From Leptospiraceae bacterium (GTDB lineage Bacteria > Spirochaetota > Leptospiria > Leptospirales > Leptonemataceae): DNA of 64,000 bases. The stretch spans positions 128,001-192,000 of the forward strand of contig JAVJNR010000004.1 in the NCBI GenBank assembly GCA_040217195.1, read 5' to 3'. The notes under the pieces were generated by a model. That model ran no database searches. It saw nothing but the letters and a program-made list of their open reading frames with translations, and had not been told where the DNA came from. Position 1 is the first letter of the stretch; the number at the start of each line of letters is the position of its first letter. Shown here piece after piece: positions 1-64,000 of this stretch. The translations under genes were made by a program, and so were the position numbers.

Positions 1-1
1 C

Positions 2-1285
2 GAAGATGCTGATGTTACTTTTCAGCTATATCAAATCCTCGAAAAAGATTTAAAGAATAGTGCTCTGAGAAAGGTCCACGATGAAATCGAATGTAAGTTG
101 ATTCCGGTTCTGGCCAGGATGGAAGAAGCTGGAGTAGCCATCGATGAGAAGTATTTCAGCAAGTTAAGCAAAGATTATGCGAAGAAACTGGAAGGCTTTG
201 AGCAAAGCATCTACAAGGAGGCTGGATACGAATTCAATATCAATTCTACGAAAGAGCTTCAGGCCCTGCTATTCGAAAAGTTAAACCTGCCCAGGGGAAA
301 GAAGACAAAAACTGGCTATAGCACTGACCAGTCAGTTCTTGAAGAGCTTCGTGGTCTGCATCCAATCATCGATGCTTTGCTGGAACATAGAAAATACTCC
401 AAACTGAAATCTACCTATGTTGATACACTGCCGCGTCTGATCCATCCGGAAACAGAAAGGATTCATACCAGCTTTCAGCAAACCATTGCGGCCACAGGTA
501 GGCTTTCGAGCACAGATCCGAACCTTCAAAACATCCCCATACGCGAGGAAACCGGTCGGGCCATTCGTAGAGGATTTGTACCTGCAAAAGGGAATATCCT
601 TCTGGCCCTGGACTATTCGCAAATTGAGCTGCGAATCCTGGCACACTATGCGAAAGATGAAGCGCTGCTTGATGCATTTCAGAATGATAAGGATATTCAT
701 GCAATGACGGCTGCCTCATTGTTTGGCGTAAAAGAAAAGGATGTTAGTCCGGATCAGAGATCCCAGGCAAAAACAGTCAATTTCTCCATTGTCTACGGGG
801 TTACAGATTATGGCTTAAGCCGCAACCTGGGCATCGCAAGAAAAGAAGCCCAGGAGTTAATCGATCTATTCTTTGAGACCTATCCGGGGGTGCGAAGATA
901 CATGGATGAGACTATTGTTTTTGCAGAGAAGAACGGATACGTGGAAACCATGTCCGGCCGTCGCAGACAGATACCGGAGATCAATGCATCCAATCGATTC
1001 AGAAAAGAAGGGGCCCGACGGACTGCAATCAATACTCCGATCCAGGGAACTAGCGCAGACATTATCAAGATGGCCATGATTTCTCTTCAAGAGAAGTTAG
1101 ATAAGAAAAAGTATATGTCCCAGATGATTCTGCAGGTGCATGATGAACTGCTGTTTGACACCGTTCCCACAGAAAAGGATGATCTGATCAAGCTGGCCAG
1201 AAGCGAAATGGAATCTGCCATTAAGCTGGATGTTCCATTACGAGTCGATGCAGGGGAAGGTAAGAACTGGGATGAAGCGCATTAG
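2..1285 (+). CDS. polA: DNA polymerase I, C-terminal polymerase domain (5' end outside window)
   Basis: Frame open from base 2 (EDADVTFQL...). Family A motifs TGRLSSTDPNLQNIP, DYSQIELRILAH, KTVNFSIVYG, INTPIQGT, LQVHDEL, and C-terminal NWDEAH. Confidence 0.97.
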   Translation, partial: EDADVTFQLYQILEKDLKNSALRKVHDEIECKLIPVLARMEEAGVAIDEKYFSKLSKDYAKKLEGFEQSIYKEAGYEFNINSTKELQALLFEKLNLPRGKKTKTGYSTDQSVLEELRGLHPIIDALLEHRKYSKLKSTYVDTLPRLIHPETERIHTSFQQTIAATGRLSSTDPNLQNIPIREETGRAIRRGFVPAKGNILLALDYSQIELRILAHYAKDEALLDAFQNDKDIHAMTAASLFGVKEKDVSPDQRSQAKTVNFSIVYGVTDYGLSRNLGIARKEAQELIDLFFETYPGVRRYMDETIVFAEKNGYVETMSGRRRQIPEINASNRFRKEGARRTAINTPIQGTSADIIKMAMISLQEKLDKKKYMSQMILQVHDELLFDTVPTEKDDLIKLARSEMESAIKLDVPLRVDAGEGKNWDEAH

Positions 1286-1564
1286 ATAAGAGTCCGGATT
1301 AAAGGGCTTGAGGAAAGGGTCTTATTGGAGCATTTGATTAAGCCACCTTGAGCTCATTGGCTAATTCCAACAAGGACAAGAACTATAGCAACAGGGATTG
1401 TAAACCTGTTTCCTGACGAAGATTTTCTTCTGTTCTAACCCGGAACGGCTAACGCATAGCTTCACTGTCCCAATCTATGATCGCGCCAGATTTTCTATAG
1501 CCAGTGCATCGCTTCGGTATGACCGCTGTCTGCTCTATTGAAAAGCCTGCTTTCTGCGTTTAAA

Positions 1565-2173
1565 CTATCGAAGGATTATATCGCCGGCATCGTAGATCTG
1601 GCTGGCATCCTGGTTAAGCTGAAATGTCTGGGCCGATCCAGTATTGGAGTTAATGGTAGAAGATGGTCCGGTGTAATAACCCGGCGAAAAGCTACTGGGA
1701 TTCTGAAAGCAGTCTATATGAGTATCGATTCGACCATCGTAGGTTGAATCGATGGGTTCCACGGAGATTCTGTATTGATCTGTGATATTGGGTAACCCCG
1801 CCATATAAAAGCTACCATCACCGTTTAGACCGGTAAACGTGGAAACAAAGCGCTTTCCCGGGCCATCCGATGCCCCGTCTGTATCCGAATCCTGAACAAT
1901 AACCAGAGCCGCAATAGCCGGATCCCCGTTGGCCTGCAAGACCCTACCTTGAACAGTGGGCCATACATTGGCCACGGAAGGACGCACCGCTGAAAGCTGG
2001 GGCGCTGATTGAAAGTTGCATGGATTGGAAGCATATAGGACAATCAGAGCAGAAAGCAAAATATCATCGTTACCTTTCCTGGGCTGGCACGCTGTTGCTA
2101 GAAAGCCAAAACCGGCCAGAAGAGCCAGCGTTTGAACCATGTATTGAACGGGTTTCGCTTTATTGATAAACAT
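1565..2173 (-). CDS. Putative lipoprotein with carboxypeptidase-regulatory-like beta-sandwich domain
   Basis: Hydrophobic signal ending in lipobox-like FLATAC. Pattern TVQGRVLQANG...DGSFYMAGLP...YRISVEP. Start could be the Met of MVQTLA. Confidence 0.7.
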   Translation of the reverse strand: MFINKAKPVQYMVQTLALLAGFGFLATACQPRKGNDDILLSALIVLYASNPCNFQSAPQLSAVRPSVANVWPTVQGRVLQANGDPAIAALVIVQDSDTDGASDGPGKRFVSTFTGLNGDGSFYMAGLPNITDQYRISVEPIDSTYDGRIDTHIDCFQNPSSFSPGYYTGPSSTINSNTGSAQTFQLNQDASQIYDAGDIILR

Positions 2174-2306
2174 TTCTTATAATCACCGGAAGGACATCGT
2201 CCTGGTTCCATCCATCACCCGTTGCTCCTCGAATCAGATAGCGAGACAAAGAAGTCTCCTGGGTGCTTTAATGTTGCTCTACCTCTAAGGAATTGCATAA
2301 ACATAC

Positions 2307-3176
2307 CTACTGGCCGTATACCGTAATCAGGCCTGCTTTTTCATCGTCTGTTAAAGTTTTGCTTACCGAGGGTGGGTTGGGTGCAAATGGATGCATTACC
2401 GGAACAAAATCCGAAGTGGAGGCTACAACTCCAGCTGAGTCAATATTGTCCCCTGCCACAGAATGGGCGAAACCCAGTACATGCCCCAATTCATGTAATA
2501 GAGTGTATCTATAGTACTGTTGTTGCTGAAGAGCTGAAAGACTACCGATGAGTTCGCCGTTCAATATCATCAGCCCCGAACAAACCTCGTTCGGGCGAGA
2601 ATTGTCAATGGCCAGAGGTACCCCGATTCCCAGAACACTGTCTGGATCAACTCCCAGATTCCTCAGCACGGCGCCATCTGCATCCCAGACCACGCGGATC
2701 ACCCCGGCCGTAGGATTTCGCAAGAAGGCATTCACCGAATTTGCATCCATGGCAAAGTAGGTAATGTTTGCACCGTTGGTGGTAATATCAGTGAGTATAT
2801 TCACATTGGCGCCACCATCCTGATTCCACTCATCGTGTACTGATTTAATCAAGTTTCCGTAGGTAATATTTCCGTTGGATGGATCGTCTGTATCATAGGT
2901 AACTGAAATGGGCCGACTGCTGGAATTGCAGCCAGAACCAAACACCCATTGCTGCCTCAATCCATTTTGAGCTATAAAGAAAAACCAGGAATGCACTGTT
3001 CCGGGTGCATATATGGCGGCGCCAGACAGTAGTACAATGCCAAGAGCAAGCACCCCTGCCAGGATCTGAATAGGCCTGCGAAACCCGGGTTGAGCCATTC
3101 CTGATTGAACTGAATTTCCCGCCATTGCTGTGGCCTGTAGCTTTCGCCACTGCGAATTGGAAGCATCAGACTTCAT
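2307..3176 (-). CDS. Metzincin (matrixin/M10-like) zinc metalloprotease, membrane-anchored or secreted
   Basis: HELGHVLGFAHS matches HExxHxxGxxH. Met-turn PVMHP, C-terminal LTDDEKAGLITVYG, N-terminal hydrophobic segment. Start placed at ATG 3176, right after the upstream gene's stop. Confidence 0.88.
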   Translation of the reverse strand: MKSDASNSQWRKLQATAMAGNSVQSGMAQPGFRRPIQILAGVLALGIVLLSGAAIYAPGTVHSWFFFIAQNGLRQQWVFGSGCNSSSRPISVTYDTDDPSNGNITYGNLIKSVHDEWNQDGGANVNILTDITTNGANITYFAMDANSVNAFLRNPTAGVIRVVWDADGAVLRNLGVDPDSVLGIGVPLAIDNSRPNEVCSGLMILNGELIGSLSALQQQQYYRYTLLHELGHVLGFAHSVAGDNIDSAGVVASTSDFVPVMHPFAPNPPSVSKTLTDDEKAGLITVYGQ

Positions 3177-3177
3177 C

Positions 3178-3660
3178 TCAAGGGCCTCCTTTAACCAGGG
3201 AACGAAACTCATGGAGAGAAAGCCTTCTTCCATGAAAGGATTTACCGAAACCGGTGATGGGCCGGGCCAGCCAGTAGTTTCCGCTGGAATCCTCCAGAAG
3301 CTCAATTTTGCCCCAGTGCAGAGATTTTAACGGATAATACCCCTCGTTGGTCCGAGAACCCAGAAAAACGATCCACCTGGATCCAGCGCCCTCCAGCACC
3401 GGTGATGGTTGAATGACCCGCGAAGCGGAAAAAATACGAATATCAATGACGGCAGGCAGATTGCCCTTCCATACTTCCAGCACCTGTAAGCGATACTGGA
3501 CCAGATTGGCTCCGCCCGGTGCAGCCACAATGTTTTCCACTTCCACCACTGCAATGTGCTGAGCATTTCCCACGTAATCCCGGGTTGTTCGGGGAAACTC
3601 AATTGCCATTGCTGGACTTACAAGAAGTAGGATGATTAGCAGGAGAGCATTTCGGTACAT
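3178..3660 (-). CDS. Secreted hypothetical protein, possible TIMP/NTR-like OB-fold
   Basis: Clean signal peptide (LLLIILLLVSPAMA). Pattern AQHIAVVEV...YRLQVLEVWKG...WIVFL. Stop lies 1 nt before the protease ATG. Confidence 0.7.
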   Translation of the reverse strand: MYRNALLLIILLLVSPAMAIEFPRTTRDYVGNAQHIAVVEVENIVAAPGGANLVQYRLQVLEVWKGNLPAVIDIRIFSASRVIQPSPVLEGAGSRWIVFLGSRTNEGYYPLKSLHWGKIELLEDSSGNYWLARPITGFGKSFHGRRLSLHEFRSLVKGGP

Positions 3661-3761
3661 GGTGGTTTCTATAATTAGACAACACCGGGCGGATCCTGGT
3701 TTGCAGGAATTGCGCTTGACCCTGGCCCTGGTGGAGCACTATTTCAAGCTCTCAGGGAGCG

Positions 3762-5510
3762 GTGTCTTTGGCCACAAAAAAAGGTGTTAGTAAAGCCAGT
3801 CCAGAACCACAGGAAACAGAAAAACGTGACCTGGCCCAGGAGCTGGAACGGGCTGGAGGTAGATTACACAGCCTATTTGTTCAATTACCCCATATGCTGG
3901 GAGTTAGTAGATCTGATGCAATCCTGATGCATTCTCAGATCGACGATGGCTCCAGGATCAAATCCTTACCATACTGGATGTTTGTCATTTCTTCCTGCGG
4001 CATTGCCACCCTTGGTTTGATAATCAATAGTCCGGCGGTGATCATTGGAGCCATGCTGGTTTCACCTTTGATGGCCCCCATAATCGGTCTGGGAATGAGT
4101 GTTGCTATCAGCGATGTGTATCTTGGTTTAAAATCCGGTGTAAACATCATTCTTTCCAGCATTGTAGCAGTTTTAACCGCAGCCGCAATAACTTACATAG
4201 TACCCATCAATGAATTAACGCCAGAGATTCTTTCGCGTACCAGCCCAACTTTTCTAGATCTATTTATCGCCCTTTTCTGTGGTCTGGTGGCTGCACTGAG
4301 TTCGGTTCGTAGCGAAGGAGATGCAATCATGAGTTCCGTGGCTCCAGGCGCTGCCATTGGAGTGGCCTTGATGCCTCCAATTTGTGTGGTGGGCTATGGT
4401 CTGGGCACCGGTTTCACCGCCAGCATCATGTGGGGAGCCTTTCTGTTATTTGTAACCAACCTGTCTGCCATTATCATGGTATCTTCGGTCTTCTACTATT
4501 TTGTCTATGAAGGTTACAACATCCATAAGTTGATTAAGCTTCTTACCGGCCGTAGAGAAAAATCCGAGCCTCTGTTTCGACTTCTGGGCAGACAGCAATG
4601 GTGGATTCGCCTGAATGAATCTATTGGTTCAGGGAAGCGATTCCTGTTTCCTGTATTGCTATTGCTTCTGATTAGTTATCCGTTGATCAGTTCTCTATCT
4701 TATCTAAAAGAAAAAATCGACATTCGAAATTTCATCTCCACGGAGCTGAGTTCTGTTCAGGGCATGAGCTTGATTCGCGGAATCGATGGGCTGGTATTCG
4801 ACCGAAACGATGTAAAAGGCACCATTGTCTATTCTTCGTCTGAGCTTCCCGGCGCGGATTTTCAGGATAGATTAAATCAGGACATAGAAACCAGATTTCC
4901 AGATTACAGTGCGGCGATTACACTTGTAAGAGTGGCCCGGGAATCGGACCTTTCCAGTCTTCGCAAGACCCAGGAACTTACCCTGGATACTTCGCCGGAG
5001 ACCTTTCATGATGCCATTCGCAATCGGCATGCAACTGAACTTGTAGAAAGAGCCCAGTCTTTACTCAATGCAAGGTTTCCTCAAAATGCAGGCATCATTC
5101 TAGAAACCAGACTGATTTATAGTACGGATGGTATGGACCGAGTTCTGGTAGAATTTGCAGGCCCTCCCATGCCCAGAGAAACCCGCGAAATTCTGGAAGA
5201 AACTCTTACCAGAGCACTCCAGGCCCTGAAAGGTGATCTGAGAACCGTTGAATTGAACCGTCAGGGAAGAGTCCAGGCCACGTATGCCTGCGATACCGCT
5301 GCTCAAAAAGAGAACTGGGACCGGATCTGGTCCATAGAATTGCAGAGATTGAGAAACAATCCTTTTTTGAAAATTCAGATAACAACCGGTGGATATGAAA
5401 AACAAATCCAGAATTCTTTAAAAGACGTTTCTGATTCGATAACAAAGCGAATCCAGTTAAAGCAATCCAATGAGCGTCCATGTAAAATAGATCGATTGTA
5501 TCTTCCTTAA
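3762..5510 (+). CDS. DUF389/TIGR00341-family membrane protein with C-terminal soluble extension
   Basis: IATLGLIINSPAVIIGAMLVSPLMAPI, EILSRTSPT, PGAAIGVALMPP. Multiple TM segments. GTG start with AGGGAG SD. Confidence 0.88.
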   Translation: MSLATKKGVSKASPEPQETEKRDLAQELERAGGRLHSLFVQLPHMLGVSRSDAILMHSQIDDGSRIKSLPYWMFVISSCGIATLGLIINSPAVIIGAMLVSPLMAPIIGLGMSVAISDVYLGLKSGVNIILSSIVAVLTAAAITYIVPINELTPEILSRTSPTFLDLFIALFCGLVAALSSVRSEGDAIMSSVAPGAAIGVALMPPICVVGYGLGTGFTASIMWGAFLLFVTNLSAIIMVSSVFYYFVYEGYNIHKLIKLLTGRREKSEPLFRLLGRQQWWIRLNESIGSGKRFLFPVLLLLLISYPLISSLSYLKEKIDIRNFISTELSSVQGMSLIRGIDGLVFDRNDVKGTIVYSSSELPGADFQDRLNQDIETRFPDYSAAITLVRVARESDLSSLRKTQELTLDTSPETFHDAIRNRHATELVERAQSLLNARFPQNAGIILETRLIYSTDGMDRVLVEFAGPPMPRETREILEETLTRALQALKGDLRTVELNRQGRVQATYACDTAAQKENWDRIWSIELQRLRNNPFLKIQITTGGYEKQIQNSLKDVSDSITKRIQLKQSNERPCKIDRLYLP

Positions 5511-5522
5511 AACGAAGGTCTC

Positions 5523-7031
5523 TTATTTGCCCGTTGGAACCTTTTTAACCCTCCTCTGTAATTCCTGGTAAGATGTCTTCCGGCACTGCCTGGAAAATAG
5601 TCTGTTCCAGACATAGGAATCCCCTTCTCTGGTTCCATAATCCTTTCTGTGCAATGCCACAAACAAATCTCTGGCCCGGGTAAGGGCAACATAGGCTATG
5701 CGAACCTCTTCGCTATCCGAGTCCTCGGCGGCGCCACTCCAGCCCCCAAGAACATCCAGAATCACAACAGAAAATTCCAGGCCTTTAGAACGATGAATGG
5801 TAATGCAGGAGTCTTCACTCAATCCTGCTTCCAGCCAGATTCTTCGGCGGTAATTACTTCTACATAGAATGGTCCAGTCTCTGGAACAACTTTGCATCAG
5901 TGCTACTACATCTGCTTCCTGACCGGTTTCCAGGCTCAGCGAAAGAACTGATTTCTCTCTTTCCCTGCGATGAGCCCTAACTTGCTTTTTGATTTGACCG
6001 GGACTGGCTTTAATTAAGCGATTTCCTGCATTCACAATATCAGGTACACTGCGATAGTTTACGGAAAGAAAATGTTTCTCTACACCGCCAAAATGATCCG
6101 TAAAGTTCAGGAATGGTTTAACGTCAGCTCCTCTAAACGAATAGATCGCCTGCCAGTCATCGCCCACAACTACCATCTCCGAAGCGGACATCCGCTGAAG
6201 AAACTCTACCTGCGCTGGATCGGTATCCTGAAATTCATCCACTATTATGGTCTGGTAACTCCCTGGAATTCCAGCGGCCCAATTCCCGGCAATTCGGGCC
6301 TTTCTTAATCCTCCAAGAACAATTCGGATTAAATCCGAGTATTCCAGTAACTGATTTCTCTCTTTGTATTGATTCCAGTATCTATGTATGCGAAAAGCCA
6401 CTCGGGGAAACTCCTGCCGAAATCGTCGGGGATTCGAAAGCAGCAGACCAATGGGAATTCCGCCAACTGTGTACCTGTATCTGTAGAAAAGAGGCTTCAG
6501 GATGCGTATTTTTTCTTCTTCATCCACTACCTGCATTTCTTCGCCTCCAGGATACCACTGGCGAATTAGCTGAAAACAAAATCCATGGAATGTATGAATC
6601 TGAATCTGTTTTTGATACTCTTCAGGAATTCTTTCCAGCATTTCCCGGGCCGCTTTACGGCTGAAGGTCAGCAACAGCAAAGGGTTTCGCTTAGTGCCAA
6701 AGAACTGTTCTGGATGCTCCCCGGAATTAAGATGGTGCGTTTCAGACTGGAATTCGTTCAGGACCTGGACTGCAAGTTGAATTACCGTGCGAGTTTTTCC
6801 GCTTCCGGCAGCTGCAATGACTTGCTTAATCGCAGCGCTGGAATCCAGAACTCTTTGCTGCTCCAATGAGAGGATGTTGGCCTTCTTGACTACAGTATTC
6901 GTTGATTCTTCGTCCAGGCTCACTGGAAAAGGACTGCCCCTTGAGTTGTTTTTCAGAATCTTATCTTCGCCCGACTTCTGGTATGTATCACTTCTCTTTG
7001 TTTTTGGCGCACTTTTCAGAAGTTTCTTCAT
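5523..7031 (-). CDS. UvrD/REP-family (SF1A) ATP-dependent helicase, compact form
   Basis: AAAGSGKT, LLTFSRKAA, TFHGFC, DEFQD, VGDDWQAIYSFRGA, NYRS, TIHRSKGLEF, EEVRIAYVALTRA. Start uncertain (7031 or 7049). Confidence 0.9.
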   Translation of the reverse strand: MKKLLKSAPKTKRSDTYQKSGEDKILKNNSRGSPFPVSLDEESTNTVVKKANILSLEQQRVLDSSAAIKQVIAAAGSGKTRTVIQLAVQVLNEFQSETHHLNSGEHPEQFFGTKRNPLLLLTFSRKAAREMLERIPEEYQKQIQIHTFHGFCFQLIRQWYPGGEEMQVVDEEEKIRILKPLFYRYRYTVGGIPIGLLLSNPRRFRQEFPRVAFRIHRYWNQYKERNQLLEYSDLIRIVLGGLRKARIAGNWAAGIPGSYQTIIVDEFQDTDPAQVEFLQRMSASEMVVVGDDWQAIYSFRGADVKPFLNFTDHFGGVEKHFLSVNYRSVPDIVNAGNRLIKASPGQIKKQVRAHRREREKSVLSLSLETGQEADVVALMQSCSRDWTILCRSNYRRRIWLEAGLSEDSCITIHRSKGLEFSVVILDVLGGWSGAAEDSDSEEVRIAYVALTRARDLFVALHRKDYGTREGDSYVWNRLFSRQCRKTSYQELQRRVKKVPTGK

Positions 7032-7140
7032 ATAGTCAGAGGTGTGCAATAAACGTTACGTCTCGAAAAAATGTGAACGATCTCTTTTGCCAGCACAAAC
7101 TGGGTATAGAGACGGGCCTTCATGGCCCCCAGGAGGAAGT

Positions 7141-7500
7141 ATGAACAATCTCTCTTTAGTGATTCTAGACGGAAATCTGGTGCAGGATCCAGAACTCAAG
7201 GAACTCGGAAATGAACGTAAGGTCGTCAACTTTACAGTAGCGGCCAACCATGGCTTTAGATCGAAGGAGGACAATTCCAGGGAATTCGTAAGCTATTTCA
7301 ATGTAGAAGCATGGGATAAACAGGCTGGGCCTATCGCTCAATATCTAAAGAAAGGATCCCGGGTCACCATAGAAGGCAACCTTCGGCAGGATCGCTGGAA
7401 AGACGATGAAGGTTTTAACAGAAACAAGGTAAAGATCGTAGCAAGAAATGTTCGGTTTGACTGGGTCCAGAAACCAGAAGCTGCCGGACGAGCAGCCTGA
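7141..7500 (+). CDS. ssb: Single-stranded DNA-binding protein (short, no acidic tail)
   Basis: MNNLSLVILDGNLVQDPEL, FTVAAN, VEAW, YLKKGSRVTIEGNLRQDRW. AGGAGG SD before ATG 7141, so the ORF-track start at 7042 is too early. Confidence 0.92.
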   Translation: MNNLSLVILDGNLVQDPELKELGNERKVVNFTVAANHGFRSKEDNSREFVSYFNVEAWDKQAGPIAQYLKKGSRVTIEGNLRQDRWKDDEGFNRNKVKIVARNVRFDWVQKPEAAGRAA

Positions 7501-7530
7501 TCAAAACTCCCCAATACCTACACCTGGATA

Positions 7531-7564
7531 CCGGTAGCAAGAATGGCTACCGGGCTTTTTTTTT
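7531..7564 (+). terminator. Rho-independent terminator of ssb
   Basis: ccggtagc-aagaatg-gctaccgg hairpin followed by a run of 9 T. Confidence 0.85.
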
Positions 7565-7589
7565 GAATCTATTCGAAATATGCATCCGA

Positions 7590-10247
7590 TCAGAGACTCT
7601 TCCAGACCTGAAGACGTACATTCCAGTGCTCTCTGGGGATCTGAAGATACCGATCCAGTAGATCAACTATGGACAGCCCGCCAGATCCAGGTAATGACAG
7701 CTTAAAGGAAAGTGTATTATCCTGACGTTCCAGTTCCTGGATGCTGGAGCGTAATGGCTTTTCGTGCATTCGCATGGCAGATTTATGCCTGGGCAGGTTT
7801 CGGACTCTTTTCTTCTTTCTGTCTCTTTTTTCAAAGGATACGGTTTCCGGCGCATTTTTGAGCATCTCCTCAAAACGATCCGCATCTTCCGGATGGAAGA
7901 ATTTGAGTTTGTATCGCTGTTGTTCTTTGCTCTCTTTTTGACGATTCTCTGAAAATTCCACTCCCTTCAATTCCAGGCCCTGCGGTAACTGTTCAGAAAT
8001 TGCCTGAAACCAATCGTCGGCATCTATGGCCCTGTACAGGGACACATCTGCCAATTCCTGCTCACTATGCATATAGATAGGTAGCGAATCCCCGAAATAG
8101 AACTTCTCATGCTTATTGAAGCCACGGGTAAAGGTCATGGGTAGGCCGGCCCTGCGAAGAGCTTTTCGCAAGGCATCCATCATATCGAGATGACTTACAT
8201 AGGCAAAATTACCTGTCTTGGAGAATTTCAGTCGGAGAAAACCAGCCCTCTTTTGTTTTTCTTCTGGAATGGTAACCGGCTTTAAAAGCTCCGGAGGAAA
8301 ATCAGATTCCTTCAGAGCCTGCTTATGCGGCGGATTCATGTTCTCTTCGGTGATGGATTCAAACTTTTCAAAATCCTTTATCAACCTGTCTCGAGGAAAA
8401 CCCTCTACGATGTCTTCGAAAGCAAGAGGAGTGCCGCCTGCTTTCTTTCCCATCCAGTGATGCTGCAGTTCCGGCGGTAGCTCGGTCATCACTGATTCCC
8501 ATACATCCTGCTGAAACCCATCGTCCCAGGAGTCAAAGCTGGCTCCTTCTCGAAAAGCCTTCTCCAGATAATAGGACACTCGATGGTCGGATCGACTAAG
8601 CAATCCCTCTACCCAGCTCATCCACGGTGTTGGATGTCTTACATGAACGCGATTCGTTGTTAAACCGGACTTGATCCTTTCAATGCTTTCGTTAAAGAAA
8701 TCCGGGCCTTTCTGTTCTTCCCATTGAAATGTAGTAAATGGCTTGGGAACGAATAGCGATACAGTAACGTTTACTTTTTTACGAGGACCGCATTCTCTGG
8801 CCAGATCGCCCAGAGCATTTAATGACTTGATCAAATCTTCTACTTCACGGCCATCCCTGTCTGGCAGGCCCAGCATGAAATAAACTTTCACCAGGTCCCA
8901 GCCCCGGCCGTAGATTTCACGGATTAAATAATGCAAGTTATCTTCCGAGGATTTTTTTCGAATCCTCTCTCTCATCAGCTCTGAACCCGCTTCCAGCGCA
9001 AAGGTAACATTGGATTTTCGAATACCGGACGTCATCTCCAGAACAGGAATCGTTTTTACCTGAACTCGCAAACTGGGCAGAGAAAGAGAGACTCCTTCCG
9101 GACCATAGGCATGGGCCATATCCACAACAAGCTCTTCCAGCCAGGGGTAATCAGCTATGGATAGACTATGCAAGGTAATAGTATCATTGCCGGTACGCTT
9201 GAGTAAGTCTCCGGCTATTCGCACAAGATTACTTACTTCTGCATTTCTAACCGGTCGTTTCCAGAAACCGGCATGACAGAAGCGACATCCCTGACCACAG
9301 CCGCGATTCACTTCCACCACCACTCGATCTTGAGTAATGGAAATACTGGGTACTATCACATGCTCAAGAGCCGCAAATTCTTTGGCTCGATAAGTCCTCT
9401 TCGCTTCCACCGGTCCCTGATAATGGGCTTCACCGTTTTCATGTATGGTGGCAGTATAATGATCCGGAAGAATCAAACCTTCCACGGATTGCAGCTCGGC
9501 CAGTAAAGCTTTTCTGCTCAGTCCTCTTTCTTTGGCGCTGGCCACAATATCCATCACTTCCATGATGGCTTCTTCACCATCGCCCATGAAGATTCCATCC
9601 AGAAAATCAAATAGGGGCAATGGGTTAGAAACCGCCGTTCCACCGGTGATGATAATTGGATGATCGCCGGTCCTGTCCTGCCTGCGCACTGGAATTCCAG
9701 CCAGGTCAAGAGCATATAGAAGATTCGTATAATGCAATTCATGGGCCGTATTGAAGGCCCATACATCGAAAGACCGAACGGCAAAATGCTGATCCAGGCT
9801 GTACAGAGGGATCCCTTCCTCCTTCATCAAGCCACGAAAATCCGGCCATGGCAAAAACGTGCGATCTGCATACAGATCCGGCCTTCTCTGCACACAGTCA
9901 TACAGGATCTTGAGGCCCTCATTGGACATACCCAGCTCATATGTGTCTGGATAAGAAAAAACTATCCTGGCCCTGGTAGAGGAGACATCCTTATTGGGTA
10001 CTCCAAATTCGCCACCCGTATATCGTCCCGGCTTCTCTACCTTTTGCAGGAGCGGAAGGATGAGATCCCGGTTCATAAGCTCCGGTTCGGTGCCAAATGG
10101 TACATCTCCATCGTATTTTCCGGAGAACTGAACCTTTTCGATCACCGGTGATTCCGTAGCAGGAGCGGATTCCGGGATTTCCGCATTTAGAGTAATAGTA
10201 TTACCCTGGTTGGTTTCTTCCGATGTTGGGGACTGATTTAATGACAT
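7590..10247 (-). CDS. TIGR03960-type radical SAM protein fused to TIGR03936/DUF2344 domain
   Basis: VEKPGRYTGGE, YPDTYELGMSN, RGCGQGCRFC (CxxxCxxC), SLSLPSLRV, FVPKPFTTFQW. C-terminal YVSHLD...RRAGLP...GFN. Start placed at the ATG of MSLNQ. Confidence 0.9.
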   Translation of the reverse strand: MSLNQSPTSEETNQGNTITLNAEIPESAPATESPVIEKVQFSGKYDGDVPFGTEPELMNRDLILPLLQKVEKPGRYTGGEFGVPNKDVSSTRARIVFSYPDTYELGMSNEGLKILYDCVQRRPDLYADRTFLPWPDFRGLMKEEGIPLYSLDQHFAVRSFDVWAFNTAHELHYTNLLYALDLAGIPVRRQDRTGDHPIIITGGTAVSNPLPLFDFLDGIFMGDGEEAIMEVMDIVASAKERGLSRKALLAELQSVEGLILPDHYTATIHENGEAHYQGPVEAKRTYRAKEFAALEHVIVPSISITQDRVVVEVNRGCGQGCRFCHAGFWKRPVRNAEVSNLVRIAGDLLKRTGNDTITLHSLSIADYPWLEELVVDMAHAYGPEGVSLSLPSLRVQVKTIPVLEMTSGIRKSNVTFALEAGSELMRERIRKKSSEDNLHYLIREIYGRGWDLVKVYFMLGLPDRDGREVEDLIKSLNALGDLARECGPRKKVNVTVSLFVPKPFTTFQWEEQKGPDFFNESIERIKSGLTTNRVHVRHPTPWMSWVEGLLSRSDHRVSYYLEKAFREGASFDSWDDGFQQDVWESVMTELPPELQHHWMGKKAGGTPLAFEDIVEGFPRDRLIKDFEKFESITEENMNPPHKQALKESDFPPELLKPVTIPEEKQKRAGFLRLKFSKTGNFAYVSHLDMMDALRKALRRAGLPMTFTRGFNKHEKFYFGDSLPIYMHSEQELADVSLYRAIDADDWFQAISEQLPQGLELKGVEFSENRQKESKEQQRYKLKFFHPEDADRFEEMLKNAPETVSFEKRDRKKKRVRNLPRHKSAMRMHEKPLRSSIQELERQDNTLSFKLSLPGSGGLSIVDLLDRYLQIPREHWNVRLQVWKSL

Positions 10248-10357
10248 GTTGAATCTCGATTGGGTCGGGACAGAATAGATAAGATTTCGGGCAGAAAGGC
10301 CGTTCAGACAATTTAGCAAAGCAGTGGCAAGTGTCCACTGAAAGCCTGTGGAGGAAG

Positions 10358-10732
10358 TCAGGTTCGTTCCAGAGCCTTGATTACGCGTTCGGCCAGAACA
10401 TCCCGCTTCACAGGGCGGGTAATGAAGTCAAGAGCTCCCATGCCAAGCACAGTCTTAATTAGAGGGGCACTATTCTCTACAGATACAAAGATGACCTTTA
10501 TTTCGGGGGCCATCTGTTTTAACTCGTAGAAGGCTGCATAACCGTCCACCACCGGCATTATGATGTCCATAATGACTACGTCTGCACTCCTGGGATTATT
10601 GCGAACCCAGTCCAGGAGTTCTTTTCCATTCTTGCATACCTGGAGCACTTTGAATTTTCTGGACTCCAGTATTTGGCGGAATTCCAGAGCCTCAAAATTC
10701 TTATCGTCACATATTAAGATTCTGGGATTCAT
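10358..10732 (-). CDS. Single-domain response regulator (CheY-like receiver)
   Basis: ILICDD, MDIIMPVVDG, VIFVS, GALDFITRP (the conserved Lys is Arg here). Confidence 0.9.
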   Translation of the reverse strand: MNPRILICDDKNFEALEFRQILESRKFKVLQVCKNGKELLDWVRNNPRSADVVIMDIIMPVVDGYAAFYELKQMAPEIKVIFVSVENSAPLIKTVLGMGALDFITRPVKRDVLAERVIKALERT

Positions 10733-10759
10733 AGGACGTTATATCTTCTCTTCCGGGGG

Positions 10760-11854
10760 CTACAGATGGTCCATAATGGCATCGGTCATTTCCCGGGTAT
10801 TGATGATTTTTTCGCCTGGACCGGCCAGATCTCCGGTACGGGCTCCGGATTCTATAGCTTTACGAACTGCAGTATCAATACGGTCAGCAACCCCGGTTTC
10901 TTCAAAACTGTATCGTAACATTAGAGAGGCGCTCAATATTTGAGCTATCGGATTTGCCACACCCTTGCCTGCAATATCGGGCGCTGTACCACCACTGGGC
11001 TCATAAAGACCGAAACCCCTTTCCGTTGATAGAGAAGCAGAAGCCAGCATTCCCAGACTTCCGCCCAGTACCGATGCTTCATCACTTAAAATATCACCGA
11101 ACATATTTCCGCACAATAATACGTCAAAGCTAGTGGGACGCAGGATCAACTGCATGGCCCCATTGTCCACGTACATGTGGTCCAGTTCGATTTTCTTTTC
11201 CTGCTCTTGATTGTATTTCTCTGCGAATTCAGTAACTACTTCACGCCATAGCACCATGCTACTTAGAACGTTGGCTTTATCAATGCTTGTAACTCGTCTC
11301 TTTCGCTGACTGGCAGAATCAAACGCTACCTTTGCGATTCGCTCGATCTCATATCGATGATAGACCATTGTATCAAAGGCTTTTTCCTGGTCTCCGTCTC
11401 CCTCTCGACCTTTGGGCTGGCCAAAATAGACATCTCCTGTGAGCTCCCTTACAATGAGCATGTCCACACCATCTCCTATCCTTTCCTGCTTTAACGGAGA
11501 GGATGCAGATAATTCCGGAAATAGCCTGACTGGTCTGAGATTGGCGAATAAGGAAAAATGCTTTCTTAGAGGTAGTAATGCACCTCTTTCAGGCTGACGC
11601 TCGGGAGGTAGATTCTCCCATTTTGGTCCACCCACCGAGCCAAACAGGATGGCATCGGACTGCTCGCAGAGTTTTAGAGTTTCGTCCGGTAGAGGAACTC
11701 CGGTTAAATCAATGGCTGCGCCGCCCACCGGGGCCTCGGCCAGAGAATAGTTGGACCAATCATTGCCCAGGGCCTTTTCCAGCACCTCAATGGCGGAATT
11801 CATAACCTCCGGACCAATTCCATCTCCGGGCAGAACAGCAATCTTTCGAGCCAT
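10760..11854 (-). CDS. leuB: 3-isopropylmalate dehydrogenase
   Basis: [76 protein letters not shown]. Confidence 0.97.
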
Positions 11855-11910
11855 GCCGCAATAAATTGGCAGGCTACAGTAGTGTCAAGGTTGACTTGGC
11901 GAAGGAAGCT

Positions 11911-12342
11911 CTATCGGTGATATTCGAGGTAAGCTTTTAGCGGACCCAGGAAATACTCGCCCCATCCTTCTCTATGAGCTTCTCGAACTTTTCTTCCGGG
12001 CAAACCGGAATGGCAGAGGATTAATTCTGTGCCGCGATCCACTTCACGAAATGTCCAGGTTACCATGGAATCCTTCCAGTCTGGATCCCACCATTGCTCT
12101 CGAAGGGTATACATCATTCGCACAGGCGGCTGGATTTCGCAGACCATTCCGGTCATTTCACCGTCCCAGAAAAAGAATTTTCCGCCTGGCCGAGCCTGGA
12201 ACCGGGAAGGTCCTGCTCCCCACTCATCAATGATACGAGCCGTGGTCATGGCATCGAATACTTCACGTATCGGGGCTCGAATTACTTCGATCTCGTAGAT
12301 CTCCGCTTTAACTTCTTCTTTTGTGCGATCCAGTAATGGCAT
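11911..12342 (-). CDS. SRPBCC/AHSA1 (START-like) domain protein
   Basis: IRAPIREVFDAMT...W, RPGGKF, SMVTWTF, GTELILCHSG, HREGW. Confidence 0.85.
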   Translation of the reverse strand: MPLLDRTKEEVKAEIYEIEVIRAPIREVFDAMTTARIIDEWGAGPSRFQARPGGKFFFWDGEMTGMVCEIQPPVRMMYTLREQWWDPDWKDSMVTWTFREVDRGTELILCHSGLPGRKVREAHREGWGEYFLGPLKAYLEYHR

Positions 12343-12469
12343 TATTCTATCCCCTCTTCAGTACCGTCGGATAAATACCTGGATTCACTTAGCTTTTTTT
12401 GGAAGGATGGAGGATAATTGATCTCGGGTTATACCCCTGTACGGTTTTTTTCAACCAACTCGGTATCTC

Positions 12470-13642
12470 TCAGCTGTGCGAGTCACCGGAAAGATAGCGG
12501 AATTCCTTTTCTGCAAACCGATCTGTCATACCTGAAATATAATCTGCGATTACCCGTTCCAGGCCCACTTCTGGCACACGTATCTGAACATGTGAGGGCA
12601 TTAAATCCGGACGATTACAATAGGTTTGAAACAGGTACTCGATCATTTTTTCCCCGCGGTAAGACATTCGCTTCACCGAAGGGTCCATATACAGCTTTTC
12701 TTTCATGAATGTATGCATGGACTGAAGTCTGGATTTGACTCCGGAACTGTTTCTAACCGGCAATTCCGCTGGTTGAAGGGTAAACACATCCTGAAGAGAT
12801 AAAAACTTCGCATCCTCAATGGCTTCGCTGGAACTCTGGATTAAATCGTTCAGACACTCATTGAGCAGGGAGCGCACAACTGTGCGAATCTGAAGCGGTA
12901 GTCTGGCCTCTCTAAATTCCAATCCGTTCGTATCCATGCATTCTTCAAAAGCATGGACCCAGAACGTCTCTTTTGAAAGATCTTCCATGGTTAAATAGCC
13001 GCTGTCCAGGCCGTCTTCCAGATCATGATGCAGATATGCGATACGATCACATAGATCCACAAGTCTTGCCTCCAGAGAAACGCCGGTGCGCATTTCCCGA
13101 ATTCCTTCCAGATGTTCGTCGCAGCTATAAATTCTGCCATGCTTCATCATTCCTGCCAGAGTAATTCGAGTCAGGTTGAGCCCGGGCCAGGATGGATACC
13201 TGGATTCCAGAGCACTTACAATGCGAAGACTCTGGCAATTGTGTTCAAATCCGCCGTGTCCCTGCATCAGTCGATGAAGGGCGTCCTGACCTGCATGTCC
13301 AAAAGGAGTGTGACCCAGGTCATGCGCCAGAGATAGTGTTTCTGCATAATCTGCATTGAGCGACAGAGAGCGAGCTACGGAACGGGAAATCTGAGCCACC
13401 TCCAGGCTGTGAGTGAGCCTGGTGCGATAATTATCGCCTTCTGAATTTACAAAAACCTGTGTTTTGTAACCCAGTCTTCGAAACGCCTTGGAATGAAGCA
13501 CTCGATCCCGGTCCCGATGGAGCGCAGTGCGGAAGGGATGCTCTGGTTCTTCATGCAGCCGACCTGCATGCTCACCGTGTCTTACTGCATAGGCCGCCAG
13601 GTGACGGTCTTCCATATTTTCCAGATTTTCCAGGGTCTTCAT
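12470..13642 (-). CDS. dgt: Deoxyguanosinetriphosphate triphosphohydrolase (dNTPase, HD family)
   Basis: RDRDRVLHSKAFRRLGYKTQVF, RTRLTHSLEVAQI, AHDLGHTPFGHAG, FEHN, DRIAYLHHDLEDG, DYISGMTD. Confidence 0.93.
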   Translation of the reverse strand: MKTLENLENMEDRHLAAYAVRHGEHAGRLHEEPEHPFRTALHRDRDRVLHSKAFRRLGYKTQVFVNSEGDNYRTRLTHSLEVAQISRSVARSLSLNADYAETLSLAHDLGHTPFGHAGQDALHRLMQGHGGFEHNCQSLRIVSALESRYPSWPGLNLTRITLAGMMKHGRIYSCDEHLEGIREMRTGVSLEARLVDLCDRIAYLHHDLEDGLDSGYLTMEDLSKETFWVHAFEECMDTNGLEFREARLPLQIRTVVRSLLNECLNDLIQSSSEAIEDAKFLSLQDVFTLQPAELPVRNSSGVKSRLQSMHTFMKEKLYMDPSVKRMSYRGEKMIEYLFQTYCNRPDLMPSHVQIRVPEVGLERVIADYISGMTDRFAEKEFRYLSGDSHS

Positions 13643-13732
13643 GATTGGTTCTCGTTCAGACTAACATTGTGGCAGAGCACTGCGACATCTTTTTTTGCTT
13701 CCCTTCCTGTCCTCCGCTGGGATCTATCCATT

Positions 13733-14167
13733 ATGCAAACTGGTCCGGGAATCGCCGCAGCATTGGCTGTACTCATACTGTTTCAAGTGAACTGTGCTTC
13801 CAATAGTCGTCCCGGATATACAGAACCAGATGATGTATCCGGCGCTGTGAGCTATTATGATTCCATTCCCGAGCAATGCAATGAAGTTCGAGGACTGAAA
13901 CAGAAGGTTGTGAAATCTGCAGATTCGGAAGCAGAGCTGATCAACCACTATGGGATTACATTTCTGGTCCGATTCCAGGACAGGGAAAGCCCGGCGCTCT
14001 ATGGGACTCTGTATTATCAGAATCCGCGCAAGAATCTTTACTGCATGGCTCTGGCCGATGGTAGATTCGCCAGCTTTAGCGATAGTCAGATAGATGCCAC
14101 CCGAAGGAACTTCGTCCAGGAAGTCTGTCATCCGCTGAAGAAATGTGAGCGGATTAAGCTGGATTGA
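13733..14167 (+). CDS. Hypothetical lipoprotein
   Basis: ATG 13733, hydrophobic stretch then FQVNC (spirochaetal lipobox-like), four further Cys. The upstream part of the ORF-track call overlaps dgt. Confidence 0.65.
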   Translation: MQTGPGIAAALAVLILFQVNCASNSRPGYTEPDDVSGAVSYYDSIPEQCNEVRGLKQKVVKSADSEAELINHYGITFLVRFQDRESPALYGTLYYQNPRKNLYCMALADGRFASFSDSQIDATRRNFVQEVCHPLKKCERIKLD

Positions 14168-14389
14168 TTGTAGTCCATATTATCCAGGCTCTCTGGATAA
14201 CCGCTGCTGCAGACTTGTGGGTAAACAGAGTTATCCCCTTGCGAAAAGAAAAGCCTGAAGTTCTTCAACCGAAGAGTCCAGGAAGTAATCCGCACGGAAA
14301 TATATCTCAAATTGAATCGATGCACTGCCCGGATTCGGGCTATCCTGTATCATGAGGACACCTCAATACGAAATCTTTAGAGTCCAAAG

Positions 14390-14878
14390 CTACAGGTTCG
14401 CAAAATGGTTTTTCCAGACAGCAAGCTGGCCCGCATGATATGATTCATGTAGCAACAAAAGGTACACCAGCAAAGAGCCTACATTACCAAAAGCCCTGGC
14501 CCAACGGTCCAGTCCCGGGGTGGCCGACAGTTGTTCCACAGGCATGGCCAGCAAAGCTGACTCGATTCTGGCATGGCTATCAGTATAGATACTCACCAAT
14601 TCTGACCGCCCCGGATATAGTTCTGGTTTATCAACGGGTTTAGATCCAGCATCAAATATTCCGGCATCCGATCGGGTAGAAGGGTCAATAACCACTTCGC
14701 CTTGAATCAATTGAAGAATGGCAGGATGATAGTGCAGCAGATGAGAAACGATCCAGGCTGGATGATTGGCAATTCCATTACTCTGAGCCGTAATCTGGTC
14801 CGGAATACTATCAAGCAAGGATAGCACTTGCTCCTTGTTCCTGACCTGACCCTCCAATAATAATTCTTTCTGGTTCAT
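14390..14878 (-). CDS. DinB-family protein
   Basis: NHPAWIVSHL and LHESYHAGQL His motifs. GGAGG SD upstream of ATG 14878. Confidence 0.85.
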   Translation of the reverse strand: MNQKELLLEGQVRNKEQVLSLLDSIPDQITAQSNGIANHPAWIVSHLLHYHPAILQLIQGEVVIDPSTRSDAGIFDAGSKPVDKPELYPGRSELVSIYTDSHARIESALLAMPVEQLSATPGLDRWARAFGNVGSLLVYLLLLHESYHAGQLAVWKNHFANL

Positions 14879-15155
14879 AAAACAAATCCTCCGATCCTGC
14901 CCGCGCAATAATCCAATACCCATTGCCCGAAACGCAATTGGAACGAGCAGGCGCAGGCCCATAACAAGAATAACGAATTCAATTACCAGAAGAATCCAGG
15001 CGACGAACCAATCTTTCGCAAAAGCGTACTTCCAGATGCCCGGTGCGCAGGCAGGGGTAATATTCTTCCAGAAATGACGATTGCAGCCAAGATCCTCTAT
15101 ACAGAGGCTGGTTTTCAGGGGCCCGCCGGAAAAATGATTCTGGTTAGGTATCAAA

Positions 15156-16376
15156 ATGGAATTTCTCAAGAAGTCTTCGAATTTTAACCCGTTTACTTTT
15201 AACCGAATGATTCTTGTTTGGCTGGGCATTGGCATCCTGGGTGGGACACTTGCCAGCCTATACTGGATCTTACTGGAACATGTAATATCGATATTTACGC
15301 TATTGCAGGGTTGGTTAGTAATACCCGGTATGGCTCTGGCCGGACTGTTGGCCGGAATCGCAATCAAAGCCCTGGGAGATCCAGGGGAAATGTCCATGAT
15401 CGTCGATAACATCCGATTCAGAAATGGAAAACTAAATCCAAAGAACAATATATCGATGATGATCTCCTCTCTCCTCTGTGTAGGTTCGGGAGGTAGCCTC
15501 GGGCCGGAAGCGCCTCTGGTGCAGATAACCGGCTCATTCAGTTCCTTAATCGGGCGATTTCTTCGACTGAGTAGAAGTGAAAGACGCTCTATAACTATAT
15601 CTGGAATGGCTGCCGGGTTTACGGCACTATTTGGGGCCCCCATAGGGGGAAGCCTCTTTGCCGTGGAGATACTCCACCATAAACAAGTGGTCGAATACAA
15701 GGAAGCTCTGCTTCCTGCCTTCGTATCCAGCTGCGCGAGCTATCTGGTATTTGCCACATTATTGCACATCGGTGTTGGCCCTACGTGGGTCTTCCCTCGA
15801 GCGGATCTTTCCCTTTCCGATTCCCTTATATCTCTTGGTCTGGCTCCACTTGGAGCAATGGCCGGATGGATCTTTATAGGATTAACCTACTATTTTCGGG
15901 ATCTCTGGAAAAGTATTGGAGCGCCAATTTATGTCCAAATGGCCTGCGGAGGGATAATCCTGGGACTTTTGGCCTTCTACATTCCTGTGACCAGATACTT
16001 TGGTCACCAGGAGATTAACCATCTTCTCAATGGCGAATACTCAAGGATGAGTCTAGCGACCATCGTTGTTGTAAAGTTAATCGCTATTTCTGTGACCGTA
16101 ACTTCAGGTTGGCGGGGAGGTTTCATCATCCCGCTACTCTTTGTGGGTACGGCTCTGGGGCTGCTGGTCCATGCCGTATATCCTGACATCTCCGTATCGG
16201 TAGCTTGCATTAGCTGCATGGCCTCTATCAACGCTTGCGTCACCCGAACCCCTTTAAGCACCGCCATCCTCCTATCAACCATGACTGGTTTTGGGTCTCT
16301 GGTTCCGATCCTGTGCGCCAGCTTCGGAGGCTTCTTCCTGGCTCCGCGGAAGGCATTTATTGAGGCTCAGCGATAG
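15156..16376 (+). CDS. ClC-family chloride channel/transporter (no CBS domains)
   Basis: GGSLGPEAPLVQI, GMAAGFTALFGAPIGGSLFAVE, GWRGGFIIP, RTPLST. Many TM segments. Confidence 0.9.
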   Translation: MEFLKKSSNFNPFTFNRMILVWLGIGILGGTLASLYWILLEHVISIFTLLQGWLVIPGMALAGLLAGIAIKALGDPGEMSMIVDNIRFRNGKLNPKNNISMMISSLLCVGSGGSLGPEAPLVQITGSFSSLIGRFLRLSRSERRSITISGMAAGFTALFGAPIGGSLFAVEILHHKQVVEYKEALLPAFVSSCASYLVFATLLHIGVGPTWVFPRADLSLSDSLISLGLAPLGAMAGWIFIGLTYYFRDLWKSIGAPIYVQMACGGIILGLLAFYIPVTRYFGHQEINHLLNGEYSRMSLATIVVVKLIAISVTVTSGWRGGFIIPLLFVGTALGLLVHAVYPDISVSVACISCMASINACVTRTPLSTAILLSTMTGFGSLVPILCASFGGFFLAPRKAFIEAQR

Positions 16377-16506
16377 AGAGTTCCGGCAGGATCTGGAACC
16401 TATCGCTACCGAAAAATACCCCCAGTAGAGTTTTTTCAATAGAATGCGCGGATAGTTGATCGAAATCAAGGATCTTATCTATGAAAACGCATACCATTCC
16501 TTTGAA

Positions 16507-18129
16507 ATGTACTCTTTCGCGTCAGACGTTACTGTGGTGGGTGGAGGATTGGCCGGGCTGGCTGCTGCCCTGGAATTGATCGAACGAAAGAAAAGAGTCC
16601 TGCTGCTGGAGAAGTCTGGGCCAGATCGCCTGGGCGGGCTCGCAAGGGAGTCTTTTGGTGGCATTTGTCTCGTTAATACCCCGGAGCAAAGGCGGCTGGG
16701 GATCTGCGATCGCCCCTCACTGGCCTTGCAAGACTGGCTGAACTTTGCAGAATTCGAGAACGAGGATTGGCCCAGGCAATGGGCTGAGCAATACGTTTGT
16801 CGTAGTATCCCGGAAATCTATGAATGGCTGCAAAGACTCAAAGTAACCTTCTTACCCATCGTTAATTGGCCCGAGCGAGGTTTATTCGTTCCGGGCAACT
16901 CCGTTCCCAGGTGGCATATCGTATGGGGAACCGGGCAATACCTAATCCAGCAGCTACTGTCCTACATCGGAAACCATCGCAATAGAGAATTATTGGAGAT
17001 CCGGTACAATTGTGATGTTCAATCCCTGGAAGTTTCGAACGGGGAAGTGACCGGCTGCTCGGGAAAGATATATCTGGATGATCAAAGACCAGACGTAGAG
17101 TTTCGGTCCAGTTCAGAAGCGGTCCTTCTGGCGGCAGGCGGAATATGCGGAAACCTGAATCTAGTGCGAAGCCACTGGCCTTCAAGCTGGGGTAATCCAC
17201 CAAAACAAATGCTTAACGGTTCTCATGAGAATGCAAACGGAACGGTGCATGACATGGCAGCCAGGGCAGGTGCCTCCATTACTCATCTGGACTTACAATT
17301 TCACTATGCAGCTGGCATTGCTCATCCTAGTCCAAGAAGGCCCGATCATGGATTGAGCCTGGTTCCCCCTCGTTCTGCACTCTGGGTGAATGCAATAGGG
17401 GAAAGAATCGGACCGGTACCACTGGTAGGTGGCTTTGATACACGAGCCCTGGTAGAAGCTATTTGCGGCGAGCCCGGGCAGTATTCCTGGCAAATCTTGA
17501 ACTGGCAAATAGCGATCCATGAATTGGCCGTATCGGGCTCTGAATACATGACAGATTTCAGAGATCGAAAAAAGCTTCGTATGTTAAAACACCTGCTCTT
17601 TGGAAATAGAAAACTGGTGCGTCGTCTATTGAGCGAAAGCGATGATTTCGTGCAGGCGCAGTCACTTCCGGAACTGGTTAACAATATGAACCAACTGAAC
17701 ACAGAATACAAAGTGGATGAAGAGATTCTGCGCAAGAGTATTGAAAGATACGATGAGAACCTGAAAAGAAAGGAGTGCTACCGAAATGACGACCAGATTA
17801 GGCGCATCTCAGCAGTTCGGGCCTATCGCGGCGATAGACTCAGAACAGCGAAGTTTATACCAATCCTGAGTTCATCCGCCAGACCCCTGATTGCAATCAG
17901 GGAGAGAATCATCAGTCGAAAAAGCCTGGGCGGCATACGGACCAATTTGCAAAGCCAAGTACTGAATGATCAGGATACAGTCATTTCCGGCCTGTACGCA
18001 GCCGGGGAGATGGCTGGTTTTGGAGGCGGTGGAATACATGGAAAAAGGTCTCTGGAAGGAACTTTCCTGGGCAGCTGCATACTCACGGGTAGGGCCGCGG
18101 GCAAATCCATAGCAGGAGAACTATTATGA
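16507..18129 (+). CDS. FAD-binding dehydrogenase (FAD_binding_2, KstD/fumarate-reductase flavoprotein-like)
   Basis: VVGGGLAGLAAA, GGLARESFGG, GNSVPRWHIVWGTG, RKSLGGIRT, GLYAAGEMAGFGGGG, SLEGTFLGSC. Start uncertain (16456 or 16507). Confidence 0.88.
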   Translation: MYSFASDVTVVGGGLAGLAAALELIERKKRVLLLEKSGPDRLGGLARESFGGICLVNTPEQRRLGICDRPSLALQDWLNFAEFENEDWPRQWAEQYVCRSIPEIYEWLQRLKVTFLPIVNWPERGLFVPGNSVPRWHIVWGTGQYLIQQLLSYIGNHRNRELLEIRYNCDVQSLEVSNGEVTGCSGKIYLDDQRPDVEFRSSSEAVLLAAGGICGNLNLVRSHWPSSWGNPPKQMLNGSHENANGTVHDMAARAGASITHLDLQFHYAAGIAHPSPRRPDHGLSLVPPRSALWVNAIGERIGPVPLVGGFDTRALVEAICGEPGQYSWQILNWQIAIHELAVSGSEYMTDFRDRKKLRMLKHLLFGNRKLVRRLLSESDDFVQAQSLPELVNNMNQLNTEYKVDEEILRKSIERYDENLKRKECYRNDDQIRRISAVRAYRGDRLRTAKFIPILSSSARPLIAIRERIISRKSLGGIRTNLQSQVLNDQDTVISGLYAAGEMAGFGGGGIHGKRSLEGTFLGSCILTGRAAGKSIAGELL

Positions 18130-19949
18130 AAAGCACTGGAGCTCAACTCGCTGTAAAGGCCCTGGAAGACCTGGGCATTCGATTTACCTTTGGAATACCT
18201 GGAGTACATAATACGGAACTTTATGACGAACTAAATGCTTCGTCTGCCATCTGTCCGGTGCTCGTTTCGCATGAAATGGGCGCCGCATTCATGGCCGATG
18301 GACTGAGCCGTACCTCCGACTCAATTGGAACTCTGGTCATAGTACCTGCTGCCGGAGCCACCCATGCAATGAGCGGAATTGGAGAAGCATACCTGGCAGG
18401 TATTCCAATGCTCATTATTTCTGGCGGCATTCGAATCGATACAGGAAAGCATTATCAATTGCATGATGTTGACCAGCTTGCACTTATGGAACCTCTTACC
18501 AGGGCAGCCTTTCGCATTAGAGCTCAAAACGAAGTAAGAAAGACGATCTTTCTGGCCCATCAGATAGCTCACTCTGGTCAACCTGGACCGGTTTTTGTAG
18601 AAATCCCTGTCAACGTCCAACTTTTCCGTGGACCTGCTGCACCGGAGTCCGTGGCTTCTGAATTCCGGATAAAGCCAGCCTATCTTCCTCTTTATAATAG
18701 CTTCAAAGATGACCTGCTGCAAAAGCATTCCTCGAACACCGACCAGCCAGTAGATATAAATAAGCGAAGGGGCCTGGTCGAACAGGCAGCCGATTTGCTA
18801 CTGGCCGCCAGTCATCCTGGTCTGTTCGTTGGCTGGGGCGCCCGTAGTGCCGCAGCAGAGTTACTTGATCTAAGCGAAAAACTGGGGATTCCCGTAGCCA
18901 CCACCCTGCAGGGTAAAAGCGTTTTCCCGGCTGACCATCCAATGCATTGCGGTATGGGCGCCGGCAATTACTCTGTACCGGCCGCGCAAGCAGCCTTTCA
19001 CGATTGTGATTGTTTGCTCGCCGTGGGATTGAGATTCGCCGAAATTCCCACAGGTAGTTTTGGTATGTCTGTTCCGGAGAATCTAATTCATGTTGATATT
19101 GAGCCAGAAGTATTCAATAAGAATTATCCTGCAGCAGTGGCCATTGAAGGAGATGCCACGGAAATCTTGCAATTGCTCACCCAGGAGATAAAAAGCAGAC
19201 AGCTTGAAGAAAGGCTTCATGCCAGCCGTAGATCGAATTTGCAGAGTCTAATCCAAAACCACAAAGAGCAGTATCTGCAAAGCTGGTTGAATGAGGAAAT
19301 GCGCCGAGTAAATCCGGCAATTCTATTTCAATCCTTAAGGAAGTCGATTAACCCCACTGATATTGTTGTATTGGATGATGGCAATCATACCTTCCTGGCT
19401 GCTGAGCTATTCGATGTCTATCAGCCTGGAACCTTTATTTCCCCCACAGACTTCAACAGTATGGGCTACGCCATCCCAGCCAGCATTGGAGCCGCATTTG
19501 CCAATCCCAACAAACTGGTTACCGCAATCGTAGGCGATGGAGCTTTCTTAATGACAGGATTGGAGGCGATAACGGCAGTAAGCTATGAAGTGGGCCTACT
19601 CATACTGGTCTTTCATGATGGAGAGCTGTCTCAAATCTCTCAGGGGCAGTCCATCCCCTACAACAGGAAGACCTGTACTGTCCTGGGAGACTATGATGTG
19701 TCCTCGATAGCCCGTGGAATTGGTGCCAGTACGCTCGCGATTCGGAGCAACACTGAAGTGGCAAGTGTAATCCTGGAAGCAACCAGAAGAGCCCGAGATG
19801 GTGAAGTTATGATTGTTGATGTGGAAATCGACTATTCGCGTAAGACCCAGTTTACAAAAGGCATTGTAGAGACCAATCTTTCGCGTTTTGCCCTGACTGA
19901 AAAGGTTCGCTTTATAGGACGCGCCATAAAGAGGAAGATTACCGGTTAA
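18126..19949 (+). CDS. Thiamine diphosphate-dependent enzyme (acetolactate synthase large-subunit superfamily)
   Basis: FGIPGVHN, HEMGAAFMADG, PGPVFVEIP, SMGYAIP, GDGAFLM. ATGA overlap with the upstream dehydrogenase. Confidence 0.9.
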   Translation: MKSTGAQLAVKALEDLGIRFTFGIPGVHNTELYDELNASSAICPVLVSHEMGAAFMADGLSRTSDSIGTLVIVPAAGATHAMSGIGEAYLAGIPMLIISGGIRIDTGKHYQLHDVDQLALMEPLTRAAFRIRAQNEVRKTIFLAHQIAHSGQPGPVFVEIPVNVQLFRGPAAPESVASEFRIKPAYLPLYNSFKDDLLQKHSSNTDQPVDINKRRGLVEQAADLLLAASHPGLFVGWGARSAAAELLDLSEKLGIPVATTLQGKSVFPADHPMHCGMGAGNYSVPAAQAAFHDCDCLLAVGLRFAEIPTGSFGMSVPENLIHVDIEPEVFNKNYPAAVAIEGDATEILQLLTQEIKSRQLEERLHASRRSNLQSLIQNHKEQYLQSWLNEEMRRVNPAILFQSLRKSINPTDIVVLDDGNHTFLAAELFDVYQPGTFISPTDFNSMGYAIPASIGAAFANPNKLVTAIVGDGAFLMTGLEAITAVSYEVGLLILVFHDGELSQISQGQSIPYNRKTCTVLGDYDVSSIARGIGASTLAIRSNTEVASVILEATRRARDGEVMIVDVEIDYSRKTQFTKGIVETNLSRFALTEKVRFIGRAIKRKITG

Positions 19950-20162
19950 GCGTTGCTTGAAAGCCCACGATTTAAACAGAGATTCGCGATGCTGTACCGA
20001 GAATGACCCCCGGTCCGTCCATGATCTTCATCTTGAGGGTCGTTACGCGAAGCCAATTGCGGGGGCAGAGTTCTTCGAACCAGAAAGACTCTGTTTTCAG
20101 TTCTAGGAAGCCGCTTAAAGTGCAATGCCTGACAAAGGCCATCCCGTTCGCGGCTCAAAGCC

Positions 20163-20762
20163 TTATTCCATCAAAATTTGTTTTAAAGTCTTCCGAAACC
20201 CTTCCATTTCATCTGGACCTGGTTTCTGCCCCAAATTGTACACCATAGTGGATGAGAGTATAGCTCCCAGAATCATATGTGCCATCACATTTGTATCCAG
20301 CTTTCGGAACATTCCGCGCTCCGTTCCTTCCTGCAGGATTTCCTGTATCCCGGACCGGTAGCCCATTATCGTACTACGCAATAGGCTTTTCAAAGAAGTG
20401 GATGCAGCATATATGGCATCGGAAAGCACAATACCGGGCAAGGCAGGATAGTTTCGGACCATTTCAAAATGAGCGGCGAACAATAGATCCAGCTGTGCTG
20501 CCGGATCGCTTCCTTTTTTCGCCTCTGTCATAATACCGCCAAGCCGATCAGACAGTACTTCTACAAAGAAATACAGCATCTGATCGCGACTCTTGAAGTG
20601 ACGATATATGGCTGGTTGAGTGATCCCCATTCGTCTGGCCACCTCGGCCGTAGAAACTCCAGTTACCCCGCTGTCGGTGACAATCTCCAGGATAACCTGG
20701 AAAAACTCTGCTTTTCGACCCTCGAGAGGAGCTACCACCCGCTCATGGTTCCTGTCTGACAT
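20163..20762 (-). CDS. TetR/AcrR-family transcriptional regulator
   Basis: HTH VSTAEVARRMGITQPAIYRHFKSRD. GGAGG SD. Divergent from the RND gene. Confidence 0.92.
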   Translation of the reverse strand: MSDRNHERVVAPLEGRKAEFFQVILEIVTDSGVTGVSTAEVARRMGITQPAIYRHFKSRDQMLYFFVEVLSDRLGGIMTEAKKGSDPAAQLDLLFAAHFEMVRNYPALPGIVLSDAIYAASTSLKSLLRSTIMGYRSGIQEILQEGTERGMFRKLDTNVMAHMILGAILSSTMVYNLGQKPGPDEMEGFRKTLKQILME

Positions 20763-20842
20763 TTTTTATTCCTCCGGTCGGCTTCCAACCCGCTTCAGTC
20801 CATGGACATCTTGCCAACCAGGAGAGGCAACCGGAATGAATC

Positions 20843-20887
20843 TTGACTTTTACTTGATCTTGTTTACACTGGTTATAGCCCTATAAC
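20843..20887 (+). promoter_or_regulatory. Sigma70-like promoter of the RND gene with adjacent palindromic TetR operator candidate
   Basis: TTGACT (20843) -16 nt- TACACT (20865), followed by the perfect inverted repeat GTTATAG-CC-CTATAAC (20872-20887). Confidence 0.65.
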
Positions 20888-20906
20888 ATCCACAGAGGAT
20901 TCTACA

Positions 20907-23900
20907 CTGGAACAATTAACGCGATATTTCCTGCATCGGCCTACTCTGGTTCATCTCATTGTGGTGGCGGTAATCTTTTACGGTCTTTTGGCGATCGCGC
21001 AAATACGGAAGGAAGGCTTTCCCACTGTAAGCATGAATAGAATTCTAATTACTACCGTTTACCCTGGCTCTTCCCCCCGTGATGTGGAATTGAACGTAAC
21101 AAGGCCCATCGAGGCGGAGATGGCCGCCACGGAAGGAGTAAAGGAGTACCTGTCTCTATCTCGAGAGGGGCTTTCTCTTGTGGATATCAGAATTGATGAC
21201 GATGCAACTCCCGACCGAGTGCGCCAGATATACAATGATATTCAGCAAGGTATTGATGGCATCGATGAGTTTCCAGAGGACCTGGAGCGGCCGCCTGTTC
21301 TGGATCTGATAAGTTCAGGGGATGCCCCCATTGTTGAAGTGGCATTAAGAAATCAGGCCGGAATGAACCGGGATCATGTTGATGACCTGGTCAAGAAACT
21401 GGAAAAGGTGGCCGGCGTCGCCCGCTGCGAGGTAAGTGGGATGAGCGATACAGAGATCCAGGTTCTGGTAGAACCCGATAGAGCCCTGGAAAACCAGGTG
21501 GGGCTTCGATCGATCGCTGAATCCATACAGAGGCGAAACCGGCAGGGGTCTGGTGGCGATCTGGAATCCTTTGTAGGGGAGAAGAAAATCGTTTCCTATT
21601 CCCGCTATACGAGCAGGGAGGAAATCCGGGAGACGATCATTCGCATGGGGTTTGGGGGGAATGGGGTTCGGCTCAAGGATATCGCTGAAGTGGAAGAGCG
21701 TAGCGAGGATACTGGCCTAATTGTAAGAAACGATGGTAATCCTGGTGTTTCAATTTCAATCATAATGAAGGAAGGAGCGGATATCCTTGATACTGTGGAG
21801 GGGGTTCATCAGGTTCTGGCCGCTGCTATTCATCCAGCTGGCCTGGAATATTCATTTCTCAACGACCAATCACGTCTAACCAGGGATCGCCTTAGTCTGG
21901 TCATAAGCAATGCTATCATGGGATTTATTCTGGTAGTTCTGGTTCTTTTTTCCATATTCAATCTTCGCACATCTCTCTGGACCGCATTTGGAATCCCTTT
22001 TTCTCTGCTGGGGGTATTCATCCTGCTTTATTGGCTTGGTTATACTTTAAATGTTTTGACCCTGGGTGGATTTATAATCGTTCTTGGTATGCTGGTTGAT
22101 GATGCCATTGTGGTAGCGGAGGAAATAAACAGTCAGCGAGAAACAGGAAAGCCCCCGATGGAGGCCGCCCTTACCGCGGTTCAGAATGTCTGGAAGCCAG
22201 TATTCGCGTCCGCGCTAACTACCATGATCGCTTTCACTCCGCTTCTTTCATTGGGTGGTCTTCCTGGTAAATTTATATGGCTGATCCCCTTGGTTGTTAT
22301 CCTTGCCCTGGTCGTTTCCCTGTTCGAAAGCTATTTTATTCTTCCGGCGCATTTGAGCCATGGTAAAACTTCGAAGTTACATAAATCTGAGGTGATTCGT
22401 AAAGTGGAGGTCTTTTATACCAGAACTTTGCATTTTGCCCTGGGTAATCGGTACTCGGTGATAATCTTAGCGTTCATTGTACTGCTCCTCACGGTTGGCC
22501 TTTCGTTCAATTATCTGAAAAAGGATCCATTCCCCCAGGAAGCCGCAGAAGGCCTTACTCTTCGTCTCACCTTTCCTCTGGGATCCAGTCTTGCTTTTAC
22601 ATCGGAGCAGGTCGAGAAAGCAGAAAGGATTCTTCTGTCTCTTCCGGATACAGAAATCGCGGGCATTAGTAGTAGAATTGGAACCCACAGCTCATCCCCG
22701 ACGGAAGACCTGGGAAGTATGGATAACGGAGCTATCATATTTGTACATCTTGCCCCCTATGGAGAACGATCTCGTACCGCTGCCCAGATTGGCGACGATA
22801 TACGAAGTCAAATCGAAAATGCCTTTCAGGCACAGGAATTCGAATACCTGGTTGAGCTCATGCGAATAGGTCCCCCTCTCGGACGACCGTTCGAAATTCG
22901 GCTGGCTTCCAATGAAGAGGAGGTCAGAGCCGCGGAAAGCCTTCGTCTACAGAAATACCTGAGAAAGATTCCCGGAGTTCTGGAAGTCGAGGATGATACC
23001 ATTGCCGGTAAGAATGAACTCAACCTGGTTCCCGACCATCAATTGCTTGCGCAGGCAGGTCTTACGGTTGAAGATATTCTTACGGTTCTGCGCATTTCCT
23101 TCGACGGAATGGTTGTCAGTTCTATGACAGATGTCGAAGGGTCAAAAAACATTCGTCTGAGACTGGATCAACCAGCTCGGGCCGACCCAGAGTTTCTTAA
23201 GAGGCTACCTATTTCCAACAAAACCGGGCAAATGGTGCGGGCCAATCGACTCATGACGCTCCATGAGCGAGAGGCTCCCGGAGAAATCAGACATGTGGAC
23301 GGAGTTCGAACTACAACTATCTTCGGCAATTTGGATGCCGAAATCATATCTCCGGAAGAGCTAATGGAAATGGTGAGGTCGGACTATGAGCCGATTTCGA
23401 AAGTTCATATGGATTTTTCCGGCCAACCGGAAGAAACACGCATCATTTTTAAGAATCTACAGTCGGCCGCATTGTTCGCAGGCCTGGGCATTTATCTGGT
23501 TATCGCGCTGATCTTCCAGTCATTCTTTCGACCGCTAGTAGTATTGCTGGCGTTGCCATTTGTACTGCCAGGGGTCCTTGGCGCCCTGGTCGCTCACGGG
23601 TTGCCTGTTTCCATTTTTACTGGTCTAGCGGTTATCGGTCTTATGGGAGTGGTGGTGAATGGATCAATCGTTATGGTATACACAGTTCTGAATGGTGGTT
23701 CCGGGAATGAAGCACCGGACAGGGATACAATCATCTCTGGAGCGGTTTCGAGACTTCGTCCACTTCTCCTGACAACTTTCACCACGGTTCTGGGCCTATT
23801 TCCAACGGCGTATTCCCTGGGAGGGTACGATCCATTCATTACACCCATGTGTTTGGCTCTCGCCTACGGACTGTTACTGGGTACTTTTGTGATTCTGGTT

Positions 23901-23996
23901 ATGGTGCCAGTATTTCTGGCAGTGGAAAGCGATATAAGAAAAATTATAAGTGGGAGAAACTCATTATGGGTATCAGAAGAATCACGGGAATTGTAA
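20907..23996 (+). CDS. RND efflux transporter permease (AcrB/AcrD/AcrF family)
   Basis: ITTVYPGSSP, LGMLVDDAIVVAE, PVFASALTT, GVVVNGSIV, SRLRPLLLTT. The in-frame extension to CTG 20907 restores the N-terminal ..YFLHRP.. motif. Confidence 0.92.
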   Translation: MEQLTRYFLHRPTLVHLIVVAVIFYGLLAIAQIRKEGFPTVSMNRILITTVYPGSSPRDVELNVTRPIEAEMAATEGVKEYLSLSREGLSLVDIRIDDDATPDRVRQIYNDIQQGIDGIDEFPEDLERPPVLDLISSGDAPIVEVALRNQAGMNRDHVDDLVKKLEKVAGVARCEVSGMSDTEIQVLVEPDRALENQVGLRSIAESIQRRNRQGSGGDLESFVGEKKIVSYSRYTSREEIRETIIRMGFGGNGVRLKDIAEVEERSEDTGLIVRNDGNPGVSISIIMKEGADILDTVEGVHQVLAAAIHPAGLEYSFLNDQSRLTRDRLSLVISNAIMGFILVVLVLFSIFNLRTSLWTAFGIPFSLLGVFILLYWLGYTLNVLTLGGFIIVLGMLVDDAIVVAEEINSQRETGKPPMEAALTAVQNVWKPVFASALTTMIAFTPLLSLGGLPGKFIWLIPLVVILALVVSLFESYFILPAHLSHGKTSKLHKSEVIRKVEVFYTRTLHFALGNRYSVIILAFIVLLLTVGLSFNYLKKDPFPQEAAEGLTLRLTFPLGSSLAFTSEQVEKAERILLSLPDTEIAGISSRIGTHSSSPTEDLGSMDNGAIIFVHLAPYGERSRTAAQIGDDIRSQIENAFQAQEFEYLVELMRIGPPLGRPFEIRLASNEEEVRAAESLRLQKYLRKIPGVLEVEDDTIAGKNELNLVPDHQLLAQAGLTVEDILTVLRISFDGMVVSSMTDVEGSKNIRLRLDQPARADPEFLKRLPISNKTGQMVRANRLMTLHEREAPGEIRHVDGVRTTTIFGNLDAEIISPEELMEMVRSDYEPISKVHMDFSGQPEETRIIFKNLQSAALFAGLGIYLVIALIFQSFFRPLVVLLALPFVLPGVLGALVAHGLPVSIFTGLAVIGLMGVVVNGSIVMVYTVLNGGSGNEAPDRDTIISGAVSRLRPLLLTTFTTVLGLFPTAYSLGGYDPFITPMCLALAYGLLLGTFVILVMVPVFLAVESDIRKIISGRNSLWVSEESREL

Positions 23997-24367
23997 CAGG
24001 TGTGCTGGGCATCGTATTTGGCCTAATGACTCTGAAAAGCGGAGGCTCAGTTCTCTTTCTTGGAGGAGCCGCCCGGGAAGCAGCAGGTAATTACGTTCCA
24101 TTCGTTTTATGGTTCAACTTTCTGGCCGGTTTTGCCTACATCGGGGTGGGAGGACTTCTTTTAACACAGAATCGTCTGGGGGCACCGCTTGGATTCGTAA
24201 TAGCTGGATCCTCGATACTAATTCTGGGCGGTCTCGGTCTACACATTGCAATGGGGGGTCAGTACGAAAATCGCACCGTGTATGCCATGGTTTTTCGAAT
24301 CATTTTCTGGGTGAGCGTGTCCGGCGCCATGCTTGTTGTGAAACGAAAGTTTCCTGCAGCGGAGTAG
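23966..24367 (+). CDS. Small membrane protein of unknown function (about 4 TM), overlapping the RND 3' end
   Basis: ATG 23966 with GGGAG upstream. GGSVLF...AGNYVPFVLWFNFLAGFAY. Hydrophobic segments. Confidence 0.75.
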   Translation: MGIRRITGIVTGVLGIVFGLMTLKSGGSVLFLGGAAREAAGNYVPFVLWFNFLAGFAYIGVGGLLLTQNRLGAPLGFVIAGSSILILGGLGLHIAMGGQYENRTVYAMVFRIIFWVSVSGAMLVVKRKFPAAE

Positions 24368-24503
24368 CTACTCTGCATTTCAGCACCATTGACACTATCC
24401 TGAGTTCAATATCTAACTCCGCTCTGAGCCAACCGGGCACAATTACTTCAGCGAACCGTGTAGTCCCGTGGCGCCTACAGATTGGATAGATTTATTTCTC
24501 ACC

Positions 24504-24545
24504 TTGATCTGAAGCAAGGCAGTTTGCCAGCCAACTTGATACTAT
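24504..24545 (+). promoter_or_regulatory. FNR/DNR-type box with class II promoter geometry
   Basis: TTGAT-CTGA-AGCAA (24504-24517) matches TTGAT-N4-ATCAA at 9 of 10 positions. -10-like TACTAT at 24540-24545. Confidence 0.6.
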
Positions 24546-24551
24546 TGAGTG

Positions 24552-25103
24552 ATGGAAACTGATTCTAGCTTAGAAATGCGTTCTCCCTCAGCATTCAAAG
24601 GGATGACTCTTAGCCAGGTATGCGATTTTGTAGAATCCAGACACCATGCCTACGCTCAAAAGGAACTGCCCGGCCTCATCCAGCTTACAGAAAGAGTAGC
24701 CATTGTCCATGGAAAGCACGACCCAAGACTCATGGATGTCCGAGATTACTTCCTTGAAGCCGCCAACGCTTTCTCTGCACATATACAGAAGGAAGGAGGA
24801 GTTCTTTTTCCCATGATCCGGTCTCTTGAAACAGATGCAAGCTACGGCGATTCTCGTTGGGATTATATCATCGACCCAATAGAGCAAATGCGGTTGGAAC
24901 ATGAGGGGGTGGAATTGAGTCTAAAAAAAATAAGAAAACTAACGGATTCATTCCTTGTTCCAGCTCATGCTTGCAATACCTACCGTTCCATGCTCTATGG
25001 GCTACAGGCTTTTTACGCAAACTTTCATCAGCATTCAGATGTTGAGAACAACGTATTGTTTCCACGAGCCCTCAGAAAGGTAGACAGAATTGATCCGGAA
25101 TAA
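24552..25103 (+). CDS. ric: Hemerythrin-like di-iron protein, Ric/YtfE/ScdA family, lacking the N-terminal ScdA_N domain
   Basis: HHAY..KELP, VHG, HIQKE..LFP, PIEQMRLEHE, PAHACNTYR, HQHSDVENNVLFPRA. Start GTG 24549 or ATG 24552. Confidence 0.8.
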   Translation: METDSSLEMRSPSAFKGMTLSQVCDFVESRHHAYAQKELPGLIQLTERVAIVHGKHDPRLMDVRDYFLEAANAFSAHIQKEGGVLFPMIRSLETDASYGDSRWDYIIDPIEQMRLEHEGVELSLKKIRKLTDSFLVPAHACNTYRSMLYGLQAFYANFHQHSDVENNVLFPRALRKVDRIDPE

Positions 25104-25353
25104 TTTACACTGCCAAAACATCGCTGGCGCTCACTTCCAGATATTCTGCATTATCTTTTTTAATTGCCTCTGGATAAGCCGTCTGCCAGGTTTTTTCAGT
25201 TGCTTTCCCTCCGGAAAGACCAGAGGAACCTAGAAGAGCTATGATTCAGATGGAAGCGTAACCAAAAAGAGTCATCCATTAATGCGGCATTCAGGATACT
25301 TCCCCTCTGAAGACATTTGACTTGCAAAGGGACGAATACACGATCAAGGTAAA

Positions 25354-25740
25354 ATGATGAACCATAGAATAGACGCTGACGCCAGGCCCGCAGATATATC
25401 AAACGATGCGGTATCCTTCTCTAATTCCGATTTGATAACCTTCTTACGAAAAGATGAATTGTATGCGAAAGAAGGTAAGACAGCCCGTACACTGGTTCGA
25501 TCAAACAATCTGACTATAATCCTTACTGTGCTCAAGGAAGGGAACGGTCTGCAACCGCATAAGGCTCCTGGCCCCATACATGTCATTGTGCTGGACGGCC
25601 AGCTGTCATTTCGGGTCTCCAGCCAGGAAGGCGAAACCCTGAGTGCGAAGGATTCAATAGTTGTGCCTTCGGGCCATTCTCACTCGGTACAGGCCATAAC
25701 TGATTGTGCTTTTATGATCACTATCGGCGGTAAGGAATAA
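25354..25740 (+). CDS. Cupin domain protein
   Basis: HKAPGPIHVIVLDGQLSF and VPSGHSHSVQA cupin motifs. Confidence 0.85.
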   Translation: MMNHRIDADARPADISNDAVSFSNSDLITFLRKDELYAKEGKTARTLVRSNNLTIILTVLKEGNGLQPHKAPGPIHVIVLDGQLSFRVSSQEGETLSAKDSIVVPSGHSHSVQAITDCAFMITIGGKE

Positions 25741-25958
25741 TCGACTGGTCCGAATCTTTGAAGGCCTGGGTATTACTCCCCAGGCAGCGCTTCTGTGCGC
25801 AGACCATGGCCAAAAGAGGAGAACAGGCGACATTCTACACCGGGAAAAAGCTTGGGTAAGATTCATTTCGCGGAAACCAGGCAGTGATCCGGAATTCCAT
25901 AGCTGGACCTCCGAATGAGTTTTTCAAAACGCTGTAGGCAAGCTAAAAGAAAAAGTGA

Positions 25959-27038
25959 TTAGTAGCCTTCTTTGGCCATTCGATCTTTTTCTTTTTGAAA
26001 CAAAGTCCAGACGTATCGCTTATCGTCCATCCAGCCTGGTTCAGCGGCACGCATGGCCCGGTCAAAGTAATCCTGGGCCAAATCCATGTCACCACTGTAC
26101 CAATGATAGGCACCCAGGTTCCACAGAGCCGAAGAAGAGGTCCCTCCGGATTCATCCAGGGCCCGCTCCCATTGTCGAGCGGCCATGTCAAAGTTTCCTT
26201 CTTCGGCCCATTTAATGCCCTCTTCCAGAAAGGCCTGCACTCTGGATGGATCTCCGCCTCTTAGCCCATCGGTGTCGTCGGAAAGGGGAATGTAAAAGGT
26301 TACTACTTCAGGGGAAAGATTTCGAGCAATCTCGGTTCCCACCATCTGCATGGCTTCATCGAAAGCCTTGAGCTGCGAAGGACATTGTGTATTTCCCACA
26401 TCGTTTTCCAGTCTGTGCGGCTTGGTATTGGAAAAGCTCATGGATCGACCGGTTTCCGTATTAACCAGAGTGGCTTCCACAAATACAGTCAGATACGTTA
26501 CGCCTGTAGGTTTCTTGTACTGAGCATCGCCACTGTTCTGTCCTTTGGATGCTGCAGCCATGGCCAGCTGCAGAGCTGCAGTACTCAGATCCGTAACATC
26601 TTCAATTTTGCATTCCACCCTGGGAAGTGCTGTCATCCGGACGAATAGGATGCTTTCCACAGCCAGTTCCCGCCCGATCTGCAATTGGTTACGGGTCATT
26701 CCGCTCTGTGCATGAGCCAGCTCCTGATACCGCCGATCCCGGCTATCCAGATCCACAATAGAGTAGAATCCTCGTCCCTGCATGGCGCTTTGAACGGATC
26801 CACGTATGGTATCCTGCCATTCAGTGGCCAATCCAAGACGATTCAAGTTTGTGCTAAAGCCTGCAGGGAGTTCACGAGCTACCACAGCCAGCTTGCGCTT
26901 TCCATCCAGCACCCTCTGTAGCTGCTGACCTTGATGGCCTGCAGGATACTGAGGGAATTTCACCGGAATGCCGGAAGCGCAACCTGCCAGAGAAAGCAAG
27001 AGCAGATAGCTTGATATGCGGGCCCAATTGGAGTTCAT
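25959..27038 (-). CDS. LipL41-like lipoprotein with C-terminal TPR
   Basis: Lipobox LAGC. Segments recalled as matching Leptospira LipL41: KPTGV, ATLVNTETG, NDVGNTQCPS, NLSP, and TPR-like WERA...ALWNLGAY. Confidence 0.75.
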   Translation of the reverse strand: MNSNWARISSYLLLLSLAGCASGIPVKFPQYPAGHQGQQLQRVLDGKRKLAVVARELPAGFSTNLNRLGLATEWQDTIRGSVQSAMQGRGFYSIVDLDSRDRRYQELAHAQSGMTRNQLQIGRELAVESILFVRMTALPRVECKIEDVTDLSTAALQLAMAAASKGQNSGDAQYKKPTGVTYLTVFVEATLVNTETGRSMSFSNTKPHRLENDVGNTQCPSQLKAFDEAMQMVGTEIARNLSPEVVTFYIPLSDDTDGLRGGDPSRVQAFLEEGIKWAEEGNFDMAARQWERALDESGGTSSSALWNLGAYHWYSGDMDLAQDYFDRAMRAAEPGWMDDKRYVWTLFQKEKDRMAKEGY

Positions 27039-27092
27039 CAGTTACGACTTTTAGACGAGGCTTCCCTGTTTTGGTTTACATCAAAGAAAATT

Positions 27093-27527
27093 TCAAGCTA
27101 TTTTGTGTTGAGTTTCTATTTCCCGGAAATCCATCAGCGGTTTGCCAAACAGTGCCATGGGATAGAATTCCAGTTTACCGGATAAGACCGTGGTCTTGGG
27201 TACCAGGTAGTCAATTCCCATACCGCCCAGAAAAGCTTTGGTTAGCGGACGGGCCAGAGGGACATCAAAGCCTGTGCTGGCCACAACCACTGTACCACGA
27301 TACCCCTCTTTGTAGAGCCTCTTGAGCATGGTAATTCCAGCCATCTGAGTTTCCATGGTAATGTCGGTAACAATTACCTGATAGTGCTCCATTCCCTTCT
27401 CTTTCACTGCATTATAGCCACTGGCTCCGTCCACAGCTCGGTCGATGGAGTATCCCAGATCAACATAGTATTCGTCCAAGATTCTGGCGTATTTGTCGTT
27501 ATCGTCTACGATCAATAGATGCTTCAT
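27093..27527 (-). CDS. Single-domain response regulator
   Basis: LLIVDD, AVDG, VTDITME, VVVAST. AGGA SD. Confidence 0.85.
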   Translation of the reverse strand: MKHLLIVDDNDKYARILDEYYVDLGYSIDRAVDGASGYNAVKEKGMEHYQVIVTDITMETQMAGITMLKRLYKEGYRGTVVVASTGFDVPLARPLTKAFLGGMGIDYLVPKTTVLSGKLEFYPMALFGKPLMDFREIETQHKIA

Positions 27528-27610
27528 GGATTTCCTTTCTTAAGTATTCGGCTGGAGCCCCGTCTTTCGCTGCCATCCCTGACAGTTCTGGAACGATTTT
27601 CCATTGAATG

Positions 27611-29674
27611 CTATTCCTCTTTGTTGTCCTGTTCAGAGTTGTCCTCTGGAGGCTGCGTGGCCTCTCGGCTGATCTGTTGCAGTCTGGCATACAGCCCGGA
27701 TCGATTCATTAGATCCTTATGTGTTCCGGCATCTTCAATCTTGCCGCCGGACACGACCACAATGATATCTGCCTTTTCTATGGTAGAAAGTCGGTGGGCA
27801 ATCACAAAAGTAGTTCGATTCCTGAAAAGGCGCTCCAGGGCATCCTGGACCAGACGCTCGCTTTCTGTATCCAGAGCGGATGTTGCCTCATCTAAAATCA
27901 TGATCTCTGGATCGTGCAGCAGGGCCCGGGCAATAGAGATTCGCTGTCGCTGACCGCCAGAAAGGGTGACTCCTCGCTCGCCCACCATTGTATCATATCC
28001 TTCGGATAGTTCGCTAATGAAATCATGGGCATAGGCCAGTCTGGCAGCCTTTTCCACTTCCTGCGGATCGTGCTCCGGGCTTCCATAAGCAATGTTTTCT
28101 CGTATACTTCCATGAAACAGGAACGTATCCTGCTGAACGATTCCAATGTGACTGCGATACTCCGTCAGATTGAAATTGCGAATATCCACACCGTCCACGG
28201 TGATTCGTCCTTGATCCGGGTCAAAGAAGCGAGCCAGCAAATCCATCAAGGTAGATTTACCTCCTCCACTTTCGCCCACCAGAGCCACTGTGCTTCCTGC
28301 GGGTACTTCCAGGTCAATCCCCTGAATTACCTGGGCTTCCGATTCAGGATAGGTAAACTGAACATTCTCAAATCGAATTGCATCATTCACTTCCGGCACA
28401 GGTTGGGGACTATCTGGATCCGTAATGTCCGGCTTTCGATCTGCGATGGAAAAGATCCTCTCCGCAGCAGCAGAGGCCTGAGAAATTTTGCCGATCATAG
28501 AAGAAAGCTGAATGATCGGACGAATAATAAACATCAGTGCCATCAGAAACGTGATAAACTCTCCAATGGTAAAGTTTGTGCCATCCAGATAAGCAGCCCC
28601 CAGTGCGATGATAGCAAGGGTCATCAATGCAGAACTCAATTCTACCAAATTTGGTCCCATCTTCAGATAGAACTGCTCTTTGAAGCTTCTCCAGCTCAGG
28701 CGCTGATTTACTCTTTCGAATCGCTCCGCCTGCTGGTCTTCCATTACAAAGGAGCGAATTACTCGGACTCCCTGTATATCCTCCTGAAGGCTTGCATTTA
28801 GATCCGCCAGTAGTTCCTGACTCTTTCGAGTGGACCTGGATATCTTTCGGGTAAAAAGGGCCACAGGAGCCAGGATTAAAGGCAACGTTATCGTAGAAAC
28901 AATAAGCAACTCAAGATTTAAATAGGCCAGAAGGAATAAGTGAGTGGTGAGATAAAAGAAATTGGTGATTGAGTCACGCATGTTAGATGAAATTACCGCG
29001 GCAACGATCTCTACATCGTTGATCAATCGGCTCATCAACAGACCGGTTTTTTCCTGATAAAAATAAGTCAATGGAAGATTTTGCGCAGCACCGTACAGGT
29101 CGGAACGCAGATCTCGCACAGCACGATAACCGGTCCTTGCAATCAACTGGACCGAGATCAAATGAAAGACCAGTTTCAAGAAGTAGAGAGGAAAGACCAC
29201 CATCAGGGCGGTGTAAATCACTTTCAGAGGATCGAATGCCGCCTGGTTAATCTTCAACTTCCAGCGAATCATGGTTCGCAGATTCAGCTGCTGAGCACGG
29301 TTCAACCCGTAATCCTTTTCGTATCGCGTATAATGAAGCAGCCGCTCTGCTAGATCTTTTCGAATCTTTTCTGGAGCATCCGGAGCAACAGGCAGAGTCC
29401 TGTCACCTGACAGGAGCCCGGCTTTTTCAGCAGGCTCTATATAATGTATGGCACTGTGCTGAACAGCTTTGTTTAGAATCTTGCGGTCTGTCTCTGAGAA
29501 CTGAATTACAAAAGGTGCACCACCGCCTTTGTCACCCAGGGCATCAAATAGCGGATAAAATGTAGTAAGGCTAACGCCGTTTAGAATTGCTACAAAGAAC
29601 GACACCAGCACCCCCATAAGGAAGGGGGTGCGGTAGTGAAATGAATACCCGAGTAGTCGGAGAAAGTGCCGCAC
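27611..29674 (-). CDS. ABC exporter, fused permease/ATPase (MsbA-like)
   Basis: TM domain plus GESGGGKST, LSGGQRQR, ILDEATSALD, IAHRLST. Confidence 0.93.
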   Translation of the reverse strand: MRHFLRLLGYSFHYRTPFLMGVLVSFFVAILNGVSLTTFYPLFDALGDKGGGAPFVIQFSETDRKILNKAVQHSAIHYIEPAEKAGLLSGDRTLPVAPDAPEKIRKDLAERLLHYTRYEKDYGLNRAQQLNLRTMIRWKLKINQAAFDPLKVIYTALMVVFPLYFLKLVFHLISVQLIARTGYRAVRDLRSDLYGAAQNLPLTYFYQEKTGLLMSRLINDVEIVAAVISSNMRDSITNFFYLTTHLFLLAYLNLELLIVSTITLPLILAPVALFTRKISRSTRKSQELLADLNASLQEDIQGVRVIRSFVMEDQQAERFERVNQRLSWRSFKEQFYLKMGPNLVELSSALMTLAIIALGAAYLDGTNFTIGEFITFLMALMFIIRPIIQLSSMIGKISQASAAAERIFSIADRKPDITDPDSPQPVPEVNDAIRFENVQFTYPESEAQVIQGIDLEVPAGSTVALVGESGGGKSTLMDLLARFFDPDQGRITVDGVDIRNFNLTEYRSHIGIVQQDTFLFHGSIRENIAYGSPEHDPQEVEKAARLAYAHDFISELSEGYDTMVGERGVTLSGGQRQRISIARALLHDPEIMILDEATSALDTESERLVQDALERLFRNRTTFVIAHRLSTIEKADIIVVVSGGKIEDAGTHKDLMNRSGLYARLQQISREATQPPEDNSEQDNKEE

Positions 29675-29680
29675 AGGCGA

Positions 29681-30928
29681 TCACTTCGCTCCCAGTCCTT
29701 CCTTCTCGGCTCCCACCAGGATGGACATATTTCCAGCGGGATGCTTGTTGTCCTTCATCAACTGATGGCAGTCGCCGGTTTCCTCAAACTTGAAAGTTTT
29801 GGACAACACCGGATCGACTTTCTTTGCAATGACCAGATCATTCAGGCCTTTCGCATTGTCATCGTTGGCAAAATGGGAGCCCTGGAATCGCTTTTGACGC
29901 ATCCAGAGATAACGAAGATCCACAGTTGCATTGAAGCCGGTGGTTCCGGCACAGATCACAACCATACCTCCCGTATCGCATACAAAAGCAGATGTGGGAA
30001 CTGTGCTTTCTCCTGGGTGTTCAAATACAATTCCAGGATTCTTTTTACCAGTGATTTCCCAGATGGCTTTTCCAAATTCGCGAGCCTTTTTGGTCCATTC
30101 TATAAAATGCTTTGGATCGTTGATTTCGGAAGTCAGGGCTCCCCAGTGATCGTAGTTCTTTCTATTTATGACTCCGTCTGCTCCTAATTTCTTGCAGAAA
30201 TCGAATTTGTCTTCGCTACTAACCACAGCTACAGCTATGCCACCGGCAGCTTTTACGATCTGAATCGCCATTGCTCCCAGTCCTCCAGAACCGCCCCAGA
30301 TAAGAACCGGCATTCCTGGTTTTACATCGTTGGGCTTCCAGTGGTGGAGCATTCGATAAGCAGTGGCACCTACCAGCATATAAGCGGCCGCCTCTTCCCA
30401 GTTTAGATGGGGAGGTTTGGGTAAACACTGATGGTCCTGAACCCTGGTGAACTGAGCGAAAGAACCCCAGTTGGATTCGTATCCCCAGATGATTTGAGAA
30501 GGTGCGAACATTGGGTCTCCGCCTTCTTTGATAAAAGGATCATCGTGGTCCCACATTCCGCAATGGACTACAACTTCATCCCCTACCTTAACATTCTTTA
30601 CCTCGGAACCTGCAGCATAGACAATCCCAGAGGCATCCGAACCACCAATGTGGAAATCTTCGGTCTCGCCTTTCTTCTGACGAGCAGCAATTACATTTAC
30701 GGGATAGCCGAGGGCACCCCAAACGTTATTATAGTTCACACCGGCTGCCATGACAGCAACCAGGACCTCACGAGGTCCTACTTCTGGCACCGGGATCTGC
30801 TCCACTTTGAAAGCATCCTTCGGATCTCCGAACCGCTCCGGTCGAATAAGCTGAGCGTGCATTTTTTCGGGAACCACGCCCACCGGAGGGAGGGTTCCAA
30901 TAGGTACTATTTCTGGGCGATCTGACAT
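29681..30928 (-). CDS. ccr: Crotonyl-CoA carboxylase/reductase
   Basis: [68 protein letters not shown]. Start 30928 or 30937. Confidence 0.93.
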
Positions 30929-31021
30929 GGCGGACACAATCCGGAAACCTGTTAATATTTCCAGTCAAATTCTCCTTTTCATTCATCCCGGTTCGTCGAA
31001 TATTGGGAGAGGGAGACCATT

Positions 31022-32494
31022 GTGAGCAAGTTCGAACTATTCGACTTCACCCCTGAAATCGTTGAATCCTTTCGTGAGAACCACGAAATACCTGTGCATT
31101 TCTATAATAAGGATGGGCAGGTGCTTATCCACAGGAAGGAAAATGCTTCCGAAGCTGAAATTGATCGTCTTCTACGATTTATTAAGCAAGGAATCTACTA
31201 CGATATAGAGGATTCGGAAAAGCTGGGCCTTCAGGACAAGGGGCGGGATGTCCCGGAAGGCCTTACAGACACAAAACTCATTTCTGAGACTATCACCACC
31301 GAGCTTAACGATGGTGCGAAAGAGCTTTTTAGCAGCTTGAAGCGAACTTCCATCACTTCTGTCCAGGCTCGTAAAACATCGGAACGACTGGCCAATGCAT
31401 TTGATGCTTTTGAGTCCCAGCCCGACATGAGCGTAGGTCTGGTTAACATTCTGGATTTGATGCAGGGGCGCGAAAACAGCTACGAAGTGGAGCTGGCTGT
31501 AAAAAGAACCGTGGTAGCCATGGCCATGAAGACCCGGGGAGCTGCTGCTATTGGAGCAAGAGATCGAGCCAGACTGGAAGAAGCCGCCAATGTCACAATG
31601 ATGTCCGCCCTGCTGTGCGATATAGGGTACAGCCGAATGACCCTGCCCGACCAGGAAGGGTTATCCGACCAGCAGATGAACTATATTCGAAATCATCCCA
31701 TCATGAGCTATTTAATGATAGCCCACGAGAGATCCATCGATCCTAGAATAAAAAGAAATGTATTATCCCATCACCGTCCCATGAAAGCAGGGACTCCTGG
31801 AAATAATTATCCGTCGATCAAAAGCATTACCACCAGGTTAACGGCCCTGCGAGAGAAGTACAGTCAGGATCCAGCCAGAAAGCATATTGCCGAAGACATT
31901 GATATGCAGCTAAAACTGCTGATGCGAGATATACCGTACGATGAAGATGCTTCCATCCTCGCCGTGGCCTCTGAATTCGCATCACTTACTTCCAATGTTC
32001 CCTGGAGAAAGGCTTATTCACCCAGGCGGGCCGTTCAGATGCTGGTAAACAATAGCTACTTCACCTATCCAGATCGTATTGTTCGTGAGTTCCTGGACTA
32101 CGTAAGTATCAGTCTCTGTAATAATGAAAAAATACTTAAAGACGGAGATTTCATTATTGTGGCTGCTAAATCTGGAAGCGGCAAAACCTTCTTTGAAGTA
32201 GGCCAGATTACGAATTCCACCCGGTTTCAGAGCAAACCAGGTATGGATCGGTTCGCCACAATCTTTCCTGAGATTGGCAAAACACCTAAATTTCGGTTCC
32301 TGAAATTTCCTCTGGATAAGCTGAAGGCGGATCCGCGAAAGGCTCACTATGAGCTCAGCAAAGATGATAGTCGCCACATAGTGTATGCTGTGGATCCAAC
32401 TCATGACCCCGAACTGTATGAGGAGCTATTCAAGCTAACTCGCTCCTCTTCAGCACCTGCAGGACATGCGGAAGCTGGTCAGCCAGCTACTTGA
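31022..32494 (+). CDS. HD-GYP-like domain protein, apparently degenerate
   Basis: ALLCDIG in place of HDIG, IRNHP, SHHR, ILAVASEFASLT, PWRKAYS. GGGAG SD. Confidence 0.75.
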   Translation: MSKFELFDFTPEIVESFRENHEIPVHFYNKDGQVLIHRKENASEAEIDRLLRFIKQGIYYDIEDSEKLGLQDKGRDVPEGLTDTKLISETITTELNDGAKELFSSLKRTSITSVQARKTSERLANAFDAFESQPDMSVGLVNILDLMQGRENSYEVELAVKRTVVAMAMKTRGAAAIGARDRARLEEAANVTMMSALLCDIGYSRMTLPDQEGLSDQQMNYIRNHPIMSYLMIAHERSIDPRIKRNVLSHHRPMKAGTPGNNYPSIKSITTRLTALREKYSQDPARKHIAEDIDMQLKLLMRDIPYDEDASILAVASEFASLTSNVPWRKAYSPRRAVQMLVNNSYFTYPDRIVREFLDYVSISLCNNEKILKDGDFIIVAAKSGSGKTFFEVGQITNSTRFQSKPGMDRFATIFPEIGKTPKFRFLKFPLDKLKADPRKAHYELSKDDSRHIVYAVDPTHDPELYEELFKLTRSSSAPAGHAEAGQPAT

Positions 32495-34019
32495 GGACAG
32501 TCGTTCCGGACTGAAGCGAGACGCTTCCGGCAGACAGTACTTTAAACAGCGAAAGGTGCGATTTCGCACCATTTACTTTCATCCAGATGAATTGCTAGAG
32601 GGCGGATGGCTGGAGTTTCAGCAAAGCATTCAAAGTCCATTTGCTGACCGGGTGGATCCATCACCTGCGCAGTTAAAGGAATTCGCAGCACGGAGCTCCG
32701 AACGATTTCTGCATTTCTACTATAGAGTATTCGATGTAGCTGTGGCACGAGCCCTGGCCACACTTGATACAAATCTATTTCGCCGGCCCTTCATTGAACC
32801 TTCCGTGTACCTTGACCTGGGCATCCCGGAGGATCCCACTGTTGGCTCCGTGCCACCGGCTCTTGCCAATGTCATATTGAATCAATATTACACTAGCCGG
32901 CATTACCTGACCGCGACTTCAGAACCGAATTACGCTGAAGAACAGCATTTATCTGCGAAGATCGAGGCCGTCACCGAAGACCTTTCGAGAGAGAGTAGCA
33001 AAAATCTCCCGGAGAGCCCGGATGTGGATTTGAAATCCGGCCCAAAGATATCCTATCTTTCCAGCTACCTCGACGGCCTGACGGACGATGCAATTCTACT
33101 CCTTGCTCCTTACGGAGAGCTCTGGACTCTGGAAGACCGATTGCGCGAAATTCAGAACAGAAGCCGCAGAATGCGCCAGGAATTTCATTCCCTGTTTGCG
33201 GGGCACGATGGTTCAGAAATCCTCCAGAGGCTTACGCACTACTTCCAGCAGGCATTCCAGAAACATGGTATGCGAAATGTGCTTCAATCTATTTCCAGCT
33301 CTGAGCTCCGAGCAAATGTCAGGGCCTTTATGGAGCAGAACGATGCCGCTGCATTGCCTTACATTATTCGACACTCCCAGGAGATTCGCACCCTTCTGAA
33401 CGAATCAGTGCTGGCTCTGGTGAGCCTGTATCTACTTCCGGAACGTCTGGAATTCCGGATTCGCAGCGCTCTAATACAGGAAAGCCGGCTCCATGCACGA
33501 ATCATGAGGTACAATTTCCTGAGGTATCGTTCAGTTCCTATGGGTAAGACTCCGGACTTAAAATTGCTGCATGATCAAAGGAACCGTTCCAATAAGGAAG
33601 CAGTCCAAATCCTGGAGTCCGCAATGAAGATAAATCCAGACATCCGAATCTGGATGGATCTGCTTCAGGAACATGCAGATATTCGAGCTCGCATCAGGGA
33701 TATCTATGAAAGGTATCTGCAAAATGCGACTCGCCCGGACCAGGATCCACCACCCGGTGAAAAAACATTCACATCCGGGGATTCCACAAACGATCGTACA
33801 AATGCTGCAGCTAACCTGACCGATAGCCAGCTGAGTGCCAGACTGAAGTACGGAAAGATCATATCCTGGCCAGAGCACATAGCCTATGGAAATCCATTCG
33901 CCCGCCGGGAAGTACTGCTAAGTATTAAAGAACAACTACTGGAACGGTTAAGGCCAGTACGTAGCACAACCACTGGCTATTCACTGATACCAGAAGTCGG
34001 CATGGAATTCTTCCTTTAA
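32466..34019 (+). CDS. Hypothetical protein
   Basis: 517-aa ORF, AGGA SD, overlaps the previous gene by 29 nt. No recognised motif. Confidence 0.7.
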   Translation: MRKLVSQLLEDSRSGLKRDASGRQYFKQRKVRFRTIYFHPDELLEGGWLEFQQSIQSPFADRVDPSPAQLKEFAARSSERFLHFYYRVFDVAVARALATLDTNLFRRPFIEPSVYLDLGIPEDPTVGSVPPALANVILNQYYTSRHYLTATSEPNYAEEQHLSAKIEAVTEDLSRESSKNLPESPDVDLKSGPKISYLSSYLDGLTDDAILLLAPYGELWTLEDRLREIQNRSRRMRQEFHSLFAGHDGSEILQRLTHYFQQAFQKHGMRNVLQSISSSELRANVRAFMEQNDAAALPYIIRHSQEIRTLLNESVLALVSLYLLPERLEFRIRSALIQESRLHARIMRYNFLRYRSVPMGKTPDLKLLHDQRNRSNKEAVQILESAMKINPDIRIWMDLLQEHADIRARIRDIYERYLQNATRPDQDPPPGEKTFTSGDSTNDRTNAAANLTDSQLSARLKYGKIISWPEHIAYGNPFARREVLLSIKEQLLERLRPVRSTTTGYSLIPEVGMEFFL

Positions 34020-34027
34020 ATCCGGTA

Positions 34028-34867
34028 ATGAAGCTCTGGAAGGAAAAACCCGGGTTCGAAAAAGATCTGCCGGAAATCGCCGGTCTGGAAATCAATACAC
34101 CGGCCACAGTGGATTGCCTTTTATCTCTGGCTCATCTGGTAGACCGAAATCTATTTCAGAGAGAACTCAATCTGGGTCGGATACTCAAAGAAAAGCTGGG
34201 TAGCCAGACTCTCCATTCTATGAAGATTCTACTCATGCCTGGCTCCTGTGGGGCTGCACGAGAAATCGAAAGACCAGACTTCCCCGAGTTTCGTAACCTG
34301 GTCATAGGCGAAAGTAGAAAACCTCAAGAACTGGGAGTTGCCAGTGAAAGCTCAATTCTGACTGGAGCCTGGTATAAAAAAAGAAACCACGCACTGTATT
34401 ACCCAATTGGTGGCGACAATGGTCAGTTAATTCGGAGTATATTTCTTGCCCTTCGCCTGTCCGGGCCGGCCGCTTTCTTCTTTGCTCTGGGGCAATTTGT
34501 TCATGATTGCCTGCCGGATAACCTGGTTTATTATGCAGGTTCTGAGGTGCCATTCAGACAGGTTACAGAAGATTATTACAGGCAGGAGGATAAGGTTCGA
34601 AAGAACCGAGGCGAAAAAACCGGTAGAAGACGAATAGATAACAGTCGACCTGCAGTACGATTCATGTTTTCTGTAGCTTACTCCAGGACTTTGATGGAAG
34701 CATTAACCGGAAGCTCCCAGAGCAATTTTCGCCATCCTCCTACGGAGCAATGGATGAGTCGTTATCTGGAATTACCGGTGCTGGCAATTACAGATCGAAA
34801 TCACTTTCGTGAACTTCGAGCCCAGGCACGAAATCTCATACAATCGTTCTCATTGCACAGTAGCTGA
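34028..34867 (+). CDS. Hypothetical protein
   Basis: 279-aa ORF 8 nt after the previous stop. No recognised motif. Confidence 0.7.
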   Translation: MKLWKEKPGFEKDLPEIAGLEINTPATVDCLLSLAHLVDRNLFQRELNLGRILKEKLGSQTLHSMKILLMPGSCGAAREIERPDFPEFRNLVIGESRKPQELGVASESSILTGAWYKKRNHALYYPIGGDNGQLIRSIFLALRLSGPAAFFFALGQFVHDCLPDNLVYYAGSEVPFRQVTEDYYRQEDKVRKNRGEKTGRRRIDNSRPAVRFMFSVAYSRTLMEALTGSSQSNFRHPPTEQWMSRYLELPVLAITDRNHFRELRAQARNLIQSFSLHSS

Positions 34868-34879
34868 TACTGATAGGAA

Positions 34880-36166
34880 TCAACTCTTACTCAGCCAGTG
34901 GCTTTCTTTTTCCAGTTCCTCCCTAAAGCTTGGATGAGCGATGGAGATAAGCAATCGAGATCTCTCGCGGAGGTTTTTTCCAAATAGGTTTACTACTCCG
35001 TACTCTGTGGCCACGTAATGAACATCACCTCGACTTGTTACAACTCCGGCTCCGGGTGCCAGCACCGGGCAGATGCGAGAGACCTTGCCTCCCTTTGCAG
35101 TACTGGGCAAAGCGATGAATGGCTTTCCACCAGGAGATCGGGCGGCACCACGGATAAAGTCCACCTGGCCTCCAATGCCGCTAAAAATGTTATGACCCAT
35201 GGAATCACTATTCACCTGGCCCGTAAGATCTATGGAAATGGCTGAATTGATTGCCACCATATTCTGATTCTGAGCAATGATGAATGGATCGTTCACATAA
35301 TGACTGGGGCGAAATTCAAAAATGGGATTGTTATCGATCGCATCATACAGGTCCCGACTGCCCATTGCAAAACTGGTCATTATCTTCCCGCGATGCAGAC
35401 CTTTCTTTTGATTGTTTAACACCCCGGACGATAACAGAGGCAAAATACCATCGCTGAACATTTCGGTATGGATACCCAGATCTCGGTGATTTCGAAGCTG
35501 GTTTAGCACTGCATTTGGAATTCCACCTATACCCAGCTGAAGAGTAGCCCCGTCATCGATCAGCTCCGCAATGTTTTTTCCAATTCGTTCTTCTACGTCA
35601 CTGGACTCTTTCATCTGTAATTCAAAGAGCTCCTCTTCCTGCTCCACGAAATAATCCACTTCTGACACATGGATGAAGCAATCCCCCAGAGCACGGGGCA
35701 TTCGAGGGTTCACTTGAGCAATTACCAGCTCGGCGGCTTCCGCACATGGTTTGGTGATACTGCACTCCACTCCGTAGCTCATATAACCGAACTGGTCCGG
35801 CGGACTGACGTGAATCAGGGCTACATGAAGGGGCCAGTTACCTCCCCTGACCAGCTTCGCGATTTCACTCAGGAAAATGGGAATATAATCAGATTTCCCT
35901 TCGTTTACCGCTTCCCGAATCGCAGGGCCAAGAAACCAGGCGTTGTCTCGCACACCTTCAATATTTCTGAATGGATCCTCCCCGAACGTCAGAAGATGAT
36001 TCAATTCCACATCTTTCAGATCAGATGCGCGATCAGCCAGCGCCGCAATGAGCGCTCCGGGCATGGAGGCATTCCCGGAAATAAACACTTTTTGACCGTC
36101 TTTAACATGACTGACGGCCTGTGCAGGCGAAATCTTCCTAGAATCGTAATGAGGTTTCCATTCCAT
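34880..36166 (-). CDS. Acetyl-CoA hydrolase/transferase family (4-hydroxybutyrate CoA-transferase-like)
   Basis: TLQLGIGGIPNAV, LGIHTEMFSDG, INSAISIDLTGQV, SGIGGQVDFIRGA, VATEYG. Confidence 0.92.
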   Translation of the reverse strand: MEWKPHYDSRKISPAQAVSHVKDGQKVFISGNASMPGALIAALADRASDLKDVELNHLLTFGEDPFRNIEGVRDNAWFLGPAIREAVNEGKSDYIPIFLSEIAKLVRGGNWPLHVALIHVSPPDQFGYMSYGVECSITKPCAEAAELVIAQVNPRMPRALGDCFIHVSEVDYFVEQEEELFELQMKESSDVEERIGKNIAELIDDGATLQLGIGGIPNAVLNQLRNHRDLGIHTEMFSDGILPLLSSGVLNNQKKGLHRGKIMTSFAMGSRDLYDAIDNNPIFEFRPSHYVNDPFIIAQNQNMVAINSAISIDLTGQVNSDSMGHNIFSGIGGQVDFIRGAARSPGGKPFIALPSTAKGGKVSRICPVLAPGAGVVTSRGDVHYVATEYGVVNLFGKNLRERSRLLISIAHPSFREELEKESHWLSKS

Positions 36167-36277
36167 AACATGACCTCAGCATCAACGGTTCATGCGTCCA
36201 TTAGAAATTGACTGGATACCTGGAGGGTGAAACGAGAAATTCGAAAATCAGGCCGGTCGTTATCAGGAAAGATTCCC

Positions 36278-38149
36278 TCAGAACTCAGGCTGTCGGCTGT
36301 CGGCATCGTCTAGAATCTTGAACTCTGTTCTGCGATTCTTTTGGTCGTGGGGCTCTCCCTTCTTATTGACTATCGGATGACTGAAACCTGCACCCTCCAC
36401 TTCCAGCCTCTTTTCATCTATACCATGGTACACCAGATAATTCTTCACACTAATGGCTCTGCGATAACTCAATGTCTCGTTGTATTCCTTTGAGCCGTGT
36501 AGATCCGTATGGCCAATAATTCGCAGACGAGTATTCGGATTCTTATTCAGATATTGAACCAGGCTTTCCAGATAGAATTCCGATTCGTCACGGAGGACTG
36601 CAGAATTCGCATCGAATCGTATTTCATTGACTTCAAAGGATTGCCCTTTGCGAGCTTTTTCAAGGTAAACGATTCGCTTCCCATTAAACACGGCACGATA
36701 ATCTATGATTCGGTGGTACGTTGCATAGCCGGGAACGGATATGGTTACTTCCAGGCCTTCGCTGTCGAATTCCGGTAGCCTTAGCTGCCCTGAATCGCTA
36801 CTTCTGGAACGAGATGGTTCCGGACGAGGCTTATTTTCATCCTGGTAATAGGGCTGCATTTTGACGGGCACGGAAAGAGGCCTGCCAGTATCTTTGTCCA
36901 TGATAATCAAGCTTTCTCGCTCTGGACGATAACGGCCGCTGTCCGGCAGTTCGGCTCCTTCGAAGGCCAGCTCAAGTCCTCGGTTCACTCTATCCCGATA
37001 GGCTTCTGGAGTTTCTCTTTCAAAGGAACCGTCCAGTCTGGCATCGTAATTCTGCAATAGTCCCTCCAGATCCTCTTCCCGCCCCAGATTGGCAGTGGGA
37101 TCTGTGTAAGATTGCGTATCCCCTTCTCGAACGCTTTCTGTTCGACCCTCACTTTCTTCGCTGGAAGGAGGCCTGGATTCGGTTTGATCTTCGCGCATAG
37201 CGAACTGCGAATCATTAAAGTTTAACTGAGTTTCGCTTGAATACAAATCATAGTGTCCTTTTCCGCCAGATCTATCCGATGCGAAGAAGAGAGTCCCATT
37301 GTGGATGCTTAAATGCATTTCATTTTCGGTAGAGCTAAGTTCTGGGACAAGGATAGGATCGGTCCATCCGCTTTCGCTTCGAGTGGTACGATAGAAATCC
37401 CATCCGCCCACACCACCGGGACGCCTGGAAGAAAACACATATGTATTTCCCTGAAGCGGCATCAGAGCGGCCTCCTGATGACCGGAGTTTATGGACGAAG
37501 GTAGAGACTCCGGTTCCGAGAATCCGCTGCCATTCCATCGGGCCATCATGATTTTTGATCCATTAATATCGCCAAACTCCCAGGTAGTGTAATACAATTC
37601 GCGGGAGTCCGGACTGAGCGCAGGTGCACGCTCATGATCCGATGTTTGAAACGCCCCTGGAATTCGGCGGGGTTCAGAGAACCGACCCTGTTCATCTGCA
37701 CGAGCCCAGTAAAGATCATACGACACTCGCACCCGGCCCTGGAGGTCTGCAGGCATTTCCAGACTTCCGTCACGATCCGATGCAAAGAGTACCACCTTTC
37801 CATCAGCACTCCAGAACGGAGTTTCATCATTATAGGGGGAGTTTAATTCGCGGACATTTCGCACAAGGGACCATTGCCCATCTTTCTTCGCTGCCAGGTA
37901 GATGTCCTGGTATTGACCGTTTCTGGTATTGAAAAGCATCCTCTGTCCATCCGGCGACAGGGTGGGCGCAAAATCGGCGGAGCCGGTATTTAACTCATCC
38001 AGAGGACGAATCTCCACCGGCCGGTCTGGCTGCTGTACCCCCTGCCCGTAAGCGAGTGCAGGAGCTAGTATCCCTCCCAGCAGAATAAGCACCATTAAGA
38101 AGACTGCCGCTTTCTGCAGATATTTTCCCAGATGTCCGGATACTTTCAT
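36278..38149 (-). CDS. OmpA-family protein with PD40 (TolB-like beta-propeller) repeats
   Basis: Repeated P.LSPDG..FASDR.G..DLY units. C-terminal IIGHTD..GSKEYNETLSYRRA..V, NRRTEF. N-terminal signal. Start uncertain (38149 or 38194). Confidence 0.9.
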   Translation of the reverse strand: MKVSGHLGKYLQKAAVFLMVLILLGGILAPALAYGQGVQQPDRPVEIRPLDELNTGSADFAPTLSPDGQRMLFNTRNGQYQDIYLAAKKDGQWSLVRNVRELNSPYNDETPFWSADGKVVLFASDRDGSLEMPADLQGRVRVSYDLYWARADEQGRFSEPRRIPGAFQTSDHERAPALSPDSRELYYTTWEFGDINGSKIMMARWNGSGFSEPESLPSSINSGHQEAALMPLQGNTYVFSSRRPGGVGGWDFYRTTRSESGWTDPILVPELSSTENEMHLSIHNGTLFFASDRSGGKGHYDLYSSETQLNFNDSQFAMREDQTESRPPSSEESEGRTESVREGDTQSYTDPTANLGREEDLEGLLQNYDARLDGSFERETPEAYRDRVNRGLELAFEGAELPDSGRYRPERESLIIMDKDTGRPLSVPVKMQPYYQDENKPRPEPSRSRSSDSGQLRLPEFDSEGLEVTISVPGYATYHRIIDYRAVFNGKRIVYLEKARKGQSFEVNEIRFDANSAVLRDESEFYLESLVQYLNKNPNTRLRIIGHTDLHGSKEYNETLSYRRAISVKNYLVYHGIDEKRLEVEGAGFSHPIVNKKGEPHDQKNRRTEFKILDDADSRQPEF

Positions 38150-38270
38150 AATAAAGCTATCGGCAATTGAAGGAAAAGCTTCATGGCGAGTCACTTTTTT
38201 GGAAAAGAATCCGTCTCCCAGGGCCCTGAACCGGTATTATGTCTCTTTCTACGGCGTGGAACCGGGACGA

Positions 38271-38390
38271 GTGCAGATTTGCACGCCGGGACGGGCAAAG
38301 GCGAACCCGGGAGGGATCGGCAGTCAGCGGCAATCTCTCCAGGTGCAGATTTGCACGCCCGAATGGGCAAAGGCGAACCCGGGAGGGATC
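38271..38390. repeat. Two direct copies of a 48-bp internally palindromic unit (period 72 bp)
   Basis: 38271-38318 and 38343-38390 are identical at 45 of 48 positions. Each begins with hairpin GTGCA-GATT-TGCAC. Confidence 0.9.
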
Positions 38391-38486
38391 TGGAGAGGAA
38401 CCGGAAGAAGTGCGGGAACCACCGGAAGCCGGAAGAATGCAGTTTTTTGCGATTTTCATTTCTGCCAGTATCAGCTTTCTTGCCCC

Positions 38487-38844
38487 GGGGATGCACCGCA
38501 TCGTCGCGCGGCCCCGAAAGGGGAGTGAGGAAAGTCCGGACACCGCAGGGCAGAAGACCGGGTAATTCCCGGGGGACGGGTTGGTAACCACTCGTTTACG
38601 GAAAGTGCCGCAGAAAATATACCGCCGGATTTAGATTCGGTAAGGGTGAAATGGCGAGGTAAGAGCTCACCGCACCAATCGCAAGTTTGGTGGCAGGGTA
38701 AACCCTCTTCGGTGCAATCTCAAGTAAGCAGCCGTCCAGGTCGGCCCGACCGTGGCTGTGGGTGGAGAGCAAGGAACTGCGGGGTAACTCGCAGGCAAGA
38801 TAAATGACGATGCTCGACAGAATCCGGCTTACAGGTGCATCCCC
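38487..38844 (+). ncRNA. rnpB: RNase P RNA (type A)
   Basis: GAGGAAAGTCCGG, GGAAAGTGCCGCAGAAA, AAGGGTGAAA, GGTAAGAGCTCACC, GGTAAACCC, ACAGAATCCGGCTTA. P1 pairing ggggatgcacc (38487) with ggtgcatcccc (38844). Confidence 0.97.
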
Positions 38845-38931
38845 ACCTTTTTAAAGCTTCGCATAATCGCAGACCGGATTCCATCAATGATCCATTCTGG
38901 AAATTTCGCTACCTGAAATGATGCGATTTAA

Positions 38932-40155
38932 TTATCCAGCGGAGGCAGCACTGGTACGTATGCGAAAGCTCTCGGTTGTCCAGAATGCAAGAACGAATAC
39001 AGAAACCAGAATAGCCAGTAATAGATACTCGGCCGGTTTCCATCCGCTCTCAGAGCTATGCAATAGTCCCATAATCGTGGCCACAATCACTCCACCACCA
39101 TTGCCTGCGAGCATCAACGCCCCGGCAGCGCCACCGGCTCTCTTCGCACCGGCCAACTCTTCTGACATGGCAAGTAGAAGAGCATAGCCAGGTAAAAAGA
39201 AGAAGCCCAGAAGTCCGCCAGCCCAGTAGAGAATGGTCAGATTGCCAGTCAAGAACAGAGGAATGGTGAGCAACAATCCGGCCACTCCGCAGAAGATCAG
39301 CACTGGTTTTCTTTTTTCTATCTTATCTGAGATGGCAGGAAGAATAAGAGAACCAAGAATCCCTCCTAGAATCATCACTCCACCAATGATTCCTGCATCC
39401 AATGGCTCAACGCCATTCTGCGAAAGCAAGGCCTCAAACCAGGTAGTGAGCCCATTAAAATAGCCCAGGGCCAGAAAGGCGATGACTATGACCAGTAGCA
39501 ATGCCGGTTGACGCAGTATTTCCATCATTTCGGAAAAGGCAGTGTAGGTCTGTACTTCCTGCTCCATCAAATTGCTGGCGGGATTCTCCCTGGTAAGCAA
39601 AATGAATAATACGGATATGAGTGCTGTGATGATTGCGAAAATTACCATAGTTGGCTGTAATCCATAGGATTCGCTTAATGCAGGGGTGGTAGCCATACCG
39701 GCCGCCATACCTGCGAACATCCCTGCCGTACCCAGGCCGGTTGCCAGAGCTCTTTGATGCTCATCAAACCAGTCTGCGGCCACTTTAGTAATTCCATTGA
39801 GTATGAAAGGCTGTGCGATTGCAATCAGAACCTGTCCGGCAAGCAAAGCCCAGAAACTGTCGGTATAGATGCGAACCACGGTTCCGATCGTCATGATCAC
39901 CGCTCCCAGGGAAAGGGTAATTCGGTATCCCCGACGATCGACCATAGCTCCGGAAGGCATGGCAAGAAAAACATACAGCAAAGGAAACACTAACGTTAGG
40001 GAGGTTGCCAGCATTTCATCCACCTGATATCTCTGCTGGATTTCCCCCAGAAGAGGTACGAAGTTTAACCATAATAATTGATTGATTCCAGCAAGCAGCA
40101 TGAAACATGCCAGCACTACCCATCTGTACGGATTTGAAAAGACCCCTTCCTTCAT
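38932..40155 (-). CDS. MFS transporter
   Basis: About 12 TM segments, motif A-like GAMVDRRGYR and SDKIEKRKP, WFDEHQRALATG. Confidence 0.92.
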   Translation of the reverse strand: MKEGVFSNPYRWVVLACFMLLAGINQLLWLNFVPLLGEIQQRYQVDEMLATSLTLVFPLLYVFLAMPSGAMVDRRGYRITLSLGAVIMTIGTVVRIYTDSFWALLAGQVLIAIAQPFILNGITKVAADWFDEHQRALATGLGTAGMFAGMAAGMATTPALSESYGLQPTMVIFAIITALISVLFILLTRENPASNLMEQEVQTYTAFSEMMEILRQPALLLVIVIAFLALGYFNGLTTWFEALLSQNGVEPLDAGIIGGVMILGGILGSLILPAISDKIEKRKPVLIFCGVAGLLLTIPLFLTGNLTILYWAGGLLGFFFLPGYALLLAMSEELAGAKRAGGAAGALMLAGNGGGVIVATIMGLLHSSESGWKPAEYLLLAILVSVFVLAFWTTESFRIRTSAASAG

Positions 40156-40240
40156 AGCATTCTCCTCTTAGTTTCTCTGTTCCACAACTCTACTATCGCC
40201 AAATCTATATCTCTTTAAGAAGCGATTCCCTTCTAAATGA

Positions 40241-40999
40241 TCAGTATGCAGTAAAGCCTCCAGGTATCTCGCCTCTGGCATAGCTCTCTGCAGATCTTTT
40301 TGCATCCTTTAACATTCTCTTATGAGCTATGATTCGCACATAGAATGGAACTTTTCTGATCTTCTTTCCAGTGAGATGGGCAAGCAAATAGGCTCGCGCG
40401 CATTTTTCCAATAGCTCTGCATTGAATACAAGCTTTTCTGCAGTTACACCGCAAACCAGAACAGAATCAGAAAGTATCACTACATTTGATCCATCGGAAA
40501 GCTCCTTAAATATACCATCTTGATCCGAATCACCGGAGCTTTCCGGAACCGAACGGATGCTTCGTCCCAGCTGCCTGGCCTGCTCATCGAACACTCCCGG
40601 CATGGACAATCCCAGCTCTCCCAGGGCCATGGCCCAGGTTGGATGACCGATCATTATAGCTCCTACATCCGGTCGCCTATGATAGATTCTGGAATGCAGA
40701 TCCTTTACCGATTCTTGCTCGTAATTAAGTTTCTCCTTTCGAACACCGTTTCTGGACCTGGTCTTGCTCTCCATATACTGAAATTCATCACCTCCAGGGA
40801 TGCGAATGGATACACTTCCTGTGGCCTCCCCAAAAGCTCCCTTGCTGTCCAGACGTCTGGCGATCTGCTGAAGCACTCCAGCTGATTCGCCTTTTTTATT
40901 TGCTTTTTCCGATGGTTTTACGGCAGGCCTATTCTTAACTCTGGAAGCAGAGCCCTTTCTATTCTGCTTTTTTCCTGCCCTGGGTTTTACTTCTGCCAT
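40241..40999 (-). CDS. Class II aldolase/adducin-like protein, Zn ligands degenerate
   Basis: GSVSIRIPG, LHSRIYHRRPDVGAI, AELLEKCA. HxH is replaced by IGH and NHG by SDS. Confidence 0.8.
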   Translation of the reverse strand: MAEVKPRAGKKQNRKGSASRVKNRPAVKPSEKANKKGESAGVLQQIARRLDSKGAFGEATGSVSIRIPGGDEFQYMESKTRSRNGVRKEKLNYEQESVKDLHSRIYHRRPDVGAIMIGHPTWAMALGELGLSMPGVFDEQARQLGRSIRSVPESSGDSDQDGIFKELSDGSNVVILSDSVLVCGVTAEKLVFNAELLEKCARAYLLAHLTGKKIRKVPFYVRIIAHKRMLKDAKRSAESYARGEIPGGFTAY

Positions 41000-41032
41000 T
41001 GTTCTGCTCCTTATTCGGTTCAGGCTGAGCCC

Positions 41033-42550
41033 CTAAACCATTTTCAGAACCGATTCAAAGCGATTCAATGCTTCATCGATTATTTTATCAGTATCTGCCA
41101 TGCTGGTATAGATGCGACTGCCGGCCAGAGTTACGATTCCGTTTGCCATAAATGCGGCTCCCATCTCCTCCATCATATGCTTGCGCTGTTTCACTTCCTT
41201 CAGCACCTTAATAGGATTTCGCATGCTCATCAGAAGCACAGCCGAGGTCTGAAGATGAACGATGGATCCCTGATTATACACCACATAGGGCAGATTCAAA
41301 CGATCCACAATTTCCTTGAGCCCTGCACATAATCTGTCTCCGGCTCGACCTGCCTTTACGGCTGCGTTGTGTTTTTCCATTTCCCGAATGGAAAAAAATC
41401 CCGCTGCACAGGACAGCGGGTTAGCCGAAAGAGTGCCACCAACAAAGGCTCGCTTACCCATTGCACTGATTCCGCCGGCCAGAAGCATCATTACTTCTTT
41501 TTTTCCGCCAACGCCACCAGCCATGGGATAGCCACCAGTTAAACATTTTCCGAATACAGTTAAATCCGGGCGAACATTGAAATATCCCTGTGCGCCGCCC
41601 AGACCCACTCTAAATCCAGTTACCACTTCATCAAATATCAGAAGAGCTCCAAACTCATCGCAGAGCTTTCGAAGTTCTCTATTGTAATTTTCATAGATTG
41701 GCCTGGTACCGCTTTCCGGGCCCAGGGGTTCTACGATTACAGCGGCCGTACCACCGCGAAGATGATTTAAACGCATTTTTCTGCGAAGGGCCCCAATATC
41801 ATTGGGGAAGCATTCCTGGGTTCCAGCGGTTGAACCACGGGTAATTCCAGCGGCTTCCCTTCTTCCAGTGCCCGGAATTCGCATACCATAGACCATGGAA
41901 TCGCTCCAGCCATGATAACCGCCCCCGATCTTAATTACTTTTCGCTTTCCTGTGTAGGCGCGGGCAAGTCGAATCGCAGCCATAACGCTTTCTGTACCGG
42001 ACCCCAGCATACGAAACATTTCAATTCCGGGCATATGCCGGTTAATTTCCTGGGCAAGCTTGTATTCGTATTCGTGAAGCAATCCAGTGACCGGACCGCA
42101 ATCCTTGATCAATTCGATCATCTTTTTTTGAACCGGGCCATAGTTGGAACCAAGCAGCGTTGGGCCGCCAGCCTGTAAAAAATCAATGTACTGGTTCCCA
42201 TCCACATCTCGAAGATAGGCCCCGCGGGCGCGATCCACCGCCAGAGGAAATGGGTAATTAAAGGCCAGATTATGCTGTACCCCACCCGGAATATACTTCT
42301 GAGCTTCATCGGATATGGCTCTGGACTTTTTGCATCTGGTTTCGAAGTAGTTCAGCACCTCATCCATTTTATCCCTTCGAATTGTGCGAGGTGGCTCTTT
42401 CAGAAGCGCTTTCAGTTTATCATAAATCTCATCCGTATCAAGCCATGAGGAGATGGCATATTTCTGCGAAGGATTTACATCCCTGGCTGTTCCATTCACT
42501 CTCTTCTGGGTTCTTCGTGTCGTATTTCTCTCTATACTTGCTGTGCTCAT
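41033..42550 (-). CDS. Class III PLP-dependent aminotransferase, glutamate-1-semialdehyde aminomutase-like
   Basis: IPGGVQHN, DVDGNQYIDF, SGTESVMAAIRLAR, YHGWSD, LIFDEVVTGFR, FGKCLTGG (PLP Lys), GGTLSANP. Confidence 0.9.
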   Translation of the reverse strand: MSTASIERNTTRRTQKRVNGTARDVNPSQKYAISSWLDTDEIYDKLKALLKEPPRTIRRDKMDEVLNYFETRCKKSRAISDEAQKYIPGGVQHNLAFNYPFPLAVDRARGAYLRDVDGNQYIDFLQAGGPTLLGSNYGPVQKKMIELIKDCGPVTGLLHEYEYKLAQEINRHMPGIEMFRMLGSGTESVMAAIRLARAYTGKRKVIKIGGGYHGWSDSMVYGMRIPGTGRREAAGITRGSTAGTQECFPNDIGALRRKMRLNHLRGGTAAVIVEPLGPESGTRPIYENYNRELRKLCDEFGALLIFDEVVTGFRVGLGGAQGYFNVRPDLTVFGKCLTGGYPMAGGVGGKKEVMMLLAGGISAMGKRAFVGGTLSANPLSCAAGFFSIREMEKHNAAVKAGRAGDRLCAGLKEIVDRLNLPYVVYNQGSIVHLQTSAVLLMSMRNPIKVLKEVKQRKHMMEEMGAAFMANGIVTLAGSRIYTSMADTDKIIDEALNRFESVLKMV

Positions 42551-42634
42551 TTTTATCTCCCGAGTTAATACTCTCTATTTATTTATAACTATTACAGTGC
42601 TTATGCCCGCGGTAGTCAGCGGCGTTCTGACAGA

Positions 42635-43279
42635 TTAGATTGTCCTGAACTCCTGAAGACTGGCCAGGGCCTGCTTAACAATTCCCGAAGCAGAGCCATT
42701 ACTGGCAACGGTTATGGCCTCCTCAAGATACCGGGCGGCGGCCTTTTCTATTAGCCGAACATTGCGAATGGCCTGCTCCATATTTGAAGCGCCGCAGATA
42801 ATACCATGATTTCGAAGCAGGTACCCGTTCAGATCTTTGCGTAGTTTCTTTTTCAGAGCCCGGACCAGCATGCTTGTTCCAGATGGTCCGTATCCAACCA
42901 CCGGAATCCTTTCTCCCAGAGCTTCCTGCTCTTCTCCGTACATGAGTGGGATATCCCGGTTCAGCAAGGCCATGGCGCTGGCAACAGGCTGATGAGTATG
43001 AACACTTGCCCGAATTTCTGGTCGATGCCTGAAAATGAGTGCGTGCAAGCCGCTTTCTACACTTGGAGTGCGATCTCCCTCCAGTAGTTCCAGGGAATGG
43101 ATATCCAGAATACATATGTCGTCTGGTTTCATGGAAAAGTAATCCGCAGCCGAAGGCGTTACCGCCATTCTATCGGCGATGCGAAGTGCAAGATTGCCGC
43201 CAATACCTGCCAGATAGCCCATCCCGGAAAGGACATGACAGGCCTCCACAACCTGTTTCTTTAATTCATAGTTCGACAT
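42635..43279 (-). CDS. Class II (Zn) aldolase/adducin family, FucA-like
   Basis: GGNLALR, VTPS, PSVESGLH, VHTHQ, LLRNHG. GAGG SD before ATG 43279. Confidence 0.9.
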   Translation of the reverse strand: MSNYELKKQVVEACHVLSGMGYLAGIGGNLALRIADRMAVTPSAADYFSMKPDDICILDIHSLELLEGDRTPSVESGLHALIFRHRPEIRASVHTHQPVASAMALLNRDIPLMYGEEQEALGERIPVVGYGPSGTSMLVRALKKKLRKDLNGYLLRNHGIICGASNMEQAIRNVRLIEKAAARYLEEAITVASNGSASGIVKQALASLQEFRTI

Positions 43280-43292
43280 TTTCTTCCTCGTT

Positions 43293-44888
43293 TCAGGAAC
43301 CGGTCTGCCGATTCCATTTTTTATACAGAGGAGCCAGCCTCTTATGCAGCTCTTTAAATCTCTGAAATGATTCATTCATGATTTCGTGGTGTGCCATTAC
43401 AGGCTCATAGACCTGTTGAATCTTGATTCTTTGTGAAACATCCGAGTAATTCAGATATCCCAGACCAACAGCTGCAATCCAGGCAGCACCCCTTGCATTG
43501 GTTTCCATGGGTCCTTCTGGTTGATGCACAGCAATACCCAGAGTATCAGCGAAAATCTGACACCAGATATTCGAAACGGCTCCTCCGCCCACCATTGTAA
43601 TAGAATCTAGAGAATGCCCCAGGAACTTTTCTGTTGGCTTAATCATCCATCGAGTATTCAAAGCTACTCCTTCGAGAAAGGCTCGAATAATGTCTTCGCG
43701 ACTATGTTCCAGGGAAAGATTTATAAGGCCAGCCCGGAGGGATCGATCTTCTACCGGACATCGTTCTCCGTAGAGCCAGGGCAAATACATCAATCCACGA
43801 CTTCCGGCCGGGGTCCGTGCTGCGATTAAATCCAGTATCTTATATACGTCCGGTGCATGGGTTTCCCGCAGTAATTCATCCTCATGGTAGAGTACTCTTT
43901 CTTTCAGGAAAGTAAGGTTACCCCCGGCCGTGGTTTGCATGGCGGTCATCAGGTACTTACCTGGAATAGCGCAGGGCACGGAGGCAATACTGGAAAGCAC
44001 ATCCGTTTTCTTTTTACTCATATGCGCCGCAATCCAGGAAGACGTGCCAATATAAAAGTGAGCCTGACCATCGCTTACGGCTCCTGATCCAATGGCAGCG
44101 GCACTATTGTCGATGGCACCGGCCACTACCTGAGTGTCCCTGGAAAGACCCAGCTTATCGGCCACCTCTGGAAGCACAGGCCCCAGAGGCTCCGTGCAGG
44201 ATACGATCTCAGGAAACTTATCCGACTCGATTCCCGAGGCCCTTAGCAGAGAATTGTTATAGCGAATTTGATTGCTGTTCCTATTGTCTGTGACCCAGGA
44301 AGTTAGGATGGAATCGGATGTTGCCAGGAATCGACCGGACAATTTAAGATTCAAATAATCCAGCACATTCAGGAATTTATAAGTTCTCTCGTAGATAGCA
44401 GGATGCTCATCTCGAATATAGAGCATATGGGCGAATGGATCCTTACCAGAAAGAGCCGGAGCCCCGCCTGTGAGACTGATCCACTTCCAGAGCTTCCATG
44501 GGCCATAGCCGGCCACGCGAAAAGCTCCCCCCACAGCGCGATGTACATGCTCTGCACCGCGCATATCCATCCATAGAATCGCATTCATTAGAGGATTTCC
44601 CGAGGCATCAACGGCTACGGTTCCCTCACCCTGAGTGGAGCAGCAAATTGCTTTGATTTGATCCCTGGAAACAGAGCCGGAAGCAATAGCCTTCTGGGCC
44701 GTAACCAGAAGTGCATTCCACCAATCCCGGGGGTCCTGTTCGGCCCCATGCCCTTCCCGCAAATGCAACGGTACTTCCTGAAAAGCCCAGGAATGGACTT
44801 TTCCATTAAGATCGCACAATGCAGTCTTGCATCCCGATGTGCCCAGGTCCACTGCCAGGATCATAGTTTGCTCTGCGGCATCCGCCAT
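43293..44888 (-). CDS. FGGY-family carbohydrate kinase (xylulokinase-like)
   Basis: LAVDLGTSGCK, AEQDP.DWW, AILWMDMRG, IGTSSW, LPWLYGERCP, RAFLEGVA, VGGGA.S.IWCQIFAD. Start 44888 or 44909. Confidence 0.92.
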   Translation of the reverse strand: MADAAEQTMILAVDLGTSGCKTALCDLNGKVHSWAFQEVPLHLREGHGAEQDPRDWWNALLVTAQKAIASGSVSRDQIKAICCSTQGEGTVAVDASGNPLMNAILWMDMRGAEHVHRAVGGAFRVAGYGPWKLWKWISLTGGAPALSGKDPFAHMLYIRDEHPAIYERTYKFLNVLDYLNLKLSGRFLATSDSILTSWVTDNRNSNQIRYNNSLLRASGIESDKFPEIVSCTEPLGPVLPEVADKLGLSRDTQVVAGAIDNSAAAIGSGAVSDGQAHFYIGTSSWIAAHMSKKKTDVLSSIASVPCAIPGKYLMTAMQTTAGGNLTFLKERVLYHEDELLRETHAPDVYKILDLIAARTPAGSRGLMYLPWLYGERCPVEDRSLRAGLINLSLEHSREDIIRAFLEGVALNTRWMIKPTEKFLGHSLDSITMVGGGAVSNIWCQIFADTLGIAVHQPEGPMETNARGAAWIAAVGLGYLNYSDVSQRIKIQQVYEPVMAHHEIMNESFQRFKELHKRLAPLYKKWNRQTGS

Positions 44889-44898
44889 AATGACCCAG

Positions 44899-45086
44899 AA
44901 ATTAGTCATGGAGCTCGCATAGTCAACAATTGTTTATTCTTTACTGGAGAAATTGAACAATTTTTCAGAATCAGGAACGATTATGCGACATAATCAACGG
45001 ATTAGGAGGGAATATGGAGCAAAATGATGACAACTGTCGATTTTTTAGTCGATTTTTGTTGACACTTCTACAGAAAAACCCAATAT
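44899..45086. promoter_or_regulatory. Divergent promoter region of kinase operon and tetR, with two related palindromes
   Basis: AACAATTGTT (44925-44934) overlaps a minus-strand TTGACT -35. GACAACTGTC at 45029-45038. Plus-strand TTGACA (45059) -16 nt- CAATAT before tetR. Confidence 0.55.
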
Positions 45087-45092
45087 CCGGGT

Positions 45093-45770
45093 ATGGATTC
45101 TCGACTTACAGATGCTTCTCTTGCTCCGGAACTGGGGCCCAGGAAGTTTAAGTTCACCAGCCGCCAGGGTCGAGACAGACGAGCCAGGCTCCTGGGAGCT
45201 GCACGAGAGCTACTGAGGGAAGCTTCCCCGGAAAACATTAGCTTTGCAGATGTTTGCCAGAAAGCAGAAATTCCCAGACCCTCTGCCTACCATTTCTTTC
45301 CCAATATACAGGCTATTTTTCACGGACTTCGGTTGCTGCATGCAGAGACTCTGGTGGAAAGAGCGCTGGTACTTCAATCCCGGGATTTTGACAACTGGAG
45401 AGATTACCTGGATGCGCTGGTGGATACTGCATTGCAGGTCACTCAATCGGATGCAGCCTATCCAGCATTGATATATGGTTATGGCCTGGACTTCCTGGAA
45501 ACCCGGGAAATTGGCAGAGATCTGGATAGCCGCCTGGCTGGCCTGGCATTGCAGGGAATGAAGAACAAGTTTACACTTCCGGATATTGCCAATCTGGAAG
45601 AAATCTTTGGCATCGCCCTTGCGATCATAGACTCAATATTTCGCCAGTCCTTTCGTCGCAAAGGCAAGATCTCTCCAGAAATGGTCATGGAAGCCAAACG
45701 TGCTGCCACTTCCTATTTAAAGCTCTACATACCAGAATTTATTCCTGCACGCAGGATGGATGGGAAATGA
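45093..45770 (+). CDS. TetR/AcrR-family transcriptional regulator
   Basis: RRARLLGAARELL and HTH ISFADVCQKAEIPRPSAYHFFPN. Confidence 0.9.
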   Translation: MDSRLTDASLAPELGPRKFKFTSRQGRDRRARLLGAARELLREASPENISFADVCQKAEIPRPSAYHFFPNIQAIFHGLRLLHAETLVERALVLQSRDFDNWRDYLDALVDTALQVTQSDAAYPALIYGYGLDFLETREIGRDLDSRLAGLALQGMKNKFTLPDIANLEEIFGIALAIIDSIFRQSFRRKGKISPEMVMEAKRAATSYLKLYIPEFIPARRMDGK

Positions 45771-45917
45771 GAACTCAAATAGGGACTCAATGTTTCATAA
45801 AGATTCAATACATAAAATAGAAAAAAACAATCCGAACGAATCGGAAGAGTGACCGCGAAAGCGGAAATATAAACAGACAATGTGCGAAAGAGTGAGATCA
45901 ACTTTGGGGGGTTAAGA

Positions 45918-48194
45918 ATGAAACGATTCTTACCAGGGATGGTACTTGCAGCCATCCCATTATTGACAGTCTGCAAGAATAACAGTGATGCGCCATTGGG
46001 TTTCGTACCGGGCTCCGAGGTTTCTTCTATAGAATCCGCTCTGGGCCTTCAAAGTCTATCTGTAGATAGCGGAACCTACAACGTGGGAGCATCCAAAATA
46101 GATATCACCGGTCCATTTGCACAAGAAAGTACCGGGTATAATAGTCCTGGCGAAACAATGGATGGCCTGGCGATGAGGCTCTATAGCAGAACATTTGTTA
46201 TTGAGCAGCCCGGCGGCAAGATAATTGCCATTGCAACCGCAGATCAGCTTCATCTCTACCAGAGCATCAAGCTCGGTGTAGTGAAGAAACTGGCCCTGGA
46301 TGGCTATGGACATGTGTTCGATGAGCGCAATGTGATGATTTCGGCTACTCACACTCATGCGGCCACTTCAAATCATAGCTGGTACACACTCTTCAATCTG
46401 TTCAATGGAGTCACTGGATTTGACGAACTTCATTATCAGGTTGTAGTAAGCGGGATAGCAAAATCCATCGAAGAGGCCTATGATAATCGTCAGGCGGCAA
46501 AGATTAAATTTGCAAAAGGGCCTGTAACTGACGGTGGCTTTAATCGGTCCACCATTGCCTACGACACCAATCCAGATGCTTCCAACTATGATGAGAATAT
46601 CGATGAAAACATGACACTGTTAAGATTCGATTCCATTTCAGGAGAGCCTATTGGTGCCATCAACTGGTACGGAGTACACGGAACTTCCCTGGGAATCAAC
46701 AACAGCAGGATCCATGGGAACAACAAAGGCTGGGCTTCCTATGAGATGGAAAAACAAATGGGCGGCGACTTTGTAGCTGCTTTCGCACAAAGCACCGTTG
46801 GCGATGTTAGCCCGAATCAACCAGATCCGAATGACATTACTCTGGCTTTTCTGCGTCCATCGGACCTGGATCCCACCCTGGACACCCTGGATGATCCTGT
46901 AGTTCACGGACAGAAGCAACTCAGCAAAGCTCTGGAACTTTACAGCCAGGCCCAGGAAATGAATGCAGTGGCTATAGATTTTCGCCACAGCTTTGTAAAC
47001 TTCAATCAGGTACCGGTTTCCAATCAATACATTGGAGACCATCGAATGCCCTATGATACGGAAGTAGACCAAAACCAGGCCTCTACCTGTGTTGCCACAG
47101 TGGGTGCTGCATTTCTTGCAGGAGATGAAGAAGGGGCCCCTGTGGATTTCGCAGAGGAAGGTGAGATTCGTAACAACTACACCTATGAGAATGGACAGTG
47201 GGTGCGAAATGAATACAATCTTACCAATCTGGACGGAGTAGCTCAAATTCTGGGCGTGTTCTGGCCATTGGCTTCCCAGGTACTTCAAACAAGCAAGTTC
47301 GATGCATGCGCGAAAGAAAAACTGGCATTGCTTCCAGTAGGCGAAGTGGACGATTTCTGGTTTCCCAATCCAGAAGTTCCATTTATACCTGTAAATGTAC
47401 CGGTTCAGACCATTCGCATTGGAGACCTGGTCATTGCGGGCTCATCATTTGAAATCACAACAATGGCCGGCCGTCGGGCGGAGTCTGTGTTGCTCAATAC
47501 TCTGAATCCTGCAGGAGTGGATCATATTGTAATAGGATCCATGGTAAATTCCTACACAAATTACCTGGCCACTCGCGAAGAGTATGCGGCCCAGCACTAT
47601 GAAGGTTCCTTTACAGTGTTTGGACCATTTTCTGCAGCAGCTTTTAGACAGGAAATGGATCGTCTGGCCACCGATATGGTGAACAATCAGCCCAGTGATT
47701 CTGGACCGGTACCACCGGATCTCGCCAGCCAGCAGCTAATCGAAACCTGGATTTCAGCCAATGGTGTTGTAAATGATGGGGGTAACTTCGGAACCGTTCT
47801 CACAGCTCCGGCCGCCAGCTACGATGCGAGCAAGGATTCGGTTACTGTTGTATTCCAGGCCGCCCACCCAAGAACGGCACTGATCAAGAAGATGGATGGC
47901 ACTCTGGCTAACTATTATGATCCAGAGGACTATCAATTGATCGAAGTTCAAAGAAACGTCAACGGAAACTGGCAGACTGTGGCCACCGAATCGGATCCCT
48001 ATACCAGCTTTCAATGGGTTCGAACCGGCGGGGATTTAAGCGCCACCTCGGAAGCCACTGTGACCTGGAAGATTCGAGACCAGGCTCCAGGAACCTATAG
48101 AATCCGATACAACGGCCTTGCAAAGCGCTGGTACTTCTTCTGGACTTCCTATGAATCCTTCACAGGCAGCACGTCCAGCTTCCAGCTTCAATAG
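45918..48194 (+). CDS. Neutral/alkaline ceramidase, probable lipoprotein
   Basis: RLYSRTF, ISATHTH, FNRS, WYGVHGTS, NKGWASY, AFAQSTVGDVSPN, EITTMAGRR, YLATREEYAAQHYEG, PGTYRIRYNG. Signal MKRFLPG...LLTVC. Confidence 0.92.
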   Translation: MKRFLPGMVLAAIPLLTVCKNNSDAPLGFVPGSEVSSIESALGLQSLSVDSGTYNVGASKIDITGPFAQESTGYNSPGETMDGLAMRLYSRTFVIEQPGGKIIAIATADQLHLYQSIKLGVVKKLALDGYGHVFDERNVMISATHTHAATSNHSWYTLFNLFNGVTGFDELHYQVVVSGIAKSIEEAYDNRQAAKIKFAKGPVTDGGFNRSTIAYDTNPDASNYDENIDENMTLLRFDSISGEPIGAINWYGVHGTSLGINNSRIHGNNKGWASYEMEKQMGGDFVAAFAQSTVGDVSPNQPDPNDITLAFLRPSDLDPTLDTLDDPVVHGQKQLSKALELYSQAQEMNAVAIDFRHSFVNFNQVPVSNQYIGDHRMPYDTEVDQNQASTCVATVGAAFLAGDEEGAPVDFAEEGEIRNNYTYENGQWVRNEYNLTNLDGVAQILGVFWPLASQVLQTSKFDACAKEKLALLPVGEVDDFWFPNPEVPFIPVNVPVQTIRIGDLVIAGSSFEITTMAGRRAESVLLNTLNPAGVDHIVIGSMVNSYTNYLATREEYAAQHYEGSFTVFGPFSAAAFRQEMDRLATDMVNNQPSDSGPVPPDLASQQLIETWISANGVVNDGGNFGTVLTAPAASYDASKDSVTVVFQAAHPRTALIKKMDGTLANYYDPEDYQLIEVQRNVNGNWQTVATESDPYTSFQWVRTGGDLSATSEATVTWKIRDQAPGTYRIRYNGLAKRWYFFWTSYESFTGSTSSFQLQ

Positions 48195-48246
48195 ATTAGA
48201 ACACTCCTTCCCTGGATTCTAGAATAAAGAATCCAGGAGTCTCCGC

Positions 48247-48276
48247 GGCCCGCGATGAAAATCGTGGGCCTTTTTT
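48247..48276 (+). terminator. Rho-independent terminator after the ceramidase gene
   Basis: ggcccgcgat-gaaa-atcgtgggcc followed by TTTTTT. A second hairpin, cctggattct/agaatccagg, lies at 48211-48237. Confidence 0.85.
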
Positions 48277-48567
48277 CCTTCCAAACTTTTGGGATTCGCG
48301 GATTTCCGGGAAGAATATAGATCACGGTTGCAGTTTATTCGAAGCTAAAGGAGCAATCTGAACCAAACTATCAATTCAAAGATAGGGGCCTTCCGGAGAG
48401 AAAAGAATAAGGGGACCTGCATTGCTACTTATTGAATCAGTCGGTGTGGACTGGCCCCTGGCTCGCAGTACTTCCAGTGATTTCCGGTCTGATAGCCCTT
48501 TTCGCCAGGGTAAAAAACAGAACCTATGCCGGAATTATTGACAACGGATCTGCTCACTTCAACCTGC

Positions 48568-48762
48568 CGATAAGGTTTCGCTTATCCCTGATATGCGAAT
48601 GAAAAGGGAAATCGGTGCAAATCCGATGCTGTACCCGCAGCTGTAAATTCAGGCTCTGTAATTTGGATTGGTTTCTAACATTGTGGAGCGGTGCTTATCT
48701 AATCCACTGCTATGCGGGAAGGAGATGAGCATTATCTGAAGAAGCCAGAAGACCTGCCTTAG
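48568..48762 (+). ncRNA. Cobalamin (B12) riboswitch
   Basis: AAGGT...AAAAGGGAAatCGGTGcAAATCCG..GCTGTACCCGCAGCTGTA...CCACTG...GGGAAGG...AGCCAGAAGACCTGCCTT (B12 box). TTGACA -35 at 48538. Confidence 0.95.
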
Positions 48763-48859
48763 AATATCCATGACTTTCGGGAGTTAGAGTCAGGCAGCAT
48801 TCCTCAATTCTGGAATACTACCTCTTTAGCCCCGCAGGCAAAGGCCTGACGGAGGAAAA

Positions 48860-48973
48860 ATGAAAATCGAAAAAGATAAGAACGATGCACTGTCGTTTCT
48901 ATATTCTGTTGAGCATTCCATTCTGCAGATGTGTTTCACCGAATCCAATGCTAATCCGGGGGACGTGGGATGA
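48860..48973 (+). CDS. Putative 37-aa small protein immediately downstream of the B12 riboswitch
   Basis: GGAGG SD, ATG 48860, MKIEKDKNDALSFLYSVEHSILQMCFTESNANPGDVG*. Its stop overlaps the next ATG (ATGA). Confidence 0.5.
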   Translation: MKIEKDKNDALSFLYSVEHSILQMCFTESNANPGDVG

Positions 48974-49209
48974 ATCATTGTGACCGTCCACAGAATCAGG
49001 ACCCGGCTTCGCTAGAAGGCACTGCCCATGAGTTGATATCCTGCCCTCGCTGCCGCATTAGTTTCGCATGTACGCCCACCAGTATTAGCGCTTGCTGGTG
49101 TATTCATGAAAAAATCTCGATAGAACTAATGCGTAAGCTGGAAGGACAATTTAACGGATGCTTGTGCAGAGAATGCCTTCTGGAACTGGCAGCTGAAAAT
49201 GCGCAATAG
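48970..49209 (+). CDS. Cysteine-rich CWC family protein
   Basis: CPRC.I.F.C......CWC...............CLCRECL pattern. Confidence 0.85.
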   Translation: MNHCDRPQNQDPASLEGTAHELISCPRCRISFACTPTSISACWCIHEKISIELMRKLEGQFNGCLCRECLLELAAENAQ

Positions 49210-49365
49210 GATGCAGCTCCCAGATTAAGTTACCGGATTACAATGGTATGGAAATTTCAAGGGCAGACGACTACAAGATCTCTCCGCAAACCGATAGATC
49301 CCAACATTCCAATTCAGGGGGCCACAGAACAAGCCAGAGTTCTGGGCCAGAGTGTTTCAAGACTA

Positions 49366-50403
49366 CTAAAGCATCGTATCCAGTTCTGCTTTCAAATTCT
49401 CACCATTATAGAATTCATTAGAGCTCTTTCGTATTCTATCTTCCAGCAGCCCTGATTCATCTTCCCATCTTTCCAGACCATGAAACAGATAGCCCAGGAC
49501 TTCGGAAAGGGATTCCCGGGCCGGAGCCATGCCATGCTCGGAAAGAAGGGTTTCCATCATAGTGTCCTTTCGGTCCTCATAGAAAGAAAGGGCTGCACCG
49601 CGAATCAAGGATTGAAATTCATTGGAGTCCAGCAGGAACTCCGGCCAGTCTTTTAGAGAATCTACGGCCGCCGCGTATTCCTCCCTGGATACCAGCTCAA
49701 GCATGCTTCCCAGCTCCCGGCTGGCCCAGTCCTGATAGATCTGATAGGCCGTTTCCGAAAACTCATCACCCTCAAACGCAGAGTATAACATTTTCTCCGT
49801 ATGATGCATTGTAGAGTCGATGTTCTTTCGGATGAATTCTTTGATAGGCTTTTCGAAATTTCCTTCAAGTCCTTCCATGGCCTTGCCCAGCAATGCCTGC
49901 CCGGCTCGCATGATGTTCCCTGCAAGAGGGATATCCTTTCCTATGCCGCCTTCCGCAAGAAAGCCTTTGATACCATTGTAAAGGACATCCGATAGGAACT
50001 GAGCGAAGAATGGATTGTAGACCGCTGTGCGAATAAGTTCTTTTCTCAGATTCTCCAGTTTCAGGGAGGCCTGAATTCCTTCCTTAACCCGATCTCCAGA
50101 TACAATTCTGTCCAGACTGAACTTAAATACTTCAGGTTTCTTTTCAAGAATCTCAACAAAGAGGCGCTTCTTTATCATGTCAGATCCGGCACCTCTAATC
50201 CCCAGGCGAACCAGCATCCAATTCAGATCCTGAAATTGCTCCGCTGAAATGGCTTTTTTGAGAGTAAACTCTGACTCGCTTTCCAGCAACGAGCGAAATT
50301 GATTTACCAGAATTTGTCTCCTCTCCGCCGAGCGGATCCTTTCCAGTTCGAACTGAATATGCCGTTCTTGAATTAATTCCAGAATCTCTTTAGCTTTGCT
50401 CAT
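49366..50403 (-). CDS. Hypothetical helical protein, coupled to avtA
   Basis: 345-aa ORF, GGAG SD, ATGA overlap with the avtA stop. Confidence 0.75.
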   Translation of the reverse strand: MSKAKEILELIQERHIQFELERIRSAERRQILVNQFRSLLESESEFTLKKAISAEQFQDLNWMLVRLGIRGAGSDMIKKRLFVEILEKKPEVFKFSLDRIVSGDRVKEGIQASLKLENLRKELIRTAVYNPFFAQFLSDVLYNGIKGFLAEGGIGKDIPLAGNIMRAGQALLGKAMEGLEGNFEKPIKEFIRKNIDSTMHHTEKMLYSAFEGDEFSETAYQIYQDWASRELGSMLELVSREEYAAAVDSLKDWPEFLLDSNEFQSLIRGAALSFYEDRKDTMMETLLSEHGMAPARESLSEVLGYLFHGLERWEDESGLLEDRIRKSSNEFYNGENLKAELDTML

Positions 50404-51659
50404 CTCGCTCCATCCAGTTCCTGTCCTGCCACCTTGATCAATATATCAATTCCCTGCTCTATGGTTTGAAGATCCTGAGAAAAACTCAGGCGTATACATC
50501 GATCCCTGTGATCAAAGTCTTCGCTTAATCCCGGAAAATAATACTTTCCTGGAACTACAATCACTCCTGACTTTTTGAGCTTCTCATACAATCTGGTTGT
50601 GGAAATTTCAGCGTCAAACCAGAGCCATAGAAAGAATGCTCCCCCTGATTCATGGATTCGCAGCCCCCGGGGCCCAAGAGATGATTTCAGTTTTTCCACG
50701 GCCAGGTCCCTGGCCCTGCGATAGTGTGGTTGAAGAACCGTTTTACACTGATCCAATAGTTCTCCATTTTCCAGGACCCTTCGCGTAAGAGCCGGTCCCA
50801 TTCCACCGCAGCTGAGATTAAAAATTGAATTTAGCTTTTCGATTTTCTGAACAAGTTCCGGTGGCGCGATGACAATTCCGGTGCGCAGTCCTGGCAATCC
50901 AAGCTTGGATAAACTCAGTATCACTATACATCCTTCCCTATAAAAAGGGGAGCTATCATCGAATACAATTCCCGGAAAAGGCAATCCGTAGGCAGCATCA
51001 ATTATGAGTGGCACATCCTTTGCAAAACATTTATCGTAAAGGTTTTGTAGCTCTGAATCCGAAACATTATTTCCGGTGGGATTGCAGGGACGGGAAATAC
51101 ACACTGCTCCTGTGCTGTTATCGATTTGAAGTCGATCAAAATCTATTTCATACCGGAAGGAATAATCATCCAGTAGTTGAACCCGGGGAAGAAAGGACTG
51201 CAGAGTTCCGGTCTGAATTCCCACATCTTCATAGCCAATGTATTCCGGACTCATGGGAAAAACTATATTGGCTCTGGTTCCATCTTCGCGCTGACCTCCC
51301 AGAAGGTTCATTAGAAGAAAAAATGCATTCTGGCTACCCTGAGTAAGTGCAATGTTTTCCGGGCCCACAGACCATCCGCATTCCTGGCCGAGCATATTTG
51401 CCAGGGCTTTCCTGAAAGGTACGTTACCTCCGGGATGATCATAAATGCCCAGGGCCCGTTCAAACCGATCGGAATCCTGCATCAGTGCTTCCATTTCCCT
51501 GCGAAAGAAGGACTCCATCCGAGGTATTCGACCCGGATTGCCTCCACCCAGCATAAGCATCTTTTCCGGTCCGCTAAGGGCCAGGTCCAGATCTACCATC
51601 AATTCCTGGATACCGGAAGAGCCGTCATAACGGCGATAGAATTCCGTCCTTGCTGTCAT
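50400..51659 (-). CDS. avtA: Valine--pyruvate transaminase
   Basis: MLGGGNP, NIALTQGSQNAFF, PEYIGY, SRPCNPTGN, IDAAYGLPFP, SLSKLGLPG.RTG, GAFFLWLWF. Confidence 0.9.
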   Translation of the reverse strand: MTARTEFYRRYDGSSGIQELMVDLDLALSGPEKMLMLGGGNPGRIPRMESFFRREMEALMQDSDRFERALGIYDHPGGNVPFRKALANMLGQECGWSVGPENIALTQGSQNAFFLLMNLLGGQREDGTRANIVFPMSPEYIGYEDVGIQTGTLQSFLPRVQLLDDYSFRYEIDFDRLQIDNSTGAVCISRPCNPTGNNVSDSELQNLYDKCFAKDVPLIIDAAYGLPFPGIVFDDSSPFYREGCIVILSLSKLGLPGLRTGIVIAPPELVQKIEKLNSIFNLSCGGMGPALTRRVLENGELLDQCKTVLQPHYRRARDLAVEKLKSSLGPRGLRIHESGGAFFLWLWFDAEISTTRLYEKLKKSGVIVVPGKYYFPGLSEDFDHRDRCIRLSFSQDLQTIEQGIDILIKVAGQELDGAR

Positions 51660-51747
51660 GGGCTGACATTCATTGGGCCGGAACATGTGCAAAGTGTTTT
51701 CCCCTTTTTAACTGGATGTCAGAAGGCCCACTACGCTATTTGCAGAT

Positions 51748-53625
51748 ATGGATCGAAAGGAATCCATTCAGCAGAAAGTTTCCAGGGCTCCGCAGGACCC
51801 AGGCTGTTACCTCTGGAAGGATGCAGGGGGAGAAATCCTGTATGTGGGCAAGGCGGATCGGCTCAGAACCAGACTCAGAAATTATCTGAAGCCGGAAACG
51901 GTGAAAACTGCAATTCTCATGCAGAAGGTTCGGGACCTGGAGTGGATTACCACAGAAACCTCCACCGAAGCGCTGATCCTGGAAGACACTCTAGTTAAGA
52001 AGCATAAGCCCAGGTTCAATGTACGCCTGAAGGATGATAAGCGATTTCCCTATCTATGCGTTTCAACGTCCGAACCGTTTCCTCGAATTTACCTTACTAG
52101 ATCTGTAAGAAAGGACGGGAACCGTTACTTCGGGCCCTATACCGATGTTCGTGCGGCCAGGCATATCCTGGATCTAATCCATAAGACATTTCCCATTCGC
52201 AAAGTTAGACAAAAGCTGCCATTAAGTCGCCCCCGCCGCCCCTGTATGAATTATCATATCAATCGTTGCCTTGCACCCTGTCAGGGAAATGTGCCGGAAC
52301 AGGAATACAGCAAGATTGTAGATGAGATTATACTATTTCTGGAAGGAAAACATGAGCTTCTGGAAGAGCTGGTGCATAAGAGGATGGATCAGTTCAGCCA
52401 GTCCATGGATTTTGAAAGGGCTGCCATTTATCGCGACATTCTGGGATCGCTGCGAAGGTTTCAGGAAAGACAGGCAGTATCAAGGCCGGGAGCCGGCGAT
52501 GAAGATGTGATCGCCGTGGCAAGAGATGAATCCTACGGACAGGCCGTTGTCTTCGAGTACAGACAGGGCAATCTAATAGGTCGCAAAGCCTTTCCTCTTA
52601 CAGGTCTGGAAGCCGCAGATGAGTCCGATCTTTTGGAATCCTTTATTCGGGAGTACTATCTTTCCAACCAGTCCATACCACCCAGCATCTTGATGTCTCA
52701 TGATATGAATCCCCAGGATCGATCCATGCTGGAAGAGTACTTGAGTAAAACCAGCGATCGCAAGGTAAAACTAAGACATCCACAGAGAGGCCCTTCGGTT
52801 ACAGTTCTGGAAATGGTGCGAAAGAATGCTGAACTGCTGCTTAAAGAACAGGTTATCAAAGTTAAGAGCAAAGATCGTCGCAGCGGTCTGGAAGAAATTC
52901 AGAAATTCTTAGGATTGGATGCATTGCCAGAATTCATTGAATGCTATGATATTTCCCATTTTCAAGGCCGCCAGACGGTAGCGGCTGGAGTTCAATTTGA
53001 AAACGGACAGCCGCGAAAGGCAGGATATCGCAGATATATTATTCGCTCAGTGGATGGAATCGATGATCCTGCTTCTATGAGGGAGGTAATTGCAAGACGC
53101 ATCCAGCGCCTGGTCAATGAGCAGTCCAGGATACCCGATCTAATTGTAATCGATGGTGGGAGCACTCAACTTCAGGCAGCCTGCGAAGCTGCAGCATCCC
53201 TGGGTCAGGAGAATCTTCCCATGGTTGGTCTGGCAAAAAAAAGGGAAGAGATCTATCTTCCGGGGAAAGCTATTCCTTTGAGCTTTGATAAGAACTCCGC
53301 TGGAATGCGCATCCTCAGACATCTAAGAGATGAGGCTCACCGATTTGGAATCTCGCATCAACGAATTAGAAGCAACAAGGCCCAGCTGAAGATTCTGGAA
53401 ACCTCTATTCCGGACATTGGAACTCAACGAATTCGCAGTATGATCAAGCATTTTAATGATCGAAAAATAGCCGAAGCGAGTGTTCAGGAATTAATGGAAG
53501 TTCCAGGCATTGGAGAAAAACTGGCCAGAAAGATATACGAAGCATTGCATTTATCTGGTTCAACTTCGATGGAAAAAACCGCACCCTCCGCAGAGAGTAA
53601 AGAGGATTCTAATCAATTAGTATGA
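51748..53625 (+). CDS. uvrC: Excinuclease ABC subunit C
   Basis: GIY-YIG-like PGCYLWKD..GEILYVGKA, LKDDKRFPY, FGPY, IECYDISH, PDLIVIDGG, RDEAHRF, and HhH VPGIGEK. Confidence 0.97.
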   Translation: MDRKESIQQKVSRAPQDPGCYLWKDAGGEILYVGKADRLRTRLRNYLKPETVKTAILMQKVRDLEWITTETSTEALILEDTLVKKHKPRFNVRLKDDKRFPYLCVSTSEPFPRIYLTRSVRKDGNRYFGPYTDVRAARHILDLIHKTFPIRKVRQKLPLSRPRRPCMNYHINRCLAPCQGNVPEQEYSKIVDEIILFLEGKHELLEELVHKRMDQFSQSMDFERAAIYRDILGSLRRFQERQAVSRPGAGDEDVIAVARDESYGQAVVFEYRQGNLIGRKAFPLTGLEAADESDLLESFIREYYLSNQSIPPSILMSHDMNPQDRSMLEEYLSKTSDRKVKLRHPQRGPSVTVLEMVRKNAELLLKEQVIKVKSKDRRSGLEEIQKFLGLDALPEFIECYDISHFQGRQTVAAGVQFENGQPRKAGYRRYIIRSVDGIDDPASMREVIARRIQRLVNEQSRIPDLIVIDGGSTQLQAACEAAASLGQENLPMVGLAKKREEIYLPGKAIPLSFDKNSAGMRILRHLRDEAHRFGISHQRIRSNKAQLKILETSIPDIGTQRIRSMIKHFNDRKIAEASVQELMEVPGIGEKLARKIYEALHLSGSTSMEKTAPSAESKEDSNQLV

Positions 53626-53758
53626 ATCCTGTAAGGACAGTAGGCACCTGGAGAGGCATCAAGAATTCCCTGGGGCAATCGGTCCGAGTGGATTGGAAGG
53701 AAGCCAGGGTAACCCGGGAACCAGGGCTTCGTATCTTCCAGAAAAAGGAAATGTATCT

Positions 53759-54193
53759 ATGACGGAAAAACAGGCAATGCAAGAACTTGAAGGATTTCAA
53801 ATTGTGACTCGCCACCTGGTAATGGAAAAAGACCTGAATTACCATGGAAATCTCTACGGAGGTACCATGCTTGCCTGGCTGGATGAATCTTCAGCACTGT
53901 TTGTTATGGAAAGCATTGGTTATACGAACTTTGTAACCGCTGGAATGGAGAATGTGCGATTTAAGTCTCCTGCAAGAAGCGGCGAAGCCGTGGTATTCTA
54001 CTGTCGCACTGCCGACCTGGGACGTAGCTCAATCACAGTTCAGACCAGAGCTTTTGTACATGATCCGCTTAGCGATAGAAAAGATGAGATAATCAATTGC
54101 TCTATTACGTTTGTATGCCTCAAGGACGGAAAACCCTTTCCTTATTTTGAGAGCGATGATTATAAGAACCGGCGAGGCCAGTCCCTGGCATGA
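53759..54193 (+). CDS. Acyl-CoA thioesterase (hotdog fold, YciA-like)
   Basis: DLNYHGNLYGGTMLAWLDE, FKSPA, GRSSITV, TFVCL. AAGGA SD before ATG 53759. Confidence 0.9.
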   Translation: MTEKQAMQELEGFQIVTRHLVMEKDLNYHGNLYGGTMLAWLDESSALFVMESIGYTNFVTAGMENVRFKSPARSGEAVVFYCRTADLGRSSITVQTRAFVHDPLSDRKDEIINCSITFVCLKDGKPFPYFESDDYKNRRGQSLA

Positions 54194-54331
54194 AGATACC
54201 TTGACCGGTACTTCTGTAATTTGATCGATAGCTGCGCTTCAATTCAAATTCAGTCCATTGCTAAGATAATACCCGGCTGACGAAAAATGGACGAGAACGA
54301 AATGCATGGCCCTGACGGTTGAATCACTGAT

Positions 54332-55486
54332 TCAGGGCATGCGAAAATCCATGGGCTCTTCGCCCTGATCCAGCAAGGACTGTTCCGGTTGAAACAGTTT
54401 TTCAAGATACAGACTGCTGCCTTCGAATAGCTGACCATCTTCCGTTCGAAATAGATAAGTGTCGTAGCTTTTCTTTCCCAGGACATCTACAGTAAAGGTT
54501 TTCGGGTTTCCAATGGACGTTCGATAAACCAGAGAAAGCTCCATTCCCTGATTTTGATCCAGACGAGCAGGCAATTTATCTATGAATTCCTGGGCACGGA
54601 TTTCCAGTAAATCATCCAGCAACAGGTTTATCTCCGTTTCACGAACCGAGCCCACCGAAGGCGCCAGCATCTTCCAGTCACCACCGGCTTTTGCCAGTTC
54701 CACGTTTCTAAAACCTACAATAGCCGGTCGCTTGAATCGAACTGTTAATTGAGTGATGGATCTTCGCTCCACCATAGGCATAATCTGACGATTTCTAAAA
54801 AACTCCTGCTGACCTGCGCCCAGGTCCCTGCGAAGGTTTTCCTGAACAAGGTATATGGTATCATCTACCAGAACATAGGATTCATTGCCGCGCACACTGG
54901 ACCGGCCCACATTTATTTGAATTCGGCTACCATCGTCCAGAACCACAGACAATTGCAATCCCTGGTCCAGGTTATACTCCTTGATAGCGGCTGCTGTGTT
55001 GTCCAGTTCGTAGTATTTTCGGCTTCGTCGCAGGGAATAGAGAAGGTTGGAGATCCTTCGCGCATCTGCGTACCTTAATTTCTGGGAGTTGCTGTTGTCT
55101 GTGCTGGACTTTAGCAGCCACTGGAATCCCTGCACGGATTCCAGAAGCTTTCGCTCCTCCGAGGGAGCCGGCCCGTCTTCAGGCTCCGTCTGGTCTGGCC
55201 CGGATGAAATTGCATTTCCTCTTTGAAGTATAAATCCCTGGCCCTTTGATACCTGAACCTGAATTTCATCGATTCTGGCTGGTTCCACATCCAGCAATGG
55301 TTCTGCATCCTGGTAAGAACTACGAATCCATCCGAAGGGATCAAAAACTATAAATGCAATCAATAGCAGTCCCAGGTTGGTTCCAAGCAATGTCAGCCCT
55401 GGATTGGTTTTCATTGATTGGATACAGTTCTGCAGCAGGGAGCCGGTTTGATCTTTGACTTGCATGGTTTCTGTTTTATCAGTCAT
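54332..55486 (-). CDS. DUF4340-like membrane-anchored protein, last gene of the Gld-like ABC operon
   Basis: N-terminal TM segment, two repeated beta-rich modules (YNLD...INVGR..YV; WKMLAP). Overlaps the gldG-like stop. Confidence 0.75.
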   Translation of the reverse strand: MTDKTETMQVKDQTGSLLQNCIQSMKTNPGLTLLGTNLGLLLIAFIVFDPFGWIRSSYQDAEPLLDVEPARIDEIQVQVSKGQGFILQRGNAISSGPDQTEPEDGPAPSEERKLLESVQGFQWLLKSSTDNSNSQKLRYADARRISNLLYSLRRSRKYYELDNTAAAIKEYNLDQGLQLSVVLDDGSRIQINVGRSSVRGNESYVLVDDTIYLVQENLRRDLGAGQQEFFRNRQIMPMVERRSITQLTVRFKRPAIVGFRNVELAKAGGDWKMLAPSVGSVRETEINLLLDDLLEIRAQEFIDKLPARLDQNQGMELSLVYRTSIGNPKTFTVDVLGKKSYDTYLFRTEDGQLFEGSSLYLEKLFQPEQSLLDQGEEPMDFRMP

Positions 55487-57281
55487 CCGGCAGTCCTCTC
55501 TTTTGATTCCTGCGACTGAGACGAATCAATCCATAGATCCCCAGAATCATGGGGACCAACAGTATATGAAACCATTGAAAAACCACCTGGAAGCCTCGTT
55601 CCGATGGAATTAGATAACTAAACCAGGACGGTGGACCTTCTATATAGTCCACACCGCGGGTGCGAAGACGGGCCGCCACAAGATCCGTGTCTCCCTGCAA
55701 AGATTCCAGAGCAGAACTCAGGAAAGCCAGGTTCACCTGGAAAATACGAGCGTTGGATTCATTGGTTAGAAATACATCTGAAACCATATAAGCAGAAGGG
55801 ATCATCAGAATTGTAGACTCGGTTCCATCGGCCTGAACCGAAAGTCGCTGCTTCTTCAGCGATTCCATTAACTGTGCTCTCTGATCTACGGTAAGATCAG
55901 ATTCCACTTCTTGAATTAGCTGCCCAATCTCATCATCGTTAAAGGCACTAAAAAAGCTACCCCGGGCCAGGGCCATCATTGGCCTGGGTGATGAAATAAA
56001 CTGGTCGGTTGTGGAACGACCGATTTCCTGCATATCTCGCAGATTCAGTGAATGGCTATCGGCCACTATGGCATCGCTGCTACTATTCACTAACGTTGTG
56101 TATTGAACCTGCGGCTGTCGATCTGGTTGAATCTCCAGAGAGCCGGTCCAGGGAAGGATGATCTGTACAGCATCCTTGCTTAGAATATGGTCTTCGTTCA
56201 GGTTTCCAGACTGGTGAGAATACACTGCCCAGGCAGGATTCCTGTATTCAACCATATACTGCCCCTGCAGATCCATTTCCGGCGCAGCCAGAACCGGCTC
56301 GAATAGTATTTCGCTTCGTAGCTTCAGACCGTAGCCTTCCAGCCAATCGTTCATGGGCTTTAGATCTTCCGATATCTGAGCCGTACCGGCCTGTTGTCCC
56401 ATACCCATCTGTGCCATGGGTCCGCCACTTTGAAGTGAGAACTGGAACGGAGTGGCCATGAAAATCAGGTTTCCACCCCGCAAAATATATTGATCCAGAA
56501 AAAATTGTTCCAACCTATCAAGCCCGGGAAGTCCAACAATAACCAGGGTTTCCACGTCTTCCGGGATTGGCTGGCCCGCCACCACATCCATCCAGGGCCC
56601 CATATCGTTTTCCGAAAGCATACGAAACCAGTAAATATTATCTTTACCGTATTCTTCCAGACTCCTGGGCCTGTAGGTCTGTGACGTACCTCTGGCATTA
56701 AAATATCCGATTCCACTGGGACCAGGATCTTCTGTGAGATCCTTCAGTCTTCGCAGGAATGCATATTCAAAGTTCTCAATGAGAGCTCCTCCCTGGGTAA
56801 GCTCCAGCAGGGCCGATTTTTCCCCGGATTGCAGGTAGATACCAAAGTAGCCCTGTCGGACGCTGGTTTCTTCCATAGTAGATTGCCCTACTGGCTGGCC
56901 GGAGATACCACGGGAAACGGCGCGGTCCTTTAACTCATCGGTGGTTGGATCAAATATGCGAACCTGAAGCCGATCTCCACCCACTCGATCCATCTGTTGC
57001 AACTGGGCAATAATTGGATCCAGAATGGCCTGAATCTCCCCGGGTACATTGCGGCTTATATAAGCTTCTACTATAACATTCTGCTTGAGTTCAGAAAATA
57101 CCTGGTAGGAACTATCGCTCAGGGAATTTACCTGGTCTCTTGTCAAATCCCAGCGAATATAAGCCTGGGATGCGATCGAATTCAGTAAGACGAAGGCTAT
57201 CACGGAATTCACTGCAATGAACCTGGAGTCATGGTTCCATTTCCGTAGAACCTGCTTTATTCCGAGGATGATCTTACTCAT
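55479..57281 (-). CDS. GldG/ABC_transp_aux-family protein
   Basis: RWDLT....SLS, YFGIYL, LDQYILRGG, N- and C-terminal TM segments. Confidence 0.85.
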   Translation of the reverse strand: MSKIILGIKQVLRKWNHDSRFIAVNSVIAFVLLNSIASQAYIRWDLTRDQVNSLSDSSYQVFSELKQNVIVEAYISRNVPGEIQAILDPIIAQLQQMDRVGGDRLQVRIFDPTTDELKDRAVSRGISGQPVGQSTMEETSVRQGYFGIYLQSGEKSALLELTQGGALIENFEYAFLRRLKDLTEDPGPSGIGYFNARGTSQTYRPRSLEEYGKDNIYWFRMLSENDMGPWMDVVAGQPIPEDVETLVIVGLPGLDRLEQFFLDQYILRGGNLIFMATPFQFSLQSGGPMAQMGMGQQAGTAQISEDLKPMNDWLEGYGLKLRSEILFEPVLAAPEMDLQGQYMVEYRNPAWAVYSHQSGNLNEDHILSKDAVQIILPWTGSLEIQPDRQPQVQYTTLVNSSSDAIVADSHSLNLRDMQEIGRSTTDQFISSPRPMMALARGSFFSAFNDDEIGQLIQEVESDLTVDQRAQLMESLKKQRLSVQADGTESTILMIPSAYMVSDVFLTNESNARIFQVNLAFLSSALESLQGDTDLVAARLRTRGVDYIEGPPSWFSYLIPSERGFQVVFQWFHILLVPMILGIYGLIRLSRRNQKRGLPDD

Positions 57282-57997
57282 GTGCGGCTCCTGAGAACAC
57301 CAACGTTGGCAGCAAGCATCAGCACAGTGAACGAAACAAAATAGACTGTATCGCCAAGATCAATAACCCCTCGAGCAAAACTATTTAGATGTGAACTCAA
57401 TGTAAAAAAGCTTACTACGTTAGAAAGAACTGGCGGTAGATGCCGCGAAACAACATAGAAGTTGGACAGATATATGATCAGGCTTACGAAGAAGATTAAA
57501 ATAAAAGCTACAATCTGCTCTCTGGTAAAGGCACTTATCAGCATCCCCAATCCAACGTAGGCTCCGGCCATGAGAATGGCGCCCAGATAAAGAGCGACGG
57601 TACTGCCCCAGTCAAGATGTCCAATCCACCAGATTCCAAAAGTGAGTGGAAGAGAAGCCAGGATCAGGCCAACTACAAAGGTCCAGGCGGCCAGAAATTT
57701 TCCAATGACCACTGACTCGGTGGAAATAGGAAGCGTTGCCAGTAGTTCAATGGTTCCGGTCTTATACTCCTCTGCCCAGATTCGCATACTAACTGCGGGC
57801 ACCATCAATATGAATGTAAGTGGCAGCAGGTCCATGTAGGAACGAATGCTGGCCACTTTCGCTTCCCAGAATGCAGGTATATGGAAGAAACCGGTGAAGA
57901 AGAACAGAAGATTGAAGAATAGAGCGGTCACTGCAAATACGTAGCCGATGGGCGTATTGAAGTAGTTCTGAATCTCCCTTAAATAGATATTCTTCAT
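57278..57997 (-). CDS. ABC-2 type permease (GldF-like)
   Basis: RE...YFNTPIGYV, PAVSMRIWAEE..GTIELL.T.P, VIGKFLA, FARGVIDLGD. Confidence 0.9.
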   Translation of the reverse strand: MKNIYLREIQNYFNTPIGYVFAVTALFFNLLFFFTGFFHIPAFWEAKVASIRSYMDLLPLTFILMVPAVSMRIWAEEYKTGTIELLATLPISTESVVIGKFLAAWTFVVGLILASLPLTFGIWWIGHLDWGSTVALYLGAILMAGAYVGLGMLISAFTREQIVAFILIFFVSLIIYLSNFYVVSRHLPPVLSNVVSFFTLSSHLNSFARGVIDLGDTVYFVSFTVLMLAANVGVLRSRT

Positions 57998-59007
57998 CGC
58001 TTATGTGTGAGCTCCTGGAATATCTCCTGCAAACTACGATGACCGGGTGAGTAGGATCGGATGGAGTAACCTTTCTCTATGAGCACTGGAAGTAGATCTT
58101 CAGTGGGTCCATTCCATTGTAACTCCGCTGAATAGAACCCCTGGATAGAAGCCGCTGAATCCATTCCCTCCTTCTGCCTATTGTCATGCTCTCCATGATG
58201 CGTGGCCGTCGGTGTATGCACTTCGGCTGACTGACCTGCAAAGAGTACGGATTGAATGCCCTGGATTTCCCGGAGCTCAGTATCCATACTCTGCACCGAT
58301 GCATTATCTTTCTTTAGAACTACGTGAATGGACTCAGTTTTTTTCAGCTCATGCGTGGGCTGGTCCGCCACCACTTCACCGCCATGAATAATAATCACTC
58401 GTTCGCAGATATCTTCCACTTCCTGCAGGATGTGTGTTGAAAGTAAGACTGTACGTTCCGAAGCAAGCTTTCTGATCAAACTTCGAATATGTTCTATCTG
58501 ATTCGGGTCCAATCCGCCGGTGGGTTCATCCAGAATAATCACCGATGGATCATGGATTAAAGCTCCGGCCAGTCCCACTCGTTGTCGGAAACCTCTGGAT
58601 AGAAGTCCAATAGGAGTATAAAAATGGGACTCCAATTCCAGTTCCTGAATCATCCGACGGCCTGCCTGCTGGAGGTTGGATCCTTCCATGCCTCGGCTAC
58701 GTCCCATGAATTCCAGATACTCTGAAACCAGCATTTCCGGATAAAGTGGATTGTTTTCAGGCAAATATCCAAGAAGACCCTTAATCTCCTGGCGCGCTGC
58801 ATCTGTGGATGCATCCAGGCCGGCCACAAAAATGCTGCCTTCCTGGGGACGCAAGTAGCCGGCCAGCATGCGCATGGTTGTAGTCTTTCCTGCACCGTTA
58901 GGTCCCAGTAAACCCACCACGCCCCGGGCAGGCTGAATTTCAAAAGAAACATTCCGCACTGCAACAAAGCTTCCAAAGGAACGCTTTAGACCGGATACCT
59001 GAATCAT
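57994..59007 (-). CDS. ABC transporter ATP-binding protein (GldA-like)
   Basis: GPNGAGKTT, LSRGFRQRVG, ILDEPTGGLDP, LSTHIL. Start placed at MIQVSG. Confidence 0.92.
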   Translation of the reverse strand: MIQVSGLKRSFGSFVAVRNVSFEIQPARGVVGLLGPNGAGKTTTMRMLAGYLRPQEGSIFVAGLDASTDAARQEIKGLLGYLPENNPLYPEMLVSEYLEFMGRSRGMEGSNLQQAGRRMIQELELESHFYTPIGLLSRGFRQRVGLAGALIHDPSVIILDEPTGGLDPNQIEHIRSLIRKLASERTVLLSTHILQEVEDICERVIIIHGGEVVADQPTHELKKTESIHVVLKKDNASVQSMDTELREIQGIQSVLFAGQSAEVHTPTATHHGEHDNRQKEGMDSAASIQGFYSAELQWNGPTEDLLPVLIEKGYSIRSYSPGHRSLQEIFQELTHKR

Positions 59008-59099
59008 CTGACTGCACAATCGAAAGGGCCCTGCGAATTTCAATCAAAAATGGAGGGATTACTTGACCGGAAGGCAATTGCAGAGAATAGTCCGTTCTC

Positions 59100-59987
59100 A
59101 TGGAACCGGTTACAAATCGCAACCCACTGGAACGCCTGGAAGCTCCACCCATGCTCTATAAACCTTCTTCGCCTGTTGAAGTGCCTGTCATAGAGAACAC
59201 CTTGCTAACTCCGGAAGGCTATTCAGAAGAAATTAGACATATAGTTCTGGATCTAAAAGGCACGGATTATCGCTACCTGGAAGGTCAGTCCATGGGTGTA
59301 ATCGCTCCAGGTGAGGATGAAAGAGGGAAACCGAACCGGGTTCGGCTGTATTCCATTGCCAGCCCGGCCATGGGAGAACCGGATAATCCATCCCACGTTG
59401 CTCTTTGTGTTAAACGGGTGGTATTCGAAGAAGGCCAGGAGACTTATTACGGCCTTTGCTCCAATTATCTGTGCGATGTAAAGCCAGGAGATAAAGTTAG
59501 GATATCCGGACCCAACGGAAAACGATTTGTGATGCCCAGAGATCCAGATGTGGATTTGCTCTTATTCGCCGCCGGCACCGGAATTGCACCGTTTCGCGGA
59601 TTCTTTATGCGTCTTTCCGGTCTTCCTCTGGAAGATCGATCAAATATAGTGCTGTACTACGGTAGCCGTCGAATGGAAGATCATGTATACTACAATGAAA
59701 TTAATGATGATCTAGGGAAGTTACTGGATTCCAGGAATATTATCCATTCAGCACTTTCCCGGCAGGATCCTCAAAAGAAGATGCATGTTCAGGATAAATT
59801 CCGACTGGAACCCGGACCTGTGGAAGAGGCATTGAAGCGAGGCAATTTCCTGATCTACATTTGTGGAATCAAGGGAATGGAAAAAGGAATCGAAGATGTA
59901 TTTCGGGATATCGTGGGACCGGACAGCTGGGATCAAACCAAGCAGGAATGGAAAGAAAAAACCATCTGGAATCAGGAGGTCTATTGA
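59100..59987 (+). CDS. fpr: Ferredoxin--NADP(+) reductase, plastidic-type
   Basis: YLEGQSMGV, RLYSIAS, LCVKR, GLCSNYLCD, GTGIAPFR, YICG.KGM, C-terminal EVY. Confidence 0.92.
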   Translation: MEPVTNRNPLERLEAPPMLYKPSSPVEVPVIENTLLTPEGYSEEIRHIVLDLKGTDYRYLEGQSMGVIAPGEDERGKPNRVRLYSIASPAMGEPDNPSHVALCVKRVVFEEGQETYYGLCSNYLCDVKPGDKVRISGPNGKRFVMPRDPDVDLLLFAAGTGIAPFRGFFMRLSGLPLEDRSNIVLYYGSRRMEDHVYYNEINDDLGKLLDSRNIIHSALSRQDPQKKMHVQDKFRLEPGPVEEALKRGNFLIYICGIKGMEKGIEDVFRDIVGPDSWDQTKQEWKEKTIWNQEVY

Positions 59988-60027
59988 GTTAGCTCCCCCG
60001 GGACTGGACTTCAATTTTCGTAGCTCG

Positions 60028-60945
60028 TTGCAACCAGATGCAGAGATTCTACTAGAACGAAATCTGCAAAATATACGGCCCGGAATAATACTGCAGGCTC
60101 TGACATTAATCCTTACTTCTGTTTTTATTTCAGGCTGTCTGGACTTTCAGCGCAGCCAGAATCAGATTCAAGATGCACTGAAGAATAAAAACGTTACAGA
60201 AGCCACCATACCTTTCCAGACCTATAAGCTGAATGCTCTTGCCATCGGACCTGTAGATGGCGATCCCGTGCTCTTCATCCATGGCTCCCCAGGCAGCTGG
60301 GATAACTACCTGGATGTAATTTCCAACCTCGATCATTCATTACTGATTTTCTTCGATCGCCCGGGCTTTGGTCAATCCGTGCCGGAGATTTCTCTACCTG
60401 ACCTGGAAATGCAGGCCAATGCAGCCCGGGCAGTACTGAGGCACTTCTCTTCCAGACCTGCCATTCTGGTAGGTCATTCCTATGGCGGCCCAATTGCTCT
60501 GGAAATGAGCCTTCGATTCCAGGAACCGATCCAGGCCCTGGTACTTGTGGGGGCCAGTGTGGACCCGGAACTGGAAAGACTACGATGGTATAACCACCTG
60601 ACCACTTTTCTGGAGATTATGGTTCCGGGAGCTCTGGTACGCTCTAACGATGAAATGATCCCTCTACGAAACCAGCTAGAAAGTCAGAAACGCCGGATCA
60701 TGGCATCGCAATCCAGTTTACCTTCTATCTATGTACTGCATGGCACAGAGGATGATCTGGTACCGGTGGAAAATGTGAATTATATATACGATGTCCCGGG
60801 AGCGCGAAGCAATCTAATCTGTGTTCAGTTGCTAAGCGATCAGGATCATTTCATTCCCTGGAAACATCCCGGCGAACTGGCCGACCTTATCAGGGAGGCC
60901 CAGGATGGCACCTGCACGGACCCGGAAAATTATAGCCGATGGTAG
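60028..60945 (+). CDS. Alpha/beta hydrolase, probable lipoprotein
   Basis: FIHGSPG, DRPGFG.S, nucleophile elbow GHSYGG, HGTEDDLVP, HFIPW, lipobox-like FISGC. Start uncertain (TTG 60028 assumed). Confidence 0.85.
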   Translation: MQPDAEILLERNLQNIRPGIILQALTLILTSVFISGCLDFQRSQNQIQDALKNKNVTEATIPFQTYKLNALAIGPVDGDPVLFIHGSPGSWDNYLDVISNLDHSLLIFFDRPGFGQSVPEISLPDLEMQANAARAVLRHFSSRPAILVGHSYGGPIALEMSLRFQEPIQALVLVGASVDPELERLRWYNHLTTFLEIMVPGALVRSNDEMIPLRNQLESQKRRIMASQSSLPSIYVLHGTEDDLVPVENVNYIYDVPGARSNLICVQLLSDQDHFIPWKHPGELADLIREAQDGTCTDPENYSRW

Positions 60946-61048
60946 AACAGCAAAACTCGACATAAACTCTGTGCTACCGATCTCTTCAATTGAAAGCATT
61001 TCGATTAAGGAGGCTTCGCTCAAACAAAGCCACCTTACAGGGAGTGCA

Positions 61049-61996
61049 CTATTCATCCCTGTAGGGACTGAGACCAGGCTTTATCCTGTCTAACTTTCTA
61101 TGCTTTAGAAGCTCGGTCAAATCATGACTGAATCCGTAGCGTCGCTGCAGAGCGATGGCACGAGTTAACAGTTCAGCCTTATCGGGCTCTTTTCCGTCAA
61201 AAGCTACTACGATGCGACTGGAATTGGAGAAGCTATAATAGGTATGAGTATGGTCGAATATCTCTCGCAGAGTCACTATAGTACGATCGTGCACTTCATC
61301 GTCATAAATGTTAAGAAATAGTACGCCCCCGGGTCGCAGTATTGACTTCACTTCGCGGTAAAACTCCAGAGTGATCAGATGCTCGGGTATATAGCCGCCA
61401 CCGTAGGCATCTCCCATAACCAGATCGTATTTATGGGCGGTCCCTTGCACAAATCTACGAGCATCATCCACATGTACATCGTAGTTCACACCTGGATCGG
61501 TCATAAAGTATCGAACTGCCATGGAAGCCACGCCACCATCAATTTCCACTCCATCAATGTACATGTCTGGAATAAAACGATGGAAGTAATTACTGATTGC
61601 TCCACCACCCAGGCCCAGAAGCAAAAATCGTTTATGTTCTTTTGCATACAGTAGAGCTGCCGGAGCTAGCTCACCATAGGCAAGTACCAGCTCATCTGGT
61701 TGACTGAGATTGATCTCTGTTTCTTTGTACAGGGAGCCGCCTCGCTTGAAGTAAAGAACTATATTGCTTCCTTCCTTGCGAACAATGATATGACTGAACG
61801 TAGAGCGAAAATCTTCTATGTTTCCCTGCGGAAGTGCGCGAAGCTCTTCAAGTGAAAGTGGCTTTACTTGATTTGGATCCTGCTCTGCCCAGGGAGATGC
61901 ATGGAGCAATACAGAAAAAAATGAAACCAGGACAATTCCGGCTATTGAAAAAGATGGAATTGCTATTCTTCGATTATCAACGTATAGTTTTGCCAT
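61049..61996 (-). CDS. Spermidine synthase-like SAM/dcSAM-binding protein
   Basis: LLLGLGGG, VEID, DARRFV, YDLVMGDAY, HLITLEFY, LRPGG. N-terminal hydrophobic segment. Confidence 0.82.
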   Translation of the reverse strand: MAKLYVDNRRIAIPSFSIAGIVLVSFFSVLLHASPWAEQDPNQVKPLSLEELRALPQGNIEDFRSTFSHIIVRKEGSNIVLYFKRGGSLYKETEINLSQPDELVLAYGELAPAALLYAKEHKRFLLLGLGGGAISNYFHRFIPDMYIDGVEIDGGVASMAVRYFMTDPGVNYDVHVDDARRFVQGTAHKYDLVMGDAYGGGYIPEHLITLEFYREVKSILRPGGVLFLNIYDDEVHDRTIVTLREIFDHTHTYYSFSNSSRIVVAFDGKEPDKAELLTRAIALQRRYGFSHDLTELLKHRKLDRIKPGLSPYRDE

Positions 61997-62030
61997 ATCA
62001 ATCTGCAATCAGATATTCTGCCGGGTTGGT

Positions 62031-63983
62031 TCAGGTAGTGCCACCCATTTGACGATACATATTTTCGATTTCATGCGCGTATTTATCGCTGACTACATTC
62101 CTTCGGACCTTCAATGTCTGGGTCAATTCTTCGCCTGCTTTAAAAGGTTCAGCAAGCAAATAAAATACCCCAATTCGCTCAAAACTCTTAAATCCTGTTT
62201 CTTGCCCGACGCATGCTCTAATCTCTTTGCGAAATAGCTTAACTATGTCCTCATTGAGGTTGTAGTACTGCGAACCAATGGCTCCTTCAAGATTCATTTC
62301 CTTTAGTTTCTTTTCCAGGGCTTCATGCGCCGGTACAATCAGAGCTCCCAGGTATTTTTTGTCCTGGCCCACCACCATCACCTGGTGAATCAGCGGACTC
62401 TGACTTAGAGCAAATTCAAGGGGCTCCGGTTCGATATTCTCACCACCCATCAAGACGATTGTATCCTTGGCCCGTCCCGCAAACTTCAGCAAACCTTCCC
62501 TGGTCCAGATTAATAAATCGCCGGAATCCAACCAGCCATCCTTTAACGTGGCCTGAGTTCGTTGCTCATCTTTGTAATAACCTTGCATTATATGAGGTCC
62601 TTTATGAAAACAGACTCCCTTAACTCCGGTTTTCTTAACTTCCTTTCCGTGGGAGTCCAGAAGCTTCACTTCTATTCCGGCCACTGGCTTGCCCACCGTA
62701 CCGATAACAAAGTTCTTTCCCAACCGAGCAACGGACACTCCGGACGTTTCGGTCATTCCATAGACCTCAAAAATAGGAATTCCTATGGAAGCGAACAATC
62801 GATCGATGTGCTCCGGAAGGGCTCCGGCCCCGGAAACTGCATATCTTAGCTCGCCTCCAAGGACACCTCGAATCTTTTTGAATGCCAGTCGGGATACCAG
62901 AAATAATGGCCAGAGAATCGAAACAATTATCGTAGAATAGATCCGCTCCAGAAGCACCAGAATCCCCGGAATTGGCCTGGTATGGTAGGAATTACCTCGC
63001 ATTCTATCCCAGTGAAAACGAAAGGTCAAAGCAACCCGGCGAAAGAAGAAAAAGATCTTCTGTCGAAGTGGAGGAGCTTGCCGCACCGTTTCTAGAATTT
63101 TATTGTACATTGCTTCCCAGACACGAGGAACACTGAACAGGACCGTAGGTTTCACTTCCTGCAGATCTTTAGAGAGACTGGTGATGGTAGTAAATGCAAT
63201 ACTGGAACCGCAATGATAGAGGACCGTTTCCCAGAGTCGCTCACCAATGTGCCATGGAGGTAAGAAGCCAAGAGAGCGATCGCTGCTGGTATAGGGAGTT
63301 CCCTGCTCTTTTAGAATCTCCAGAATGGTTCTTGCTTCCCAGGCCAGGTTGGAATGCGAAAGCATAACTCCCTTGGGGGTCCCTGTTGTACCTGATGTAT
63401 AAATGATAGTCGCAAGATCCCCGGGGATGACGGCGGATCCCTCTTTGTCCACAGCGCCAGGATCTTCAGAAAGGTGTTTTTGTCCCAGTTCCATTAAGCT
63501 CTGCAAAGCCATGATTTCAACACCCGAAAAAGAATCCAGCTCCGACTGTTTTTCGTAGAAGATTATATACTTTAGACTATCCAGTTCAGCCAGAGTCACC
63601 TTGAGCTTTTCGTAGGCTGCGCGATTCTGTAGAAATACAGCTTTCGCTTCCGAATGGCTCATGATATATTTCAAGTCCTCGGAAGTGGCATCCGTACCTC
63701 GGGGAACATCCACCAGGCCTATGGAATTCAACGCTCCGCTGATTCGAAGCCAATGAGGGCCTGCATCTGCGATCAAGGCCACCCGATCTCCCTTTTGGAG
63801 ATTCAGAAATTTCATGCCCGCGGCAATGGATGTTAACTCTTCATAGAATTGATGATAGGTAATGGTGCTTAATTCGCCGTCGGCATTTCTGAACCTCTGG
63901 CAGACAAGATCTGTGTGCCGCCCTGCCGACTCCTTGAAGATGTGATACATAGTTGCATCAGGGCTTAGCGGATTGAATTTCAT
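62031..63983 (-). CDS. Long-chain fatty acid--CoA ligase (AMP-dependent synthetase)
   Basis: IIYTSGTTGTPKGVMLSH, FLPPWH, VYGMTET, DSGD, GRAKDTIVLMGGENIEP, ELTQTLKVRR. Confidence 0.93.
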   Translation of the reverse strand: MKFNPLSPDATMYHIFKESAGRHTDLVCQRFRNADGELSTITYHQFYEELTSIAAGMKFLNLQKGDRVALIADAGPHWLRISGALNSIGLVDVPRGTDATSEDLKYIMSHSEAKAVFLQNRAAYEKLKVTLAELDSLKYIIFYEKQSELDSFSGVEIMALQSLMELGQKHLSEDPGAVDKEGSAVIPGDLATIIYTSGTTGTPKGVMLSHSNLAWEARTILEILKEQGTPYTSSDRSLGFLPPWHIGERLWETVLYHCGSSIAFTTITSLSKDLQEVKPTVLFSVPRVWEAMYNKILETVRQAPPLRQKIFFFFRRVALTFRFHWDRMRGNSYHTRPIPGILVLLERIYSTIIVSILWPLFLVSRLAFKKIRGVLGGELRYAVSGAGALPEHIDRLFASIGIPIFEVYGMTETSGVSVARLGKNFVIGTVGKPVAGIEVKLLDSHGKEVKKTGVKGVCFHKGPHIMQGYYKDEQRTQATLKDGWLDSGDLLIWTREGLLKFAGRAKDTIVLMGGENIEPEPLEFALSQSPLIHQVMVVGQDKKYLGALIVPAHEALEKKLKEMNLEGAIGSQYYNLNEDIVKLFRKEIRACVGQETGFKSFERIGVFYLLAEPFKAGEELTQTLKVRRNVVSDKYAHEIENMYRQMGGTT

Positions 63984-64000
63984 AGTCTGAGCATGGGACA

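What the first reader, a model, noticed from the sequence alone, without database searches (positions are those of the whole stretch)
38932..48194. Candidate new sphingolipid catabolic locus: ceramidase + TetR divergent from kinase-aldolase-aminotransferase-pseudoaldolase-MFS operon
Seen: a lipoprotein neutral ceramidase and TetR on +, facing away from a closely spaced minus-strand run of FGGY kinase, Zn class II aldolase, GSAM-like class III aminotransferase, degenerate aldolase and MFS. Established: ceramidase releases a fatty acid and a 2-amino-1,3(,4)-polyol sphingoid base. FucA-type aldolases cleave 2-keto-3,4-dihydroxy-1-phosphates into DHAP plus an aldehyde. Leptospiraceae grow on long-chain fatty acids. 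Inference: C2 transamination and C1 phosphorylation of phytosphingosine give exactly a ketose-1-phosphate mimic, which would be split to DHAP + pentadecanal. That would be a route independent of S1P lyase, which I do not know to be described. Delta-4 sphingosine would need an extra step not visible here.
Basis: partly seen in the sequence, partly recalled or inferred. Interest (0 to 1): 0.9.

Follow-up and report, generated by a model that had tools for sequence, protein, structure and literature searches.

The report
Candidate bacterial sphingoid-base breakdown locus
A marine relative of Leptospira has a secreted ceramidase beside a repressor-controlled transporter, aminotransferase, kinase and aldolase operon, and because the same enzyme set sits beside sphingolipid-cleaving enzymes in several unrelated bacteria it is a credible, untested route for breaking down the sphingolipid backbone.

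Summary

- The aminotransferase/kinase/aldolase module lies within 10 kb of neutral ceramidases in four separate aminotransferase clades. These have different gene orders and different regulators.
- It lies beside endoglycoceramidase-like GH5 genes in two lineages, beside FadL in two, and beside SCP2 in two loci.
- In 301 Spirochaetota genomes, 9 of the 10 genera with a ceramidase also have the aminotransferase. The aminotransferase occurs in 19 of 126 genera overall.

Against a strict pairing: 76 of 80 module loci have no ceramidase nearby, and 40 of 50 carrier genomes gave no match.

The "degenerate aldolase" is not decaying. It lost the zinc site but keeps an invariant FDEQ motif and a C-terminal tyrosine that its catalytic partner lost. 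It is predicted to pair with that partner.

The chemistry is untested. As proposed, it is transamination, phosphorylation and aldol cleavage of phytosphingosine-type bases to DHAP plus a fatty aldehyde.

Eight literature searches found no description of such a route. This scan has already flagged the same module on other DNA.

The parts
38932..40155 (-). MFS transporter and last gene of the operon. Proposed importer or flippase for the sphingoid base.
   Evidence: PF07690, 1.4e-53. A same-family MFS is found in 38 of 80 module loci. A 46%-identical MFS sits in an MFS-hyp-ceramidase run without the enzyme module in L113. The RNase P RNA gene follows on the other strand.
40241..40999 (-). Zn-less class II aldolase paralogue (pAld). 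Proposed non-catalytic subunit that supplies the FDEQ motif and the C-terminal Tyr to the aldolase active site.
   Evidence: PF00596, 5.4e-13. The first Zn His is absent in 12 of 12 aligned pAld. F137, D138, E139, Q140 and Y252 are invariant in 12 of 12. Predicted to bind Ald: score 0.91, best control 0.00.
41033..42550 (-). Class III PLP aminotransferase, GSAM-like, with a roughly 45-residue family-specific N-terminal extension. Proposed to deaminate C2 of the sphingoid base.
   Evidence: PF00202, 4.4e-51. HemL TIGR00713 scores 278 against a cut-off of 527. Best PDB hit is GSAM 4e77 (1.4e-69); FumI 6hbs scores 7.5e-24. It is 58-92% identical across the 80 kept loci from many phyla.
42635..43279 (-). 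Class II (Zn) aldolase, the catalytic subunit.
   Evidence: PF00596, 4.5e-38. Best PDB hits are fuculose-1-phosphate aldolases (6btd, 2.2e-23). Glu, HxH and His are conserved.
43293..44909 (-). FGGY-family kinase and first gene of the operon. Proposed to phosphorylate the C1 hydroxyl.
   Evidence: PF00370 and PF02782. XylB TIGR01312 scores 269.7 against a cut-off of 380. Best PDB hit is xylulokinase 2itm (4.2e-37). An FGGY gene is present in 55 of 80 module loci.
44910..45092 (.). Divergent control region. It holds conserved elements: AACAATTGTTGAC at 44922-44934 and GTCAACAA... near the TetR start.
   Evidence: The elements are conserved in L006, L007 and L008. The 13-mer has a single exact hit in the window. 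The third conserved element, GGATTATGTCNCATA, is a genome-wide dispersed motif and not locus-specific.
45093..45770 (+). TetR-family repressor of the module.
   Evidence: PF00440, PF17918 and PF17928. 75-88% identical TetRs lie at the same place in L006-L008 and a 44% one in L037. A 52% one follows a ceramidase in L133.
45921..48194 (+). Neutral ceramidase with a signal peptide and lipobox. Probably co-transcribed with TetR.
   Evidence: PF04734 and PF17048. PDB 2zws, 9.2e-91. The scan reports no plus-strand terminator-like site between TetR and the ceramidase.
48247..48270 (+). Intrinsic terminator-like hairpin after the ceramidase.
   Evidence: 10-pair stem with 7 GC pairs and a T tail.

Best explanation
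This is a sphingolipid-backbone catabolic locus.

Proposed steps:
1. The lipoprotein ceramidase splits ceramide outside the cytoplasm into a fatty acid and a long-chain (sphingoid) base.
2. The MFS takes the base up.
3. The GSAM-like aminotransferase removes the C2 amino group, giving a 2-oxo-1,3,4-triol.
4. The FGGY kinase phosphorylates C1, giving a lipid-tailed ketose-1-phosphate analogue.
5. A heteromeric class II aldolase cleaves C3-C4 to DHAP plus a fatty aldehyde (pentadecanal from phytosphingosine). In this heteromer the Zn subunit Ald pairs with the Zn-less partner pAld.
6. The TetR represses the divergent units until a ligand arrives.

Shown here: the genes, their family features, the conservation of the module, its repeated linkage to sphingolipid hydrolases, and the complementary sequence losses in Ald and pAld.

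Inferred: the substrate, the order of steps, the products, the regulation, and the physical Ald/pAld complex, which rests on a model only.
For: 1. The module is real and widespread. 578 of 600 pattern matches in species genomes encode a relative of the aminotransferase. Of the 80 loci kept, 62 have the aldolase, 55 the FGGY kinase, 51 both, and 38 the MFS.

2. A ceramidase lies within 10 kb of the module in four aminotransferase clades:
- The window's clade: L006, L007, L087.
- Myxococcales, with the order ALD-AT-FGGY-TetR-ceramidase-hyp-FadL-GH5: L072 and L083, plus 3 of the 5 AT-bearing genomes in a 301-genome Myxococcota sample.
- Spirochaetota family f33: 6 of 9 AT-bearing genomes, with a 7TM-GAF-AraC regulator and a GDH-like gene.
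- A metagenome lineage with two tandem ceramidases plus a RuBisCO-like protein: L114, L122, L123, L131.
On the AT tree the ceramidase label needs 3 changes.

3. Reciprocal test. Starting from ceramidases, 5 of the 27 metagenome loci of at least 15 kb hold the module (5 of 79 in all).

4. Other sphingolipid or lipid neighbours:
- The GH5 in L011 matches an endoglycosylceramidase (6jyz, 7.3e-93) and lies directly upstream of FGGY.
- The Myxococcales GH5 best matches endoglycoceramidase II (2osw, 1.2e-15).
- FadL/TodX is present in L039/L040 and in L072/L083.
- SCP2 is present in L013 and L041, and L041 also has a GH31-SCP2 fusion.
- An aldehyde dehydrogenase is present in 5 of 80 loci.
- None of the 96 neighbour representatives scanned was a periplasmic solute-binding protein.

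5. Phyletic profile in Spirochaetota. 42 of 58 AT genomes have a ceramidase, against 9 of 243 genomes without the AT. At genus level 9 of 10 ceramidase genera have the AT, against 19 of 126 overall (hypergeometric 5e-8). In Myxococcota the figures are 4 of 5 against 28 of 296.

6. Chemistry. The aldolase keeps the FucA-type Zn ligands, the Glu and the phosphate-loop motifs. A class III aminotransferase that deaminates C2 of a sphinganine-like aminopolyol is known: FumI (PMC3136697, abstract and passages read).

7. Ald/pAld. The losses are complementary. The predicted complex scores 0.91 against a best control of 0.00. That mark was reached by 116 of 157 solved complexes and 2 of 215 mismatched pairs. 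The runs agree in at least 95% of contacts and the partner's pLDDT is at least 83. pAld residues 136-139 and 250-252 touch Ald residues 74, 96 and 156-158.
Against: - 76 of 80 module loci have no ceramidase within the fetched flanks.
- 40 of 50 carrier genomes gave no PF04734 match at 1e-10, and only 5 gave strong full-length matches. Many of these are incomplete MAGs.
- In Leptospira-like family f2, all 26 AT-bearing genomes also have ceramidases, but none lies within 10 kb on the same contig.
- Kin are not independent, so the genome-level Fisher values overstate the case.
- The three deep ceramidase-linked AT clades were partly found by searching with a ceramidase. Their place on the tree is therefore a biased sample.
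- No FGGY kinase is known to me to act on a lipid (recalled).
- Several Chloroflexota loci sit among ordinary glycosidases and sugar genes: GH1, GH4, GH94, GH127, fucosidase, AraA.
- Retro-aldol cleavage needs a 4-hydroxyl. Sphingosine and sphinganine would therefore not be cleaved by the enzymes seen here.
- Some loci replace or supplement the aldolase with a RuBisCO-like protein, which hints at other chemistry.
- The Ald/pAld pass may simply reflect likeness to solved class II aldolase homotetramers.
- No candidate operator is shared with the ceramidase upstream region.
- There are no expression or biochemical data.
Confidence: 0.55

Rival explanations
1. The substrate is the same (sphingoid bases) but the chemistry differs. 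For example, the kinase may act before the aminotransferase. Alternatively, the aldolase-fold enzyme may act as a dehydratase or epimerase on the 2-oxo-1-phosphate, as MtnB does on methylthioribulose-1-phosphate. In that case other enzymes, such as the RuBisCO-like protein of some loci, would finish the cleavage, and the products would not be DHAP plus pentadecanal.
For: - The 2-oxo-phytosphingosine-1-phosphate intermediate is formally an analogue of methylthioribulose-1-phosphate (inference).
- A RuBisCO-like protein sits with AT and FGGY in L030, L052, L061 and L064 without an aldolase. In the L123 lineage it sits beside both an aldolase and two ceramidases.
- The MtnB models also hit the aldolase (NF006672, 1.8e-21).
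Against: - The aldolase is closer to FucA than to the putative MtnB aq_1979 (2.2e-23 against 7.9e-15).
- It keeps the Glu at the FucA Glu73 position. By my recollection, MtnB/APIP has no Glu there.
- The own genome gave no match to the L123 RuBisCO-like protein (genome 93.7% complete).
Confidence: 0.2
2. The module degrades a soluble amino-polyol or amino sugar unrelated to lipids. The ceramidase, GH5 and FadL neighbours would then be coincidental, or they would act on some other N-acylated amino-polyol.
For: - FGGY kinases, FucA-like aldolases and MFS carriers normally handle small sugars (family knowledge).
- Most carriers show no ceramidase.
- Chloroflexota loci lie among glycosidases.
- In Leptospira-like f2 genomes the two are never adjacent.
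Against: - Ceramidase adjacency recurs in four AT clades with different gene orders and regulators.
- Endoglycoceramidase-like GH5, FadL and SCP2 neighbours recur.
- Genus-level co-occurrence is strong.
- No solute-binding-protein ABC importer was among the 96 neighbour representatives scanned.
- I could name no natural soluble 2-amino-1,3,4-triol that is common enough to explain at least 578 loci.
Confidence: 0.15
3. The core function is detoxification, not nutrition. The TetR-controlled aminotransferase removes the antimicrobial amino group of sphingoid bases, and the kinase and aldolase are later add-ons.
For: TetR-AT pairs without kinase or aldolase occur in the gut Clostridia loci L065, L066, L068, L069, L071, L074 and L082, and in the Thorarchaeota loci L075 and L080. 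Sphingoid bases inhibit bacteria, and P. aeruginosa needs sphBC to grow in their presence (PMC11893366, abstract and passages read).
Against: In this window a full kinase/aldolase/transporter set is present and tightly spaced. Importing a toxic compound fits catabolism better than defence.
Confidence: 0.07
4. The direction is biosynthetic. The aldolase would condense DHAP with a fatty aldehyde and the aminotransferase would aminate the product, making a sphingoid-like base without serine palmitoyltransferase.
For: Class II aldolases and transaminases are reversible (family knowledge).
Against: An ATP-dependent kinase, an importer-type MFS, a repressor, a secreted ceramidase, FadL and endoglycoceramidase-like neighbours all point to breakdown.
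Confidence: 0.03

Closest known systems
L-fucose / L-rhamnose catabolism (FGGY kinase FucK/RhaB plus class II ketose-1-phosphate aldolase FucA/RhaD)
   Same: An FGGY kinase is followed by a Zn class II aldolase with FucA-type ligands. The proposed products are DHAP plus an aldehyde.
   Different: The entry step is a transamination, not an isomerisation. The proposed substrate has a C14 alkyl tail. The aldolase appears split into a Zn subunit and a Zn-less partner. No equivalog cut-off is reached (FucA TIGR01086 scores 86.4 against 400).
Pseudomonas aeruginosa SphR / CerN / SphA / SphBCD sphingosine response (PMC3900636 and PMC5150637 seen in search listings only; PMC11893366 abstract and passages read)
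   Same: A secreted neutral ceramidase is coupled to sphingoid-base-responsive metabolic genes. The ceramidase here is related to CerN (2zws, 9.2e-91).
   Different: That system uses a periplasmic oxidase, a cytochrome c and a PLP aldolase under an AraC regulator, and its product is still unidentified. Here the enzymes are cytoplasmic-type (AT, FGGY, class II aldolase) under a TetR.
Eukaryotic and bacterial sphingosine kinase plus sphingosine-1-phosphate lyase route (recalled)
   Same: C1 is phosphorylated before a C-C cleavage that releases a fatty aldehyde.
   Different: That kinase is of the DAG-kinase type. That cleavage is PLP-dependent at C2-C3 and gives phosphoethanolamine. Here the amine would be removed first, and cleavage would be metal-dependent at C3-C4 and give DHAP. 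I did not search the own genome for an S1P lyase.
Fumonisin catabolism in Sphingopyxis sp. MTA144: FumD carboxylesterase plus FumI aminotransferase (PMC3136697)
   Same: A class III aminotransferase removes the C2 amino group of a sphinganine-like aminopolyol. In L077 a 74%-identical AT is followed by a COesterase-family gene.
   Different: FumI is only a distant relative (6hbs, 7.5e-24, against GSAM at 1.4e-69). Neither a kinase nor an aldolase is described in what I read.
Methionine salvage and the DHAP shunt (MtnB/Ald2 class II aldolase fold, MtnW RuBisCO-like enolase; recalled)
   Same: A class II aldolase-fold enzyme acts on a 1-phospho-2-keto-3,4-diol. RuBisCO-like partners occur in some variants of the module.
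   Different: The MtnB equivalog cut-offs are not met (76.5 against 226). Neither an MtnK/MtnA-type gene nor a RuBisCO-like gene was found with my query in this genome.

Membership tests
Neutral/alkaline non-lysosomal ceramidase | Both Pfam domains (PF04734 N-terminal, PF17048 C-terminal) above their gathering scores | tested here: met
   375.6 bits against 32.1, and 98.8 bits against 30.5.
Neutral/alkaline non-lysosomal ceramidase | Similarity to solved ceramidases, including the His-x-His metal motif | tested here: met
   2zws at 9.2e-91 and human 4wgk at 5.2e-70. ATHTH aligns with ATHTH. H144, H146 and H253 are invariant in 4 of 4 aligned ceramidases.
Neutral/alkaline non-lysosomal ceramidase | NCBIfam equivalog NF041649 cut-off | tested here: not met
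   276.7 bits against a cut-off of 1200. This is a divergent member with an insertion of roughly 75 residues between the two aligned blocks.
Class II (Zn) ketose-1-phosphate aldolase, FucA type | Three His Zn ligands plus the Glu, and the phosphate-binding GGN and TPS motifs | tested here: met
   PSVE, HTHQP and NHG align with FucA homologues. They are invariant in 11 of 11 Ald sequences. The residue roles are recalled from the FucA literature.
Class II (Zn) ketose-1-phosphate aldolase, FucA type | Equivalog score for L-fuculose-phosphate aldolase | tested here: not met
   TIGR01086 scores 86.4 against 400.25, and NF005302 scores 99.3 against 264. It is not FucA itself.
Class II aldolase (the pAld gene) | Zn ligands | tested here: not met
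   The first His is absent in 12 of 12 pAld. The second is kept in 3 of 12. The NHG His is not aligned in any of the 12.
Glutamate-1-semialdehyde 2,1-aminomutase (HemL) | Equivalog score | tested here: not met
   TIGR00713 scores 278.2 against 527.3, and NF000818 scores 301.6 against 398. There is an N-terminal extension before the GSAM-aligned part, which starts at residue 73-75.
FGGY xylulokinase (XylB) | Equivalog score | tested here: not met
   TIGR01312 scores 269.7 against 380.25. Both FGGY domains are present.
TetR-family repressor | N-terminal TetR HTH plus a TetR C-terminal domain | tested here: met
   PF00440 scores 28.5 against 24, and PF17918 scores 31.4 against 26.8.
P. aeruginosa Sph regulon (SphR, SphBCD) | AraC-type SphR, periplasmic oxidase SphC, cytochrome c SphB | not tested
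   No such domains occur among the genes of 38932-48194. The genome was not searched for them because I held no reference sequences.
MtnB methylthioribulose-1-phosphate dehydratase | Equivalog score | tested here: not met
   NF006672 scores 76.5 against 226, and TIGR03328 scores 64.7 against 137.

The most novel reading that the evidence does not exclude
Bacteria and some archaea have a widespread route for sphingoid bases that is independent of S1P lyase and treats the lipid head group like a sugar.
- A dedicated GSAM-like aminotransferase subfamily deaminates C2.
- An FGGY kinase phosphorylates C1. This would be the first lipid-tailed substrate for that family.
- A class II aldolase releases DHAP and a fatty aldehyde. 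In one clade this aldolase has split into a Zn subunit and a Zn-less subunit that supplies the acid/base residues.
- Variants with a RuBisCO-like protein would handle bases that lack the 4-hydroxyl.
- The aminotransferase alone, under a TetR, would serve as a sphingoid-base detoxifier in gut Clostridia and Asgard archaea.
Probability: 0.4. Interest if true: 0.9.

Novelty: new variant of a known kind. Interest (0 to 1): 0.8.

Why it matters
How bacteria dispose of the sphingoid backbone is still open. The best-studied case is P. aeruginosa sphBCD, and its product has not been identified (PMC11893366).

If this module is the missing route, three things follow:
- It would explain how soil, marine, sludge and gut microbes recycle a major class of eukaryotic and bacterial membrane lipids and resist antimicrobial sphingoid bases.
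- It would assign a function to a conserved gene set found in hundreds of species across many phyla.
- It would extend FGGY kinases and FucA-type aldolases to lipid substrates.

Cultured carriers exist, so the hypothesis can be tested directly. The Ald/pAld pair is also a clean example of an enzyme split into complementary catalytic and non-catalytic paralogues.

Tried and rejected
- A shared operator wiring the ceramidase to the operon. Conserved intergenic elements exist. AACAATTGTTGAC has no second copy upstream of the ceramidase. GGATTATGTCNCATA is a dispersed genome-wide motif, with 21 matches at up to 1 mismatch against 1 for the reversed control. I dropped it as an operator.
- Expression. 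No RNA holder is listed for the stretch. The only holders are DNA runs labelled marine metagenome.
- AT-aldolase fusions. The long ORFs in L032 and L063 are not fusions. The 790-aa ORF of L032 matches only the AT. These are probably spurious extensions in GC-rich DNA.
- RuBisCO-like partner in this genome. Not found with the L123 protein as query (genome 93.7% complete).
- Obligatory ceramidase partnership. Rejected, because only 10 of 50 carrier genomes have a PF04734 match.
- The CoA-transferase at 34880-36166 as part of the operon. An OmpA-family gene and the RNase P RNA lie between it and the MFS, so it is not in the transcription unit.
- The search of earlier findings by place returned nothing for this window.
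- Literature. Eight searches found no paper that assigns this gene set or describes an aminotransferase/FGGY/aldolase route for sphingoid bases. The held library omits most subscription journals.

Full report
**What is there**

Minus strand, in order of transcription:
- FGGY kinase, 43293-44909.
- Class II aldolase Ald, 42635-43279.
- Class III aminotransferase AT, 41033-42550.
- A second aldolase-fold protein, pAld, 40241-40999.
- MFS, 38932-40155.

The gaps between these genes are 13, 84, 33 and 85 nt.

Plus strand:
- TetR, 45093-45770, which starts 183 nt from the kinase and reads the opposite way.
- A neutral ceramidase, 45921-48194, which starts 150 nt after the TetR.

The scan reports no plus-strand terminator-like site between TetR and the ceramidase. 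A strong one follows the ceramidase at 48247-48270. The operon ends at the RNase P RNA gene at 38488-38847.

None of the four enzymes reaches the equivalog cut-off of a named enzyme: HemL, FucA, XylB or NF041649. They belong to the families without being the textbook members.

**The organism**

The nearest records are titled Leptonemataceae or Leptospiraceae MAGs, with the AT 89-92% identical. The genome is in the same order as the sampled Leptospira-like family f2 but in a different family. The stretch is held only by DNA runs labelled marine metagenome, and no RNA holder is listed.

**The module is widespread**

The best 80 loci were kept. They are 58-92% identical and come from these groups:
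- Chloroflexota
- Burkholderiales
- Rhizobiaceae
- Acidobacteriota
- Pseudomonas oryzihabitans
- Clostridia
- Planctomycetota
- Myxococcales
- Thorarchaeota

Of the 80 loci, 62 have the aldolase, 55 an FGGY kinase, 51 both, 38 the MFS, and 4 a ceramidase.

By my tally of the clusters, a TetR-family gene lies beside the module in 46 of 80 loci and an AraC-type gene in 6. So the TetR belongs to the module, not to the ceramidase. Fourteen loci have the AT without a detectable kinase or aldolase. Several of these are TetR-AT pairs in gut Clostridia and Thorarchaeota, and some are short contigs.

**Link to sphingolipids: neighbourhoods**

A ceramidase is adjacent to the module in four AT clades.

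1. The window's clade: L006, L007 and L087. The sister locus L008 has the same flanks without a ceramidase.

2. Myxococcales loci L072 and L083. One co-directional run reads ALD-AT-FGGY-TetR-ceramidase-hypothetical (474 aa)-FadL/TodX-GH5. The best solved relative of that GH5 is endoglycoceramidase II (2osw, 1.2e-15). In a 301-genome Myxococcota sample, 5 genomes have the AT. Three of these have a ceramidase about 3 kb away, and 4 have one somewhere in the genome.

3. Spirochaetota family f33. In 6 of 9 AT-bearing genomes a ceramidase lies 5-7 kb from the AT. The layout is ceramidase, a 7TM-GAF-AraC regulator, SpoIIE, then FGGY-ALD-AT-MFS and a 979-aa GDH-like protein.

4. A metagenome lineage: L114, L122, L123 and L131, with the AT 46% identical. 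The layout is MFS-TetR-FGGY-AT-RuBisCO-like protein, reading away from DUF2147 and two tandem ceramidases, with an aldolase nearby.

On an AT tree the ceramidase label needs 3 changes, or 2 if only well-supported branches are counted. Clades 3 and 4 were found by looking for ceramidases, so the tree is a biased sample. The FGGY kinases of these clades are only 30-33% identical to the window's.

Other lipid-related neighbours:
- In L011 (Oxalobacteraceae) a GH5 matching an endoglycosylceramidase (6jyz, 7.3e-93) lies between the AraC gene and FGGY-ALD-AT-pALD.
- In L039 and L040 (Rhizobiaceae) pALD is followed by an NAD-dependent reductase-like gene and FadL.
- SCP2 occurs in L013 and L041, and L041 also has a GH31-SCP2 fusion.
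- In L077 the AT is followed by a COesterase-family gene, which recalls FumD and FumI.
- In L113 a 46%-identical MFS sits in an MFS-hyp-ceramidase run without the enzymes.
- An aldehyde dehydrogenase is near the module in 5 of 80 loci.

**Reciprocal and phyletic tests**

I started from a ceramidase alignment and fetched 79 metagenome loci. Five of them hold the module. That is 5 of the 27 loci that are at least 15 kb long. Two further short contigs are truncated copies of the window type (L086) and the Myxococcales type (L105).

In 301 Spirochaetota genomes:
- 51 have a ceramidase and 58 have the AT.
- 42 have both, so 9 of the 243 genomes without the AT have a ceramidase.
- By genus, 10 have a ceramidase, 19 have the AT and 9 have both, out of 126 (hypergeometric 5e-8).

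Kin are not independent, so I rely on the genus-level figure.

**Results against a strict link**

- 76 of 80 module loci have no ceramidase in the fetched flanks.
- Only 10 of 50 carrier genomes have a PF04734 match, and only 5 of these are strong and full-length.
- In family f2, all 26 AT-bearing genomes have ceramidases, but none lies within 10 kb on the same contig.
- Ceramidase orthologues also occur in genus g2, which has no AT (0 of 15 genomes).
- Several Chloroflexota loci lie among ordinary glycosidases.

The ceramidase is therefore an optional front end to the module. Free bases from the environment, or other amidases, would have to feed the module elsewhere.

**The 'degenerate' aldolase**

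Alignment of 11 Ald, 12 pAld and single-copy aldolases from other clades shows complementary losses.
- Ald keeps the Glu, His-x-His and His of the Zn site. It has lost a motif (F/Y)DEQxRxLG and a basic C-terminal tail.
- pAld has lost the Zn ligands. It keeps FDEQ invariant (F137, D138, E139, Q140), the tail, and an invariant last residue, Y252.
- The single aldolases of Chloroflexota have both sets of features.
- Two-gene systems are confined to one AT clade of 21 rows.

A two-chain model scores 0.91 against a best control of 0.00. That mark was reached by 116 of 157 solved complexes and 2 of 215 mismatched pairs. The runs agree in at least 95% of contacts, and the partner's pLDDT is at least 83. 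The model puts pAld residues 136-139 and 250-252 against Ald residues 74, 96 and 156-158, which are at the Zn site.

Class II aldolases are solved as homotetramers whose active sites use residues of the neighbouring subunit. The examples I recall are Tyr113' and Tyr209' in FucA and Asp120' and Tyr229' in AraD. The pass may therefore reflect that likeness rather than anything specific to this pair.

My reading is a heteromer in which Ald binds the metal and phosphate and pAld supplies the acid/base and aldehyde-side residues.

**Mechanism**

Deamination of a 2-amino-1,3,4-triol at C2 followed by phosphorylation at C1 gives a 1-phospho-2-keto-3,4-diol. This is the substrate type of FucA-like aldolases. 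Cleavage would give DHAP and a fatty aldehyde.

This works for phytosphingosine-type bases only. Sphingosine and sphinganine lack the 4-hydroxyl. The RuBisCO-like variants may deal with those bases or use other chemistry, but none was found in this genome.

A class III aminotransferase acting at C2 of a sphinganine analogue has a precedent in FumI. FumI is only a distant relative of this AT.

All of this chemistry is inference.

**Regulation**

The divergent region holds elements conserved in L006-L008. The 13-mer AACAATTGTTGAC is unique in the window and is a candidate operator. A third conserved element is a dispersed genome-wide motif. I found nothing shared with the ceramidase's upstream region. 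Co-transcription of the ceramidase with TetR is the simplest link.

**Known or new**

Eight full-text searches found no description of such a route or of this gene set. The library lacks most subscription journals.

The P. aeruginosa sphBCD system is different, and its product is unidentified.

Earlier notes of this scan describe the same module on other DNA with the same idea. They are not independent evidence. I re-derived the f33 and RuBisCO-like layouts myself.

**Verdict**

The sphingolipid link is well supported by comparative genomics. The chemistry is plausible but untested.

Noticed in passing
window 38488-38847 (+): Bacterial RNase P RNA class A (276.5 bits, E 6e-90). It overlaps the spurious ORFs at 38181-38591 and marks the end of the operon.
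   Followed up: partly
window 48558-48775 (+) and 48970-49209 (+): Cobalamin riboswitch (87.8 bits, E 4.8e-21) just downstream of the ceramidase terminator. It is followed by a small Cys-rich 79-aa ORF.
   Followed up: no
window 44982-44996 (-); G000:C3:167626-167748 and 16 other places: The 15-nt motif GGATTATGTCNCATA occurs 21 times in the genome at up to 1 mismatch, against 1 for the reversed control. Four copies are spaced 36 bp apart. It is conserved at the same intergenic place in L006-L008. Nature unknown.
   Followed up: partly
window 34880-36166 (-): An acetyl-CoA hydrolase/transferase-family CoA-transferase, syntenic in L006-L008. It is 40-42% identical to CoA-transferases that sit next to the AT in the RuBisCO-like variant loci L030 and L061. 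It may be coincidence.
   Followed up: partly
L123 2809-4152 (-), 9929-14082 (+): A RuBisCO-like protein lies in one operon with AT, FGGY, TetR and MFS, reading away from DUF2147 and two tandem neutral ceramidases. This ties the RuBisCO-like variant of the module to ceramidases as well.
   Followed up: partly
L065, L066, L068, L069, L071, L074, L082; L075, L080: TetR-AT pairs without kinase or aldolase occur in gut Clostridia MAGs and Thorarchaeota, with the AT 62-64% identical to the window's.
   Followed up: no
L041 11293-14415 (+): A GH31 glycosidase fused to a C-terminal SCP2 lipid-transfer domain, in a Chloroflexota module locus that also has a free SCP2 and a GH4.
   Followed up: no
L072 16344-17768; L083 11722-13152; L105 2178-3581: A conserved 474-476-aa protein with no Pfam match lies between the ceramidase and FadL in the Myxococcales-type operon. 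The L105 copy is 80% identical.
   Followed up: no
window 20163-23996: A second TetR (YsiA-like C-terminal domain) reads away from an AcrB-family RND pump. It is unrelated to the finding.
   Followed up: no
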